From an uncultured delta proteobacterium (GTDB lineage: Bacteria > Desulfobacterota > Desulfobacteria > Desulfobacterales > JAFDCJ01): a stretch of DNA of 64,000 nucleotides. The translations under genes and the position numbers were made by a program. The notes under the pieces are model-generated. The model had not been told where the DNA came from. It was given only the letters and a program-made list of their open reading frames with translations, and did not search any database. This document shows positions 1 to 64,000 of this stretch, piece after piece. The DNA lies in assembly GCA_963769935.1 (NCBI GenBank), contig CAVYNY010000035.1, positions 1 to 64,000 on the forward strand. The letters are read 5' to 3'. How positions within the stretch are numbered: the first letter of the stretch is position 1; the number at the start of each line of letters is the position of its first letter.

Positions 1-21
1 AAAAACAGGAAAATTGAATCG

Positions 22-1346
22 ATGAGTTCGAATCCCGAAGCGGCCCAGTGCGGTGAAAGTGGAAAATATGGCTTGGAAAAACTGGCCCTGCTATCGCTAC
101 TCACAGGTGCCGGAATCGGTCTTGTTATCGGTGGGTTTTTCCGAGTGGCACTGGAGCACATGAACATAGCTCGCTCTGCCACGATCGTCTGGATCGACCA
201 GTGGCCGGTGATAAGCTTCGTCCTGGTCTGTGCCACGATCGCTGTAACCACCGCGTTGGCGCACCCTGGCCAGCGCAGCGTTCCGGGCAACCTGCGGCCG
301 GTAGCGGCATACCCCATGTCGAGGCGGTGATTGAAGGCAAGTTGCCCGCAGCCCCCGGTTCTACTGTTCCCCATCAAATTCATTGGTGGCCTGTTCGCCA
401 TCGGGGGTGGTTTAAGCGCTCGGACGGGAAGGACCCAGTGTGCAAATCGGTGCCAACCTGGCTGAGTTCTGGGGAAAAATTTTCCGGCTGCCAACCATTG
501 ATCGTCTTGCCCTTTTCGCAGCGGGTGCCGGCGCCGGGCTGCCGGCGGTGGCGTTCAATGCTCCGATGGCCGGAGCGGTATTCGTGCTGGAGGAACTGGT
601 CCGTCGATTTGATATTCGGATTGCCATCGCCGCACTTGGCGCCTCCAGCTCGGCCATTGCGGTCGCGTCACTGTTGCTCGAACAGCAACCCGATTTCCAG
701 GTGGCAACCCTCCCCACTCCTGGTTCTGGACTCGCCCTATATTTGCTGTGTTGGGTATCCTGGCTGGGCTTGCAGGAGTTGCATACAACCGGATGATCAT
801 CAGGACCTGTGCGCTGGTTGACGGTTTGAGCCGTTGGCGACCGGAGGTTCGGGCACTCTTTATCGGTGCGCTGGTTGGTGCTTTGGCATGGTTTGCCCCG
901 GACATGGTTGGCGGCGGCGATACGATTACCCAACAGGCTCTCGTCGGTGGAATCGGGCTGACAGCATTGCCCATCATTTTCGCTGTTCGGTTTCTGCTCG
1001 GCCCGCTGTCTTATGCCGCGGGCACGCCTGGTGGCCTGTTCGCGCCCATTCTTGCGCTGGGTGCGTGCCTTGGCCTGGATCGGGCTACTGTGCCCACAGT
1101 TCGTAGGAGATTCCGGTGCGATCCCAGCTACCTTTGCTATCGCCGGCATGGCGGCTTTCTAACTGCAACGGTTCGCGCGCCGGTTACGGGAATGATCCTG
1201 ATCTTCGAGATGACCGGTGCCTTCAATCAGTCTTTACCGATGCTCTGGGCCTGTTTCGCGGCTATGGCCATCCCCACATTGATGGGCAACTGCCCATCTA
1301 CGACTCCATGAAGGCTCGCACGATCGGCGTAGCAAAGAAAATGTAA
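22..1346 (+). pseudogene. clcA: ClC-family H+/Cl- antiporter, split by several frameshifts (pseudogene or sequencing indels)
   Basis: Collinear ClC motifs spread over different frames: GSGIPHVEAV (~300-330), GREGPS (ctcggacgggaaggaccc ~418-436), FNAPMAGAVFVLEEL (440..796), GTPGGLFAP and TVRAPVTGMILIFEMTG (748..1311), PIYDS (1116..1346). Confidence 0.88.
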
Positions 1347-1440
1347 CCGCTGATCGCCTTAATGCGCTATCGACCGCGGCCTTGAACGGTACACTGGACC
1401 CCAGAGTCTTATTTCCCCCATTAACTAAAGGAAATCCATT

Positions 1441-3096
1441 ATGCCTGAGATTACCCGATTCGGACCCGGAAAAGCCTCGAATAACACCGGTGGCGATGGC
1501 GTCACCTGGTTCGACATCGACATTGCCGATGACGCCGATCGCCAATGGCTGATGGCGTGGCAGGAGATCAGCGAGCAGACGAGAACGGCGTTGTTGGAGC
1601 CGGTGCGCTTCAGCCATTATAAACAAGTGCCAGACGGCACGTTGCTGAGCATCAGAACGCTGCGTCCCGGTCCAACGGAAGATCTCACCGATCTCGCCGA
1701 CTTGAAGCTGCTGATCGGCCCGATCAGGGCGATCACGGTGCGATCCGGGACGGTTGCCGTTGTGGACGAGTTGCGACAGAACCTGTCGTCGGACAGGTCG
1801 CTGGTGACGGCAATGGACTTGCTGGGGTTTATGGTGTCGGGTATGACCAACCGGATGGAACCGGTCATCTCCGATCTGACCCAAGACATCGATGACGTCG
1901 AGGATGCACTGCTCGACGGCGGTTCAGTACCACACCCGCAGACGCTGAGCGAGTTTCGGCGCCGAATCTTTCGCACCAGACGGCAAGTGAATTCCACCCA
2001 GCAGGTGCTTGCTCCGATGACGACCGATCCCGCCCTGGCCCTGGATGCCGACGATCGTGAAACGCTGGTCAGGGCGTCACAGCACGTCACCCGCCATTTA
2101 GACGGGCTGGAGGAATACCGCACGCGGGTGCAGATGCTGGAGGATCAGGTCGAGGCGCAACGCTCGGAGACCATGACCCGTTCCAGCCTCAATCTGACCA
2201 TCGTTGCGACTGTGTTCCTGCCGCTGACCTTCATTACCGGCCTGCTAGGGATGAACGTCGCTGGAATCCCCGACCAACATAATCCGTATGGTTTCTGGCT
2301 GGTGACCGGCTTGTCCGTCATCATTTCCCTGCTGGCTTGGCTTTTACTGCGTCGTCAGGTGTACGATCGCTATCTGGATAAGGCAAGTACCGATAAGAAG
2401 AAACCTGGGCGACTGCCGGAGACTTCTCTATCAGATGGCGCAGGCTTGACGTCCGCCTCCAAGGAGTCTAGACGGGAGCATGACAAGCGATGCGACCCTC
2501 CGCCCGACACCGAAGGTGGGCATCAAGACAAATCAGATGGAACAAAAGTGGACAGACATCGACCTTGTTCTTGGAGCAAGATTGCTGGGGTCCATGTCTT
2601 TGCACTGCTGCTTGCGCTTGTGCTGTTCGCTTTTCATGTATTCGTGATCTTCGATGCATCTGGCGAGATGGTTCGTCACAAGGCATGGCTGCTGGCACAT
2701 CTGGGACCGGAAACTTACGGCAAGATCGTCCTCCTTGGTTGCTTTTTGTTACTGATGTTGGCGCACGTGGCGGAGGCCGCGGCATGGGGCCTGTTCTTGC
2801 GCTGGACGCGGCTAATACCAAGCCTTACGGAAGGCATCTATTTCACCGCCGCGACGACCACGACTCTGGGCTACGGCGACATCCTGCTGAAGTATCCTTG
2901 GCGACATCTCGGGACATTGATTGCGATAACGGGGGTGCTGATGTTCGGCTGTTCAACGGCGTTCTTGTTCGTGATCTTACAGGACGTCTGGGTGCATCAC
3001 TTTTATAAGGGTCCACAGAGGAGGTCACGTTGTTTATTTTGTCTTCGAAATTCGAATATCCCACCGCCTTACGGTGGTGGCTCGCCCTCGTCCTGA
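1441..3096 (+). CDS. CorA/ZntB-family divalent cation transporter with a C-terminal two-TM K+-channel-like (Ion_trans_2) domain in the same ORF
   Basis: FLPLTFITGLLGMNVAGIP (CorA/ZntB GMN motif), then a charged linker and YFTAATTTTLGYGDI (K+-channel filter). RBS aaagga ~1427. The 3' end overlaps mscS by 67 nt, so the exact stop is uncertain. Confidence 0.8.
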   Translation: MPEITRFGPGKASNNTGGDGVTWFDIDIADDADRQWLMAWQEISEQTRTALLEPVRFSHYKQVPDGTLLSIRTLRPGPTEDLTDLADLKLLIGPIRAITVRSGTVAVVDELRQNLSSDRSLVTAMDLLGFMVSGMTNRMEPVISDLTQDIDDVEDALLDGGSVPHPQTLSEFRRRIFRTRRQVNSTQQVLAPMTTDPALALDADDRETLVRASQHVTRHLDGLEEYRTRVQMLEDQVEAQRSETMTRSSLNLTIVATVFLPLTFITGLLGMNVAGIPDQHNPYGFWLVTGLSVIISLLAWLLLRRQVYDRYLDKASTDKKKPGRLPETSLSDGAGLTSASKESRREHDKRCDPPPDTEGGHQDKSDGTKVDRHRPCSWSKIAGVHVFALLLALVLFAFHVFVIFDASGEMVRHKAWLLAHLGPETYGKIVLLGCFLLLMLAHVAEAAAWGLFLRWTRLIPSLTEGIYFTAATTTTLGYGDILLKYPWRHLGTLIAITGVLMFGCSTAFLFVILQDVWVHHFYKGPQRRSRCLFCLRNSNIPPPYGGGSPSS

Positions 3097-5036
3097 TTTG
3101 CTGCGCCGCCACTTCCATTCACGCCCAGGAAACGACAGAAACCAAATCAGTCGGGGAGAACACGCTCACGGGGACGCAGCAGACTGCCAGCGGTAAGCCC
3201 ACGATCAGACCCATCCTAACGGACAGCCCGCGTGCCACGCTCAAATCGTTTCTCCGCCTCAGGGACGAGCTGGAACAGACCTTGCGATCCTATAGGTTGG
3301 ACAAATCCCGTAAGCTTGCCGAGAAGGTGCACGTGATTAACTCTCAGTTCCACGAGCTGCTGGACTTGTCCTCTGTCCCGCCATCGCTTCGCTTTGAGAT
3401 CGGAACCGAAACAACTGCATATTTGCTCGACATCCTTGGGCGTGTCGAATTGCCTGATCTTGAAAGTGTTCCTGACGAAGAGGCCTTCGACGATGATGTG
3501 TCACCCGCGAAATGGCGCATCCCCGGCACCCCGATCTGGATCGTCCGGGTCGATGAGGGAGCGCGCGAGGGGGAGTTTCTGTTCAGCGAGCGCACGGTTA
3601 TGGCGGCGCCGCGTTTCTACCAAGGTATTAAAGATCTGCCTCTGCAAACGTCTTTGCCCATCATTAGCTGGCATCGCGCTGTTCGCCAGTTTACCGGACC
3701 GATGATCCCGGCGGCGGTGCTCAGAATCGTACCGCAGAGTCTGCGCGACTTCTGGCTGGATACACCAAAATGGAAAGTCATTGCGGTGGTCCTTATTAGT
3801 GCTCTCGCAACGCTCCTGCTGTTCGTCTTTCACCGTGCGATCAACCGCCGCGAAACCGAAAATCGGGTCGGCTTCCTGCTGCGTCGTGCCCTGACGCCAA
3901 TTGCGATCCTCGTGGTGGTCTGGAGCCTAAAGGATTTCATTAACCACCAAATCGCTGTTTCTGGCGCATTCTCGATCTTGGTTGCCGATATGGCAACCAT
4001 TTTGATCAATGCCGGCGCAGTCTGGCTTTTATGGCTGGTCATGCTTGCCATTTTCGAGCGCATCATCCAGGCACGGGATATCCCGGAAGATAGCTTCGAC
4101 GCGCATCTCTGGCGCCTTGGTGCCCGCACCATCGGGACCGCGGCCAGCGTGGTGATCATCGGTAATGCAGCACAGGAGCTGGGGCTGCCCCTCTACAGCG
4201 TGGTGGCTGGACTGGGTATTGGCGGTTTGGCCGTCGCGCTTGCGATTCGCCCGACTCTCGAAAACCTGATCGGCGGCATCATGCTCTATCTGGACCAGCC
4301 CGTGCGGGTCGGCGATTTCTGCTCTTTCGGTGACAAAACCGGCACCGTCGAAGCCATCGGCGTGCGCACGACCAAGATCCGGGCGCTCGATCGCACTTTG
4401 ATTTCGATTCCCAACGCCGCCCTCGCAGATATGCAGCTGATCAACTGGGCGAAATGCGATCGGATGCTGATCAGCGCGACCATCGGTCTACGCTACGAGA
4501 CCGAAAATGATCAATTGCGCCATGTGCTGGTGAAGTTTCGCGAGATGCTCCATGCCCATCCCAAGATCCACTCCGACACGGTGCGCGTGCGCTTCGCAGG
4601 CTTCGGTCAATCTTCCCTCGACATCGGCGTCCGGATATATGCACTGACCCGGGACTTCAACGAATTCCACGCCATACGCGAAGACGTCTTGCTGCGAATG
4701 AGCGATATAGTTAAAAATTCGGGAAGCAGCTTTGCCTTTCCTTCACAGACCCTCTACATGGGTCGCGACGACGGACTCGACGGTGAGCGTGGCAAGACGG
4801 CTGCGAAAGAAGTTGAATCCTGGCGCAAAGCCGGCAAGCTGCCGTTTCCAAGACTTGCGGCCGACAGAATTGAGCAGCTCAAAGGTACTCTCGACTATCC
4901 GCCGCGGGGCTCGGTCGAGGCCGGCACTTTCGAGTCGCAGGTGTGGGAAACGTCCGAGCGGCTCTCCGCTGAGCCGGACGACGAAGAGGAGAGCGATCGC
5001 AAACCGCCATCGCAAAAACATGGAGAGGATTCATAG
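3030..5036 (+). CDS. mscS: MscS-family mechanosensitive channel with a large periplasmic N-terminal domain
   Basis: TTG start after gaggaggt. Signal peptide, GLGIGGLAVALA, ENLIGGIMLYLDQPVRVGDFC, GTVEAIGVRTTKIR, FAFPSQTLY. Confidence 0.92.
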   Translation: MFILSSKFEYPTALRWWLALVLICCAATSIHAQETTETKSVGENTLTGTQQTASGKPTIRPILTDSPRATLKSFLRLRDELEQTLRSYRLDKSRKLAEKVHVINSQFHELLDLSSVPPSLRFEIGTETTAYLLDILGRVELPDLESVPDEEAFDDDVSPAKWRIPGTPIWIVRVDEGAREGEFLFSERTVMAAPRFYQGIKDLPLQTSLPIISWHRAVRQFTGPMIPAAVLRIVPQSLRDFWLDTPKWKVIAVVLISALATLLLFVFHRAINRRETENRVGFLLRRALTPIAILVVVWSLKDFINHQIAVSGAFSILVADMATILINAGAVWLLWLVMLAIFERIIQARDIPEDSFDAHLWRLGARTIGTAASVVIIGNAAQELGLPLYSVVAGLGIGGLAVALAIRPTLENLIGGIMLYLDQPVRVGDFCSFGDKTGTVEAIGVRTTKIRALDRTLISIPNAALADMQLINWAKCDRMLISATIGLRYETENDQLRHVLVKFREMLHAHPKIHSDTVRVRFAGFGQSSLDIGVRIYALTRDFNEFHAIREDVLLRMSDIVKNSGSSFAFPSQTLYMGRDDGLDGERGKTAAKEVESWRKAGKLPFPRLAADRIEQLKGTLDYPPRGSVEAGTFESQVWETSERLSAEPDDEEESDRKPPSQKHGEDS

Positions 5037-5131
5037 GTCGGACAGATAAAATTACAAGACGTATATCCTCTGACGATTTTAAAAATACCTTGTAGAATTG
5101 TAACCAGTAAAAATTATTTGAGGAGATAAAA

Positions 5132-6235
5132 ATGCGATTTCATGAACAGATCATTCGACCGAATTCAACTTTGGTAGTCCTGGGCACGATCTTAGGCGTA
5201 TTATGGGGTTGTGCCGTGGTTGGTCCGACCTCGATCAGTATGGGACGTGCGGATTACAATGAAGCAATCAACAAAACCGATGACGCTCAGATGTTGATGT
5301 CGATTGTTCGGGGTCGCTACGGCGAAACATTTAGTCTTCTGGCGGTCACCGGTGTGGCAGCCAACGTCAGCTTCGGCACCAACGCCGGTGTCAATGTCGG
5401 GTTCGGCCCCGATGAGAACTACGCCGGCAACCTGGTCCCGTTCAGCGGCGGCTTTGCCTACGAGGAGAACCCCACCATTACCTATGCGCCGGTTCAAGGC
5501 GAGCGGTATCTCCGACAGTTTCTGACACCCATCCCGTTGGACATCCTCTTGTTACTCGTACGTGCCATGCCGGAGCCGGGTCCAACTATAACCCTGCTGG
5601 TGAACCAAATCAACGGCCTGCAAAACCCTGACTTTCTGTCGGCGCCGTCGGCTGAGCCTGACCCACAATTCTTGCGACACGTCGAGCTGGTCACGGAGTT
5701 GTGTAAAGCAGGTATCATGCAGTGGGCAGAAGACCCTCGCAAGGAAGTTGGGTTTGATATTCTAATCAGCGGCTATGCACCCGAATACTCGCAAACTGTT
5801 CGTGAATATATAGCTTTGCTCGGGCTGCCGTTGCCGGCGGACGAATCGAAAGACATCGTATTGCCGGTTTACTTTGCGGTGAATGCAAGAGAATTGGGCG
5901 GCATCGGGATCTCAACGCGCTCCACAGCAGACTTGATTGAGATCTTAAGAGCCGCAATTGAGATTCCGCAAGAGCATAACCGCCCGGGGCTGACAATTAA
6001 TTATCCGCCGATGGGTCCGGCGGGCAAGGATATCCTTATCCATTCCTCAAAAGATAAACCAAAGACGGCTTCTTTGGCGGTGAAGTATCGCGGATACTGG
6101 TTCTATATCGAAGAAACCGACCAGCCCACAAAGCTATTCTTCAGGTCTGTGCGCCTATTTTGGTCCGTCAGCATCGCCAGTTCGGCGGATCGAAGAACCT
6201 CCGCCCCTGTCTTGACCATTCCTGTGAGTAATTAA
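5132..6235 (+). CDS. Putative lipoprotein of unknown function
   Basis: 367-aa ORF, RBS gaggag, hydrophobic N-terminus ending in the lipobox-like LWGC. Confidence 0.75.
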   Translation: MRFHEQIIRPNSTLVVLGTILGVLWGCAVVGPTSISMGRADYNEAINKTDDAQMLMSIVRGRYGETFSLLAVTGVAANVSFGTNAGVNVGFGPDENYAGNLVPFSGGFAYEENPTITYAPVQGERYLRQFLTPIPLDILLLLVRAMPEPGPTITLLVNQINGLQNPDFLSAPSAEPDPQFLRHVELVTELCKAGIMQWAEDPRKEVGFDILISGYAPEYSQTVREYIALLGLPLPADESKDIVLPVYFAVNARELGGIGISTRSTADLIEILRAAIEIPQEHNRPGLTINYPPMGPAGKDILIHSSKDKPKTASLAVKYRGYWFYIEETDQPTKLFFRSVRLFWSVSIASSADRRTSAPVLTIPVSN

Positions 6236-6398
6236 AAGGTTAAACTCTTTTGTGAACAATGATATCCAAAAGCGCATTGACTGCTTCGACAAGCATTATT
6301 TGTTGCCACTTCGGTGTCTCGGTTTCTCCGAACGCACCGCCATTGTTAGGCTTTTAATCTTCATTTTTAGCTTGATTTAACGTCTCGATATTTGTAAA

Positions 6399-6572
6399 AA
6401 TCTTGAGAATAGGTTAAAAAGTCACAACGCCGGGAAAGATCCCCATACAGCAAATTATAGGCCATGGCGAATTAAAAACGCTATCGCCTTCACTGAACGA
6501 AAAAAAGCCCTTGAATTTGAGCGCTACTTGAAATCTCCATCGGGTAGGGCTTTCTCCAAAAAGCGATTGTAA
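6399..6572 (+). pseudogene. GIY-YIG nuclease (UPF0213/YhbQ-like) remnant, N-terminus missing
   Basis: Translated by hand: NLENRLKSHNAGKDPHTANYRPWRIKNAIAFTERKKALEFERYLKSPSGRAFSKKRL*. No start codon and no YIG motif. Confidence 0.75.
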
Positions 6573-6786
6573 TCACTATATCCCAAACAAACTTATGCTT
6601 GGTTTACCGAAGTCCTGAAAGATCGGTTTCAAGCCCACAACCACCGTCAATTACCCCCCACACCCAACTCCAATCCATAAAACCTCAACCCTTCTCTGGC
6701 CCGCAACGAAAAGGGTAGGGCACTGGCATTTGAAAAATACTTTAAATCCCACTTTGGAAAAGCATTCGCCAATCAAAGACTTTGGG
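6573..6786 (+). pseudogene. Second, more degraded GIY-YIG nuclease remnant
   Basis: Frameshifted pieces KQTYAWFTEVLKDRFQAHN and RALAFEKYFKSHFGKAFANQRLW parallel the first remnant. Confidence 0.6.
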
Positions 6787-6907
6787 GAATTTTTTATTCT
6801 GCTGCAATATACCATTCGCTCAAAAACGTATGTAAAATTCCCATTTTGCTTCTGGGGCAGGGGGTCTGGTCTAATGCTGATAATTTAAGAAGGATATGTT
6901 TAGCCGG

Positions 6908-6979
6908 CACCATCTCCCGGCGAAACGCCGGGGACGGGAAAGACTGAAAAGACTGGATTCCGGCCTTCGCCGGAATGAC
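6908..6979. repeat. REP-like palindrome doublet (VIPAKAGIQ-type)
   Basis: cccggcgaaacgccggg hairpin followed by ctggattccggccttcgccggaatgac (6953-6979). Confidence 0.7.
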
Positions 6980-7229
6980 GCAAGCGGCATCCATATCAGG
7001 TTAAGAGGGCTCAAGTTAACGGCATTAGGCCCGTCCCCTGAGGTCGGCTTTTTCAGTGATAGAAAATTATATTTTTATGGACATCCCCAATTTACATTGA
7101 TAAGGACTAAACTATTACCAGGCATTACGAGGTAAGAACCCGGCTGCTGTCGCAATTGCGTACCCCCCAGGGACGCTTTCAAAGAATGTTCTCATGCCCC
7201 ACATGTTTACCAACCGCCCCAGTGGACTA

Positions 7230-7325
7230 AGGGGACGGTCATGATTTAATGCATTTCTAAGGCACAATAAGGATGAAATTCATATATTCATGACCGTCCC
7301 CTCGCGTTGCCGTCCCCTCGCGTTG
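7230..7325. repeat. Short element with 15-bp inverted repeats and a tandemly duplicated end, related to the RAYT ends
   Basis: aggggacggtcatga (7230-7244) ... tcatgaccgtcccct (7288-7302). ccgtcccctcgcgttg is repeated at 7294-7309 and 7310-7325. Confidence 0.75.
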
Positions 7326-7547
7326 CCCGGCATTCTTCAAATCGTTGCTTTGAATTTATATCAAACAATCTTCTCTCTTGTTGGACCAAGCTATGCGATT
7401 AAGACTTAGTCAATTTGAGTCCGACAAGCTTTGAAGCTAATGCAAGCAAAAGGTCATACACGTCTGATTCCCCATCTGGGGAAAAAGGAGCATTGCGGGA
7501 GAGATGTATGCAGGGGGGGGGTGGATAATTATGGGTGACCTTCAGTG

Positions 7548-7760
7548 TTACTGTAAATACTTTGCAATCTTCAAACCTTGCATTTCCACGCTTGTCCACT
7601 TTCCGATTCTAACCCAGCCGTCTCGTCTTTCTGTATTCGTCCTTCGATCTTTCAAATCTCTTCTTTCGGAGCCATTATAAAATAAACGATGTAGGTTAAA
7701 AGTTCTGCGCCTGTTTTTGCCGGAACGTCTTTCAGTAGATACACGTTTGATTGCTGGCAT
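7548..7760 (-). CDS. Small Arg-rich hypothetical protein with ERR/DRR repeats
   Basis: 70 aa with ERRSGKNRR, ERRDLKDRR, ERRDGWVR. RBS aaggagg upstream. Confidence 0.6.
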   Translation of the reverse strand: MPAIKRVSTERRSGKNRRRTFNLHRLFYNGSERRDLKDRRTNTERRDGWVRIGKWTSVEMQGLKIAKYLQ

Positions 7761-8044
7761 TTTCTTCCCTCCTTAGCCACGGAGTGGACATGTATGGCAC
7801 GGATAAGATGCACAACATTGTCCCCCCCCCTTTTTTAGAGATCAATCAGAGAACCGGTCTACCCAACTAAAGATAAATAGCAGCAGTACGGGTCGTTTAA
7901 CTGACCACGGGCAATCTCAAAATCAGACTGTATCCGTGCTAAATAGAATGAGAAATGAGTTGATGTCAATAAAAAACAATACCATTGAGAAGGCAACCAA
8001 ACTGTTGTATAAAGACGTACTAACGGAACGCAAATGGTATCAGT

Positions 8045-8488
8045 ATGGAACAAAGAGATGACAGGTTTTGGGAAACAAAATCTCTGAAGGAGATGACGAA
8101 ATCCGAATGGGAGTCCCTCTGTGATAATTGCGGACTCTGCTGTTTGCATCGTGTTCAGGATATAAAGACGGGCAAGATGAAGCTGCTTGCAGTTGCATGT
8201 CAGCATTTAGACTCGTCATCTTGTAGCTGTTCGATATACGAGGAAAGATTCAAAATCGAGCCGACCTGTTTGGCACTTTCCCCGAATAAGATAAGACGAT
8301 TAAAAAAGTTGCCAAATACTTGTGCGTACCGATGCCTCATCGAAGGCAGGAACTTGGAGTGGTGGCATCCGTTAGTCTCAGGAGATCCTGATACGGTTCA
8401 CGAAGCTGGTATTTCTGTGAAAGATAAGGTTGTAACATGCAAACACATTGATTTAGATCAGCTAAAGAATTTCACTTTTGGTAAATAG
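8045..8488 (+). CDS. ycgN: YcgN/UPF0260 cysteine-cluster protein
   Basis: FWETKSLKEMTKSEWESLCDNCGLCCL, LPNTCAYR, WWHPLVSGDPDTVHEAGISV. Confidence 0.9.
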   Translation: MEQRDDRFWETKSLKEMTKSEWESLCDNCGLCCLHRVQDIKTGKMKLLAVACQHLDSSSCSCSIYEERFKIEPTCLALSPNKIRRLKKLPNTCAYRCLIEGRNLEWWHPLVSGDPDTVHEAGISVKDKVVTCKHIDLDQLKNFTFGK

Positions 8489-9269
8489 GATCTGGCATTG
8501 TTCGTATTAGCGTTGACGCCCGAACACTGCTTACCCAGGCGCACCCACCCAACCCATGCCTGACGGTGCGTAAATCATTGCCCACACATTTTATCGGGAC
8601 AGGGGGTCGGGCCACGCCAAGTGATTATTAACATTACTCAGAAAATGTCATAAAAAGGTCGCTAAATCAGGCTTAATCGACCGGTTTTACACCAAAACTG
8701 CCCTATTAAGAGACACGACCCAAAATACTCCTTGCAAAATGAAATTATATACCCGGTTATATCTGGCATAAGCAAAGCTGCAAGAAAATTAAGTCATCCT
8801 CATGGGCCATATCGAAAATATAGCCGCCAGAAGAAGCATCGGTGTCAAACCTTGAATTGTGAATTCGGACTGTCAAAGTATTCTCGAAATTTATCCTTTG
8901 CTGCAAGCCCGGCTTTAACTGCTCTTACACTGTGACTGACCGCTGAATAAGTCAAGTCAAACATGGCCCCGATCTTCTCGTTGGTCAGCAACCCGCTCTG
9001 CCAAATAACGGGACTATTTTTGACATAAATTATGGTATATTTTCATGCAAAAATAGTCTGAAGGAGGATGGCAAATATGCAAAAAAATAATAGTGTTAAT
9101 AAACCAAATGACTATTCTTTTGTATAACATGCAGAAAAATGTCCTACATTGGTTATTGACTAATATGATCTGGCGGCGACACGATACTGGTATTACACTT
9201 CTTGTCTTGTGAGACAACTTTGCCATAACCCCGCAATGGGCTGGTATGGCATTTCATGAATCCAATACC

Positions 9270-9780
9270 GAAATCCGAATCGAGAATAATTTCATTGATC
9301 GATGATGCGAAAATTATTAAAAAGATCCTCAAACAGCTGGACTTGTGGGAGGTCGGGCGCAAACCGTCTCCGTGCGCCAACGGCCCGCCGCCTGACGCCT
9401 TTATTATCTATGATGATCCTCAGCGCCCAGCGTGGATGATTACTTAATTGATGCTGATTACCCACTGCAAACCTACCTTTAAACAATCCAGCCCCGGGCG
9501 AACCAGTGAGATAGGTCCGAATTTGCCTAAATTCCAATTCCACGTCAAAAAATCGATATAGCCAGAAAAGCCCGCTTCCATTATCAGGTTGGGTCTTGGT
9601 TCCATTTAATTGATGGCTCAATATGTTGGCATAGAGATGAAGCCGATACACAATTCGCAATTTTCGCTTGGTTCGCACCAAAAAAACAATGCCTTATCTT
9701 TTTTATCTTTGATATGCCCTAGCCCAAGGACATTCACCCGCCGCATGCCGACAGCAGATAAAATACAAGATTTCCATCCA
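9270..9780 (+). mobile_element. IS91-family (Y2 rolling-circle) transposase 3' remnant with a probable oriIS end
   Basis: RIISLIDDAKIIKKILKQLDLWEVGRKPSPCANGPP resembles IS91-like C-termini. The downstream region ends in aaaatacaagatttccatcc (~9761-9779). Confidence 0.6.
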
Positions 9781-9954
9781 AGAAATACAGGAATTACCCT
9801 ATATATTTTTGTCGGCCGGCGATTAAGTTTAGGCTTGTTCTAACATTGAAAATTTGGTCCTCTGGACCAGGATTTTTTACTTCTGCCGATTTTTCCAAAA
9901 GAATCGAAGTAGAATAAAGAAATATTAACATCCAACTAAGAAAGGAATTCAATA

Positions 9955-10857
9955 ATGAGGAAGTATCAATTTATGGCCCTTTTAACGATTGTTTTACTTC
10001 TTTCAGCGATGGGAGTTTTTGCCCAACAGAATGCAGGCCAGGGGGCTGCCGGTCCGGTCGGCAACGTGCCGGAAAGTGGACATATCAATGCCTTTCGCGT
10101 AGATAACATCACCGGTTCCAGGGTGATAAATCTCGAGGGCGAAAATATCGGAACCATTGACAATCTGGTTATTGACATCGACACCGGCAATATCGTTTAT
10201 GCGGTGCTTGAATTCGGCGGATTTATGGGTTTCGGCGACAAGCTTTTTGCCGTTCCGTGGCAATCCCTGACAGCCGTTCCCGCCGAAGGAATATTCATCC
10301 TCGATCAGTCCCGCGCCAAGCTGGAAAAAGCCCCGGGCTTTGACAAGAACAAATGGCCTGATATCGGCGACCAAACTTGGCGGGCCGGGATTTACGCCTT
10401 TTATCGGCAGCACGCGCCCTATCATCAGATCCCTGCCGCTCCGCCGGCGTCTCGCAAGCAGGAAATGCAGCACGGCTACCGAAGCGGCTATCCAGATTAC
10501 CCGGGCGGCGGTTATCCCGGCATCTGGGGAGACCCCTACGGGAAAATGTTTAATCCCAAGACCATGGATACCGTTAGCGGAGAAATCTTGAAGATTGAAT
10601 ATTATGAGGAAATGACGCTGATGGTCTACACCGATGCGAAAAAACCTGTTTTGGTGGCCTTGGGTCCAACCGGCTATTTTGTTAGTCAAGTAAGGACGTT
10701 GCAGCCAGGCGATAAGATTACGGTGACCGGTTCAAAGGTCATAGTGGACGATACCCCCTATGTGATTGCGACAAAAATTAGGGAGGGCAACGAAGAATTG
10801 CATGTCCGAGACAAAGAGGGGCATCCCATTTGGATGGGGTGGAAAAACATTAAATAA
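9955..10857 (+). CDS. Exported PRC-barrel protein with a C-terminal OB-fold-like domain
   Basis: Signal peptide. PRC barrel (GENIGTIDNLVID..YAVLEFGGFMGFGDKLFAVPW). C-terminal domain FNPKTMDTVSGEI..LGPTGYF..PGDKITVTGSKV..RDKEGHPIW. Confidence 0.85.
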   Translation: MRKYQFMALLTIVLLLSAMGVFAQQNAGQGAAGPVGNVPESGHINAFRVDNITGSRVINLEGENIGTIDNLVIDIDTGNIVYAVLEFGGFMGFGDKLFAVPWQSLTAVPAEGIFILDQSRAKLEKAPGFDKNKWPDIGDQTWRAGIYAFYRQHAPYHQIPAAPPASRKQEMQHGYRSGYPDYPGGGYPGIWGDPYGKMFNPKTMDTVSGEILKIEYYEEMTLMVYTDAKKPVLVALGPTGYFVSQVRTLQPGDKITVTGSKVIVDDTPYVIATKIREGNEELHVRDKEGHPIWMGWKNIK

Positions 10858-10872
10858 TTGGGGAGCGATGCG

Positions 10873-11187
10873 ATGCAGGGAATTGAGCTGGTGAAAAATC
10901 TTGCTGAACTTGATCGAGAACTCGTCAAAAAGCTCGAGGAGGCACGTCAATCAGCCGATCGCAGGCTCGCGGGCGCCCAGGAAAAGGCCCGGCGTATTCT
11001 GGATGAGGCGGAAAATCAAATCCGTCAATTAGAGGCGGCATCGAAGGCCCGCATCAGCGAGGAGAGCGAAAAGCTTGCCGGGGAAGCGCAGGCGCGGGCC
11101 GAAGCAGAGGCGCAGCGTATTTGCAGCGAGGCGGATTCGAACATCGAGCTCGCCGTCAGGTTCATTCTCTCAGAGGTGCTGCCGTGA
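10873..11187 (+). CDS. atpH: V/A-type ATP synthase subunit G (H)
   Basis: Coiled-coil protein ending AVRFILSEVLP, like the Thermus subunit G. First gene of the operon. Confidence 0.85.
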   Translation: MQGIELVKNLAELDRELVKKLEEARQSADRRLAGAQEKARRILDEAENQIRQLEAASKARISEESEKLAGEAQARAEAEAQRICSEADSNIELAVRFILSEVLP

Positions 11188-13163
11188 TCGCAGAGATGGA
11201 AAAGCTTATCATCGCCGGTCCCAAACGGCTTGCTCCCGCGATTCTTGACCATCTCCAGCGTGTCGGGGTCGTGCAGATCGATCCGCTGCGCACCGACGAG
11301 ATCAACCCATACCAACTCAGCCGTGAAGAGGAAAGTCGGCTGAAACGCTGGGGCGCAGTGGCAACCTCGGCCGACCATGGCCTGCGGCTTTTCGGACTGC
11401 GGGCGGATCCGTCCGCCAAACCGTTCGCGGGCGATATGGAGGGCGCTGAAGCCGCCGCATCAGCCGTTGAACAGCGGGTCGCCGCTCTGGCAAATGAACA
11501 GGAGCGTCTTAGGGAAGAACTGGAGTTGATTGAACAGTACGGGGCGGTTGCAGAACTCCTGGCGGAAATCGTGCAGGGTCTTGACGGGAGCCCATGGCTT
11601 GCGGTCCTGCCTTTTCTGGTGGAAAGCGCCGCAGATCTTTCACCGCTGGCGCAAGAGCTGGCATCAGAGCTCGATGACCGTTTTCTGATGGCCCATGGAC
11701 GCGCAAACGGCATCATCGCCGCTGTAATCCTCGTGCTCAAGCGCGATGCCGAGGATGCCAAAGGGATCCTGAGCCATCAGGGACTGGGAGAACTTCCCCG
11801 TCCTGAAAAATATGCCCACCTGAGCTTGAGAGCAATGGCCGAGCAGCTTGCGGAGCGTGCGCGGCGGGTTCCGGAAGCCTTGGCCTCCTCGGAGGACGAG
11901 ATGCGCCGCGATCTGATAAATTCGGGTCAGCTGCTCAAAAGTTTATGGAATCGCGCCAAGGACGAATCCGCCTGCCTCCTTGCCCTGAAGGATATGGCTG
12001 CGGCCCGGTACGGCTTCGCGCTGTTCGGCTGGGTCCCGGTGCGCCTGGAGCGCCGGGTGCTGGAGGAAATGGGTCGATTCGAACCCCTGATACACTATGT
12101 ATTTGAACCGGCCGGGGCAATAGGCGAAGCCGAGCGGGTCCCGGTTTTGCTGGAGAACCCCGCCTGGATCAAACCCTTCGAGCCCTTGATTTCTTTCCTG
12201 AACACACCGCGCTACGACAGCTGGGATCCCACGTGGGTCGTGGCCGTCTTCTTTCCGCTGTGGTTCGGTATGATTGTGGGAGACATCGGATATGGCGCCG
12301 TATTTGCCGGGCTGTCCTGGTACCTATCAGGATATGTCAGGCGCAATCGAGCGTTGACGGTGGATTTTTTTAAAATGCGGCTTGCACCGGCTCAGTTGGC
12401 CCAGGTGGTGCGCGCCGCGAAACCGATGATTTTATGGACGATGCTCTGGGGTCTGCTTTACGGGGAGTTCTTCGGCGACCTCCTCCAGCGGCTCGGCATT
12501 TTCGGCACGGCACGCCATCCCGGCTGGATCCCGTTGCTGATTCCGCGCACCAATACGGTTGCCACCGCCAACGGCTTAATTCTGCTTTCCATCGGTTTCG
12601 GTGTGTATCAGGTGCTGTACGGCTTTTATCTCAAGGCTATGCGGACACACCGCTGCGCTGAGAAGATCCACTTCTGGGAGGCCTGCGGCTACTTCGGCGG
12701 CGTTGCCGCCCTGATCCTGTTCGCCTGCGCATTTATGGCCAAGGACTTCCGTTGGTGGCTCGTGGTTCCGATGGTCGCCGGTGCGGCCGTCTTTCTGTTC
12801 GGTCTGCTGCTGGCCGGAGCCCCGCTGATGCTGGCGGAGTTGCCGACCCAGGGGGGCCACATCATGAGCTACATTCGTATTTACGCCGTAGGTCTGGCCT
12901 CGGCCATTCTTGCAAACCTGGCGACCGAGTTGGGCTTTTCGCTCTACCACCTGCTGGGGAGCGCCGGTATGATGATCGGTATGCTTGCGGGACTGCTGAT
13001 GGGCCTTGTGCTGCATGCATTGCTCATCGTACTGCTCACAGTGAGCCACTTTCTACAGCCTATTCGTCTTATTTGGGTCGAGTTTTTTACCAAGTTTGAA
13101 TTCTATACGGTCAGCGGCAGACCATATCGCCCTTTTCAATTGATCTGCAATTCTTCGTCATAA
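11184..13163 (+). CDS. atpI: V/A-type ATP synthase subunit I (a)
   Basis: GTG overlaps the G stop. IAEMEKLIIAGPK, FFPLWFGMIVGDIGYG, GHIMSYIRIYAVGLAS, QPIRLIWVEFFTKF. Confidence 0.95.
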   Translation: MIAEMEKLIIAGPKRLAPAILDHLQRVGVVQIDPLRTDEINPYQLSREEESRLKRWGAVATSADHGLRLFGLRADPSAKPFAGDMEGAEAAASAVEQRVAALANEQERLREELELIEQYGAVAELLAEIVQGLDGSPWLAVLPFLVESAADLSPLAQELASELDDRFLMAHGRANGIIAAVILVLKRDAEDAKGILSHQGLGELPRPEKYAHLSLRAMAEQLAERARRVPEALASSEDEMRRDLINSGQLLKSLWNRAKDESACLLALKDMAAARYGFALFGWVPVRLERRVLEEMGRFEPLIHYVFEPAGAIGEAERVPVLLENPAWIKPFEPLISFLNTPRYDSWDPTWVVAVFFPLWFGMIVGDIGYGAVFAGLSWYLSGYVRRNRALTVDFFKMRLAPAQLAQVVRAAKPMILWTMLWGLLYGEFFGDLLQRLGIFGTARHPGWIPLLIPRTNTVATANGLILLSIGFGVYQVLYGFYLKAMRTHRCAEKIHFWEACGYFGGVAALILFACAFMAKDFRWWLVVPMVAGAAVFLFGLLLAGAPLMLAELPTQGGHIMSYIRIYAVGLASAILANLATELGFSLYHLLGSAGMMIGMLAGLLMGLVLHALLIVLLTVSHFLQPIRLIWVEFFTKFEFYTVSGRPYRPFQLICNSSS

Positions 13164-13209
13164 AGGGCGTCGGGAAACTCGGATATCGGACTTTTAAGGA
13201 GGAAATGTA

Positions 13210-13512
13210 ATGAAAATCAAGGTGGTGTTCCTTTCAGTGTACTTGTTGCTGTGCATGTTGGCGTTCAGTGGGCCGGCCGCCGCGGCGGACGGCAATTCAA
13301 GCAAGGGTTTGATCGCCGTGGGCATGGGCCTGGCTGTAGGGCTGAGCGCCCTCGGCACGGGTTTAGCGCAGGCCCGCATCGGTGCGGCGGGCCTCGGCAG
13401 TGCCGTGGAGAAGCCTGAGTCTCTGGGACTGGCGCTCATTTTTCTGCTGCTGCCCGAAACGCTGGTGATCTTCGGCCTGGTCATTGCCTTTATTCTTTTT
13501 GGAAAGCTGTGA
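13210..13512 (+). CDS. atpK: V/A-type ATP synthase proteolipid subunit K (c/L)
   Basis: GLIAVGMGLAVGLSALGTGLAQARIG..LIFLLLPETLVIFG, with the ion-binding Glu and an N-terminal leader. Confidence 0.95.
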   Translation: MKIKVVFLSVYLLLCMLAFSGPAAAADGNSSKGLIAVGMGLAVGLSALGTGLAQARIGAAGLGSAVEKPESLGLALIFLLLPETLVIFGLVIAFILFGKL

Positions 13513-14078
13513 TGTCAAAGCTCGACGAGATACTCAAAGAAGAGGCGCTGGCGGATATCAACCGGATCCTGGAAGATTCGGATTCCAGGGCGGAGACGAT
13601 AATTCAGGAAGCCGAGACGAAGGCCTCCACCCGGCTGGCAGTCCATCGTAAAAGAGTCGAGTCCGAGGGCCGCTCTGCTAAACGCCGGACCGAAGGCGCC
13701 GCCGAACTGGCGGTCTCCACTGCCCGCATCCAGGCCAAGGGGAAGATCATCGCGCTGGTTCGCAAAAAGGCCTTGAGCGCTATCGAAGAACTGGCCGGCC
13801 GGCCCGGCTACCACAAGATTTTGACGGCGCTCGCCGAAGAGGCGATCAAGGCGGTGGACGCGGCGGAAGCCGTGGTCGTGAATCCAAACGACAAGGCGAT
13901 CCTCAGCGGCTGGGCGATGCAGAAGGGGATCGAAATCCAGACCGATCCGAAGCTGCGCCTCGGAGTTCGGCTGGTCAGCCGCAGCAGCAGGCGCAGCGCG
14001 GAAAACAGTCTCCCGGAACGGCTCGACCGCTCATGGGATACACTATCCGCCCGTGTGGCCCAGATACTCTGGAAGTGA
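13512..14078 (+). CDS. atpE: V/A-type ATP synthase subunit E
   Basis: MSKLDEIL..LRLGVRLV..ENSLPERLDRSWDTLSARVAQILW. Confidence 0.92.
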   Translation: MSKLDEILKEEALADINRILEDSDSRAETIIQEAETKASTRLAVHRKRVESEGRSAKRRTEGAAELAVSTARIQAKGKIIALVRKKALSAIEELAGRPGYHKILTALAEEAIKAVDAAEAVVVNPNDKAILSGWAMQKGIEIQTDPKLRLGVRLVSRSSRRSAENSLPERLDRSWDTLSARVAQILWK

Positions 14079-14088
14079 GGAAAAAGAC

Positions 14089-15072
14089 GTGACCGACGAT
14101 TTCGGTTATCTGAACGCCCGCATCCGGGTGAGAAGCGCCCGATTGCTGCATGAGGGTTTTTTCCGGGAGGCACTGCATCTGGGTTTTGCCGAACTGGTAA
14201 AAGTCCTTGCCGAAAGCACCTATGGTCCCGATCTGACCGGACACACGCTGGCCGATGTCGACCAAGCCGTGTCGCACCAATTGAATCGCACTACGGCAGA
14301 TCTGCCCCGCCTGGTCACGGGTAGCGCGCGCGAGGCCGTGAGCTTGATCCTGATGCGGGACGATCTTGCCAACCTGAAAATCATTCTGCGGGGCAAAGCC
14401 GCCGGATGGTCGACCGAAGACATCCTCGGCCGGCTGGGCGCCGGCACGCTTTCCGCCGACGTGTGCCGTAAACTTGCCGAGGCTCCGGACCCGACATCCA
14501 TCGCGCAAATACTTTACTTGCGAGAGCACCCGCTCGCCGGGGCCCTGCGCAGGGCGTATCGGGCCGAACATGAACCACCGGCCATGGAGGTTGCGCTGGA
14601 CCAGGCATTTTTTACCGCCACGCTGCGCCGGGCCCGGGAACTGGATCAGCCTTATCTTGCCGCGTTTCTAAGTGCCGAGATCGACGGGTTGAACCTCGCA
14701 ACAGGGGTCAAGCTGTTCACCATCGGCTTTGAGGGTCAACCGGCGCGCTTCTTCCTGAAAGGCGGCCGCGGCGTGGGGCTTCCTTTGTTTCAGCGACTGG
14801 CAGCCGGGGAGACGGCCGCTCTGGAAGAATTGGGGCATACGGATTTTGATCGCGCGGCTGAGTCAAGGGACCTGTCGACGCTGGAACGGCATCTGCGCTG
14901 TATCCTGCTGGCCAAGGCGCATGCGGGCGTCAAGGATGTGCTGGGGGCAGGTCTGGCCCTCGACTATATCCAGCGCAAATCGTGGGAGGCGGGGCGGATC
15001 CGGCTGCTATCCCGGCGGGCTTACTACAACCTGTCGCCTGCGGAAATGGAAAAGGAGTTAATCTGCCAGTGA
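14089..15072 (+). CDS. atpC: V/A-type ATP synthase subunit C (d)
   Basis: GTG start after gagg. DDFGYLNARIRVR, DLANLKIILRGK, WEAGRIRLLSRRAYY. Confidence 0.92.
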   Translation: MTDDFGYLNARIRVRSARLLHEGFFREALHLGFAELVKVLAESTYGPDLTGHTLADVDQAVSHQLNRTTADLPRLVTGSAREAVSLILMRDDLANLKIILRGKAAGWSTEDILGRLGAGTLSADVCRKLAEAPDPTSIAQILYLREHPLAGALRRAYRAEHEPPAMEVALDQAFFTATLRRARELDQPYLAAFLSAEIDGLNLATGVKLFTIGFEGQPARFFLKGGRGVGLPLFQRLAAGETAALEELGHTDFDRAAESRDLSTLERHLRCILLAKAHAGVKDVLGAGLALDYIQRKSWEAGRIRLLSRRAYYNLSPAEMEKELICQ

Positions 15073-15407
15073 AGATTGCAGTTTTGACCGACTCCGACTC
15101 GGCGGCGGGATATCGTCTCGCCGGCCTGGAAGTTGTCGTTGCCGCAGATGGCCCGGAAGCCCAAAAGATGCTGGCCGACCTGGTGCAAGCGGACGTCTAT
15201 GCCCTGATTGCAGTGAATGCGGCGTTGGTCCCGGACCCTTACCAGGTCGTCAAACGGGAAATGCGCGGTCGGGATTTCCCGGTTATGCTGCCGATTCCCT
15301 CGATAGATTCAGCCGTCGCAGACCGGGGCGAAGATGCCAAGGTATATATGCGACGTCTGATTGTGGACACCATCGGATACGAGATAAGAATAGTTGATAG
15401 TTCATAG
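15069..15407 (+). CDS. atpF: V/A-type ATP synthase subunit F
   Basis: KIAVLTDSDSAAGYRLAGLE..YMRRLIVDTIGYEI. The last residues are supplied by the adjacent repeat element. Confidence 0.92.
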   Translation: MKIAVLTDSDSAAGYRLAGLEVVVAADGPEAQKMLADLVQADVYALIAVNAALVPDPYQVVKREMRGRDFPVMLPIPSIDSAVADRGEDAKVYMRRLIVDTIGYEIRIVDSS

Positions 15408-15945
15408 CAGGTAGCTCATAGCTGATAGTTAAAGACAAAGGTTTCAGATGTTCCGCCTCAGGCGGACCGCCGGCCTGACAAGCGGCCAGTTTGATCAAAA
15501 ACGAAACTTTAAAAAGCGAATATCGAATAATGAATATCGAATCCACCTGAGGCGGACAAGTGTCGAAGGAAGGCATTCTGTCTATTTTATAAAAAAGACT
15601 GAGCGTAGCGAAACCATCTGGAACTCCCCCTTTCCTAAAGGGCGGGGGGGATTTTTGAAATTCTGCGGTTCGTTATTCTGCTGTTCTGCGGTTCGCTGTT
15701 TCGTTTAGGTGAGCTTTCATACAAGGTGTCGGCAAAGGCTAAGGACCGAAGGATAATGGTTAAAGGCGAAAGGCGCAAGGCTGCAGGCGAGTAATAGGAG
15801 GGGATGGACAAATATCAGAGGTTTTGCTTTACTGCTTCCCAGCTTCCCGGCCTCTAATCTATTTCATCTGTCGTCTGTCTTCCGACTATGAACTATGAGC
15901 TATCAGCTATCAGCTTTTTTCATCTGACACCTGAAACCTTTAAAA
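15385..15945. repeat. Nested heptamer-repeat/MITE-like insertion between atpF and atpA
   Basis: Left gatagttcatag..tagctcatagctgatag is inverted against right ctatgaactatgagctatcagctatcag. aggtttcagatgt is inverted against ctgacacctgaaacct. Internal palindromes tccgcctcaggcgga and tccccctttcctaaagggcggggg. Confidence 0.7.
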
Positions 15946-15975
15946 GCAGCTAAGGAACTAATTACAGGAGGAAAA

Positions 15976-17712
15976 ATGATCCGGGGAAGCGTGCTGAAGA
16001 TTGCAGGGCCGGCGGTTATCGCCAGGGATATGCTGGGTGCGCGTATGTACGACATCGTAAAGGTGGGCGACGAGAAGTTGATCGGTGAAATCATCCGGTT
16101 GGATGGTGATACGGCATTTGTTCAGGTTTACGAGGACACTTCGGGACTGACGGTCGGGCAGCCGGTGGTCTCAACCGGCATGCCGCTTGCCGTCGAGCTG
16201 GGTCCGGGGTTGCTGAATTCGGTTTACGACGGCATTCAGCGCCCGCTCGACAAGATCAGGGAGAAAACCGGCGACTTCATCTCCCGCGGCGTGGAAGTTG
16301 CGGCTCTGGACCGCAGCAAGAAATGGAACTGGATCCCGCGGGTAAACCCCGGTGACTCGGTCACCGGGGGGATGACCCTCGGCACCGTTCAGGAGTTCTC
16401 GTTTACCCACAAAATCATGGCGCCGCCGGAGGCGGCCGGCATCGCCGGCAAGGTGCAGCCGGCCGGCGCCTGCACTGTGCAAACGCCGGTCGTGGAGCTC
16501 GAGGACGGCCGCGAATTGACAATGTCGCATATGTGGCCGGTCCGGCGCGCCCGCCCCGTGCGGGAAAAGCTTGATCCCATGGAGCCCTTTCTCACGGGCA
16601 TGCGGATTCTGGACGTGCTGTTTCCCATTGCCATGGGCGGAACCGCTGCGATTCCCGGACCTTTCGGCTCCGGCAAGACGGTAACGCAGCAGTCCCTGGC
16701 AAAGTGGTCGAACGCCGATATCGTGATCTACGTCGGATGCGGCGAACGCGGCAACGAAATGACCGATGTCCTTACGGAGTTTCCCGGTCTGGAGGACCCC
16801 GCCAGCGGCGAACCATTGATGCACCGCACGGTGCTGATCGCCAACACCTCAAACATGCCGGTGGCGGCCCGGGAGGCCAGCATCTATGTGGGTGTAACCC
16901 TGGCCGAGTATTTCCGGGACCAGGGATATGCGGTGGCTTTGATGGCCGATTCCACCAGCCGCTGGGCCGAAGCCCTGCGTGAAATATCTTCACGGCTCGA
17001 AGAAATGCCGGCCGAAGAAGGCTATCCCCCTTACCTGTCCGCCCGGCTGGCCGCTTTCTACGAAAGGGCCGGACTTGTTACCACGCTGGGCGGAGAACGC
17101 GGTGCGGTCTCGGTCGTGGGGGCCGTATCGCCCGCGGGCGGCGACATGTCCGAGCCGGTCACCCAATCCACCCTCCGCATCGCAGGCGCCTTCTGGCAAT
17201 TGGATGCTTCCTTGGCGTACCGTCGCCACTTCCCTGCGATCAACTGGAACGGCTCGTACTCGCTTTACATCGAGCTGCTGGACAGCTGGTATCACGAGAA
17301 CCTGGGTCCGGACTATACCGGGCTGCGGGACGCCGTAGGCCGGCTGCTGCAGCAGGAGGCGTCGCTGCAGGAAATGGTGCAGCTGGTCGGCCCGGATGCC
17401 TTGCAGGATCATGAGCGGCTGGTGATAGAGGTCGGCCGCATCCTGCGGGAAGATTTCCTGCAGCAGAACGGCTTTCATGAAATCGATGCCTACTGTTCCA
17501 TGAAAAAAGCCAAGGGGCTGATGCAGATGGTGACCGCCTTCCACCAGCAAGCCGATGCCGGACTCAAAGCGGGCATTCCCATCGACGACATCATTCAGAA
17601 TCCCGTACTGGAAAAGATTGCCCGGGCGCGCTATGTCGCGGAGGAGCGTTTCGCGGACTACTTAAAAGAGGTACGCGACGAGATTGCCGAAGCATTCAGG
17701 CAGAAAGACTGA
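15976..17712 (+). CDS. atpA: V/A-type ATP synthase catalytic subunit A
   Basis: P-loop [44 protein letters not shown] aggagg. Confidence 0.98.
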
Positions 17713-17726
17713 GGAGAACAGCGGCA

Positions 17727-19140
17727 ATGGATCTTTTGAAAAAGGAGTATCATGCGCTGAGCTACATTTCAGGCCCTTTGCTTTTTATGGAGAAGGCCGC
17801 GGATTTGGCATACAATGCGATTGTCGCCATCAAAGACGGCACCGGCCGGATACGCGGCGGGCAGGTTATCGAGGTGTCGGAAGAATATTGCGGTGATTCA
17901 GGTTTTCGAAGAAACTGCCGGGCTGGATCTCTCGCGCACCTCGGTGAGCCTTGTGGAGCAAACGGCTCGTCTGGGAGTGTCCCGGGATATGCTGGGCCGT
18001 CGTTTCGATGGTGTGGGCAAGCCGATTGACGGGCTGCCCGCGGTAGCGGCAGAAAAGCGCCTCACAATTGCGGGCATGCCGATCAACCCGGTGGCACGCC
18101 GCAAGCCCGAGGCGTTCATCCAAACCGGCATTTCAACCATCGACATCATGAATACCCTGGTTCGAGGACAGAAACTGCCCATTTTTTCGGGTCCCGGTCT
18201 GCCTGCCAACGAGCTTGCGGCCCAAATCGCGCGGCAGGCCCATGTGCCGGGGGAAAACCTGCAGTTTGCCGTGGTCTTCGCCGCGATGGGGGTGACCCAA
18301 AGAGAGGTCAGCTATTTTACAGGGGAGTTCGAAAAAACCGGCGCTCTTTCCCGCTCGGTCCTTTTTCTAAACAAGGCGGACGACCCCACGATCGAACGGA
18401 TTCTAACGCCCCGCATGGCGCTGACGGTGGCCGAACATCTGGCCTACGGACACGGCTACCACGTGCTGGTCATCTTGACGGACATGACCAACTACTGCGA
18501 AGCATTGCGCGAGGTGGGGGCTTCCCGGGGTGAGATTCCCGGCCGCCGCGGTTATCCGGGTTATATGTACACCGACCTTTCCACCATCTATGAACGGGCC
18601 GGTGTGATAGCAGACAGCCCGGGCTCCGTAACCCAGATTCCGATCCTGTCAATGCCGGGCGGCGACCGCACCCATCCGATTCCCGACCTGACGGGCTACA
18701 TTACCGAAGGTCAGATCCAGCTCTCAAACGAACTGCACCGCAAGGGCATCTTTCCGCCTATCGATCCGCTGCCCTCGCTTTCAAGGTTGGCGAACAGTGC
18801 GATTGGAAAAGGCAAGACGCGGGAAGATCACAAGCAGGTTTCCGATCAGCTGTTCGCTGCGTACGCCAACGGAGTCGACATCCGCAAGCTGGTGGCGATC
18901 ATCGGCGAGGAGTCGCTGACCGACAACGATCGGCACTACCTGGAGTTTGCGGATGCTTTCGAAAAAGACTTCATCCACCAGGGCCGCCAAAACCGTGATC
19001 TGGACGAATCGCTGGACCTTGCCTGGGCCCTGCTCTCGATACTGCCCGAGTCGGAGCTGAAGCGGATTTCCTCGGACCACATCGGCAAATACTATGGTGC
19101 CAGGCTCAAAGCATTCTGGGAGACGCCGGAGGAATTCTAA
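17727..19140 (+). CDS. atpB: V/A-type ATP synthase subunit B (one +1 frameshift at ~17889)
   Basis: [19 protein letters not shown] joins [13 protein letters not shown] after removing one T (gaatattgcg). [31 protein letters not shown]. Confidence 0.95.
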
Positions 19141-19145
19141 AAGGT

Positions 19146-19778
19146 ATGACGATGAATGAAACAAGTCCCACCCGGATGAACCTGCTGACCCGCCGCAGCC
19201 AATACGCGCTGGCGACAAGGGGTGTGAATTTGCTGCAAAAGAAGCGGGATGCGCTCGTGCAGGAATTCTTCACGCTGGTGCACGAGACCCTGGAAGCCCG
19301 CCGGCAGTTGAATGAAGCCGGCCGGGAGGCATACATGGCTCTGATCCTGGCGAAATCCTTCGACGGTCCGAAGGCCGTGGAGACCCTCTCGCTGAGCGTA
19401 CCGGACGTCTCCGATGTCCGCATCGGGGTGGAGAATATCTGGGGCACCCGGGTGCCGGTTCTGGCGGCGGAATGGCCCCAGGGTGCCGCCGTCAGCCCCC
19501 TTTTCGTGGGGGGGCAGACGCTGGCCGCACAGGCTGCCTTTCGAAAGTTCGGACGGGCGCTGATCGGGGTGGCGAACACCGAATCGCGGCTGCGCCGCAT
19601 CGGAGAAGAAATCAAAAAGACCGCCCGCCGGGTGAACGCCCTCGAACTGGCGGTTATCCCCGGCTTGGGTTCGCAGATACGCTACATTCGTCAGGTGCTC
19701 GATCAACAGGAGCAGGAGGATATCTTCCGGCTCAAACGCGTCAAGCGCAAGATCGAAGCGCAAAGCCAGCGTAGGTGA
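19146..19778 (+). CDS. atpD: V/A-type ATP synthase subunit D
   Basis: SPTRMNLL..GVNLLQKKRDALV, IKKTARRVNALE, EDIFRLKRVK. Confidence 0.96.
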   Translation: MTMNETSPTRMNLLTRRSQYALATRGVNLLQKKRDALVQEFFTLVHETLEARRQLNEAGREAYMALILAKSFDGPKAVETLSLSVPDVSDVRIGVENIWGTRVPVLAAEWPQGAAVSPLFVGGQTLAAQAAFRKFGRALIGVANTESRLRRIGEEIKKTARRVNALELAVIPGLGSQIRYIRQVLDQQEQEDIFRLKRVKRKIEAQSQRR

Positions 19779-19850
19779 TTGTCTTTCAGTGGCGCGTATT
19801 CAGCCTCCGAAACCACTATGTTGCTATTTAATAGATATTATTGTGTGTTT

Positions 19851-19915
19851 TCGCAGCGCTTAAAATAACGAGTCGGCGAGCTTGTCCGCCGGTCACGTTG
19901 ATTTTGTTGTTGGAA
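19851..19915 (-). other. attC site (last in array; R' degenerate, GCT in place of GTT)
   Basis: Minus strand: TTCCAAC aacaaaat C aacgTgaccggcg..cgccgactcgtt attttaagc GCTGCGA. R'' is complementary to GTTGGAA at the 5' end of the same cassette. Confidence 0.8.
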
Positions 19916-19925
19916 ACAATAATGC

Positions 19926-20261
19926 TTATTCAAAATTAAAGGATTTAAAAATATTGCCTAATGAAATTTCGTTTTCCAAAACATTCTTTAATTCATTTCC
20001 ACATTCTTCAGAACAAAACAGTAACATCCCGTCATTACCGTCCTGTTTAGCTTCGGAACCTTCTAATGTTACCAACATATAGATCGGTCTCTCATCCGAA
20101 ACTAAAGTTATATTAATGCAATGCCCTGCATATTCAGATAAATCAACACCTGGTCTAAATTTTACACCGGCCCCAAAAACTTCCACATAATCACTGATTG
20201 GTTTCCTACACCAAGTACACTTTCCTAATGCTTCTTTATCAGGAATAATATTGTATTCCAT
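19926..20261 (-). CDS. Integron cassette protein, hypothetical (CxxC..CxxxC, possible Zn-binding)
   Basis: AT-rich ORF between two attC sites. RBS gaggagga. CTWC and CSEEC. Confidence 0.8.
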   Translation of the reverse strand: MEYNIIPDKEALGKCTWCRKPISDYVEVFGAGVKFRPGVDLSEYAGHCINITLVSDERPIYMLVTLEGSEAKQDGNDGMLLFCSEECGNELKNVLENEISLGNIFKSFNFE

Positions 20262-20299
20262 AAGAACCTCATTCCTCCTCTATTATTATTTCTCTTTAT

Positions 20300-20407
20300 T
20301 TCCAACGTCTGCGGATCACCTGCAGGCGGTACAGCTTTCGAGCCCCAAATACCTTTTACGCTAAACTCAGCAAGTTTTTCCTGTCAGGTGCATCCGTCTC
20401 GTTATGT
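20300..20407 (-). other. attC site
   Basis: Minus strand: ACATAAC gagacggat G cacctg ... caggtg atccgcagac GTTGGAA, with an extrahelical G. Confidence 0.9.
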
Positions 20408-20743
20408 CATTGGGCTATTCTCTGATATTGTTTCTGAAGGTTTGATCGGAATAATTCGTCGCTCGATGTCCGTCCAAATTTTACGCTTCATCATTCGTAA
20501 ATCAAACTCATTCTGCAAATTCAGCCAGAACTGAGCTTCGATGCCAAAATAGCGCTGCAATCTCAAAGCGGTATCAGCAGTAATAGCTCTTTTCCCGTTG
20601 ACGATCTCACTAATCCGATTAGGCGGCACGGAAAGATCCCGAGCAAGCTGATTTATGCTGATATCCAGCGGTTCCATGAAATCGTCCCGCAAGATTTCAC
20701 CCGGAGTTATCGGATCAAGAAGTTTGTTCGTATTCATAATCAC
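20402..20743 (-). CDS. higA: HigA antitoxin (XRE HTH)
   Basis: PITPGEILRDDFMEPL..NRISEIVNGKRAITADTALRLQRYFG..FWLNLQ. Confidence 0.95.
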   Translation of the reverse strand: MIMNTNKLLDPITPGEILRDDFMEPLDISINQLARDLSVPPNRISEIVNGKRAITADTALRLQRYFGIEAQFWLNLQNEFDLRMMKRKIWTDIERRIIPIKPSETISENSPMT

Positions 20744-20746
20744 ACC

Positions 20747-21025
20747 TCAATGGTAATCGACAATTTCAACATTATATGCATTTCCATCATGCCACTCAAA
20801 ACAGATGCGCCATTGCTTATTGACGCTAATAGCATATTGTCCTTTTCTATCTCCCCCTAGAGAGTGAAACTTGTTACCTGGATTGAGCATCAATGTTTCA
20901 AGGCTAGGAGCAGCATGAAGTACCATAAGCCTTTTCCTTGCCTGCCTTTCAAACGACTGAAAACGGCGGACGCGTTGGTCGTTGAACAGTTTTTCGGTAT
21001 CTCGGCAGGCAAATGATTTGATCAT
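20747..21025 (-). CDS. higB: HigB toxin (RelE/ParE superfamily)
   Basis: MIKSFACRDTEKLF..PGNKFHSLGGDRKGQYAISVNKQWRICFEW..VEIVDYH. Toxin lies upstream of the antitoxin. Confidence 0.95.
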   Translation of the reverse strand: MIKSFACRDTEKLFNDQRVRRFQSFERQARKRLMVLHAAPSLETLMLNPGNKFHSLGGDRKGQYAISVNKQWRICFEWHDGNAYNVEIVDYH

Positions 21026-21060
21026 ATTGCAATGGTATTACGCGCAACGTAATATGTCAA
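21026..21060 (-). promoter_or_regulatory. sigma70 promoter of higBA with a palindromic operator in the spacer
   Basis: Minus strand: TTGACA-17 nt-TACCAT-6 nt-ATG. Palindrome tattacg-N5-cgtaata at 21036-21054. Confidence 0.8.
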
Positions 21061-21082
21061 GCGGTTTATTCAATAAGGGAAG

Positions 21083-21110
21083 GCATAACGCCGGCGGTCA
21101 CTGGTTGCCA
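21083..21110 (-). other. Half attC site (L'-R') truncated by the RAYT element
   Basis: Minus strand: caaccagtgaccgccggc GTTATGC at the 5' boundary of the higBA cassette. It matches that cassette's R'' ACATAAC at 6 of 7 positions. Confidence 0.65.
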
Positions 21111-21120
21111 TTAAGAGAAT

Positions 21121-22085
21121 TCCTCAGGGGACGGGCCAAGCTAAGTCGTTGTCCTCAGGGGACGGGCCAAGCTAAGTCGTTGCATTTTCAAAGTTTTGAT
21201 CCCAAACATAGGTGTTTTGGGCACCTATATCGCTCTTTTTCGCCCCAAAATGGGCTATATAGGGATATTGCACTTCTTTAAGTTGAAACGATTCTCCCGT
21301 TTCAAGGACCTTTCGTCCCAATGCCATGGCACCCATCAGCACTTTTACATTTTGAATAAAAGATTCACTCCCAACAGCGATGCTCTCTGTCCATTTGCCG
21401 TCACGGAAATTATCACCATCAGAAAGGCAGCTTTCCACCCATTGCTTGTGAGCCGTTTTCACATGCTCGTAAGAATCAAATCCAAGGAGTTCTTTTAACT
21501 TTTCGTAGTTGATCAGAATCTTTTTCCGTTTTGGTTGCTGAATTTCATTGTAGCCTGAATATGGCCACTCGCTTGGATGTTTTACGACTCCCGCCCTCAC
21601 CATATTAAGGTCGATATAGACAATGCATTTTTTTAAATGATCGCCATCCTCGATGGCGGTCGCATGATAACGGTCTTCCCAGTAAGCCCCTTTCCGTGCC
21701 TTCCGTTGATTAAATTCCTGACCGGTTCTACCTGCTATCAGCCTGATCGAATCAGGAATGACCTCCCTGGATTTATCATCGGCAACGAGTAGGTGAATAT
21801 GATTCGAAGTAACCGTATAATTTAAGACGCTTAAGCCATATCGCCTTCTCGCTTCAAAAAGCCACTGCAGCCACCTCCGCCGATCTTTTGCGAACTTCAG
21901 CAGAAACTCTCTCTTATGGCATCGATGGGTAATATGCCATATCTGGCCCGGTATGTAGTGCCTTTTCGCTCTTGCCATTGCTATGTCGCTGTTTTTTGCC
22001 CCAAAAAGCTCAATATAGCCCTGTTTTAAGGGGTACAACTAAGCTCATTCTCAATATTTATAGCCTGTTAGCGTGGCCCGTCCCC
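21121..22085 (-). mobile_element. RAYT (REP-associated tyrosine transposase) element with inverted ends
   Basis: ggggacgggccaagctaa (21158-21175) and ttagcgtggcccgtcccc (22068-22085) form an inverted repeat matching at 17/18. A 31-bp end sequence is tandemly duplicated at 21121-21182. Confidence 0.8.
21172..21978 (-). CDS. RAYT/TnpA-REP HUH Y1 transposase
   Basis: MARAKRHYIPGQIWHITHRC, NYTVTSNHIHLL (HUH), WEDRYHA, YIDLNMVRAGVV, WPYSGY. Confidence 0.92.
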   Translation of the reverse strand: MARAKRHYIPGQIWHITHRCHKREFLLKFAKDRRRWLQWLFEARRRYGLSVLNYTVTSNHIHLLVADDKSREVIPDSIRLIAGRTGQEFNQRKARKGAYWEDRYHATAIEDGDHLKKCIVYIDLNMVRAGVVKHPSEWPYSGYNEIQQPKRKKILINYEKLKELLGFDSYEHVKTAHKQWVESCLSDGDNFRDGKWTESIAVGSESFIQNVKVLMGAMALGRKVLETGESFQLKEVQYPYIAHFGAKKSDIGAQNTYVWDQNFENATT

Positions 22086-22460
22086 AAACCACGTCACTAA
22101 AACCGTTTATTTGTTCCCATTGCGGCGGCAGCCTTAAATACATCGCCTCGGTTCTGCCCTTTGAGCTGATGCAAGCCGGAGCCGGATAGAAGCGCATAGA
22201 CCGACAATTTGCCTGATCAATCAAGCCGTCTTCGATCTACCCAAACGGCACAGGATCCTTGCGCACTTAAAAAAGGAGTTTATATCTTTTTATAAAAATT
22301 ACTAGGCTGGATTACTGTAAACAACCAAAATCTATTGTAGCTTCGTCTGCTTGAAAAATCTATTTTAACCAGCTATGCTCTGCAAATTTTTAATTGCAGA
22401 GCGCTTCAACCCTCCTCTGCACGCAAGCTTTACCCATATCAACAACCGGGCTTCTTGAAC
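22086..22460 (+). mobile_element. IS91-family 3' remnant (transposase C-terminal Zn ribbon and terminus)
   Basis: KPFICSHCGGSLKYIASVLPF..* (stop 22187-22189). The non-coding tail ends in tttacccatatcaacaaccgggcttcttgaac, abutting an attC-like hairpin. Confidence 0.55.
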
Positions 22461-22510
22461 AATGGATTGAAAACGACCTTGCAGGTCGTGTCAATCCTTA
22501 TGGGTTATGA
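22454..22510 (-). other. attC-like site (atypical spacing)
   Basis: TCATAAC lies 13 nt after the cassette stop. Hairpin ggattgacacgacc/ggtcgttttcaatcc, then GTT at the IS91-like junction. Confidence 0.55.
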
Positions 22511-22522
22511 TTAGAGAAACTA

Positions 22523-23296
22523 TCAATCTGCTTCTTTAAAAGTCGTTATAATAAAATCAATATAATCTTGTTTAACTTTTCCTAACTCAACCCCTTGGAT
22601 ATAAATTTTTATTTCCTTATTTGGATTTGGAAATAACCATAGGGTGACCTTCTCCAAGGATGATGGATCACCAACCTGAAATCCCTTACAATGCTTTGCT
22701 TCAAAATAATAAATTGTTTTAGGTACCTGCGCACCTGTGTTAGCGTATAGCCACTTATCAATTAATTGATAATATAAGAGAGTAGTTTCATTAATTGGTT
22801 TAAAAATAGCAAAAATGGTTGGTTTCGAATAGAAGGATGATTTTACATATTCAAAATTATTTATGAATTTGTTTTTGAAAATTTTTTTGAAATGTGAAAC
22901 ATCATCTTCCTTTTCACTTGTTTTTAAGTATTGGTACATATTCGATGGGTAATCCGTTGGTTCATGAATAATTACTCCATACTCATGCACAAAAAATATT
23001 CCTTTTACATTATCAAGATCAAGAAACTCTGGAGATTTATTCAACGGCACACTAATTTGGTACCCAAATGCACTAAAAAAGCTACTGTCTTTAACGTGGA
23101 CATGAGTCAAATTCCGTAACTTTGGTGTTATATGCAAGTATGAATCTTGCTTTTCATCCCTGCTGTATATTAAATACGTTGCATATATCTGCCTCCCATG
23201 TATTGCCGCAAACAGAACTAAAGCGATGATTAAAACTAAGCTGATCTTAAACCATCTATTTTTGATAATTTTTATCAAAGAACTTTGCATGCCCAT
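22523..23296 (-). CDS. Integron cassette protein, hypothetical, N-terminal TM anchor
   Basis: 257-aa AT-rich ORF flanked by attC sites. Confidence 0.8.
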   Translation of the reverse strand: MGMQSSLIKIIKNRWFKISLVLIIALVLFAAIHGRQIYATYLIYSRDEKQDSYLHITPKLRNLTHVHVKDSSFFSAFGYQISVPLNKSPEFLDLDNVKGIFFVHEYGVIIHEPTDYPSNMYQYLKTSEKEDDVSHFKKIFKNKFINNFEYVKSSFYSKPTIFAIFKPINETTLLYYQLIDKWLYANTGAQVPKTIYYFEAKHCKGFQVGDPSSLEKVTLWLFPNPNKEIKIYIQGVELGKVKQDYIDFIITTFKEAD

Positions 23297-23299
23297 AAA

Positions 23300-23404
23300 A
23301 CATACCGTTGCGGATAACCAGCGGGCAAAAGCCCATTCAAATTTGAACGTAATTTGCGATAAACCGCATCAGTTGTCCCGTCTGGTTAATCCGCCTGGTT
23401 AGGT
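23300..23404 (-). other. attC site
   Basis: Minus strand: ACCTAAC caggcggat T aaccagAcggg ... cccgctggtt atccgcaac GGTATGT. R' has GGT or has lost one T. Confidence 0.85.
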
Positions 23405-23742
23405 GCTTGGTGCTTATTGTTACTAAAAATATGAATAGTCAGAGCTAGTTGGCAAAGTCCCAGTGCAAATAGTAAGACGGCTAAGTATTTGAACATTCGT
23501 CCGAACGATTTGCTTGCCCTCTTCAAATGTTCGGTTTTTTCTAACTCAACCTTTAATAACTGTTTCGTTTCGGCAATTGAAAGATGTATTTCTTTTTCTG
23601 CGTCTATTGAATTGGATAATTTTTGAGTTGTCACATGAGTATCAAAAGCAACTATTTTATTGGCGTAGATATAAAAAAAGATTGAACAAGCGATCAAAAT
23701 GATTGCAATTCCCAAAAGACCTATTAATTCTTTGAGTTTCAC
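23386..23742 (-). CDS. Integron cassette protein, hypothetical 2-TM membrane protein
   Basis: AT-rich ORF whose stop lies inside the attC. RBS aagga. Confidence 0.8.
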   Translation of the reverse strand: MKLKELIGLLGIAIILIACSIFFYIYANKIVAFDTHVTTQKLSNSIDAEKEIHLSIAETKQLLKVELEKTEHLKRASKSFGRMFKYLAVLLFALGLCQLALTIHIFSNNKHQAPNQAD

Positions 23743-23765
23743 CTATCGTTCCTTTTGAAATTTCA

Positions 23766-23892
23766 ACCTAACGCCAAAAATCACGGGCCGGGCGGCGAAT
23801 CACGAAAACGGTCAGTGAACGAAAACGGTTTATAAAAGACAGACTTCAATTACTTCACGCTGTAGCCCGGTCCAGTGCATTTTTTGTTAGGT
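23766..23892 (-). other. attC site
   Basis: Minus strand: ACCTAAC aaaaaat G cac T ggaccgggc ... gcccggcccgtg atttttggc GTTAGGT, with two extrahelical bases. Confidence 0.9.
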
Positions 23893-24186
23893 TCTTTTCA
23901 TTCTTTTTGAAAATTGTATTATGCCAATAGCGCCTAATGCCGAAATCATGAAACCCAAGAGGGCTTTAATAATATAGGTCAGATAAATAAATTGTGTCAT
24001 CTGGGCTGATTGCTCCGGTGTGACCGAATAACCATTAGGAACTTGACCGGACATTATCAGTTTTATATCCGAATAAAAGGAAACCAAGACTTGTCCGGCA
24101 ACATGAGGATAGACAGACTGATAGATATAGCAACATCCAAAAATAATTACTGTGATCCCCAAAAAGTATATGATTTTGTAACTCAT
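23887..24186 (-). CDS. Integron cassette protein, hypothetical 2-TM membrane protein
   Basis: The stop codon TAA is part of R'' (ACCTAAC). ATG lies 7 nt after the upstream R'. Confidence 0.8.
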   Translation of the reverse strand: MSYKIIYFLGITVIIFGCCYIYQSVYPHVAGQVLVSFYSDIKLIMSGQVPNGYSVTPEQSAQMTQFIYLTYIIKALLGFMISALGAIGIIQFSKRMKRT

Positions 24187-24283
24187 CTAAAAACCTAACG
24201 GGGCGCGGGTGAGCAGCGGGCCAAATTCAGACCTATCCTGCACGACCTTTACGGTGAACCGCGATCTTCACGCCGTCTGCTCA

Positions 24284-24750
24284 AGTGGCAGGATACTTAT
24301 CATGGCCTTCTTCGAAAGCAAGGAAGGCTAGCACTATTTATATCAAAGTTCAATTAGCCAGTTACCCGCAGCAAAGTTGCCTGTGCTCCGACGAGCTACG
24401 CGAGGGCCCATTCTCGCACAGGCAACTTTGCTGCTGGATGCCGGGCATAGAACCAATCCTTGTGAAAGGCGGAAAACTCTTTTATCGTAGATAGTGACCA
24501 CCACTAACTTATAACAAAAGGAGGTATCCCGTGAGATTCTACACCCAGCAACATCAACATTACTGCGGAATCGATCTGCATGCAAGAAAGATGTATGTGT
24601 GTATTCTAAACAGTATCGGCAAAATCGTTTTGCACAAAAATATCAAGACTGATCCTGAGATATTATTTGAGATCTTATTTCCCTTTTTGCCCGAAGTCGT
24701 CGTTGGCGTTGAGTGCATGTTCTCTTGGTATTGGATCGCGGACCTGTGCC
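24284..24750 (+). mobile_element. IS110-family element, 3'-truncated: ~250-bp structured left non-coding region plus the N-terminal part of the DEDD recombinase
   Basis: RBS aggaggt, GTG at 24531, YCGIDLHARKMYVCILN..VVGVECMFSWYWIADLC. IS110-like sequence ends at ~24750. Confidence 0.88.
24300..24515 (+). ncRNA. Candidate IS110 bridge/guide RNA
   Basis: Hairpin gccttc/gaaggc (24305-24328) and a perfect 19-bp stem (24368-24386 with 24416-24434) upstream of the recombinase. The RNA function is inferred from IS110 biology only. Confidence 0.5.
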
Positions 24751-24758
24751 GTTATAAC

Positions 24759-25097
24759 CTAAAAATTAATATCGAATATAATGATGGAAATAAAAATTAA
24801 AGGACCAAATATAACTAATGACAACATTAAAATTACTATGAAATAAATAGATATTAGTTTAATTCGTGCAATATTTTTTTGCTCAGGTGCATTGTATTCG
24901 TTATTACAGCCCGGGCAAACTACTAAGTCTTGATTATGAATCATTTCGTAAGCTGAAGGAGGATACAATTTTTTTAGAGCTGTCTTTAAGTCAGTTTTAA
25001 TTTGAGAGAATTTAAATCCAAGTCTTGGATACCTATACTTTAGATTGCTTTGCACTCTAAATTCTTGAGCGCATTTTGGGCACTTGGTAATAGTCAT
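24759..25097 (-). CDS. First integron cassette protein: two CxxC motifs plus a C-terminal TM
   Basis: CPKC..CPGC, hydrophobic C-terminus. Bounded by GTTATAA (5') and TTATAAC (3'). Confidence 0.8.
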   Translation of the reverse strand: MTITKCPKCAQEFRVQSNLKYRYPRLGFKFSQIKTDLKTALKKLYPPSAYEMIHNQDLVVCPGCNNEYNAPEQKNIARIKLISIYFIVILMLSLVIFGPLIFISIIIFDINF

Positions 25098-25103
25098 TAT
25101 GCG

Positions 25104-25140
25104 TTATAACCAGTGATTGAGTCGTTTCTTTATAATTACA
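25104..25140 (-). other. Putative attI / array start
   Basis: G|TTATAA is complementary to the first cassette's R'', but no attC hairpin lies upstream of it. Confidence 0.5.
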
Positions 25141-25419
25141 AAAAATAAAAGTGATTGATCGGGAAAAGGATTATTTTATTGGCAATTCTAACTGCATAAC
25201 TCCGTATATTGGGCTTATATAGAAAGCTGGTTAACGATGGAACAGATCCCACAAACCGCAAAAGTGTGCTTTGCTGCGATACTTTATCGAAAGCGATATC
25301 CCTAAAAAGTTGCGCCTTTTCTATCTGAAATGGGTGCGATATTATTTGGATTTCTGTCGAAAATAGAATTTCAAAGAAACTGAAAAAATGAGCCTCCCAA
25401 ACTTTACCCCTTAGTTTAG

Positions 25420-26860
25420 ATATAAACCCTCCACCTCCGGTGGAGGACGCGGATAGGTTCAGCCGATCCGGTGATAACCAGACTGTCATTCAAAAACTCG
25501 AACCACGAAAATCGAAATTTGAAACCCATACGAAATCTTGGACACAGATTTTCACGGATGCACACAGATTCAAAAACCAATGAACCAATTCGCCTTCGGC
25601 GAGAAAAAAACAGTCTAATTTCTTCCTGCAAACTATGCTGAGCTGCACCTTCCGCCGCCAGGCGGACCTAAAATAATTTATCTGTGAAAATCTGTGAAGA
25701 TCCGTGTCCTAAGTTTTTTGGTTCAGATGGCCGGTCTGGGTGCTTGTTCATCATATATCGTAAACAAAAACCTAAGCCCAACTGGTCTGGGCCAGGAATG
25801 TCGGATTTTAAGTAATCCGAATTAGTCCCGCCCCCTCCAAGGGGGCTTCCTGAGGCCTCCCGCTCTGCGGGAGGAGCACTCACTTGCATAAACAACATGG
25901 CAAAGATTAGATAATGGTCCGCAATTATTGCCAATATCACAATCGGACACGGATAAGCACTGATCACACAGATACATTTTCGGAATTCGGAATTAGTGAA
26001 TAACCTCTGACCCGGCCGCTGTGGAAACCAAAAATATTTGCATTTTCGCCCATCCGCGAAGTTCCTGAAGATCTGTGTCCACCGTCAAAAGGTTTTAATT
26101 TCGTATGTAAAACTGCCTGGCAGCTTTATTTTTTTTGGGTGAGGATTTGAGACTTGTGCTAACCCTTTTTACAACATCAGGGTCTAAAGCGATAATAGCG
26201 GAAAAAATGGCATGTGTAAATACGGTTAAATACTCAAAAGGGAATGCGTATAAATACCTATTGGATTGAGTAGAAATACCTAATTAGGGAGGTTAAAGGC
26301 TAAAGGTCAAAGGTAAAAGGATAACGGATAGAAGGCGGGCATCGGAGATGTCAGGTCATAGATGTGAGTTCATAGTTTATAGCTCCCCGGTTAAATTCGC
26401 TGCGACCCGGTCAAACAAGAAAAAAGGTTTAACAGGGCAGGCTGATCTATCGATATTTAACGGGGTAAACATAGTTCATAGGGAACGGATGAAAACGGAG
26501 AAACGGCATAAGAATGGAAGGTGGGAAGGTGAGAGGGTGGACGGATAGAAGATCAGAAATTCAGAAGAGCAGAAGAGCAGATGGGGGGCACCGGAGGTTA
26601 CACGGACGAAACGGAGAACCGGTGAAAAGGCGAATCGGAGGCTTGGAAAAATAGAAATGGGGAAACGGTCAGTGGGGGAAACGGGGAATCGGAGATCCGG
26701 AGAAACGGTGTGAAACAAAGAAGCTGAGAAGAGCAGAAGATCAGCCTACAAAAACGGAAAACGGCAGGGAATATAGAAGCTCGGAGGATCAGAAGAGCAG
26801 ATGGGGGGGCATCGGAAATGCCCAGCTCACAGCTCCCCAGCTAAGCTCCTCCGACATGGA
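25420..26860. repeat. Non-coding mosaic of short-period repeats and nested MITE-like palindromes
   Basis: gacacagattttcacggat..acacagatt is inverted against atctgtgaaaatctgtgaagatccgtgtc. Runs of acggagaa and agaagagc. ccccggttaaat..atttaacgggg enclosing cccggtcaaac..gtttaacaggg (26385-26465). Confidence 0.7.
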
Positions 26861-26937
26861 CCTCAGGAGCAGGTTTTCAATGTTGGAACTTACTGTCTCC
26901 ATGATCGCGACCAGAGGCGCAGGCAAACTGGTGTCCG

Positions 26938-27582
26938 CTACTTCAGGAGGCCAGGAAACGCCTCGCTAAGCCCGGCAATGATAAACTCGACCGCGATTAC
27001 AGCCAGAATCAATCCCATAAGCCGCTGCATAACGTTCATTCCGGTCTCGCCCAGTACCCGGGCTATCCGATCGGCCGACCGAAAGAGGACAAAAATAGTG
27101 AACGAAACCAACAATACGCTCGTAACCGCCGCCGCATCCGGTAAAAACCCCCGGGTGTAACCAGCGGCGACTATCATCAGGCTGATGGCTCCCGGCCCTG
27201 CGGTCAGCGGAATAGCCAGCGGCACGATCGCAACGCCGTGGCTGCCCTGTGTTGCATGAACCTGCCGGTCGGTTTTTGCGGCCTCCGCATCGTTTGGCTG
27301 AAGCATTGTCCATGCGGACCTGAAGATGATCAGTCCTCCGGCGATTCGTAATGCTATGATGCTGGTTGAAAACAACCGCAACAATCCTTCCCCGATAAAA
27401 TAGGCGGCGGTTAAAGTGATAAAGACAGTTATGGCCGTTCGTAGAGGAACCCGACGCCGGTGGTCGGGCATCTGACCGCTCGTCAAACTGATGAAGACCG
27501 GAATCACAGCAAACGGATTCACTACCGCAAAGAGTGAAACCAGAAAAATCAGATACTCCTCAACGTAGCCAATCATTGCCAA
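26938..27582 (-). CDS. MarC-family integral membrane protein
   Basis: LFAVVNPFAVIPVF, LRIAGGLI, AIVPLAIPLTAGPGAI, RLMGLILAVIAVEFI. Confidence 0.92.
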   Translation of the reverse strand: MAMIGYVEEYLIFLVSLFAVVNPFAVIPVFISLTSGQMPDHRRRVPLRTAITVFITLTAAYFIGEGLLRLFSTSIIALRIAGGLIIFRSAWTMLQPNDAEAAKTDRQVHATQGSHGVAIVPLAIPLTAGPGAISLMIVAAGYTRGFLPDAAAVTSVLLVSFTIFVLFRSADRIARVLGETGMNVMQRLMGLILAVIAVEFIIAGLSEAFPGLLK

Positions 27583-27623
27583 AACCGTCCTTCTATTTGC
27601 GGGATGTTATCCCCGCAGCCTGA

Positions 27624-27902
27624 CTAGAAATTTTTGAGCAAATCCTCTAATATGAGCACCGGCTGAATGTCGATTTCAGCGTTCAATTTAGCAAACAGGG
27701 GCTCGTTTATCGCTGTCAATCGGGCAACATCTGTTTCTTCAAAGACCACCATCCCGCATCGCTTGCCGTCCCGCAAATAAAAATATGCTGATTCAGCTTG
27801 CACCTGATTGACCAAATCTTTTATCGCTTGCGATATCGAGCCGTTTGCTACGGCTTCATTGCCCTTTTCGACGGGGATTGTAAATTGCAGCATTATGCGC
27901 AT
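27624..27902 (-). CDS. Conserved hypothetical protein (DUF3303/GYD-like fold suspected)
   Basis: ATG after aaggagg. ESAYF..GKRCGMVVFE..EPLFAKLNAEIDIQPV. Confidence 0.65.
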   Translation of the reverse strand: MRIMLQFTIPVEKGNEAVANGSISQAIKDLVNQVQAESAYFYLRDGKRCGMVVFEETDVARLTAINEPLFAKLNAEIDIQPVLILEDLLKNF

Positions 27903-27935
27903 ACATACCTCCTTCATTACATCGATTGCCACCGG

Positions 27936-28118
27936 CTAATTGACTGATTGAGCTGAAGGATACGGCACCGGTTTCAACACCTTTATCGCAATATAAGGCC
28001 GCTGCCCGTACAATCCAACTTCTTTGAGCCGAGTTTTCAGAGCGCCGCTGGGGCTGCCTTCAATCTCAGGAATATTTTGAGCCTCATATGATTCAATAAG
28101 ACTCCCCAGAGTTTCCAT
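27936..28118 (-). pseudogene. Fragment of a HigA-like HTH antitoxin
   Basis: METLGSLIESYEAQNIPEIEGSP resembles the pre-HTH segment of HigA proteins. The HTH itself is missing. Confidence 0.45.
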
Positions 28119-28234
28119 TAAAAGCGAGCCTTATCCCCTCCAATATTGAAAACTGTTAATTTACCCACTTGATCAGCATTCGGAAACGTTTGTCTTAGCT
28201 CCGCAAATGAATTAAATTCTGTATTTTTATACTG

Positions 28235-28531
28235 CTACTGCTTAGATGCTAAAGAACCATTTAAATATTTGTGAATAATGCTTGAAATAAGCGTTTGATA
28301 TGGAATACCCTCTTCAATAGCCTTTATCTGGATTTGGTGATAATCTTTTTGAGATAATCGAAGATTAATGCGTTTATCTTTTCTGAGAGTATTTCGAGCC
28401 GCTTCGACCGCTGCTTTCTTCTTTTGCTTAAAATCCTTAACAGGACGCCATTCATCGGTCTCAAGAGATTTCATCAAATCGCTTTCTTCTTTATCTAGTG
28501 GCTTAAATGCCTTTTTGTTCAATTTATTCAT
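28235..28531 (-). CDS. RHH (CopG/BrnA-like) antitoxin
   Basis: RKDKRINLRLSQKDYHQIQIKAIEEGIPYQTLISSIIHKY. Confidence 0.85.
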   Translation of the reverse strand: MNKLNKKAFKPLDKEESDLMKSLETDEWRPVKDFKQKKKAAVEAARNTLRKDKRINLRLSQKDYHQIQIKAIEEGIPYQTLISSIIHKYLNGSLASKQ

Positions 28532-28670
28532 ATTTCCCCCTTTAACCCGAAACGTTTTGTATATTTACGACTAGGAAAAGCAGTTTTGAGAAAAATTTCA
28601 TTTTGGTTTTCGACGAAGGGAACTATAAAAGCATGATTTTCGATTTCCAAAATGTATATTTGTGGTTCGA
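28528..28670 (-). pseudogene. BrnT-like toxin, N-terminally truncated
   Basis: QIYILEIENHAFIVPFVENQNEIFLKTAFPSRKYTK overlaps the antitoxin start. The N-terminal part is absent. Confidence 0.7.
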
Positions 28671-28880
28671 ATTGAGACATTTCCCTTTTAGAATAAACCT
28701 CGAATCGCCTGGCCGCAACGGCATTGATTTTGAACCTGCAAATTAGCATTACAATGCCCTGCATGGATGATGGATGTCAACTCCGTAATGACGAGCAGCT
28801 ATGAAAACGTCAGAACGATATCCTTATTCCTCGATTGCGTGCAATGCCGCCTGGGTGGGGGGCCCGGAGGGCCGGGAAGC

Positions 28881-30302
28881 CTACTGTTGATTGCCTATCG
28901 CAAAGCCGGATTTTTTGCGGGTCGACAAAAAGTCCAGCAGGTTTTCGGTTTGCGCGGTGGAAAGGATGCGGCCGAATACCGGCATGTTGTACGCGCCGTT
29001 CATGATGCGCAGTGTCAGCTGGTCGCGGGTCAGCTGGTCGGCTATCCAAGTCAGTTCAGGTCCCCGCTTTCCTCCATGGCCCGCTATGGTATGGCAGTAA
29101 AGGCATGCCATCTTGTTGAAAACCATTGCCCCTTCATATACCGGACCGGAAGAAGCCCCGATATTGTCCGCCGTCAGGGGAGAGGCATTGATGCGGGGTG
29201 ACCAGTTCTCATGCCATCCGGCCACGGTCAGCGCGGCAATTCCCGAGAAGATGCAAACAACGGCAGCCACTGCCAGAGGTCTACGCGCCGGATGCCGCTC
29301 CCCGCGGTTGCTCACCAGCGGGACCGAAAAGAGGACCAGACCGATCAGCAAGGGCAAAAAGACCATGAAAAAGTTTTCGAGAGCGTGCGGCAGCAGGGCC
29401 AGCAGGGCGAAAAGCCACCAGAAATACCAGTCCGGGCGGGGGTGCGCGTTAATCAGCGAAGGATCGGGCGGATGGTCAAGCTCGGGTGGACCGACCAACC
29501 AGGCCAACAGCAGCACAACCAGAACGACGCCGAGAGCGAACACGAAATCGCGCAGCACGACCGTCGGCCAGAAAGGGACGCCTTCCTTGCGCAGCATGTC
29601 GTGATAATCCGAACGGTACGTCGCGGGATCCACCCCGCGGCCCGGCACGGGCGGTTCGGATACGCCGTTGCGCAGCACCAGGTACACGTGCAGGCCAATC
29701 AGGGACGCGAGCAGGGCCGGCAGGACAACGACATGCAGGTCGAATATACGGCTCAAGGTGTAGGTTCCCACCACATCCCCGCCTATGATGAAGTGCGCCA
29801 GCCGGGTGCCGATCAGCGGAACGTGTCCCGCCATCTTTGCGGCTACCACCATCCCGAATACGGCGTTCTGGTCCCAGCGCACGATCTGACCGCAGTACGC
29901 CATCGCCAGCGTGGTCGCCATCAGCAATACGCCACTGATCCAGTTCAATTCCCGCGGAAATTTGAAGCTCCCCATCAGGAATACCCTGAGGAAGTGGACG
30001 ACGAGCAGGGTGACCATCATCGACGCTCCCCAGTAATGCATGCCTCTCAGCAAAGCGCCGAGCGGCGCCTTGTGGGTGATATACTGCAGGCTTTCATAGG
30101 CGCTGCCCGCCGAGGGGACATAGGTCGTCAGCAGGCCGATGCCGGTGGCCACCTGCATGATAAAAGCCGTCAGGACCGCACTGCCGAAGACATATTTCCA
30201 TTTAACACCGGGCGCAGCCGGATGAGCGGCAACCGCTTGAATCGGTTTGACGAGCCCGGTTCGATCCTCCAGCCATTGCAAGAGCTTGTTCTGCTGTTTC
30301 AT
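28881..30302 (-). CDS. qcrB: Cytochrome b (unsplit b + subunit IV) fused to a C-terminal monoheme cytochrome c; bc complex
   Basis: WLEDRTG, RGMHYWGAS, VHFLRVF, YCGQIVRWDQ, LHVVVLP..GLHVY, Qo motif PDWY, CLYCH..MP. ATG 30302 after agggat. Confidence 0.92.
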   Translation of the reverse strand: MKQQNKLLQWLEDRTGLVKPIQAVAAHPAAPGVKWKYVFGSAVLTAFIMQVATGIGLLTTYVPSAGSAYESLQYITHKAPLGALLRGMHYWGASMMVTLLVVHFLRVFLMGSFKFPRELNWISGVLLMATTLAMAYCGQIVRWDQNAVFGMVVAAKMAGHVPLIGTRLAHFIIGGDVVGTYTLSRIFDLHVVVLPALLASLIGLHVYLVLRNGVSEPPVPGRGVDPATYRSDYHDMLRKEGVPFWPTVVLRDFVFALGVVLVVLLLAWLVGPPELDHPPDPSLINAHPRPDWYFWWLFALLALLPHALENFFMVFLPLLIGLVLFSVPLVSNRGERHPARRPLAVAAVVCIFSGIAALTVAGWHENWSPRINASPLTADNIGASSGPVYEGAMVFNKMACLYCHTIAGHGGKRGPELTWIADQLTRDQLTLRIMNGAYNMPVFGRILSTAQTENLLDFLSTRKKSGFAIGNQQ

Positions 30303-30315
30303 CCCTTTATTCTCT

Positions 30316-30858
30316 CTAGGTAGCTTCCGTGATGGGGATGGGACGGCTCTCCAGTTCGACCTGCCCACCGCGCACTCTGACCCGGAAACGCTGCAGCGGA
30401 AAGGGAGCGGGGCCCGCCGCGACGATCCCGTCCTCATAGTAAACGCTGCCGTGGCAGGGACAGACAAACAGTTTGGAAGAGGCCTCCCAGCGCACCGGGC
30501 AGCCGAGGTGGGAGCAATTGAGCACAAAGGCGATGAAGTCACTATCCCCGACCCTGCGCACCCAGGCCCCGGTCTTTGCCGTCACACCCGCCCAGGGCCT
30601 TGCCGACGGGTTTTCAAAGGAGACCAGGACCGTATCGCCGACGGTGAACCGCTCGGCCGGACCCACGGATACCCACTGACGAAGCATCTTGCGGGAAACC
30701 GGCAACAGAATATAGCCGATGACCGGCAGTCCCGCCAGGATCGCAATCAGAGACCCGATGGCCACGCTGAGCCTGGCCAGGAAACGGCGCCGGCCCGGGT
30801 CTTCTTCGCCGGATCGGCCGGCCCTATTGTTATCCCCATTGTTATCATTGATCTTCAC
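30316..30858 (-). CDS. qcrA: Rieske [2Fe-2S] protein of the bc complex
   Basis: Tat motif RRRFL, CSHLGC, CPCHGSVY, AGPAPFPL. Confidence 0.95.
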   Translation of the reverse strand: MKINDNNGDNNRAGRSGEEDPGRRRFLARLSVAIGSLIAILAGLPVIGYILLPVSRKMLRQWVSVGPAERFTVGDTVLVSFENPSARPWAGVTAKTGAWVRRVGDSDFIAFVLNCSHLGCPVRWEASSKLFVCPCHGSVYYEDGIVAAGPAPFPLQRFRVRVRGGQVELESRPIPITEAT

Positions 30859-31102
30859 TGGAGAGCTCTCCTACCCACTTTATGATGGCGAGAATGAAAA
30901 GTACGATTCCCGTAGCAGTTATAATGTTTGATGTCAGGACCCCAAGTCCCATCAGCATTGCTCCCACGGAAAGAACGAAGGGCCAATATGTGGGCGGGGG
31001 GATGACTGCGGGCTTTGGAATGTTCCAGTCGACCGAATTCCCCTTTTCGTTCTCCCGGGAAAGACCCGCGGGGCCGGTCTGATTTTCACTGCTGTTTTGC
31101 AT
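30845..31102 (-). CDS. Small 2-TM subunit of the cytochrome c oxidase operon (subunit IV-like)
   Basis: IPPPTYWPFVLSVG..IKWVGEL. Overlaps both neighbours. Confidence 0.7.
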   Translation of the reverse strand: MQNSSENQTGPAGLSRENEKGNSVDWNIPKPAVIPPPTYWPFVLSVGAMLMGLGVLTSNIITATGIVLFILAIIKWVGELSSEDQ

Positions 31103-31913
31103 TTACGAACCCTTTCTCTGCTGTTTCCCATTCTTCATGGTTACGGAAAAGCCGGCTGATTACGGCCATCAGCGACGCGAAATACATCAGGCCACCGATT
31201 ATCCACATGAACATGCCGCCCAGGTTGAGGTCCGACTGGGGGTCCAGTTCCCAGACCGTGCGGATAAGCCGGAAAAGCCCGGTGCCGTCGGAGGAGCGCA
31301 TGTACGCGGGGTAATATCCCAGGGGTGAATAGGTCAACAATATCCCCAGGATCATATTGGCCGTCATGGCGGTAAATATATAAACCGCCCCGACGACCGG
31401 TGAAAGCCGGTGCGACTGCAAAGGGGTGAAGATGGGCCAGTAGAATATCGTTCCCGTGAGTAGTAAGCTCAGATGCTCCACGACGTGGAGCCATTCGTGG
31501 TTCAGCGCCGCATTGTAGAGCACGGGCAGGTGCCAGAGCCACATGGCCCCCACTGCCACCAGACAGGCAATGGTCGGCCTGCGGAGGACCCGCTCGGCTT
31601 TTGCCGCAATTTCAATGGACAAGAGCGACCGGACCGGCCCCGGCGGGAGGCCGAGCAGGAGAAGCGGCGGTACGGCCAGATAGAGCAGGATATGCTCCAT
31701 CATATGGGCGCTGAAGAGGTAATTGTCGCCGAGAAAATCGAGCGGCCCGATCAGCGTCAGCAGCATGAGCAGCACGCCCGAGCCGAAGAGCGCTGTTTTG
31801 CGGTTCATCCGAAAGCGGACGACCCAAAGATACGCAAAAAAGAGCGCTGCGCACCCGACGATCACGGCGGGTTCGAAATCCCAGGCCACAGCGAAAAGTT
31901 GTCCGGTGGTCAT
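31086..31913 (-). CDS. ctaG: caa3-type CtaG cytochrome c oxidase assembly factor
   Basis: LFSAHMMEHILL..PPLLLLG, WLWHLPVLYNAAL..HVVEH, GGMFMWIIG. The start at 31913 overlaps the subunit III stop. Confidence 0.9.
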   Translation of the reverse strand: MTTGQLFAVAWDFEPAVIVGCAALFFAYLWVVRFRMNRKTALFGSGVLLMLLTLIGPLDFLGDNYLFSAHMMEHILLYLAVPPLLLLGLPPGPVRSLLSIEIAAKAERVLRRPTIACLVAVGAMWLWHLPVLYNAALNHEWLHVVEHLSLLLTGTIFYWPIFTPLQSHRLSPVVGAVYIFTAMTANMILGILLTYSPLGYYPAYMRSSDGTGLFRLIRTVWELDPQSDLNLGGMFMWIIGGLMYFASLMAVISRLFRNHEEWETAEKGFVNAKQQ

Positions 31914-32458
31914 CGCAGCACCCACAGGTAGACGACGGGAAAGATGATCATCCATACCGCGTCGACGAAGTGCCAGTAAATCGAAACGCTTTCCACGGCC
32001 TGAGAGGGGCCCGTAACGCCCCGCTTCAGTTGGAGGCCGAAAAGGGTCCCCAGCAGAATAAGTCCGATAAAAACATGCAGACCGTGAAAGCCCGTAAGGG
32101 TAAAAAACGTCGTGCCGAACAGGTCCCGGCTGATGGTCACGTCTTCCCTGATGAGGGAGGCGTACTCGCTGCCCTGCCCCGCTAAAAATGTAATCCCCAG
32201 TGCCAATGTGGCCAGAAGCCACGCGAGCGCCGGCCTTCGCCTGCCGGTCCTGAAGTGAATGCCGGCCTGCCGCATGGTGAAGCTGCTGAGGATGAGGCAT
32301 GCGGTGAACACCGCGGTTCTCGGAATATCCAGGTAACGGGACGGGTCGGCGGCGCTGGGCGAGGTCGCGTGATAGACCACGTAAGCGACGATCAGCGGTA
32401 TAAAGAAAAACGCTTCCGAAGCCACAAAAAGCAGCATTGCCAGTCTGTTTTTGTTCAT
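31910..32458 (-). CDS. ctaE: Cytochrome c oxidase subunit III
   Basis: LFVASEAFFF, FFTLTGFHGLHV, YWHFVDAVW. Confidence 0.95.
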   Translation of the reverse strand: MNKNRLAMLLFVASEAFFFIPLIVAYVVYHATSPSAADPSRYLDIPRTAVFTACLILSSFTMRQAGIHFRTGRRRPALAWLLATLALGITFLAGQGSEYASLIREDVTISRDLFGTTFFTLTGFHGLHVFIGLILLGTLFGLQLKRGVTGPSQAVESVSIYWHFVDAVWMIIFPVVYLWVLR

Positions 32459-34152
32459 GCGCTGTCCCCCCTGTGAGAAGGCGGCGCGGCAGCGGCCGGC
32501 TGCTTTTCGGATCGCTGAAGATCCCATAACGGCCGGATGCTGCGAACCGGCGGAATCCGGTCGAAATTGTGAGGCGGAGGCGGAGAGGATGTGGCCCATT
32601 CCAGGGTCCAGCCACCCCAGGGGTTGTCCGCGGCCGGTTTCCCTTTGAAAAGGCTGATGAGCAGATTAGCGAAAAAGACAAAGACTCCCAGCCCCAGGAC
32701 GTAAGAAGAAAGAGAGGATATCAGGTTGATGGTGGCGAGATGCGGCAAATCGGGGTACGTAAAGACCCTGCGCGGCATACCGGCGAGGCCGGCAAAGTGC
32801 AGAATGAAAAAAGTGCCGTTGAAGCCGATCACCATGAGCCAGAATTGTATCTTGCCCAGCTTTTCCGACAGCATGCGGCCGGTGATTTTCGGGTACCAGT
32901 AATAAAATCCGGCCATCACGGTGAAAAGCGTGCCTCCCAGCAGGGTGTAGTGAAAATGGGCCACCACGAAATAGCTGTGGGTAAGCGACCAGTCGACGGG
33001 CACTGTGGCGAAAGCCACTCCGCTCAGGCCGCCGATCGTGAACTGTATGATGAAGGCAACGGCGAACAGCATCGCCGTATCGAAGCTGATGGAGCCGCCC
33101 CACATGGTGGCGATCCAGTTGAAGATTTTGATCCCGGTGGGGACGGCGATCAGCACGGTTGAAAGCGCGAAGACGTAATAGACCGTAAAGTTCATTCCCG
33201 TGGCCAACATGTGATGCGCCCAGACGCCGAAGCTGAGAAAACCGATCGCCACCGTTGCGACGGCCATAAAGGCGTAGCCGAAGATCGGTTTGCGGGAGAA
33301 AACCGGAATGATCTCGGATACCATTCCGAAACCGGGCAGGATCAGAATATAAACCTCGGGGTGGCCGAAAAACCAGAAAGTGTGCTCCCAGAGCAGGGGT
33401 TTGCCGCCGGCCGCAGGGTTGAAGAAGAGTGCGTTCAGGTGCCGGTCCATGAACAGCATCACCAGCGCGGCGTTCAGCGCAGGCAGGGCCAGGAGCATGA
33501 GAACGGCGTTGATCGAGGACATCCAGACGAACAGCGGGAGCTGGGTCAGTTTCATATCGGGGGCGCGCAGGTCGGCGACGGTCACGAGGATGTTGATTGC
33601 CGTCATAATCGTCCCGGCCCCGGTCAGGAGAAGACCGACGATCCAGTAATCCACGCCGGTGCCGACCATATACTTGTCCATCGAATAATTGACCGAGGTC
33701 AACGGCGCATAGGCGGACCAGCCCATATGGAGGGTGTCTCCCGCAAAAAAGCTGAAATATATCAGGAGTCCGCCCATCAGGTACAGCCAGTAAGCGAGAG
33801 CGTTCAGCCTCGGGAACGAGACGTCGCGCGCCCCGATCATCAGGGGCGTGAAATAGACCATGAACCCGGTGAGCATGGGCATGATCGCAAGAAATACCAT
33901 CGTCGTGCCGTGCATCGTGAAAACCTGGTTGTAGGTCTCGGGGGACAGCCAGTGATGGTTCGGTTTGATAAGCTGGGTGCGCATGATCATCGCCAGGGAT
34001 ACCGCCGCCAGGAAGAACATCAGCGATGTCGCGATATACATGATCCCAATCTGCTTATGGTCCACGGAGGAGAGCCAGCTCAGCAGGCCTTTGTATTCCC
34101 CGACCTCCAGGATGCTCCCCGGTTTTTTTGAAGTACTGATTTCGCTGTTCAT
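32455..34152 (-). CDS. ctaD: Cytochrome c oxidase subunit I (type A1)
   Basis: VDHKQIG, TMHGT, WFFGHPEVY, VWAHHM, PTGIKIF, VVAHFHY, GMPRR. Confidence 0.98.
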   Translation of the reverse strand: MNSEISTSKKPGSILEVGEYKGLLSWLSSVDHKQIGIMYIATSLMFFLAAVSLAMIMRTQLIKPNHHWLSPETYNQVFTMHGTTMVFLAIMPMLTGFMVYFTPLMIGARDVSFPRLNALAYWLYLMGGLLIYFSFFAGDTLHMGWSAYAPLTSVNYSMDKYMVGTGVDYWIVGLLLTGAGTIMTAINILVTVADLRAPDMKLTQLPLFVWMSSINAVLMLLALPALNAALVMLFMDRHLNALFFNPAAGGKPLLWEHTFWFFGHPEVYILILPGFGMVSEIIPVFSRKPIFGYAFMAVATVAIGFLSFGVWAHHMLATGMNFTVYYVFALSTVLIAVPTGIKIFNWIATMWGGSISFDTAMLFAVAFIIQFTIGGLSGVAFATVPVDWSLTHSYFVVAHFHYTLLGGTLFTVMAGFYYWYPKITGRMLSEKLGKIQFWLMVIGFNGTFFILHFAGLAGMPRRVFTYPDLPHLATINLISSLSSYVLGLGVFVFFANLLISLFKGKPAADNPWGGWTLEWATSSPPPPHNFDRIPPVRSIRPLWDLQRSEKQPAAAAPPSHRGDSA

Positions 34153-35081
34153 TTCAATCCTTCAAGATAGTCGGTCAGATACTTTATCTGATCGGCGTTA
34201 AGGCCGATGTCGGGCATGAGAACGCCCTTTTTCACGGACTGGGGGTCCTTTAGCCATCTGGCCAGGTTCTCCGGCGTGTTGGGAAGCGTGCCCGCCGCCA
34301 GGGTTGTCCGGCTCCCCACATGAGTCAGGTCCGGAGCCACGCGGCCCCTGGTCATGAGCCCGGCAATGGAGTGGCAGTTAATGCAGTTTTTTTCCCTGAA
34401 GACCTCGGCGCCGTTCGCTGCCCCAACCGCTGAGGGGGGCGCAGCCGGCTGCCGCTGGTGTGCGAGCCATGCGCTAAAATCCTCGGGGGACTGCGCGAAG
34501 ACCCGGATTCCCATGAGGGCATGTCCCATGCCGCAAAAAGAGTTGCAGGTGCCCAGGTAAAGACCCGGGCGCGTGATGGTCAGCCACATATGGTTGGGAT
34601 GGCCGGGTATGACATCGATCTTCTGCCCGAATGAGGGGACCCAGAAACCATGGATGACGTCTGCGGATTCGAACCTGAGGAGCAGGTGTTTGCCCACGGG
34701 CAGGTGAATCTCATTGGCCGCCGTTACCCCTGACTGAGGATAGTGCAGTTCCCACCACCACTGGTGCGCCACTACGGTCAGGTCGGGCTTATTGCCGAGC
34801 ACCGGCGGATTCACCAGAAACATGATCCTGACAGCGACGATAAAGAGCCCGGTGACGATGAGAAGGGGAATGGCTATCCACAGGACTTCCAGCCAGACGT
34901 TCTCGCTGAACTGCTTCGGCTCCCGTCCTTTCCGCCGGCGGAATCTGATCAAGGCGTACACCACCAGCCCGGCGACAATAACAAAGATAACGGCGGCGAC
35001 GCCGAGCACGATATAAAAAGAGCTGAGAATCTCGGAGGCTTCCTTCGTTACCGGCTGCAAAACAGATGTAAAAGCATCCAC
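34149..35081 (-). CDS. ctaC: Cytochrome c oxidase subunit II with CuA and a fused cytochrome c (caa3)
   Basis: HQWWW, DVIHGFWVP, CNSFCGMGHALM, CINCH..MP. Confidence 0.95.
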   Translation of the reverse strand: MDAFTSVLQPVTKEASEILSSFYIVLGVAAVIFVIVAGLVVYALIRFRRRKGREPKQFSENVWLEVLWIAIPLLIVTGLFIVAVRIMFLVNPPVLGNKPDLTVVAHQWWWELHYPQSGVTAANEIHLPVGKHLLLRFESADVIHGFWVPSFGQKIDVIPGHPNHMWLTITRPGLYLGTCNSFCGMGHALMGIRVFAQSPEDFSAWLAHQRQPAAPPSAVGAANGAEVFREKNCINCHSIAGLMTRGRVAPDLTHVGSRTTLAAGTLPNTPENLARWLKDPQSVKKGVLMPDIGLNADQIKYLTDYLEGLK

Positions 35082-35282
35082 TTTTTATCGCCTCTTATAC
35101 AGGTGATAAGGTGAGGTGATACGAATTTGCTTTCAAGCGTTAAAAAAAAGAAAAAATTAATGTTGTGTTCCGCGGCAAGCTGGATACCCATAAATAGCAC
35201 GGCCACATATACACATCAAGCCTTCGAAAAATATATGGGGTGAATAATGTATTTTTATATGAAAAATAACTTACAGGGCTTC

Positions 35283-37058
35283 TCAGATGGTGCAGGATAC
35301 GGCGGGCGACGGCGGAAAGGCAATGGCCAGGATATCATCTTTGCCGATGACGCCTAAAATTTGCTGCGGCCGGTCCGGGTCGACCACCGGCAGCAACACC
35401 ATGCGGTTTTCCTCCATTTTTTCCAGCACGGCATGCAGCGTATCTTCCGGATGGGAGACGACCGGATTCTTGGAGGCCACATCGCCGACCGTCAATTGAT
35501 TGCGACGGTCCGCCGGGGTTCGGACAAAATCACGCAGGGTAACCCACCCCACCAGCTGCCCTTGTTTTTCCACCGGATAGCCCTCAAGGCCGTACTTTGC
35601 GGCCAGCGCCTCCAGTGAAGCCAGCGGTGCGTCAAAGGCCGCCGGGATGATTTCCCGGTTCATGATTTGTTCGACTTTGATGAAGTCCAGGTTAAAAAAT
35701 TTGCCCATCCTCAAATCGATGCCCCGTTTTTCTAGTTTGAGGGTATAGATGGAAGCACCCCGCAGAAAAAGCCAAGACACCAGAAAGCTGCTGACCGAGC
35801 AGGCCATGATGGGGGGCAGCAGGCCGAAATCGCCGGTCATCTCCGGAATCATGATCATTATATTCAGCGGCGCCTGGGTGGCTCCGGCAAAAAGCGCTGC
35901 CATGCCGGCCAGAGCGTATTTGACCGGCTGTTGAACAAGCACCGGGAAAACCCATTGCAGCATCAGGCCGGCGGATGCTCCCAGCATACCGCCGATATAA
36001 AGCGTCGGTGCGAATATTCCGCCGCTGCCGCCCGAACCGATGGTAACCGCCGTGGCGATCATCTTCACCGCCCCCAGCAGGACGAGCAGTCCGAGGCCGA
36101 TTTTTCCGGCCAGGGCCAGATTCAGCCCGTGATAGCCGACCCCTTCGATACCGTAGTGCGGCAGCAGCACGATCAAAAGACCGGTGATCAGCCCTCCCAA
36201 AGCCGGTTTCAGGGTTGAACGCAGCTTCAGTCTGGCAAAGTAGTTGTCCACGGCATAAAAAAATTTGACCCACAACACGGAAACGAGGCCGAAGATGACC
36301 CCCAGCAGGAGGTAGAAAATCAAATCCCGGGGGACCCAGGCCGATAAGCCGACTGCCTGGAAATTGGAACTTTTCCCCAAAAACAAAGCGGCAAAAGCGG
36401 CCCCGATCACCGAAGACAACATCACCGGTACGGCCCGGATCAAATCGATGCCGCGCAGCAGGATCTCGATGCCGAACAGCGCCCCGCCCAAGGGAGCGTT
36501 GTAGGTGCCGGCGATTCCGGCGGCCAGCCCGCAGACAACCAGCAGCCGCACATCATGGGGCGGCAGCTTGAAGCAGCCGCCGAGAAATGAGCCGATGGTC
36601 GCACCGATCTGGGAGATAGGGCCTTCCCGGCCGGCACTGCCGCCCGATCCGATGGTTACCGATGAAGCCAGAATTTTAAAGACGGCCGTTCGCTTCCTGA
36701 GACGGCCTTTGCGCAAGGCTACCGCCTCCATGGTTTCCGGAATCCCGGCGCCGGCGGTTTCCGGTGCGATGCGCATGGTAATGGGGCCGATCAGAAGTCC
36801 GCCCAGCGCCGGCAATAGAAGCATGGCCGGCTCATAGCCGCTCCATTCGAAAAAAGATATGTGAGGAAGCGCCAGATGGAAAAACAGGCGGTGAATCGCC
36901 GCTACGATAAGGCGAAAAACGACGGCCCCCAGCCCGCCGGCCAAACCGACCAGACTGCTGAGGGCATACAGAGACAACCATTTCTCGGTCGGCGCTGAAA
37001 GCCCGTTATTCCACAATTTCATCAGCCCAGGCCTTTCCTCAGTTTCATTCTCGACCAA
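35283..37058 (-). CDS. ClC-family chloride/proton antiporter with a CBS pair
   Basis: GAGIP, GREGP, LFGIEIL, GGIFAP, SIYT and two C-terminal CBS domains. Confidence 0.93.
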   Translation of the reverse strand: MVENETEERPGLMKLWNNGLSAPTEKWLSLYALSSLVGLAGGLGAVVFRLIVAAIHRLFFHLALPHISFFEWSGYEPAMLLLPALGGLLIGPITMRIAPETAGAGIPETMEAVALRKGRLRKRTAVFKILASSVTIGSGGSAGREGPISQIGATIGSFLGGCFKLPPHDVRLLVVCGLAAGIAGTYNAPLGGALFGIEILLRGIDLIRAVPVMLSSVIGAAFAALFLGKSSNFQAVGLSAWVPRDLIFYLLLGVIFGLVSVLWVKFFYAVDNYFARLKLRSTLKPALGGLITGLLIVLLPHYGIEGVGYHGLNLALAGKIGLGLLVLLGAVKMIATAVTIGSGGSGGIFAPTLYIGGMLGASAGLMLQWVFPVLVQQPVKYALAGMAALFAGATQAPLNIMIMIPEMTGDFGLLPPIMACSVSSFLVSWLFLRGASIYTLKLEKRGIDLRMGKFFNLDFIKVEQIMNREIIPAAFDAPLASLEALAAKYGLEGYPVEKQGQLVGWVTLRDFVRTPADRRNQLTVGDVASKNPVVSHPEDTLHAVLEKMEENRMVLLPVVDPDRPQQILGVIGKDDILAIAFPPSPAVSCTI

Positions 37059-37125
37059 ACCGGTCGTTCCTCAGCCGGAAGAGATGCATCGGCGTATAAA
37101 ATGGGAAGTTATTTTTGAGTGAGCC

Positions 37126-37743
37126 CTAAGCTTCCAGGCCGAAATCAGCCAGCGCAGCGCGCGTCGATTCATAATCGATGTGGTGGATGCCCTTAATACC
37201 CATTGCGCCGGCGACCTGGACGAACATCAACCGGTCATCTATATAGACCACATTTTCAGCCGGCACCTGGGCGCAATCCAGTGCCAAGCGATACATGTCC
37301 TCATCCGGCTTGCGCAGATGTACGAAACAGGAGCAGATGAAAAAATCGATGAGGCGATTCAATTTGTAAGAGCCGACGCGGTGAATCGTCAACTCGCGGC
37401 CTTCATTGCTCACCGCTGCGATTTTGAGACCGTACTTCTTTTTAAGCGTCGACAGCAGCGCAATCATTTCCGGCATGGGTTCGGATTGCGCCAGCATAAA
37501 ATCCCGAAAGTCGTCCCGCGAAAATGACCGCCGGCGGTAGAACACCACCCGGCTCAAATATTGATTCAGGTTCAATTTGCCCTCTTCATAGGTATCAAAG
37601 GTCAAATGGTGGCGCTCATTCATTTCCTCATAGTCCAGGTCAAATTTCCGGGCCGCCCGCTGCCGCATCATGCGGTCCCAGCCGTTTGTCAGCAGAACGC
37701 CGCCAATATCCAAAAATAGCGCGATGATTTTTTCATTTTCCAT
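37126..37743 (-). CDS. HAD-superfamily phosphatase
   Basis: FLDIGGVL, VSNEG, RKPD, YIDDR. Confidence 0.9.
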   Translation of the reverse strand: MENEKIIALFLDIGGVLLTNGWDRMMRQRAARKFDLDYEEMNERHHLTFDTYEEGKLNLNQYLSRVVFYRRRSFSRDDFRDFMLAQSEPMPEMIALLSTLKKKYGLKIAAVSNEGRELTIHRVGSYKLNRLIDFFICSCFVHLRKPDEDMYRLALDCAQVPAENVVYIDDRLMFVQVAGAMGIKGIHHIDYESTRAALADFGLEA

Positions 37744-37903
37744 ATCAAATTTTCCTTATCCGGCCGGCAGCCTAATTTGACTGCTGCCCGTCAAGGATCA
37801 CTTTTACCGGATTTTCCGCCGGGACGGCATTCCAGGAGAGCAGGCGGTCCCTTAAAAACGGTCCGTAACGTGGCCGGATCTCCCGATCCAATTGATGGAT
37901 GTT

Positions 37904-39334
37904 TTAAACGATCATATTGCGGATTATCTCAAGCAGCGGTGACGGCAGCAGGCCGAAGCCGACAAGCATTGCCGTTAGCCCGGCGAGCGATAACGTTCCG
38001 GCCAGCGGCAGCGCCGCGGTTGGGGCGGCAGTCTGGGGCTGAGGGGCAAAAATTGCAACCACCACGCGCAGGTAATAAAACAGCCCGATGCCGCTGGTCA
38101 GCACCAGCACGACGACCAGCAGCCAGAGAGAGGCGCTCACACCGGCCGCCACCAGGTAAAATTTACCGATAAATCCGACGGTCAGCGGGATGCCCGCCAG
38201 GGACAGCAGCATGGCCGTGAATGTTCCCCCGAGCCAGGGCCGGCGCCAGAACAATCCCCGGTAGTCGTCAATGTGTTCGGCTTCCCGCTGCGGGCCGGAC
38301 AGCACAGTGATCACACCGAAAGCACCCAGCGTCATCACGAAGTAGGCAATCAAATAAAAGGTTACCGCCGCCGGACCCATGGAACCCCCGACCAAAAAGG
38401 CGACCAGCAGATAGCCCAGGTGCGCAATGGAGGAATAAGCCAGCAGACGTTTGACATTGTTTTGCAGCAGCGCCAGGAGGTTGCCGAAAATCATCGAGGC
38501 GACGGCGATAACGGTAAATACCGCAAACATTGACCCAAGGGCGGCAATATCAACCTGGCCGAAAAGGCGGACAATCAAGCCGACCAGACTGCCTTTGGAA
38601 ACGGTGGCGACAAAAGCGGTGACCGGGACCGGAGCTCCCTGGTAGACATCGGGCGTCCAGAGGTGAAACGGCACCACCGCCAGTTTGAAGCCGATCCCGA
38701 CGAGCAGCATGATCAAACCGGTGCTGACGAGCAGGCTGCGGCCCTCGGCCGGTATGCTGTAGATAAAGGCCGCCGGGCGGGTCAGCTCCATGGTTCCCAG
38801 AGCGGTATAAATCAACGCTATGCCGAAAACCAGAAAAGCAGCCGAGGTGGCGGCCAATATCAGGTACTTTAGAGCCGCTTCGATACCGATGGCTTTCAGG
38901 CGCGGATAGGCGATGAGTGCATAAAGCGAAATGCTGAGAATTTCCAGCCCCAGAAAAAAGGAGGCGAAATGACGGCTGGCCACGATCACGGCCGAGCCCA
39001 GGACCGCTAAAAGCATCAAAATATAATACTCTTCGCGCTGGCCCTCATAGGACAGCAGGTATCCATAGGACAGCAGAACCACGGCAAAACCGGCCGCGAC
39101 GAGCAGTCCGATGTAAAAGCGGGCAAAGCCGTCCATGATCAGAAGCATGGTAACCTGGCCGGTTCCCGGAGATGAGGTGAGCGGCAGGGAGATGAAAGCC
39201 CCCGCCAGTCCGATGCCGGTCAGCACCGCCGTGACCGAATGGCTGCGATAGACGGCGATCACCAGCATTACCACGATCGGCGTTGCCGCCAAAATCAACA
39301 GCGGCATCAGGGGAATCAGGTCGGCCAAGCTCAT
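37904..39334 (-). CDS. nuoN: NADH-quinone oxidoreductase subunit N
   Basis: EAALKYLIL, GFKLAVVPFHLWTPDVYQG, KRLLAYSSIAH, SLAGIPLTVGFIGK. Confidence 0.96.
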   Translation of the reverse strand: MSLADLIPLMPLLILAATPIVVMLVIAVYRSHSVTAVLTGIGLAGAFISLPLTSSPGTGQVTMLLIMDGFARFYIGLLVAAGFAVVLLSYGYLLSYEGQREEYYILMLLAVLGSAVIVASRHFASFFLGLEILSISLYALIAYPRLKAIGIEAALKYLILAATSAAFLVFGIALIYTALGTMELTRPAAFIYSIPAEGRSLLVSTGLIMLLVGIGFKLAVVPFHLWTPDVYQGAPVPVTAFVATVSKGSLVGLIVRLFGQVDIAALGSMFAVFTVIAVASMIFGNLLALLQNNVKRLLAYSSIAHLGYLLVAFLVGGSMGPAAVTFYLIAYFVMTLGAFGVITVLSGPQREAEHIDDYRGLFWRRPWLGGTFTAMLLSLAGIPLTVGFIGKFYLVAAGVSASLWLLVVVLVLTSGIGLFYYLRVVVAIFAPQPQTAAPTAALPLAGTLSLAGLTAMLVGFGLLPSPLLEIIRNMIV

Positions 39335-40911
39335 GGGTTGCCTCCCTTCGGCCAAACGGATTGAGCCGCCAGGCGCCTGCCCGTCTCAGATAAAACGACT
39401 GCTTGTTCCGGCGGCCGGACGGCAATCTGCCGGCGGACTGCCGTCTGCTCCAGATGATGAAGTGCGGGGGTGATGGTTTTAAATACCGGCTGCGGGTAAA
39501 GTCCCAACCAGAGAATGGCCGCGATCATGGCACCCATCACAGCGGCCTCCCGGCCCGAAAGATCGGGAAGTTTCCAGCCCTCTTTGTCCGGACCATGGAA
39601 GGCAGCCTGGATCATCCACAGCGCATAGACGGTGGCGCTGACAAGCCCTACAGTGGCGAGGACCGCCGCGGCGACGCTGTCGCGATAGGTACCGAACAGG
39701 ATGAGGATTTCGCTCACAAAATTACCCAAACCGGGCAGCCCCAGCGATGCCAGTGCAAAAATCATGGCGACCCCGGCCAGGCGCGGCACGGCAGACCCCA
39801 GGCCCCCCATGCGGCGCATATCGCGGGTGTGGATGCGCTCCTGGATGGCTCCCACCAGAATAAAGAGCGCACCGGTGCTGATTCCGTGACAGAGGATCTG
39901 CAGTACCACCCCCTGCAGGGCCAACTCGTTCCAGACGAATACACCGAGCAGCACAAATCCCATGTGGCTGACGCTCGTGTAGGCCACCAGCCGCTTGAGG
40001 TCGGTTTGAGAAAACGCCAGCAGTGCGCCGTAAAGAATCCCGAGGATCGCCAGCACCATCGCCACCGGTGTAAAGTCCAAAGCCGCCTGGGGAAACAGGG
40101 GCACGACAAAGCGCAGCAGCCCGTAGGCTCCGGTTTTCAACAGCAAGCCGGCGAGGATAACGCTTCCCGGGGTGGGCGCCTCGGTGTGGGCATCGGGCAG
40201 CCAGGTATGCACCGGCACGGCCGGCAGCTTGACCAGGAAGGCGACCAGAAAACCCAGCATCAGCCACATCGCGGTGGTATCCGACATGGCGGTTCCCAAC
40301 AGCCGGCTATAGTCGAAGGTGTAAACCCCGGTATTTTGTCCATGCACAAAATACAGCCCGATGATGGCCAACAACATCAGCAGACCGCTGATCTGGGTAA
40401 ACAGGAAAAATTTGACGGCGGCATAAATCCGGTTCTCATGACCCCAGACGGCAATGATAAAGTACATGGGCACCAGCATCATTTCCCAGAAGAAATAAAA
40501 TAAAAACAGGTCCAGGGCCAGAAACACCCCCGTAATACCGGCCAACACCCACATCAGGTTGAAGTAAAAAAATCCGACCTGCTCTTTTATTTCCGTCCAG
40601 GCGGACCCCACCGCGGTCATTCCCAAAAAAGCCGTGAGCAATACGAGCACCAGGCTCAAGCCATCGACGGCCAGATGAAAACTGATGCCCAGTTGAGGAA
40701 TCCAGGCTATATTTATCTCGGCCAGCCATGGACCGCCGGGTGTGATCGTCAGCCGATCGGCATACCGCGTCAGCAAGGTGAGGGCCAGGATCAGCTCGAT
40801 CGCCAGGCCGCTCAGCGATATCCAGCGCGGCCAGCCGGGATGCCGGCGACCCATCAGCCAGGCCAGCAGTCCGGCGGCTGTCGGAACTACAATAAGCCAT
40901 ACCAGTATCAT
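39331..40911 (-). CDS. nuoM: NADH-quinone oxidoreductase subunit M
   Basis: FFWEMMLVPMY, VKLPAVPVHTWLPDAH, KRLVAYTSVSHMG. Confidence 0.97.
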   Translation of the reverse strand: MILVWLIVVPTAAGLLAWLMGRRHPGWPRWISLSGLAIELILALTLLTRYADRLTITPGGPWLAEINIAWIPQLGISFHLAVDGLSLVLVLLTAFLGMTAVGSAWTEIKEQVGFFYFNLMWVLAGITGVFLALDLFLFYFFWEMMLVPMYFIIAVWGHENRIYAAVKFFLFTQISGLLMLLAIIGLYFVHGQNTGVYTFDYSRLLGTAMSDTTAMWLMLGFLVAFLVKLPAVPVHTWLPDAHTEAPTPGSVILAGLLLKTGAYGLLRFVVPLFPQAALDFTPVAMVLAILGILYGALLAFSQTDLKRLVAYTSVSHMGFVLLGVFVWNELALQGVVLQILCHGISTGALFILVGAIQERIHTRDMRRMGGLGSAVPRLAGVAMIFALASLGLPGLGNFVSEILILFGTYRDSVAAAVLATVGLVSATVYALWMIQAAFHGPDKEGWKLPDLSGREAAVMGAMIAAILWLGLYPQPVFKTITPALHHLEQTAVRRQIAVRPPEQAVVLSETGRRLAAQSVWPKGGNP

Positions 40912-42800
40912 AAAAACACCACCATTCCGATGAAGACCGCGGCACCGGCCGCCATACCGGCGGCATACCAGCGAACATGCCCGGTCTGGGAAAAGCTCAG
41001 GGCGCGGTAGCCCATCCGAGTGAACCAGGCGGCCCCGTCGCAGAAAAGATCCACGACATCATCCTTGTCGATCCGGGCCAGCCGGACATAGGGTCGGACC
41101 AGAAGAAGGTCGTAGAGCCGGTCAAAGCGCCAGCCGGCAAACCAGAAACGATGCAGCATTCCGCCGACGGTAGAAGCGACAAGATTTTCGGTCAGCCGGC
41201 GATAGCGCTTGGTAAACAGATAGATGATAAAGATGCCCAACAGAGAAACGATACCGGATACAACGGCAAAGGGACCCTCGTAACCGGCCTTGGCCGGCAG
41301 TATTGAAACCGTCGGCAGGGCGCTGTGCAAAAAATCCGAGAAAAGCGGCCGGTTGCCCAGAATTTCGGGCAAATTGATAAAACCGGCTGCCAGCGAGAGC
41401 ACGGCCAACACGACCAGCGGCAGATTTATCCGTACCCCCGGCCGGTGGTCCACCTGGGCGTGGGGCGGGCCGAAAAAGGTTATAAACACCATGCGAAACG
41501 TGTACATGGAAGTCAGAAGGGCCCCGACCAGCCCGGCCATCCACAGCCATGCGCTGCCCTGGGCGGAGGCGTAGGACTGCCAGATAATCAGGTCTTTGCT
41601 GTAAAAGCCGGCGGTGATCAGCGGCACCGCGGACAGGGCCCCGGCGCCCGCCAGAAAGGTCCAGAAGGTGACCGGCAGCTGCCGGCGCAGACCGCCCATC
41701 TTGAACATGTTGTGCTCATGGTCGAGCACGAGGATGATCGAGCCGGCCCCTAAGAACAGAAGCGCCTTGAAAAAGGCATGGATCATGAAATGAAAGATGC
41801 CGGCCGTCCAGGCCCCGACGCCCAGGGCCAAAAACATGTAGCCGATCTGGCTGATGGTGGAGTAGGCCAGGACGCGTTTGATATCCCACTGGGTGAGGCC
41901 GCTGAAGCCGGCTATCAGCAGGGTAGCCGCGCCCACGATCGCCACGACCGTCATCACAGCCGGTGCCAGGGTAAACAGCACGTGGGTGCGGGCGATCAGA
42001 TACACACCGGCCGTCACCATGGTGGCCGCATGGATCAAGGCACTTACCGGGGTGGGACCCGCCATGGCGTCGGGCAGCCAGGTCTGAAGCGGCAGTTGGG
42101 CGGATTTGCCGACGGCCCCTCCCAGCAGAAGCAGCGCGGCCACCGTGGGCAGGGCTGAACCGGCCGGCCAGACCTGGGCGGCCCGTGTCATGAGATCCTG
42201 GATTTGGAGGGTATCTAAATGGGTGAAAAGCAAATACAGGCCGACGGCCATGGCCGCGTCCCCCACGCGGGTGACAACGAAAGCCTTGCGGGCCGCATAC
42301 CCGTTGGCCGGCTCAGTATACCAGAAACCGATAAGCAGATAGCTGCACAGACCCACGCCCTCCCAGCCCAGATACAGCAGCAGCAGGTTGTCGGCCAGTA
42401 CCAGCGTCAGCATCGAACCGACAAACAGGTTCATATAGGCAAAAAAACGGCTGTAGCCCTCATCATCGATCATAAATTCGGTGGAGTATAAATGGATCAG
42501 AAAACCGACGAAGGTGATCACAAAGATCATCACCAGGGAAAGGGCATCCAGATAGAAAGCGATGGCCGGCGAAAAGGAGCCGACGCTCAGCCAGATCCAG
42601 ATTGTTTGCGAATACACATGGTGGGGCGGCGGTGCACCCAGAAATTCGATCGCCACCAATACCATCACGACCGCCGACAACCCCACCGATCCGGCGCCGA
42701 CAACTGCCGCCGCCGGCCGCGAGAGCCGCCCGCCGGTTAGCGCCAGCACAACGAATCCGGCAAAGGGCAGCGCCGGTATTAACCAGAGCAATCCAAGCAT
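40908..42800 (-). CDS. nuoL: NADH-quinone oxidoreductase subunit L
   Basis: GWEGVGLCSYLLIG, GKSAQLPLQTWLPDAMAGPTPVSALIHAATM. Confidence 0.97.
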   Translation of the reverse strand: MLGLLWLIPALPFAGFVVLALTGGRLSRPAAAVVGAGSVGLSAVVMVLVAIEFLGAPPPHHVYSQTIWIWLSVGSFSPAIAFYLDALSLVMIFVITFVGFLIHLYSTEFMIDDEGYSRFFAYMNLFVGSMLTLVLADNLLLLYLGWEGVGLCSYLLIGFWYTEPANGYAARKAFVVTRVGDAAMAVGLYLLFTHLDTLQIQDLMTRAAQVWPAGSALPTVAALLLLGGAVGKSAQLPLQTWLPDAMAGPTPVSALIHAATMVTAGVYLIARTHVLFTLAPAVMTVVAIVGAATLLIAGFSGLTQWDIKRVLAYSTISQIGYMFLALGVGAWTAGIFHFMIHAFFKALLFLGAGSIILVLDHEHNMFKMGGLRRQLPVTFWTFLAGAGALSAVPLITAGFYSKDLIIWQSYASAQGSAWLWMAGLVGALLTSMYTFRMVFITFFGPPHAQVDHRPGVRINLPLVVLAVLSLAAGFINLPEILGNRPLFSDFLHSALPTVSILPAKAGYEGPFAVVSGIVSLLGIFIIYLFTKRYRRLTENLVASTVGGMLHRFWFAGWRFDRLYDLLLVRPYVRLARIDKDDVVDLFCDGAAWFTRMGYRALSFSQTGHVRWYAAGMAAGAAVFIGMVVFL

Positions 42801-42801
42801 A

Positions 42802-43116
42802 TCACCCCCGCATGTCACTGGCCGCGTCGGCGTCCAGGGTCCGCAGGCCGCGGTAAAGCTGGAGCACCAGCGCCAGGCCGACGGAAACTTCGGCTGCGGC
42901 CATGCACAAAATGTAGATAAACATCACCTGCCCGTCGGCCGATTCCCAGCGCGAGCCGGCGACGATGAACGCCAGCCCGGCGGCATTCAACATGATTTCG
43001 ATGCTAAACAGAACAAAAATAATGTTGCGGCGCACGAGAACCCCGCTGAGCCCCAGCATAAAAAGGACTCCCGCCAGAATCAGCCCATGGGTTACCGGTA
43101 TCGAGGCCATGATCAT
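42802..43116 (-). CDS. nuoK: NADH-quinone oxidoreductase subunit K
   Basis: [28 protein letters not shown]. Confidence 0.95.
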
Positions 43117-43625
43117 TCTCCTTCTCGATGCGGCCCGGTTGGGGGGCGCAGCCCGAGGTGATAAGCACCCACCAGACCGGCCAGCAGCAGCATGGATGCA
43201 AGTTCCACGCCCAGCAGGTATGGACCAAAAAGTGTTGCACCCAGCTGTTGGGCTCCCACCACCTTCCCGCCGACTGAAGAGGGCACCCCTGCGATAATAT
43301 AGATCAGCTCAGCCAGCAGAACGGTAGCCAGCAGGGATGGGCCCAGCCACATCTTCGGGCGCAGCCAGCTTCTCTCCTGCTTAAGTGCGGCGGGACCCCG
43401 GTTGAGCAGCATGACGACGAACACAAAGAGCACCATGATGGCGCCGGCATAAATGATGATTTCCAGGGCGGCGGCAAACTGGGCGCCCAGCGTATAAAAG
43501 ATCACCGCCACGGCCAACAGGGAAATGATCAAATATATCAGGGCGTGAACCGCATTCAACCGGGTGATCACCATCAGGGTGGAAACAATGGCGATCCCGG
43601 CCGATACATAAAATACTACCTTCAT
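43113..43625 (-). CDS. nuoJ: NADH-quinone oxidoreductase subunit J
   Basis: [34 protein letters not shown]. Confidence 0.95.
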
Positions 43626-43644
43626 CCATGACTCCTTTATGGAA

Positions 43645-43760
43645 GTGTCTAATGTCTGATTGACTAATGTCGAATGAATGTTTTCCTTGTCTATTTATAA
43701 GAAAGAATGAGCGCAGCGAAACCATCATTCGACAATTGACATTCGTCATTTGTCATTCTC
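43645..43760. repeat. Heptamer-repeat element between nuoI and nuoJ
   Basis: aatgtctgattgactaatgtcgaat..core tctatttataagaaagaatgagcgcagcgaaaccatc..attcgacaattgacattcgtcatttgtcatt. Confidence 0.7.
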
Positions 43761-43761
43761 T

Positions 43762-44277
43762 TCAGGGCAGCAGACTGTGCACATCCACCGGCGGCGCTTC
43801 GTTTTCCGCCTCCCCCTTGTCCTTGCCGCCGATGGCCAAGCCGGCCACCCGGTAAAAGTTGTAAGCGGGGTGCTTGCCGGGGCCGCTGATCAGCAGGTCT
43901 TCTTTTTCGTAGACCATATTCTGGCGGTTGTATTCGGCATATTCAAAATCCGGCGTCAGTTGAATCGCATCCGTCGGGCAGGCCTCCTCGCAGAACCCGC
44001 ACAGAATACAGCGCGAAAAATTAATGCGAAAGAACTCGGGATAGCGCCGGCCGTGCTCATCTTCGGTAGCCTGCAGCGCGATGCAGTCCACCGGACAGGC
44101 CACCGCGCAAAGGTAGCAGGCCACGCAGCGCTCTTCGCCGTCCGGGTCGCGCGAGAGAATGATCCGCCCCCTGAATCTGGGCGGCAGCGGGATCTTTTCT
44201 TCCGGATACTGAACCGTCACCGGCCGTCGGAATGTGTGCTGCAAAATCATCCAAATTGTTTTTAGATTGCTTAGCAT
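43762..44277 (-). CDS. nuoI: NADH-quinone oxidoreductase subunit I
   Basis: [12 protein letters not shown] and [12 protein letters not shown]. Confidence 0.97.
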
Positions 44278-44294
44278 GGTATTTGATATTTGTT

Positions 44295-44545
44295 ATGGGT
44301 TAATGCCTAAAGTGATCTAAAATGTCTAAAATGCCTAAAATTGTGGTTTCGCTATGCTCAGTCTATTTACAAAATAGAATACTCTTATTGACGTGAGGTA
44401 CGAAAGCCACCATTGCGTTTATTATTTATACAGGCTTTTCGGCTTCCCGGCCTCCCAGCTTTCCCGCATTTAATTTCTTTCTTCGTATCCTGCCTCTGAC
44501 CTCTGTCCTCCGTCATCTGTCTTCTGACACCTGAAACCTTCTGTT
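44295..44545. repeat. Repeat element between nuoH and nuoI
   Basis: atgcctaaa repeats, reverse copy of the 38-bp core (44343-44378), ctgacctctgtcctc, ctgacacctgaaacct. Confidence 0.65.
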
Positions 44546-44568
44546 TCAAATAACCAATCAACCAATAA

Positions 44569-45525
44569 CTACTTAGCGAACGTCAGCACCAGCGCGCCGG
44601 TGACGAGCAAATTCAACAGCGTCAGCGGCAGCAGCAGCTTCCAGCCGAATGCCATCAGCTGATCGTACCGCGGCCGCGGCAGTGAAGCCCGGAACAGGAT
44701 AAAAAGACAGATGAATATAAAGGTTTTGATCAAGAACCAGACGATCGGCGGCAGCACGGGGCCGAGCCAACCGCCGAAGAAAAGCGTTGTCATCATGGCC
44801 GAGATCAAGGTGATGCCCAGATATTCACCGACAAAAAACATGCCGAACTTCATCCCGGAATATTCGCTGTGATAGCCGGCTACCAATTCGCTCTCGGCCT
44901 CCGGCAGATCAAACGGCAGCCGGTGGCTTTCGGCCAGACCGGCTATCAAAAAAATCAGAAACCCCAAAAACTGCGGGATACAAAACCACATCCGCGACTG
45001 GGCGGCGACGATAACGCGCAGATCGAACGATCCGGCCATTATAACCACCCCCATCAAAGACAGACCCATGAAGACTTCATAGCTCAGCAGCTGGGCCGCG
45101 GCCCGGATGCCGCCCAGCAGCGGGTATTTGCTCTGAGAGGACCATCCGCCCAGGACGACGCTGTAAACGCTCAGCGAAGACATCGCCAGAAAAAAGAGCA
45201 GACCGATGTTGAGATCCGCCACCTGGATAACCGGGGTGTAGGGAATGACGGCAAAAACCATCAGCATCGTGATCACCACCACGGCCGGTGCCAGCACAAA
45301 CACGGGTTTATCGGCAAAGGGCGGAATCCAATCTTCTTTAAAGAAGATCTTGATTCCGTCGGCCACCACCTGCAGCAGACCGAACGGACCGGCACGGTTG
45401 GGTCCGTACCGATCCTGCCACAGCCCCAGCAGCCGTCTTTCCAGCCAAATCAGACCGGCGCTGACGGTCAACGCCGCGATCAGCACGCAGATGATCGTAA
45501 CCAGCGACCACAGAATCTCAATCAT
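44569..45525 (-). CDS. nuoH: NADH-quinone oxidoreductase subunit H
   Basis: [39 protein letters not shown]. Confidence 0.97.
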
Positions 45526-48233
45526 GATCGTGCCCCCTAAAAATCCTTGCGAAAACCGGCAGGTTGAACCCCGGCCAGCCCGGCAAACCGACCGGCATCC
45601 CGGCGACCCGGCGGGGTAAAGACGGCATCAGCCGGACCGGCAGCCGATGGCGCCCGGAATCCCATGTGACTTCGACCTCCTCGCCGGCGGCGGTCCCAAG
45701 TTCGGCGGCATCTTCCGCATTCAGGGCCAGATACGGCTGCGGGGACCGCCCGGCCACGCCCGGCGACGCCACGCTCAGCTCTTCGGAGCCGAAGATGTGA
45801 TGTACGGCCACCAGGATCCACTCGCCGTCGGACGGCTTGGCGGATGGAATCTCTTTGAAATATGATATTGTCGCATCCGGCGCGGGCTCGATCAGGCGCC
45901 GGCCCGGATCGCCGCCGCGCAGCGGACCGCCGATTTCAGCCTGAAACTTGTTGAGAGCCTGCACCGAATTCCAGCCCGGATCCCAGAAGCGTTGGATGAG
46001 GTCCGCCGGAGGCCGGCCGTCATAGCCTTCCATCGAGAAGGCCAGCGGCGAATCGGCGATCTGCGGGCGGCTGCGGCTCGTGCACGCTGATATCGGCAAA
46101 CATGGCAGTCCGCCCGCTGTAACGATGCGACTGGCGGGGGATCTTCGAGCCCATTTCCCGAAACCCGGCCGGCGGGGCGGCCAGCAGGATGGGATCAAAG
46201 ATCGGCAGGGCTTCAACCAGGGCCGCGACCATATCGTCAAGCTGGCGCCAACCCTCGGCGACGGTATTTCCGGCAGCCGTCATCATCTTCTGCATCCAGC
46301 GCCAGCTCTCGCGAACTTCGCCGGCCGGCACAAAAACACGGTAGAAACGCTGGGCGCGGCCCTCGTTGTTCACTACCGTGCCGGAGGCCTCGGCGAAAGT
46401 GGCGGCCGGAAGTACCAACTCGGCTCTATCGCTGGTGGCGGTCGTCAAATGATCGATGACGATAATATGTTGGGCGGCTTCAAACAGGGCATTGACGACG
46501 GCGGCATCCGCCCGTCGGTATAAATCGTTTTCCAATATGATGACTGTATCCGCTTGCCCGCTCTGAACAATATCCACGACCGTCTTCAGGCTTTGGGCAT
46601 CCATCAGCGCAGTTCCCATGCTGTTGCACTCCGGCAGTGTGAAGCATAGCTGCGCCGGGCGGCCCTGCGCACACAGCGCCCAGGCGATATTGGCGGCTGC
46701 TTGCAGCAGTGCTTCGCTGCCGCAGCCGGTGCCGGTGACAACCAGCGGCCGCTCGGCGTCCGCCAGGGTGCGGGCAATTTCTTCGGCCAGGGCGCCGACC
46801 TGAGCCGGCAAGTCCGGCACCGCCGGAGCTTCGGGCCTTAACGCCGCGGCGACTGCGAATCCCAGGCGAATCAGGTCGTCGGGCGCCGCGTGCCAGGTCT
46901 TGAAGGCGGCATCGTCAAGCCGGGTGCCGTGGGGGGTGGCGATAAAAAGCATCTCCTTTTCGTCCTGAACCACCTCGCGGATGCCGGCGTCATTCCAGCG
47001 GGGCAGCTTCACCCGTTCGGCGACCTTGGCCGCTTTGCGGTGTACCAGCTGGCGCAGCGCCAGCGCCAGCAGCGGTGCGGTATTGACAACATCTTCACCC
47101 AGTACCAAAACCGCATCGGCCCGGCTGACATCGTTTAAGGACGGCGAGCGCGCCGGCCCCTGCTGCAGGATTCGCAGGGCCGCGGTCACCAGTCGGTCAT
47201 CGCCTGCCGACATGCCCGCACAGAACCGCTCGCTCCCGACCAGCGCCCGCAATGCAAAATTGGCCTCCAGCGAAGCCCGCGGGGAACCGATGCCGACAAC
47301 CCGGCTGCCGTCGGCCAGCCAGGAGGCCACCTGCGGCCGCAGCATCTCCCAGGAAACCGGCTGCAGCGTATGGCCGTTGCGGAGCAGAGGCTCGCGGATG
47401 CGCCGCTCGCAGTTAACGAATTCGTAGCCATACCGGCCGCGGTCGCACAGAAAATAGCCGTTGATCTCATGGTGATAGCGATTGCGAATCCGGCGCAGCC
47501 TGCCGTAGCGTTCGCCCGGTATGGTGTTGCAGCCCAGGCTGCAGTGCATGCAGACCGACGGGGCGGTTTGCAAATCCCATTTGCGGGTGAAATGCTTTTT
47601 TTCGGTTTTATCGGTAAACACGCCGGTGGGGCATATTTCGACCAGATTGCCGCTGAATTCGTTTTCCAGCGGGCCGGGCTGCTGACGACCGAAATACACA
47701 TGATCATGGCAGCCAAAGACATTTAAATCGCGCCCGCCCGCATAGTTATGATAAAATCGAACACAGCGGTAGCACTGGATGCAGCGGTTCATTTCATGAT
47801 TGATGAAGGGCCCCAGGTCCTGATTGCGGTGGGTCCGCTTTTCGAAGCGGTATTCCCGATAGTTATGGCCGGTCATCACGGTCATGTCCTGCAGATGGCA
47901 TTCCCCGCCTTCATCGCAGACCGGGCAGTCATGGGGATGATTGACCATCAGCCATTCGATCACAGCGGCCCGGAATTCTTTGGCCTCCGGGTCGTCGATG
48001 GAAATGCGCGTCCCGTCGTCAGCCGGGGTCATGCAGGCCATCACGATTTCACCGCGCGCATCCTTTTCATCTTTGAAGCGCTTGACCGCGCATTGCCGGC
48101 AGGCGCCCACGGAGTTCAAGGCCGGGTGCCAGCAAAAATACGGCACGTCAAAGCCCAGGCCCAGGCAGGCCTGGAGCAGATTCTGTCCCTCTTCGATTTC
48201 ATACGGCCGGCCGTCTATGTAAATGGTTGCCAT
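45518..48233 (-). CDS. nuoG: NADH-quinone oxidoreductase subunit G (long, E. coli-type; +1 frameshift at ~46058)
   Basis: [49 protein letters not shown]. The C-terminus [16 protein letters not shown] continues in ORF 45518..46240. Confidence 0.95.
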
Positions 48234-48236
48234 CGA

Positions 48237-49512
48237 TTATCTCCACGGGCAGCGTTTTTCGCGAATATGGCGTTTGAAGTCTTCCTCGAAATACTTCAGG
48301 GCACTCTGCAGCGGTTCCATGGCGCCGGGCGCCAGGGCGCAAAAAGTATGTCCCGGTCCCAGCAGGCGGGTGTGCCGCTGCAGCCGCGCCAAATCCTCCG
48401 GCTGTCCCTGTCCGGTTTCAATCGCCGCCAGGATGCGGGCCGTCCAAGGCAGTCCTTCCCGGCAGGGCGTGCACCAGCCGCAGGACTCCCGGGCAAAAAA
48501 TCGCATCAGGTTATGCACCAGGCCGACCGGGCAGGTTTGGTCGTCCATCACCACGATAGTACCGGTGCCCAGCCGGCTGCCGGCCTGCTTTGGGCCATCG
48601 AAATCCATTTTGACATCCAGGTGGGTTTCCACCAGAAAATCCGTTGAGCCGCCGCCGGGGATCACCCCCCGCAATTTAAGCCCTTCGCGCATACCGCCGG
48701 CATGTGCTTCCAGTATTTCCCGCAGGGTGGTTCCCATCGGCAGTTCCCAGGCACCCGGGCGCTTGACTTTGCCGCTCACTCCGTAGATCTTGGTGCCGCC
48801 GTCCGGGCTGTGGCTCAGGCCTTTGAACCAGGCGGCGCCGTGATTGATGAATGTGGGGTACGTTGGAGATGGTCTCGACATTGTTGGGTGTGGTGGGCTT
48901 GCCCCAGAGCCCGACGACCGGAGGAAACGGCGGTTTGGCACGGGGGGCGGCCCGCCGGCCTTCCAATGAATTGAGCAGGGCGGTTTCCTCGCCGCAAATA
49001 TAGCGGCCGGCACTCTCATGCAGGTAAAGCTCCAGACTGTAGTCGGATCCCAGAATGTTTTGGCCGAGGTAGTGGCCGGCGTAGGCCTCGGCAATCGCTG
49101 TTTTCAGGCATTTTGCCGGCCGGGTGTACTCGCGGCGCAAAAAAATGTAGGCAATATCGGCCTGAATGGCATACCCGGCGACGATGATCCCCTCGATCAG
49201 CTGATGCGGGTCGCCTTCAAGCAGCATCCGGTCCTTAAAGGCGGCGGGCTCCATCTCATCGGCATTGACCACCAGGTACCTGGGCCGGATCGCATCGGCT
49301 CCCGTGGGCGCAAAGCTCCATTTCTGACCGGTCGGGAAACCGGCGCCGCCCCGCCCCCGCAAATTCGATGCTTTGACCATGTCGGTTACGTCGCCGGGGG
49401 TCAGGCTGTCCAGCGCTTTGCGCACGGCCTGGTAGCCGCCGGCCTGTTCGTACTCCTTTAGGCTGAACGGCGGCTTTCCGGGTCGAATATTGGCTGTGAG
49501 GGGCTGTTCCAT
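48237..49512 (-). CDS. nuoF: NADH-quinone oxidoreductase subunit F (+1 frameshift at ~48850)
   Basis: GRGGAGFPTG, NADEMEP, YICGEETALL, NNVET, then ESCGWCTPCREG..FCAL in the next frame. Confidence 0.95.
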
Positions 49513-49660
49513 AAGATTTATATTCTACAATTTTTGGCCTGATAGGTGTTCATCCGACAGCATGTCGTCCGGAACCTGACACCTGAAACCTTGAGCGTGC
49601 CTTGGCTGTAAATTTACTGCACCGGCAGCGCCCCGTCCCGCGCATTTTTTTGAATGGGGC

Positions 49661-50137
49661 CTATGTTCCCGGCTTCGTGTAGTTCGCCAGGATTTCGTCT
49701 ATTTTAGCCGGGTCCAGATTGCCGTATAGTTCATCGTCGATCATCATGGCCGGCGCCTGATCGCAGGCGCCCAGACAGACAATCGGCAGCAGGGTGAAAA
49801 CGCCGTCGGCAGTGGTCTCCCCTAAAACAATGCCCAGACGTTCCTGCAGGTGTTGGAGGATGCGCTCGTAGCCCATGATCCAGCAGCTCACGCTGTCGCA
49901 CACCAATATGACATGTTTGCCCACGGGTTTGCGAAAAATAAGGTTGTAAAATGTTGCGACCGCATCCAATTCAGCAGGCGTCATTTCCAGAAATTCAGCG
50001 ACCGCAATGAGGACCGCGTCGGAAACCCAGCCGCGATGCCGCTGAACAATTTTCAACGCTTCCACGCAGGCAGCGCGTTTTTGTTCGTAGCGGGGAAATT
50101 CGGCTTCGATTTCTTTTTTTTCTTCGGTAGTGAGCAT
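49661..50137 (-). CDS. nuoE: NADH-quinone oxidoreductase subunit E
   Basis: VATFY, CDSVSC, CLGACDQAP. Confidence 0.96.
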   Translation of the reverse strand: MLTTEEKKEIEAEFPRYEQKRAACVEALKIVQRHRGWVSDAVLIAVAEFLEMTPAELDAVATFYNLIFRKPVGKHVILVCDSVSCWIMGYERILQHLQERLGIVLGETTADGVFTLLPIVCLGACDQAPAMMIDDELYGNLDPAKIDEILANYTKPGT

Positions 50138-50144
50138 TTATGTT

Positions 50145-50492
50145 TTCTGGGTCCCGGGTTCAGGGTTCAAGGTTTGGGGCTTCGCCCTTCGGGCTACGAC
50201 CCCACAAGCAGGGTTCAGGGTAAAGGTTTCAGGTTCAGGTTTCAGGTGTCAGGCAAAGATAAAGGATAAAGGCTAAAGGAAAAAGGTTAAAGGCTGGAGA
50301 TGAACGGTCGCGAAGTAACCGAAATTTTCCGGGCAATTTAGCCTCCCGGCCTTCCAGCTTCTCACCTTCTGATCTTCTCACCTTCTGCTCTTCCCAACTT
50401 CTCAACTTCTTAACTTCTCAACTTCACATCTTCTTATCTTCTGCTCTTCTCAACTTCTTATCTTCTAATCTTTTCACCTTCCCAACTTCTGT
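50145..50492. repeat. Short-period repeat mosaic between nuoCD and nuoE
   Basis: gggttca x3, ggggcttcgcccttcgggctacgacccc, aggtttcaggtgtcag, aaagg heptamers, then a long cttctca/cttcttaa octamer run. Confidence 0.75.
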
Positions 50493-50495
50493 CCC

Positions 50496-52260
50496 TTAGC
50501 GGTCGCAATCGGCCATGACATAATCAATGTTGCCCAGAATCGCCAATAGATCGGGCACCATCAGGCCCCGGCAGATCTGCGGGATCATCTGCAGGTGCGC
50601 AAAAGACGGCGTCCGGATTCGAACGCGGTAGGCATGAATGCCCCCGTCGCTGATCAGATAATAGCTGTTGTTGCCCTTGGTGGCCTCGACAATAACACAG
50701 GCCTCACCGGCCGGTATGACCGGTCCCCAGCTGACCCCCAGAAAATGGTTGATGAGGGTTTCGATATCGTGCAAGGTCCGCTCCCGCAGCGGGGGAGTGG
50801 TCAGGGGGTGATGGGCTTTGTAGGGGCCGGCGGGCATGTTTTTTAAACACTGTTGGATGATGCGAAGGCTCTGTCGCATTTCCTCGACGCGCACCAGGGC
50901 CCGGTCATAGCAATCACCGTGAACGGCCGTGGGAATGTCGAATTCGAACTGCTCATAGCCGCAATACGGCATTTGTTTGCGAAAATCCCACTCCAGACCG
51001 CAAGCCCGCAAACCGGGTCCGGTCACCCCCCAGTCGGCGGCCTCATCCAACGTGTAAGATCCGATACCCTGGGTGCGTTCTTTGAAAATGCGGTTTTGCA
51101 TCACCATTTTGTCATACTCTTTTAAGCGGCGCGACATATAGGGTAAAAAATCCTCCAGCATCTTGTCCCAACCGTTGGGCAGATCCTGGGCCAGCCCGCC
51201 GATGCGAAACCAGCTGGGATGCATGCGGCCGCCGGTAATGGCGCTGACGATGTCAAAGGCCCGCTCGCGGTCATTGAACATGAAAAATACCGGGGAGAGC
51301 ATGCCGACATCCTGGGCAAAAGTGCCGTACCAGACCAGATGGCTGATGATGCGGAACAGCTCGACCATCATGACCCGGATCACTTTAACCCGGTCGGGGA
51401 CCTCGATTCCGGCCAACTTCTCCGCGGCCAGAACATAGGGCAGATTGTTCATTACCCCGCCCAGATAGTCTATCCGATCGGTATAGGGAATAAACGTGTG
51501 CCAGGTTTGGCGTTCGCCCATTTTTTCAGCGCCCCGATGGTGAAAGCCGATTTCCGGCACCGCATCGACGATCTCCTCCCCGTCCAGCTGTAAAAGGATG
51601 CGAAATACCCCGTGGGTGCCAGGGTGTTGGGGCCCCAGGTTGAGAAACATCAGGTCCGTCTCCTCACCCTGATCCTGCAGGCCCCATTCCTCCGGGCGAA
51701 ACCGCATGGCTTTCTCCTCCCGGATCAGCTTGTCTTCGGGCATACGGAAAGGTCCCATCTCGGTTGCCCGGGCCGGATGTTCTTTGCGCAGGGGATGGCC
51801 CTCCCAGGTAGGCGGCAGCAAAATACGCCGCAGATGCGGATGGCCTTCGAAGGTGATGCCGAACATGTCCCAGACTTCGCGTTCATACCAGTTGGCCGAT
51901 GACCAGATATCCGTGACCGTGGCCAGGGAGGGGTATTCACTTTCAAGCGGGACTTTGATCCGGATCACGAGGTTGCGATCGAAAGAGAGCAGATGGTAGA
52001 CCAGGCTGAAGTCGCTCTTGGGCTGGTCCCGGCGATGGACCCGGCGTGCGCTCGTCGACGGCGGTGAGGTCATATAGCATCGGGAAGGGCTGAGGGGCTT
52101 TGTGCTTGAGATAATGCAGTACGGCATGGATTTGATCCTGCGAAACCCAGACCGTCGGGATCTCGTCCCGACAAGGCTGCGCCATGAGAATGCCGCTGTC
52201 GAACTTCTGCTGCAATTCCTGCAAGAGGTCGGGCTCAAGGATGTTGGATGAATTGCTCAT
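50496..52260 (-). CDS. nuoCD: NADH-quinone oxidoreductase fused subunit C/D (+1 frameshift at ~52044)
   Basis: [64 protein letters not shown]. Confidence 0.95.
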
Positions 52261-52293
52261 AGCGATTCCGGTTGCTCCCAAACGTTGCCGCGG

Positions 52294-52929
52294 TCAGATT
52301 TCATCCGGGGAGCGCAGCGTTGTTGTCTTGCGCCGTTCGTCTCTTTTCAAATCCCGCATGGAGGGCAGGGGCGATTTGCGGGTTTCTTGAGGCCCGACCA
52401 CCCAGCTCAACGGACGCCGTTCCTGCCCGACTGCCTCCTGGAGCAAATCCAAGCCGTGCATGAAGGCCCCGGGACTCGGCGGGCAGCCCGGCACGTAAAC
52501 ATCCACCCCCAAAATCTTGTCCACGCCCTGGACTACGCTGTAAATATCGTACATGCCGCCGGAGTTGGAACACGACCCCATGGAGATGACCCAGCGCGGC
52601 TCCATCATCTGTTCATACAGCCGCAGGATGAGCGGAGCGCACTTGACAAACGGGGTGCCGGCAATGATCATCAGGTCGGCTTCACGCGGCGTGCCCCGAA
52701 TGACTTCGGCCCCGAAACGGGCGATGTCATAACGGCTGGTTAAACTGGTGGCCATCTCCACGTAGCAGCACGACAGGCCGAAATTAAACGGCCAGAGGGA
52801 ATACTTGCGTCCCCAGGCCACAATGTCCTGCAACCCTGTAAATATCAGGCTGCGGCCGACGGCATCCTCGAGCGATTCAACCCTGCTGACCGGTAATAAC
52901 CTGTGTTTGCGGCTCGACCACCACCCCAT
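52294..52929 (-). CDS. nuoB: NADH-quinone oxidoreductase subunit B
   Basis: [25 protein letters not shown]. Confidence 0.97.
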
Positions 52930-52947
52930 TTTCCAACCGGCTCCTTT

Positions 52948-53382
52948 CTAACGCTGCCCTTTGATATAGTTTTCCAGCTCTTCGATGATGAATTCTTTAT
53001 AGTCGATAATACTCTTGACGATATCGCCGATCGAAACAAGGCCGACCACCTTGCCTTCTTCGACTACCGGCAAATGACGGACATGTTTGTCGGTGAAAAG
53101 TTCCATGCACTCTTCAATATCGTCATCCGGGTGGACGGCAACGACCTCGGTGGTCATAATTTCTCTGACGGCGGTTTCCTTTGAAAACTTGCCCTTCAAA
53201 ATGGTTTTGCGGGAATAATCGCGTTCTGAAATCAGACCGACCAGATCGTCTCCGACGAAAACCAACATGGCGCCCACATTCTTTTCGGCCATCTGTTTGA
53301 GAGCTTCATAAACGGTGGCATCCGGAGAAATAGAGTAGACTTTCGATCCCTTGACGCGCAGAATATCTTTGACGGTCCTCAT
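52948..53382 (-). CDS. Stand-alone CBS-pair protein inside the nuo operon
   Basis: ISPDATVYEAL..GLISERDY..MELFTDKHVRHLPVV..GLVSIGDIVK. Confidence 0.93.
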   Translation of the reverse strand: MRTVKDILRVKGSKVYSISPDATVYEALKQMAEKNVGAMLVFVGDDLVGLISERDYSRKTILKGKFSKETAVREIMTTEVVAVHPDDDIEECMELFTDKHVRHLPVVEEGKVVGLVSIGDIVKSIIDYKEFIIEELENYIKGQR

Positions 53383-53431
53383 AACTCAATGTCTTTCCTC
53401 AAGTCTTATAGCCAGCGGCCAAGGTCCGGGC

Positions 53432-53857
53432 TCAAACGAGCTGCCTCTCCCGGATCTTTTGCGCCTCTTTTTTTTGCCTAAAGGTCCTCCATTCAAGGGC
53501 ACCCACGCGCCAAAGATAGAAGAGTGCTGCCAGGAGAATGCCTATAAATATCGAAATCTCGATGTATCCGATCCAGCCCAGCTCGCGGACGCCAACCGAC
53601 CAGACCAGGATGAATACGGATTCCAGGTCGAAGATGACGAAAAACATTGCCATCAGGTAGAACTTGGCGGCAAAGCGGACCCGGGCGGTTCCGGTTGAAA
53701 CCAGGCCGCATTCATAAATTTCGTCCGACGCCCGGCTGCGATGGCGCTGGCCGAGAATAAATGACAAGGCCAGAATAAACATTACCAACAAAAGGGTTAA
53801 AATGAAAAAAACGGCGAGGGGCCACATCACGGGATTGGAAATTTCCGACGTGTTCAA
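53432..53857 (-). CDS. nuoA: NADH-quinone oxidoreductase subunit A
   Basis: YECG, KFYLMAMFFVIFDLE, GALEW. TTG start after ggagg. Confidence 0.95.
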   Translation of the reverse strand: MNTSEISNPVMWPLAVFFILTLLLVMFILALSFILGQRHRSRASDEIYECGLVSTGTARVRFAAKFYLMAMFFVIFDLESVFILVWSVGVRELGWIGYIEISIFIGILLAALFYLWRVGALEWRTFRQKKEAQKIRERQLV

Positions 53858-54177
53858 TGCGCATTGCCTCCTGTCGCCAATGGGGGTCTATCGGTTATTT
53901 GCGACCGTTGCCAGTGAATGGTTGGATTGCGTGCCCTTCAGAATCGCATGAATCGGCTTACTATGCAAAAATGTCTGAAAATTAGCAATGGGGTATATCC
54001 TGTATTTAACGAATAAAAACAAGGTATGTGTTGCCGCGTTTCTTCACCCGTTAGGTTCTATCGGCCACCCGCTGAACTTCTGCTTGCACCGTCTGGTATG
54101 CGTTGCCGTCTGAAATCAGAAAAACCGGACTGAATATTTGGATCCGGCGGCTGATTGGACAACCGAATGTTTTCAAT

Positions 54178-54221
54178 TTAATTATCCGAAAATCAGAGGG
54201 TTAATTATCCGAAAATCAGAG
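54178..54221. repeat. 21-bp direct repeat in the divergent promoter region
   Basis: ttaattatccgaaaatcagag at 54178-54198 and 54201-54221. Confidence 0.85.
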
Positions 54222-54462
54222 TGCTTTGCCTGCAGAAACATACGCCGGATTTCTACCATCAATTTTAATGCCAAATACCGATTTGACCCTATTGAAACGA
54301 AAATTAATGAGATCTAAATTGAGCTGCCATTTGATACCCGGGCTGTAGCAATAGCTGCTCGATCAATGAAATTTAAGTCATCAACCAATAATCGATTGTT
54401 AGGAGAAGGAACAGAGCATTATCATCGATTTACAGTAATCGGTATGAGGAAAGGCGCAAATC

Positions 54463-54978
54463 ATGAGTGATTTAATAGTTGTTGCTTTTGATGACGAATT
54501 CAAGGCGGACCGGGTCCGCCTTGAGCTTTTGCAAATGCAGCATGATCATCTGGTGGATCTGGAAGAGGCAGCCGTGGTGGTCCATAAAAAGGACGGTAAA
54601 GTTAAACTCCATCATGTCACCCATTTTACGGTTCCCGTTGCTCTGGGTGGAGGATTTGTCGGCAGCCTGGTCGGGTTGATCCTGATAAATCCTGTTTTGG
54701 CTCTTTTCGGACTTGTGGCCGGCACGGGGCTGGGAGCGGTTATCGGCTCCTTAAAGGAGATCGGTATCGATGACAAGTTTATGAAGGATCTTGGGTCCCA
54801 CCTCAAACCAGGTACCTCCGCCCTATTCATCGTTGCCAAAAAGGCCAAACCCGAAGCCATTCTGAATGAACTCAAGAAGTTCGGGGGTAAAGTGCTTCAG
54901 ACGTCACTAAAACATGATGATGAAGATAAGCTTCGGGCAGCCCTCGATGCAGTAAAATCAGGCACCAATACCGAATAG
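54463..54978 (+). CDS. DUF1269-family membrane protein
   Basis: MSDLIVVAFDDE, DLEEAAVV..DGKVKL, GIDDKFMKDL..LKPGTSALF, GGKVLQTSL. Confidence 0.9.
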   Translation: MSDLIVVAFDDEFKADRVRLELLQMQHDHLVDLEEAAVVVHKKDGKVKLHHVTHFTVPVALGGGFVGSLVGLILINPVLALFGLVAGTGLGAVIGSLKEIGIDDKFMKDLGSHLKPGTSALFIVAKKAKPEAILNELKKFGGKVLQTSLKHDDEDKLRAALDAVKSGTNTE

Positions 54979-54998
54979 GGACGGGCAAAAAGAAATGA

Positions 54999-55012
54999 TT
55001 GACGCTGATCAA
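54999..55012. promoter_or_regulatory. FNR/Crp-family-like box upstream of cyoA
   Basis: TTGAC-gctg-ATCAA, one mismatch to TTGAT-N4-ATCAA. TATGAT at 55029-55034. Confidence 0.4.
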
Positions 55013-55220
55013 TCAAACAGGTTATTTGTATGATTATCGAGCGCGGCCGTTTTCACCCGTGAGGTCTTCTCCGGTTGATATGTAAGCCAACGCCGGTTTA
55101 TTTTGTCTTGCGGCTGACGTTTTTTGTCGTATTTTCCTGTGTATTTTTCGTTTCCATGGCAGCCGACATCCGATTCTTGATCTACAAATGCAAAGCCCCT
55201 CGCGCCGGTGGGATGAAAAG

Positions 55221-56141
55221 TTGAAGAGAAAAATCAAATCCGTTTTGCACGGGGTGTCATCGTTAGGTGCCGCGGCCTTCCTGGGGGGCTGCAGCCAATG
55301 GCTTTTGTTCCACCCTAAAGGACCCATCGGCCAAGCCGAGCGCTCCGTCATTATTGCGGCTTTCCTGCTCATGCTGATTGTGGTTCTGCCTGTCTTTGTC
55401 ATGGTCTTCTGGTTTGCCCGCAGATACAGGGCTTCCAACCAAAAAGCGACTTACAGGCCGAAATGGAGCTATTCCGGTAAGATCGATTTGGCAATGTGGC
55501 TGGTTCCCCTGGCAATCGTCATAGCCCTCGGCATCGTATCCTGGCGCGCCACCTTCAGCCTGGATCCTTTCAAGCCGATCGCATCCGACGTCAAGCCGAT
55601 CCATATCGAAATTGTGTCCCTGGACTGGAAATGGCTGTTCATTTACCCGGACTACGACATCGCCGTCGTCAATCAATTTGTTTTTCCCGCCAAGGTGCCC
55701 CTGAACTTCAAGCTTACATCGGCCACGGTGTTGACTTCTTTTTTCATCCCGCAGCTGGGAAGCCAGATTTATGCCATGGCAGGCAGGCAGAGCCGGTTGC
55801 ATTTGATGGCGGATGAGCCGGGCACCTATGCCGGCCACAATCAGCAGTTCAGCGGCCGCGGTTACGCCGACATGCACTTTCAGGCGATTGCCGTTTCCCG
55901 GTCGCAATTTGAAGCGTGGGTGCAAAACACCAGACGTTCACCGGATAAACTTGATGCGGTGCGCTATGAGGAACTCGCAAAACCGAGCGTCATTCATCCC
56001 GTGACATATTTCTCCTCGGTCGCGCCGGGGCTGTTCGACCGCATCGTCGGCCAATACCTGCCCAAGGGCATGCAACCCGGCGCCGGGCGCCGGGATTCCG
56101 GTTCCGGCGGCATAAAAATCGGTTCGTTGGAGGGGCGTTGA
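55221..56141 (+). CDS. cyoA: Cytochrome bo3 ubiquinol oxidase subunit II
   Basis: Lipobox [37 protein letters not shown], no CuA ligands. Start (TTG) uncertain. Confidence 0.95.
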
Positions 56142-56142
56142 T

Positions 56143-58170
56143 ATGTTCGGGAAGTTAAGCCTTGCGGTCATACCTTTCGATAACCCGATCATTATGGGCG
56201 CCGTCGGCGGCACGATCCTGCTGGCCCTGGTGATCCTGGCCCTGATCACCTACTACCGCAAGTGGACCTACCTCTGGAAGGAGTGGCTGACCAGCCTCGA
56301 CCACAAAAAAATCGGCATCATGTATATCATCCTGGCGCTGATCATGCTGCTGCGCGGCTTCTCCGATGCGATTCTGATGCGCTCCCAGCAGGCCCTCGCC
56401 GCCGCCGGATCGCACGGCTACCTGCCGCCGGGACACTTCGACCAGATTTTCACGGCCCACGGCACGATCATGATCGTTTTCATGGCCATGCCGTTTCTGG
56501 CCGGACTGATCAATATCGTCGTGCCGCAGCAGATCGGGGCGCGAGATGTGGCCTTTCCCTTTTTGAACGCAGTCAGTCTCTGGCTGACCGCCGCCGGGGC
56601 CCTGCTGGTGATGGTATCGCTGGGGGTGGGCGAATTTTCCAAGGCCGGCTGGTCCGGATACGCACCTTTGGTCGAACGACAATACAGCCCCACCACCGGT
56701 GTCGACTATTGGATGTGGGCTTTCCAGATCGCCGGTGTGGGTTCGCTGATGACCAGCATCAACTTTCTGGTCACGATTCTGAGAATGCGTGCTCCGGGCA
56801 TGACGCTCATGCGAATGCCGATGTTCGTCTGGACGGCATTTTTCACCTCGGTGCTGATGGCGTTTGCGTTTCCGGTGCTGACCGTCGCTCTCGCCCTGCT
56901 GACGCTTGACCGCTATCTGGGCATGCATTTTTTCAGCAACACGATGGGCGGCGAGATCATGATGTATATCAACCTATTCTGGATCTGGGGGCATCCCGAG
57001 GTCTATATCGTCATCCTGCCCGCCTTCGGCGTCTTCTCGGAAGTCGTTGCCACCTTCTGCGGTAAGCGGCTGTTCGGCTATCGGTCCATGGTTTATGCCA
57101 CTGCGGCCATCATGGTTTTGTCCTTTTCCGTCTGGTTGCACCATTTTTTCACCATGGGCGCCGGTCCCGACGTCAACATCTTTTTCGGCATTACAACCAT
57201 GCTGATCGCCATCCCTACGGGGGTGAAGATCTTCAACTGGCTTTTCACCATGTATCGCGGCCGCCTGCGGTTCACGACACCCATGTACTGGACCCTGGGA
57301 TTTATCGAAACCTTTGCCGTGGGCGGCATCGCCGGCGTGCTGATGTCTCTGCCGCCCGCCGACTATGTGCTCCACAACAGCCTGTTTCTGGTTGCCCACT
57401 TCCACACCATGCTGATCCCCGGCTCGGTGTTTGGCTTTTTCGCCGGCTACTATTACTGGTTTCCCAAGGCCATCGGTTTTCCCCTGAACGAAAAGTTGGG
57501 CAAATGGGCATTCTGGGCCTGGATCATCGGCTTCTACCTTGCATTTGTACCGTTGTATGTACTGGGTTTCATGGGCATGCCGCGCCGCATGGAGCATTAT
57601 GCCAATCCGGCCTGGCAGCCCTATTTGATCATTGCCGCCGGTGGTGCCGCCGTGATCCTGATCGGCATTTTTTTACAGCTGATTCAATTGGCCGTGAGCA
57701 TCAGGCAGCGCCATGCCACCCGTGACCTGACCGGCGATCCCTGGAACGGCCGCACTTTGGAATGGGCGACATCTTCCCCCCCGGCGGTCTACAATTTCGC
57801 GCAGCCGCCCGTCGTGCAAGACATCGACGCCTTCATGGACATGAAGGAAAAAAACATCGCCTACCGGCAGCCGGACCGATACAGCGACATTCACCTGCCG
57901 AAGAACACGGCCAAGGCTTTGATCAACGGCGCCCTGGTCTTCCTGTTCGGTTTTTCCATGGTCTGGCATATCTGGTGGTTGGCGATCTTTTGCGCCTTGG
58001 GCATATTTTTTACGCTGATCGTCCGCGCATCCGATGACGACACGCATTACACGGTGCCGGCCGCGGAGGTCGAGCGGATCGAGAACCGGCGCTACCGGCA
58101 GTTGACGACCGCTGCGGGCAGCCGCCCGGCCGGCGGACAAACCTCTCTGCAACCTTCACCGGCGGGTTAA
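56143..58170 (+). CDS. cyoB: Cytochrome bo3 ubiquinol oxidase subunit I
   Basis: [42 protein letters not shown]. Confidence 0.98.
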
Positions 58171-58174
58171 AAAA

Positions 58175-58789
58175 ATGAAAGCTGACGCTTCGACCATCAA
58201 CTCCGTTCAGGTCGGAGAATTCGAACACTCCGACACCGTAGCGAACCAGGCCTTCGGATTCTGGATCTACCTCATGACCGACCTGGTGCTGTTTGCGTCG
58301 ATTTTTGCGACCTTTGCCGTTTTGTCCCATAACTATGCGGGTGGTCCGACGGGAAAAGAGCTGTTTGACCTGCGCTATCTTTTCGTTGAAACCATGATCC
58401 TGCTGGTCAGCAGCGCCACCTACGGTCTGGCCGTGCTGGCCCTGCACAATGACCGCAAGGCTTTGGTCCTGGTGTGGCTCATGGTTACGTTCCTGCTGGG
58501 TTTCGGATTCATCGGCATGGAAATCAATGAATTTTATCACTTGATCCTCGACGGCCACGGTCCGCAGCGCAGCGGATTTCTTTCGGCCTTTTTCACCCTG
58601 GTGGGCACCCACGGCGGCCACGTGGCCTGCGGACTGATCTGGATGGCGGTGATGATGGGCCAAGTCCTCGTCAAAGGCTTGACAACGCCCGTTCGATCCC
58701 GCCTGATTCGCCTGAGCATGTTCTGGCACTTTCTGGATATCGTGTGGATAGGCGTATTCACAATTGTCTACCTGATGGGGGTCATTTAA
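58175..58789 (+). CDS. cyoC: Cytochrome bo3 subunit III
   Basis: GFWIYLMTD, FFTLVGTHGGHV, FWHFLDIVW. Confidence 0.97.
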   Translation: MKADASTINSVQVGEFEHSDTVANQAFGFWIYLMTDLVLFASIFATFAVLSHNYAGGPTGKELFDLRYLFVETMILLVSSATYGLAVLALHNDRKALVLVWLMVTFLLGFGFIGMEINEFYHLILDGHGPQRSGFLSAFFTLVGTHGGHVACGLIWMAVMMGQVLVKGLTTPVRSRLIRLSMFWHFLDIVWIGVFTIVYLMGVI

Positions 58790-58790
58790 A

Positions 58791-59120
58791 ATGAAGCAAG
58801 TACCTATCGACAGCACCGGTGCGCGGCGGGGCAGCTTAAAATCCTATGGCACCGGCTTTGTGCTTTCCGTCGTGCTGACCGTTTTATCATTTGCGCTGGT
58901 GATGAGCGGCAAGTTTTCCCGTTCAGCCATATTAATCGGTATCCTTGGCGCGGCTGTCGCGCAGATCCTGGTGCACCTGCACTATTTCCTGCATCTGGAC
59001 ACCTCCTCGGCCATGCGATGGAACCTGATGGCCCTGGTGTTCGCTGTTTTGGTGATAATCCTGTTCGTCGGCGGAACGCTCTGGATCATGTACCACCTGC
59101 ATTACCGTATGATGGCATAA
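58791..59120 (+). CDS. cyoD: Cytochrome bo3 subunit IV
   Basis: [26 protein letters not shown]. Confidence 0.96.
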
Positions 59121-60022
59121 TGACTGAATTAATCAAAAACTATTTGCGTGTTGCCAAACCGGGGATCGTTTTCGGCAACCTGATCACGGCCGCGGGCGGT
59201 TTTTTCCTTGCCGCCAGGGGGCAAATTGATTTCGGCTTGCTGCTGCCGGTTGTCGGCGGCATATCGCTGGTTGTCGCCTCCGGCTGTGTATTCAACAATT
59301 TGATTGATCGAAGCCTGGACCGCAAAATGGTCCGAACGCGCAACCGGGTCCTCGCCCGACGACTGATATCGCCGAAAACCGCCGTTTGCTACGCCGCGCT
59401 GCTGGGAATCGGGGGTACGGTCCTGATCCAGGCGGCAGCCAACATGCTGTCCGTCGCCATCGTGCTGACGGGTTTTGCGGTCTACGTGGGCGTTTACAGT
59501 TTGTATCTGAAACGACACTCCGTTTACGGCACCCTGATCGGCAGCCTGGCAGGGGCCGCGCCACCGCTGGCAGGGTACTGCGCGGTCAGCGGCCGCTTCG
59601 ACATGGGAGCGCTGATCCTGCTGGCGATATTCAGCCTGTGGCAAATGCCGCACTGTTACACCATCGCCATTTACCGACGTGATGATTACGCTGCGGCCCA
59701 AATTCCGGTGCTGTCGCTCAGCCATAGTACGGCCGGGGTAAAGAAGCATATTCTCGGTTACCTGCTGGCCTTTATGGCAGCCAGCCTGATGCTGACTTTC
59801 GGTGGATATACCGGATACAGCTATCTTGTCGTGGCTATCGTGGTGGGTCTGTCATTGCTGTATCTGGCCTGGTCGGGCAACAAGACAGCCGACGACCGCC
59901 GCTGGGCCAGAAAGCTGTTTGTTTTCTCCATTTTGACCATTTTTGCCCTGTGCGTCATGATGTCAATCGATGCCGTGGTGCCTGTCGCTTCGAACAGGCT
60001 TCTGACCTATTTGATCCCATAG
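59120..60022 (+). CDS. cyoE: Heme O synthase (protoheme IX farnesyltransferase)
   Basis: [40 protein letters not shown]. Confidence 0.96.
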
Positions 60023-60224
60023 AAAATTAATAAAGTCACATTGAGAGTCTGTTGTCGCTAATCACAGCCTGATTTTTTTGATATTCCCGGTTTCGGTCAT
60101 TGATAATTGTGATTTGGAATTTATTTGATAATTGGTGCTTGTGATTTGGAATTTAAACCATACAGGCCTTATTTTGTTATTCGTTTTCTGCTTTAAGGGT
60201 CAAAAACAGCTTATCGGCAGATAA

Positions 60225-62147
60225 TTATACTTCCACCTGTACACCGAGCTCGATGACGCGGTCACGCGGAATGCCGAAAAAAGCCGTGGCTCGCAGTGCA
60301 TTGCGTGACATGAAGGCGAAGAGGGCCGACCTCCAGAAGATCATTCCCAATTTCTTTGATGGTATAATTGTTTCGCGTCCCAGAAAAAAAGATGTTTCCG
60401 AAAGCTCGATCTCCAGATCGGCCGATTTGCACCATCTGAGAATTTTCCGTATATCGGGATCCTCCATAAAGCCGTGTCGAGCGGTAACGCGATAAAAACG
60501 CTGTCCCAAATCTTCAGTCTCGATCCGCTTTTGCCCTCGCAGGTAGGGAACGTTGCGGGTGATGACCGTCAGTAAGACTACTTGCTCATGCAGCACCTTG
60601 TTGTGTTCGAGCTGATACAGCAGTGCCGGGGGAACGCCGTAGGTGCTGCCCGTCAAAAACACGGCGGTTCCGGGCACCCGCTGCGGAGGATCCGCCTGCA
60701 ACTTATCAAGATACTTTTCGATCGGAATTCGACTCTCCTTCAGATGCTTCCAGAGAAGCCGTCTGCCTGTTTTCCAGGTGGACATCAGCGTGTAAACCGA
60801 TGCTGCGACGAGAAGCGGAAACCAGCCGCCCTGATAGAATTTGGTCAGATTAGCCCCAAAAAATGTGAGATCTGGAATCAGAAACAGGATCGTAACAATA
60901 CCGGCCGGCAGCCAGCCCCATTGCCAGACCTCGCGTGCAACCACATAAGCCAGAACGGTGGTGATCACCATGGTGGTGGACACCGCCATGCCGTATGCCG
61001 CCGCAAGGTTGGTGGATTGTTGAAACCCGATTACCAGAATGATCGTTGCCGTCATCAGGGTCCAGTTCACCGTTCCCATATAGACCTGACCAATTTCCTC
61101 GCGCGATGTGTGATCGATTTTCATGCGAGGACAGTAATCCAGCTGGATGGCCTGCCGGGTCAGCGAAAACGCGCCCGAAATTACTGCTTGAGATGCAATG
61201 ACGGTCGCCATGGTGGCGACAACCACTAAAGGATACAAGGCCCAGGGGGGCGCCAGCCGATAGAACGGGTTTTCTACAGCCCGGGGGTCCGCCAGGAGCA
61301 AAGCGCCCTGGCCGAAATAGTTCAACAGCAGAGACGGCAGTACCCAACTGAACCAGGCCAGTCGAATGGGTGCGGATCCGAAATGGCCCATATCGGCATA
61401 CAGTGCTTCGCCGCCTGTAACCACTAGAAAAACAATGCCGAGAATCGTAAACCCCTGCCAGCCGTTGGCAAGAAAGAATCGGATGGCATACCCGGGGTAT
61501 GCTGCCCTCAGAACATCGGGCCGGTGGATAATTCCCCCGATTCCGAGAACAGCCAGAAGTGCAAACCAGAAAAGCATTACCAGACCGAAGACCGACCCCA
61601 CTATCCGTGTACCTTGCCGCTGAAAGGAGAAGAGCAGAATTAAGATGACGATTGTAATCGGAAGGACGTAAGGTTTGAAAAACGGCGCGGCCACCTCCAG
61701 GCCTTCGACCGAACTGAGCACTGAAATTGCCGGCGTGATGGTGCCGTCTCCATAAAGCAGCGCGGCACCAAAAATCCCCATGGCGACAATGAACCACCGC
61801 TTTTTCCCGGCCGTGCCGTTGTTCGGATGGATCAAGGCCATGAGTGCCAGTATGCCTCCCTCGCCCTTGTTTTCGGCCCGCATGATATAGACGATATATT
61901 TGATCGATATAACGAGAATCAGCGACCAAAAAATAAGCGACAATACCCCCATAACGTTGGCGTCGGTCAGCGATACCCCGTAGGTGCCATGGAAACACGT
62001 CCGTATGGCATACAGCGGGCTTGTACCGATGTCGCCGTAGACCACACCCAGAGCTGCAAGCGAGAGCAGCGCAAGCTGCTTGCCGGTGGGCGCCTGATCG
62101 GTCTCGGCGGCTCCGGGTTCGAGTTGATTTTCCAGAGGCTTTGGCAT
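60225..62147 (-). CDS. kup: Kup (KUP/HAK/KT) potassium transporter
   Basis: LGVVYGDIGTSPLY, GEGGILAL, YGDGTITPAISVLS, TGGEALYADMGHFG, SFFLGRE. Confidence 0.97.
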   Translation of the reverse strand: MPKPLENQLEPGAAETDQAPTGKQLALLSLAALGVVYGDIGTSPLYAIRTCFHGTYGVSLTDANVMGVLSLIFWSLILVISIKYIVYIMRAENKGEGGILALMALIHPNNGTAGKKRWFIVAMGIFGAALLYGDGTITPAISVLSSVEGLEVAAPFFKPYVLPITIVILILLFSFQRQGTRIVGSVFGLVMLFWFALLAVLGIGGIIHRPDVLRAAYPGYAIRFFLANGWQGFTILGIVFLVVTGGEALYADMGHFGSAPIRLAWFSWVLPSLLLNYFGQGALLLADPRAVENPFYRLAPPWALYPLVVVATMATVIASQAVISGAFSLTRQAIQLDYCPRMKIDHTSREEIGQVYMGTVNWTLMTATIILVIGFQQSTNLAAAYGMAVSTTMVITTVLAYVVAREVWQWGWLPAGIVTILFLIPDLTFFGANLTKFYQGGWFPLLVAASVYTLMSTWKTGRRLLWKHLKESRIPIEKYLDKLQADPPQRVPGTAVFLTGSTYGVPPALLYQLEHNKVLHEQVVLLTVITRNVPYLRGQKRIETEDLGQRFYRVTARHGFMEDPDIRKILRWCKSADLEIELSETSFFLGRETIIPSKKLGMIFWRSALFAFMSRNALRATAFFGIPRDRVIELGVQVEV

Positions 62148-62513
62148 AGGTGCCAATATGTTAACTCAATCATCACCTTAAAGAAAATAAGGTTAATTGT
62201 GCATTTAAAGGTAAAAAAAACGGTATTCTTTATACGAAGGGATGCGTCGACCACCACGACGAAAGCCATTATCGCATGAATCAGTTTCCATTTCGGTGCA
62301 AAAGATACAGGTTCCGGGGAGTCAAAATACATGATTGCTGGTATGGATTTTACAAACGCGGCAGATCATTTATACGGATAAAAAAAATCTTGTTCTGCCG
62401 GAAAATCGGCTCGCAACAGTTATCAATTATAGATTTGGAATACGGTTGGCGGTATCGATAATGCTGCCCGGTGAAATCATCATTTTGCTCGCCGAAACTA
62501 AGGAGGTGACTGC

Positions 62514-62861
62514 ATGTTAAAAATTTTCAACTACCGTTGTGCAGCCTTTTATATGATTCTTCTGATTATAATAGGTCTGGCCGGCACGGCGGCTGGTGAT
62601 GAATTGGCCACCGGCGCAAGTCTGTATGAAACCAAATGTCAGATATGTCACGGTGCCAATGGACGCGGCGACGGGCCGGCGGCAGCCGCTCTGAATCCCA
62701 AGCCACGCGATTTCACCAATCCCGCGTTCTGGCAGAGTAACGCCGATGAAAAAATCAAGCGGACCGTTACAAGCGGTAAAGGCATGATGCCGCCATTTAG
62801 TTTAGATAATGATGAAATTCAGGCGATTACCGATTACATGCATCACACCTTCAAAAAATAG
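62514..62861 (+). CDS. Periplasmic monoheme cytochrome c
   Basis: RBS aaggaggt, signal peptide, CQICH, GRGDGPAA..PKPRDFT, MPPF. Confidence 0.92.
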   Translation: MLKIFNYRCAAFYMILLIIIGLAGTAAGDELATGASLYETKCQICHGANGRGDGPAAAALNPKPRDFTNPAFWQSNADEKIKRTVTSGKGMMPPFSLDNDEIQAITDYMHHTFKK

Positions 62862-63063
62862 CGCCGCGTATTTTAAAACAACAGCGGCTGCAGCCAAATT
62901 GAAACATGCTTGGCAGGCTTGTGGTCATTCCTTATCGAAGGAGAACCCCGCTGCGCTCCGACCATAGCGCTCAACGGACTCCATCAGCCTTGCTGAAGCT
63001 TATCTTTGTCTGAATTCCCGCGGTGCCCCGCCGCCGGATTGCATAAAAGAGGAGGAAGAAAGC

Positions 63064-64000
63064 ATGAGGTTAGCCCCAACTCGCAAATTCCTGTTGATTC
63101 TGGCCGTCGCCGGTTTGTTAGCGCATCTATCGGCCCGCGAGACCCAGGCCGTCCCCAGCTTCGCCCGCCAGACAGGCATGTCCTGCAACGCCTGCCACAC
63201 CGTTTGGCCGGAGCTGACCCCTTTTGGACGCACATTTAAAATGGGAGGATTTCACTTCAGCACGGTCTCCGAGAAAGCGCCCTATCGACCTCCCATCGCC
63301 GCTATGTTTCAGGCTTCCGCCACTTTCCTAAAAGACAATGACGGTATTCTCACAAACGGCATCGCCCCGTTTGACAATGCCGAGGATTCAACCACCGATA
63401 AATTCGACGTTCCCCAGCAGGCATCTCTTTTCTACGGCGGCCGAATAATCGATCATTTCGGGGCGCTTTCGCAGGTAACCTACGACGGCACCGCCAACGA
63501 TATCGCCCTGGATCTGACCGATGTCCGCTATGCGCGCAACATCTCCGTGGGGGGCACCAATTTGGATTTCGGCTTCACTTTAAACAACAGTCCAACGGTG
63601 GAAGATGTTTGGAACAGCACCCCCACCTGGGGATTTCCGTACGCTTCCTCTGCTGTGGCGCCCACACCCGCCGCCGGCGCCCTCATCGACGGTGGATTGG
63701 ATTCGCAGGTAGGAGGGCTGGGGACCTATGCCTTCTGGCACAATCTGGTTTACGCCGATTTTACCGTGTATCGAACCACGAATGACGGCATTACCCGGCC
63801 CTTGGGTGCCGGCACCACGGTCGACACGGAGACCGACGGGGCCGTCCCTTACTGGCGGTTTGCCCTGCAGCATGACTGGGGCGGCAACTCTCTGGAATTG
63901 GGTACGTATGGACTTTACGCCCGCGTCAATCCGGACGGGATGAGCGGCGGATCGAGCAACAAGTTCACCGATCTCGCCCTGGACGCCCAGTATCAATTCA
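63064..64000 (+). CDS. cyc2: Cyc2-like outer-membrane cytochrome-porin (partial, runs off the window)
   Basis: Translated by hand with no stop before the window end: signal peptide, VPSFARQTGMSCNACHTVWPELTPFGRTFKMGGF, SLFYGGRI, NNSPTVEDVWNSTPTWGFPY, beta-strand-like PYWRFALQHDW and DLALDAQYQF. RBS ggagga. Confidence 0.85.
   Translation, partial: MRLAPTRKFLLILAVAGLLAHLSARETQAVPSFARQTGMSCNACHTVWPELTPFGRTFKMGGFHFSTVSEKAPYRPPIAAMFQASATFLKDNDGILTNGIAPFDNAEDSTTDKFDVPQQASLFYGGRIIDHFGALSQVTYDGTANDIALDLTDVRYARNISVGGTNLDFGFTLNNSPTVEDVWNSTPTWGFPYASSAVAPTPAAGALIDGGLDSQVGGLGTYAFWHNLVYADFTVYRTTNDGITRPLGAGTTVDTETDGAVPYWRFALQHDWGGNSLELGTYGLYARVNPDGMSGGSSNKFTDLALDAQYQF

Follow-up and report, generated by a model that had tools for sequence, protein, structure and literature searches.

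The window analyzed here, a 64,000-nt stretch of contig CAVYNY010000035.1 from an uncultured delta proteobacterium, carries a gene cassette array at positions 19851–25140. An earlier reading of the sequence alone had described six AT-rich cassettes on the minus strand, and this description holds: the six slots have a GC content of 0.30–0.43 (vs. 0.51 for the genome), and all ORFs of the array lie on the minus strand. The same reading had noted that the 5′ GTT heptamer of each cassette complements its own 3′ AAC heptamer. We found this complementarity to be exact in 4/6 slots (TTATAAC, ACCTAAC twice and TTCCAAC) and near-exact in the other two; given four equiprobable free bases, an exact match is expected by chance at ~0.4% for each slot.

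The cassettes and their sites, all on the minus strand, are numbered from the right-hand boundary. Cassette 1 (24759–25097) encodes a 112-aa protein with zinc-ribbon (CxxC) motifs, matched by zinc-ribbon profiles only weakly and below cut-off, and a predicted C-terminal membrane segment. Its site, attC1 (24193–24757), belongs to a multi-copy attC family of the same genome and is interrupted, with R′, L′, the loop and L″ at 24193–24290 and R″ at 24751–24757. Cassette 2 (23887–24186, 99 aa) encodes a hydrophobic protein without a family and ends in an intact attC2 (23766–23892; model score 20.0 bits, folding z −3.2). The product of cassette 3 (23386–23742, 118 aa) is hydrophobic at both ends and matched no family above cut-off; its attC3 (23300–23404; 20.8 bits, z −2.8) has an intact fold and an R′ core of GGT, not GTT. 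Cassette 4 (22523–23296) encodes a 257-aa protein of an uncharacterized family with an N-terminal membrane anchor, and its site is reduced to a lone R″ box at 22504–22510, the remainder being replaced by an IS91-type end. Further left, a lone attC R′/L′ half (21083–21120), cut off by a Y1 element, is probably the relic of a since-deleted cassette. Cassette 5 (20402–21025) carries a higB toxin gene (20747–21025) and a higA antitoxin gene (20402–20734), both with intact frames and assigned by a PF05015 match and by a TIGR02607 match above cut-off; its attC5 (20300–20407; 19.2 bits, z −3.1) is intact and has close homologues on contigs C17 and C27. Cassette 6 (19926–20261, 111 aa; CxxC pairs, uncharacterized family) is followed by attC6 (19851–19915; 16.1 bits, E 0.086), the distal end of the array, in which the R″ and L boxes are canonical and R′ is degenerate (GCT). 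The convergent atpD stop lies 72 bp from attC6. The motif GTTATTT at 19863 was considered as the last R′ and rejected, as it represents the L′ box.

For the five cassettes other than the toxin–antitoxin one, searches of Pfam, NCBIfam and PADLOC yielded no match that passed the cut-off, and the Atlas look-alikes of the cassette 4 and cassette 6 ORFs are unnamed clusters. A copy of cassette 4 with ~90% identity is present on an environmental contig, where the left neighbor differs, starting at 22507. We also considered 21083–21120 and 22504–22510 as halves of one attC, which this contig does not support: over the 30 visible letters of the attC arm of the environmental cassette 4, no pairing with the 21083 half is seen. 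Relatives of cassette 4 occurred in 3/200 other genomes, with no attC model match in four short loci. A search for an orthologous empty locus among 22 genomes of the genus gave no match to the flanking atpD at E 1e-30.

To evaluate the attC sites, we used a home-made covariance model trained on 12 attC-like sites, all from other contigs. At E ≤ 1, the model produced exactly four matches in the 64-kb window, all on the minus strand and all inside the array: 23300–23404, 23766–23892, 20300–20407 and 19851–19915 (E 0.005–0.09, rough calibration). On the bottom strand, the hairpin fold beats shuffled sequences in 3/4 of these intact sites (z about −2.8 to −3.2), and the distal attC6 folds no better than shuffled sequence (z −0.4). 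The absence of both model matches and folds, named at the outset as the outcome that would speak against an array, was not what we observed with this model. In the rest of the genome, the model identified 22 attC-like matches on other contigs, nine of which are training sites. The earlier count of seven attC-like sites was not confirmed: we count four intact sites and a fifth that an IS1111-type remnant interrupts, and the hairpin at 22454–22503 is the right end of an IS91-type element, joined exactly to the R″ box of a cassette.

The first boundary, previously proposed as an attI site without a hairpin, retains this assignment. The attI and decayed intI promoter region spans 25104–25236, with its GTTATAA core at 25110–25104 of the minus strand. 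The boundary at 25104 does not form a hairpin (z +1.3), and the region aligns with the equivalent region upstream of intI in six other loci chosen for carrying the motif. The motif has six copies in the genome and lies ~130–165 nt before the intI start, both here and in related integrons. Beside attI, placed divergently in the canonical arrangement, is an intI pseudogene stub (25237–25441, plus strand) that comprises only the N-terminal extension domain of about 68 codons; the catalytic domain is gone, and six-frame reading revealed a frameshift near codon 15–19 plus two stops. The stub is 43% identical over 53 aa to a 460-aa integrase of locus L130 (E 6e-9), and all four stub relatives tested score above the TIGR02249 cut-off (373–384 bits vs. 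265), identifying them as full integron integrases. The earlier statement that no integrase neighbors the array is therefore correct for a functional gene but not for this remnant; the stub and all three mobile-element insertions described below had been missed. The intI homology stops at one or more multi-copy non-coding repeats (25410–25720; 85% identity over 301 nt to contig C21, with shorter matches on other contigs). A palindrome is present at 25426–25448, within the repeat region. An insensitive scan of 24950–25500 found no minus-strand sigma-70 consensus or Pc-like promoter. The intI body, a common location of Pc, is gone here.

Profile searches of the array's own contig with PF00589 and TIGR02249 returned no match, in agreement with the reported lack of a tyrosine recombinase in the window. 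The genome search for intI that the sequence-only reading had proposed identified no intact gene in the 96.7%-complete, 41-contig assembly: the best TIGR02249 score was 164 bits (cut-off 265), full-length IntI queries recovered fragments only, and every integron-integrase match was fragmentary, frameshifted or internally deleted.

The locus thus has the features of a CALIN, as had been suggested. The four matches of the held-out model lie on one strand, less than 4 kb apart, where at least two such attC sites are called for, and the only nearby integron integrase sequence is the non-catalytic N-terminal stub. Of the hallmarks of a complete integron, an attI that separates intI from the first cassette is present, and an intact intI next to the array is missing. 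CALINs as presented by Cury et al. 2016 (PMC4889954) likewise comprise two or more same-strand attC sites (about five), lack a catalytic intI close by and contain unknown cassettes as well as IS; unlike them, the present array keeps attI and an N-terminal intI stub. According to the same paper, a pseudogene search with the C-terminal IntI domain found remnants near 15/279 CALINs, and an N-terminal stub of the present kind would be invisible to such a search. The locus also resembles sedentary chromosomal integrons with toxin–antitoxin cassettes, as described in PMC11023631, in having intI divergent from attI, a single cassette orientation and a higBA cassette that carries both of its own genes. 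It differs from those in its small and heterogeneous attC sites, its dead integrase and its long-form IntI lineage (430–506 aa) with an N-terminal extension.

Taken together, we hold with high confidence that the locus is a chromosomal-integron cassette array in which a 5′ stub is all that is left of intI, next to a conserved attI, and that it is likely frozen and decaying. An intact integrase encoded elsewhere and absent from the assembly could instead keep the array live by serving this attI and the other five in trans. The well-kept attI motif with its six copies and the attC-like matches on other contigs (22, including the nine training sites) would agree with such an arrangement, as would the statement in PMC4889954 that half of CALINs occur in IntI-encoding genomes; it is nonetheless improbable, since the integron-integrase matches of the assembly are all damaged, and the mutations in R′ cores, like the insertions left unrepaired, suggest that the array has not turned over recently. 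Less probable still is an origin by secondary-site insertion, or by a rearrangement away from a distant intI, with the stub being unrelated. Both are recognized CALIN routes in PMC4889954, and the distal junction has a non-canonical R′, but attI, the promoter region and the intI start are collinear with their counterparts in intact integrons, and their spacing and orientation are as expected; the attI-region alignment largely refutes this origin. Because the stub occupies the canonical divergent position by attI and its relatives are full integrases, the array arose through loss of intI in place and not through secondary-site insertion.

In two recombination sites of the array, the same end is disrupted by mobile-element remnants, each derived from a different element. 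Inside attC1, next to R″, lies the left 460 bp of an IS110/IS1111-type element (24291–24750, plus strand), which keeps the sub-terminal repeat, the leader and the first 74 codons of a DEDD transposase; the right part is deleted, and the 74-codon piece gave partial PF01548 and NF033542 matches below cut-off. On an environmental contig with an empty attC1, two letters separate 24290 from 24751, restoring a 5-nt spacer. Relatives of this remnant have 347-aa ORFs, and their left flank is an attC arm in 6/10 cases (descriptor). Both sub-terminal repeats, of which the window has the left one, and a downstream non-coding tail of ~0.55 kb were present in 6/6 relatives examined, and the right end is followed by one base and GTT in 6/6. 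The DEDD (IS110-family) transposase, the empty site and the fixed position at one attC end make the element a candidate member of the IS1111-attC group (ISKpn4, ISPst6, ISPa25), for which PMC11187229 cites Tetu and Holmes 2008 and Post and Hall 2009 and gives a transposase of the DEDD type, inverted repeats placed sub-terminally and a target at one attC end; here, only the left 460 bp remain.

At cassette 4, the region 21083–22510 consists of the lone R′/L′ half, two mobile-element pieces and the lone R″ box. The right piece (22086–22503, plus strand, 418 bp) is the 3′ remnant of a recombinase-plus-Y2 element that belongs to the IS91 family, and its end abuts the GTT of R″. It comprises the last ~33 transposase codons (stop at 22189), a non-coding tail with a CTTGAAC box at 22454 and an end hairpin at 22464–22497 (z −5.3). 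The coding part is 64% identical over 28 aa to the full transposase P0001 (E 5e-6), itself an NF033538 IS91 transposase (375 bits, cut-off 125), and the last 56 nt are 98% identical to the full element in locus L043. Relatives encode a PF13495 + PF00589 recombinase and a PF14319 + PF04986 Y2 transposase, the Y2 HUH transposase with a zinc-binding domain that characterizes the IS91 family; the window keeps its last 28 aligned residues. The end is present in three copies in the genome, all stopping at GTTA and each beside a convergent ORF end; all three are remnant insertions, with no intact element among them. Across genomes, the end hairpin accompanies the transposase (matches in 54/301 genomes). 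The left piece is a Y1 (IS200-like/RAYT-like) transposase element (21121–22085, minus strand; ORF 21172–21978, PF01797) with 18-bp terminal inverted repeats and a 31-bp tandem duplication at one end of the element. Its ends are common to other copies; the transposase scores 79.1 bits with NF047646 (cut-off 80) and is flanked by single 18-bp inverted repeats, not REP arrays.

Two other identities were considered for the IS91-type end. A group II intron as the source of 22454–22503 was rejected, since the upstream frame is the C-terminus of a Y2 transposase and full relatives encode a recombinase and Y2. Group IIC-attC introns likewise separate the gene of a cassette from the attC and are usually oriented against the array (PMC8876359 and PMC9229058), but we saw neither a reverse transcriptase nor an intron domain here, and the end at 22503 belongs to the Y2-transposase element. 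A short attC at 22454–22510 was rejected because the right spacer is 3 nt, the model gives no match, and the hairpin travels with the transposase.

The IS91 family inserts before GTTC or CTTG at its ori end. The element studied here does not follow this rule: 46 of 56 distinct right junctions begin with GTT (32 GTTA, 8 GTTG, 5 GTTC and 1 GTTT), so that GTTA or GTTG is met far more often than the GTTC of IS91, and the element behaves like an IS91-family member with a different target rule. It may group with ISAzo26, ISWz1, ISShvi3 and ISSod25, members of the IS91 family that have a tyrosine recombinase gene upstream (ISfinder). Its own recombinase is not an integron integrase by profile, scoring 179 bits with TIGR02249 (cut-off 265) and lacking the IntI-specific insertion (25-residue gap). 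The left heptamer of the relatives complements their own internal R″-like box, exactly in 32/38, and co-varies with it in four exact pair types. By a strict attC descriptor, 11/22 close relatives lie at an attC R″, as compared to 0.8% of random YAAC sites, the other 11/22 falling below threshold; more distant relatives lie at a recognizable attC in 3/18 cases. These counts are lower bounds, since the descriptor is insensitive (it found 1/4 intact window sites at threshold 11 and gave the reconstructed attC1 a score of zero); they include several copies per genome, and one of the 11 positives (L097, 47 nt) may be due to chance. Hairpin-only inserts (L090, L094 and one environmental contig) start with G-TTGAAC, not C-TTGAAC; the crossover is thereby placed behind the first base, in the manner of integrase-type exchange. 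Our literature search found no description of an R″ target rule for this IS91-plus-recombinase family. PMC12772301 notes attC sites at or after ISCR28; a fixed R″ insertion point, an element-owned hairpin end and complementary terminal heptamers are undescribed in the passages considered, and the analysis of the ISCR28 end and attC is given there as "data not shown" or in the supplement, which may bear on prior description.

The remnant is likely a member of a group that has been described little and has ends mimicking a cassette. We lean, with some reservation, toward a third class of attC parasite, alongside the IS1111-attC elements and the group IIC-attC introns, in the form of a self-propelled cassette: the Y2 rolling-circle protein would make a single-stranded circle, the two ends of which, with their complementary heptamers, would fold into a junction resembling attC, and the IntI-related recombinase that the element itself encodes would insert the circle at G|TT, in this clade mainly at the R″ box of a host attC and backwards to the array. 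It is conceivable, and somewhat less probable, that the remnant is a plain rolling-circle IS whose Y2 protein inserts before any GTT-purine, its presence at attC R″ reflecting single-strand exposure and the tolerance that arrays show toward insertions, and not a cassette-like mechanism of recombination. The scarcity of distant relatives at recognizable attC, the close relatives that miss the descriptor threshold, the non-IntI features of the recombinase and the failure of the attC model to match the window's hairpin would all be expected of such an IS; the R″ occupancy far above that of random YAAC sites, the heptamer covariation and the crossover position in the hairpin-only inserts argue against it.

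A sequence of events, its order inferred from nesting alone, may be proposed for the array. A long-form IntI would have inserted six or more circular cassettes singly at attI, with a G|TT crossover leaving complementary heptamers at the cassette ends, and the intI body would then have been deleted at or near the multi-copy repeat. Two attC-seeking elements would have entered, each against the cassette direction and each at an attC R″ end: the IS1111-type element in attC1 and the IS91-family recombinase-plus-Y2 element at cassette 4. The Y1 element would then have landed in the IS91 copy, most of which a later deletion would have removed, probably along with one or more cassettes. Loss of the distal array is likely slowed by the higBA cassette. 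An IntI supplied in trans is predicted to be able to use the intact attC sites still, with attC3 (GGT core) and attC6 (GCT core) predicted to be poor substrates.

Overall, the array is one more CALIN, yet one with an unusually clear origin, as it has kept both attI and the beginning of intI where they were; its N-terminal stub is of the kind missed by pseudogene searches with the C-terminal domain and bears on how CALINs arise. Of wider interest is the IS91-plus-recombinase family. If its ends do form an attC-like junction used by its own recombinase, the family would provide a minimal model linking rolling-circle transposition and integron-style single-strand recombination, and its insertion would be a route by which cassette arrays get broken.

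The segment 19851–25140 is a genuine integron cassette array. It is AT-rich, with a slot GC content of 0.30–0.43 as compared to 0.51 for the genome, and lies between a V/A-type ATPase operon (atpD end at 19778, PF01813) and a marC-family gene. Minus-strand ORFs fill all six slots (112, 99, 118 and 257 aa, a higB/higA pair, and 111 aa), confirming the six AT-rich minus-strand cassettes of the sequence-only reading. The 5′ GTT heptamer of each slot was also said to be complementary to its own 3′ AAC heptamer, exactly in four of the six and nearly so in the other two, and this holds.

A structural descriptor scan of the whole genome for attC returned 27 hits, and a covariance model was built from 12 descriptor-found sites on other contigs, with three close homologues of the window sites excluded. 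Applied to the entire window with filters off, this home-built model gave four hits at E ≤ 1, all on the minus strand and inside the array, which bears out the presence of attC but not the seven sites originally counted. The expected bottom-strand hairpins were recovered for three of these four sites, which fold into long hairpins (z −2.8 to −3.2), whereas the distal site folded no better than shuffled sequences.

In the V/A-type ATPase operon (11121–19778), the B subunit is apparently split into two frames (17727–18029 and 17815–19140), and a search of 22 further genomes from the genus at E 1e-30 retrieved no match for atpD. Outside the array, at 28235–28764, lies another small pair of AT-rich genes, toxin–antitoxin-like and resembling BrnT/BrnA by eye, which has no attC model match.

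The first boundary, at 25104, forms no hairpin on folding, and the attI motif flanking it has six copies in the genome (C7:184870, C11:466748, C16:347514, C18:80714, C28:54229 and, on the window's own contig, C35:25108). Across six related loci selected for having the motif, it aligns with the sequence ~130–165 nt upstream of intI, in agreement with the earlier proposal of an attI. On the plus strand, 25237–25441 translates to a broken frame; its match on contig C16 is the N-terminal part of a degenerate integrase. This N-terminus is present in 35 of 201 genomes searched; among the 30 loci returned, 11 extend as 432–506-aa frames, and all four long frames tested score above the integron-integrase cut-off. 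The stub shares 43% identity over 53 aa with one of these full integron integrases, and the homology stops where a multi-copy non-coding repeat starts. From the stub to marC (25410–26900), the sequence is a patchwork of such repeats with strand-biased purine-rich stretches.

No catalytic tyrosine-recombinase domain was found on contig C35, so the reported absence of a neighbouring recombinase stands for the catalytic domain but missed the broken N-terminus. The genome search for intI did yield matches, although none reached the TIGR02249 cut-off assembly-wide and full-length integrase queries recovered fragments only. Since an intI stub lies beside attI and no intact intI was found in the assembly, the array is an integron whose intI was lost in place; it is a CALIN, as first classified, by the definition in PMC4889954.

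Every integron-integrase match in the assembly is broken, despite six attI motif copies and many attC sites, and this is a genome carrying several dead integrons. At C16:347677–348526 (loci L002 and L129), a long-form intI that carries a frameshift and has lost its middle to an internal deletion adjoins an attI, a SnoaL-like cassette and a further IS91-type right end at the R″ of that cassette. The motif CTAACWG-N-ATAAC, possibly a binding site for the integrase or a regulator, is conserved in long-form integrons between the intI promoter and start codon (window 25190–25210; loci L129, L132, L134, L143, L144 and L150).

The attC1 site (24193–24757) is split by an IS1111-type piece (24291–24750), which is oriented opposite to the cassettes and includes a leader plus 74 DEDD transposase codons. 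On an environmental contig (run X1), 24290 is joined to 24751 with two letters between, restoring a 5-nt spacer before R″; this empty-site evidence is one contig with a short side of 29 letters. Of 10 related IS1111-type insertions, 6 have a left flank that the descriptor reads as an attC arm, and the right end of six full copies consists of a matching sub-terminal repeat, then one base and GTT. The remnant fits the description of the IS1111-attC group in PMC11187229. The IS1111-type leader contains a hairpin with 22-bp arms (24365–24437) common to many genomes, even without the transposase.

From left to right on the plus strand, the boundary 21083–22510 starts with a lone R′/L′ half site and continues with a Y1-transposase element and then 418 bp from another element (22086–22503); the R″ box of cassette 4 closes it. 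The Y1 element has 18-bp inverted repeats and one 31-bp duplicated end. The 418-bp piece codes for the final residues of an IS91-family transposase and terminates in a strong hairpin; this right end has three copies in the genome, all ending at GTTA next to the terminus of a convergent ORF, and matches in 54 of 301 genomes searched. In full copies, a tyrosine recombinase gene (PF13495, PF00589) is accompanied by one for a Y2 transposase (PF14319, PF04986; NF033538). An environmental copy of cassette 4 carries an ordinary-looking attC arm in place of the IS91-type end. Because the half site at 21083 shows no pairing with this arm, one cassette or more was probably lost together with most of the element.

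Y1/RAYT-like elements (window 21121–22085 and 13 related copies in the assembly) lie within 5 kb of attC in 8 of 14 cases, versus ~4% of random positions, a count made on a hand-merged attC list and confounded by mobile-element hot spots. All three IS91-type remnants have a Y1-element-like end either at the point of truncation or a short way to its left.

The IS91 target rule is GTTC/CTTG, and ISAzo26 and ISSod25 probably belong with the IS91-type elements. Of 43 sampled loci (best matches and multi-copy genomes), 38 could be parsed at both ends. In 32 of these 38, the left heptamer is an exact reverse complement of an R″-like box inside the element near its right end, and in 6 it differs from that by one base; the exact pairs are of four types. 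Right junctions, parsed by pattern and a few probably mis-cut, start with GTT in 46 of 56 distinct cases (from the loci retrieved and from the genome). When the empty target is rebuilt, it scores as an attC entered at R″ for 11 of 22 elements with GTTCAAG-type ends and for 3 of 18 of more distant types, against a background of 0.8% of 20,000 random YAAC sites; the target counts include same-genome copies and related genomes and are not independent.

Hairpin-only inserts (L090, L094 and one environmental contig of run X8) start with G instead of the first C of the box, which places a putative strand exchange after the first base, as in an integrase-type crossover. Several features argue against a simple IntI-like mechanism: the element's recombinase lacks the IntI-specific insertion and scores below the family cut-off, and the IS91-type hairpin in the window has no attC covariance-model match, although four copies of a distant relative's end were weakly matched, at 16–18 bits. 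The right ends of L093, L048 and L052 carry short tandem repeats of 6–8 nt ending in G ahead of the final GTT, which points to strand exchange that slipped or was repeated there.

The full-text literature searched, with most subscription papers and ISfinder entries beyond its reach, does not describe any IS91-family element that inserts at a fixed point at attC R″ or has cassette-like complementary ends. The nearest published statements place ISShvi3 next to an attC (PMC9229058) and report attC sites at or after ISCR28 (PMC12772301); the available portions of PMC7923331, PMC11322121 and PMC8876359 have nothing on either feature.

The window displays the cassette anatomy, an attI, a dead intI and three insertions. 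In the history that we propose, IntI would have assembled the array at attI and intI would then have been deleted; attC-seeking elements would have entered at R″, and later deletions would have trimmed them. According to PMC11023631, attC recombines solely as its folded bottom strand, and toxin–antitoxin cassettes stabilise arrays. The intact attC sites could thus be usable by an incoming IntI, and higBA likely protects the distal part of the array.

Overall, the array is a small, decayed but genuine chromosomal integron, and its sole unusual component, the IS91-type element, survives in the window as a remnant only. What it adds is a visible intI stub together with two attC sites that unrelated elements have interrupted at the same end.
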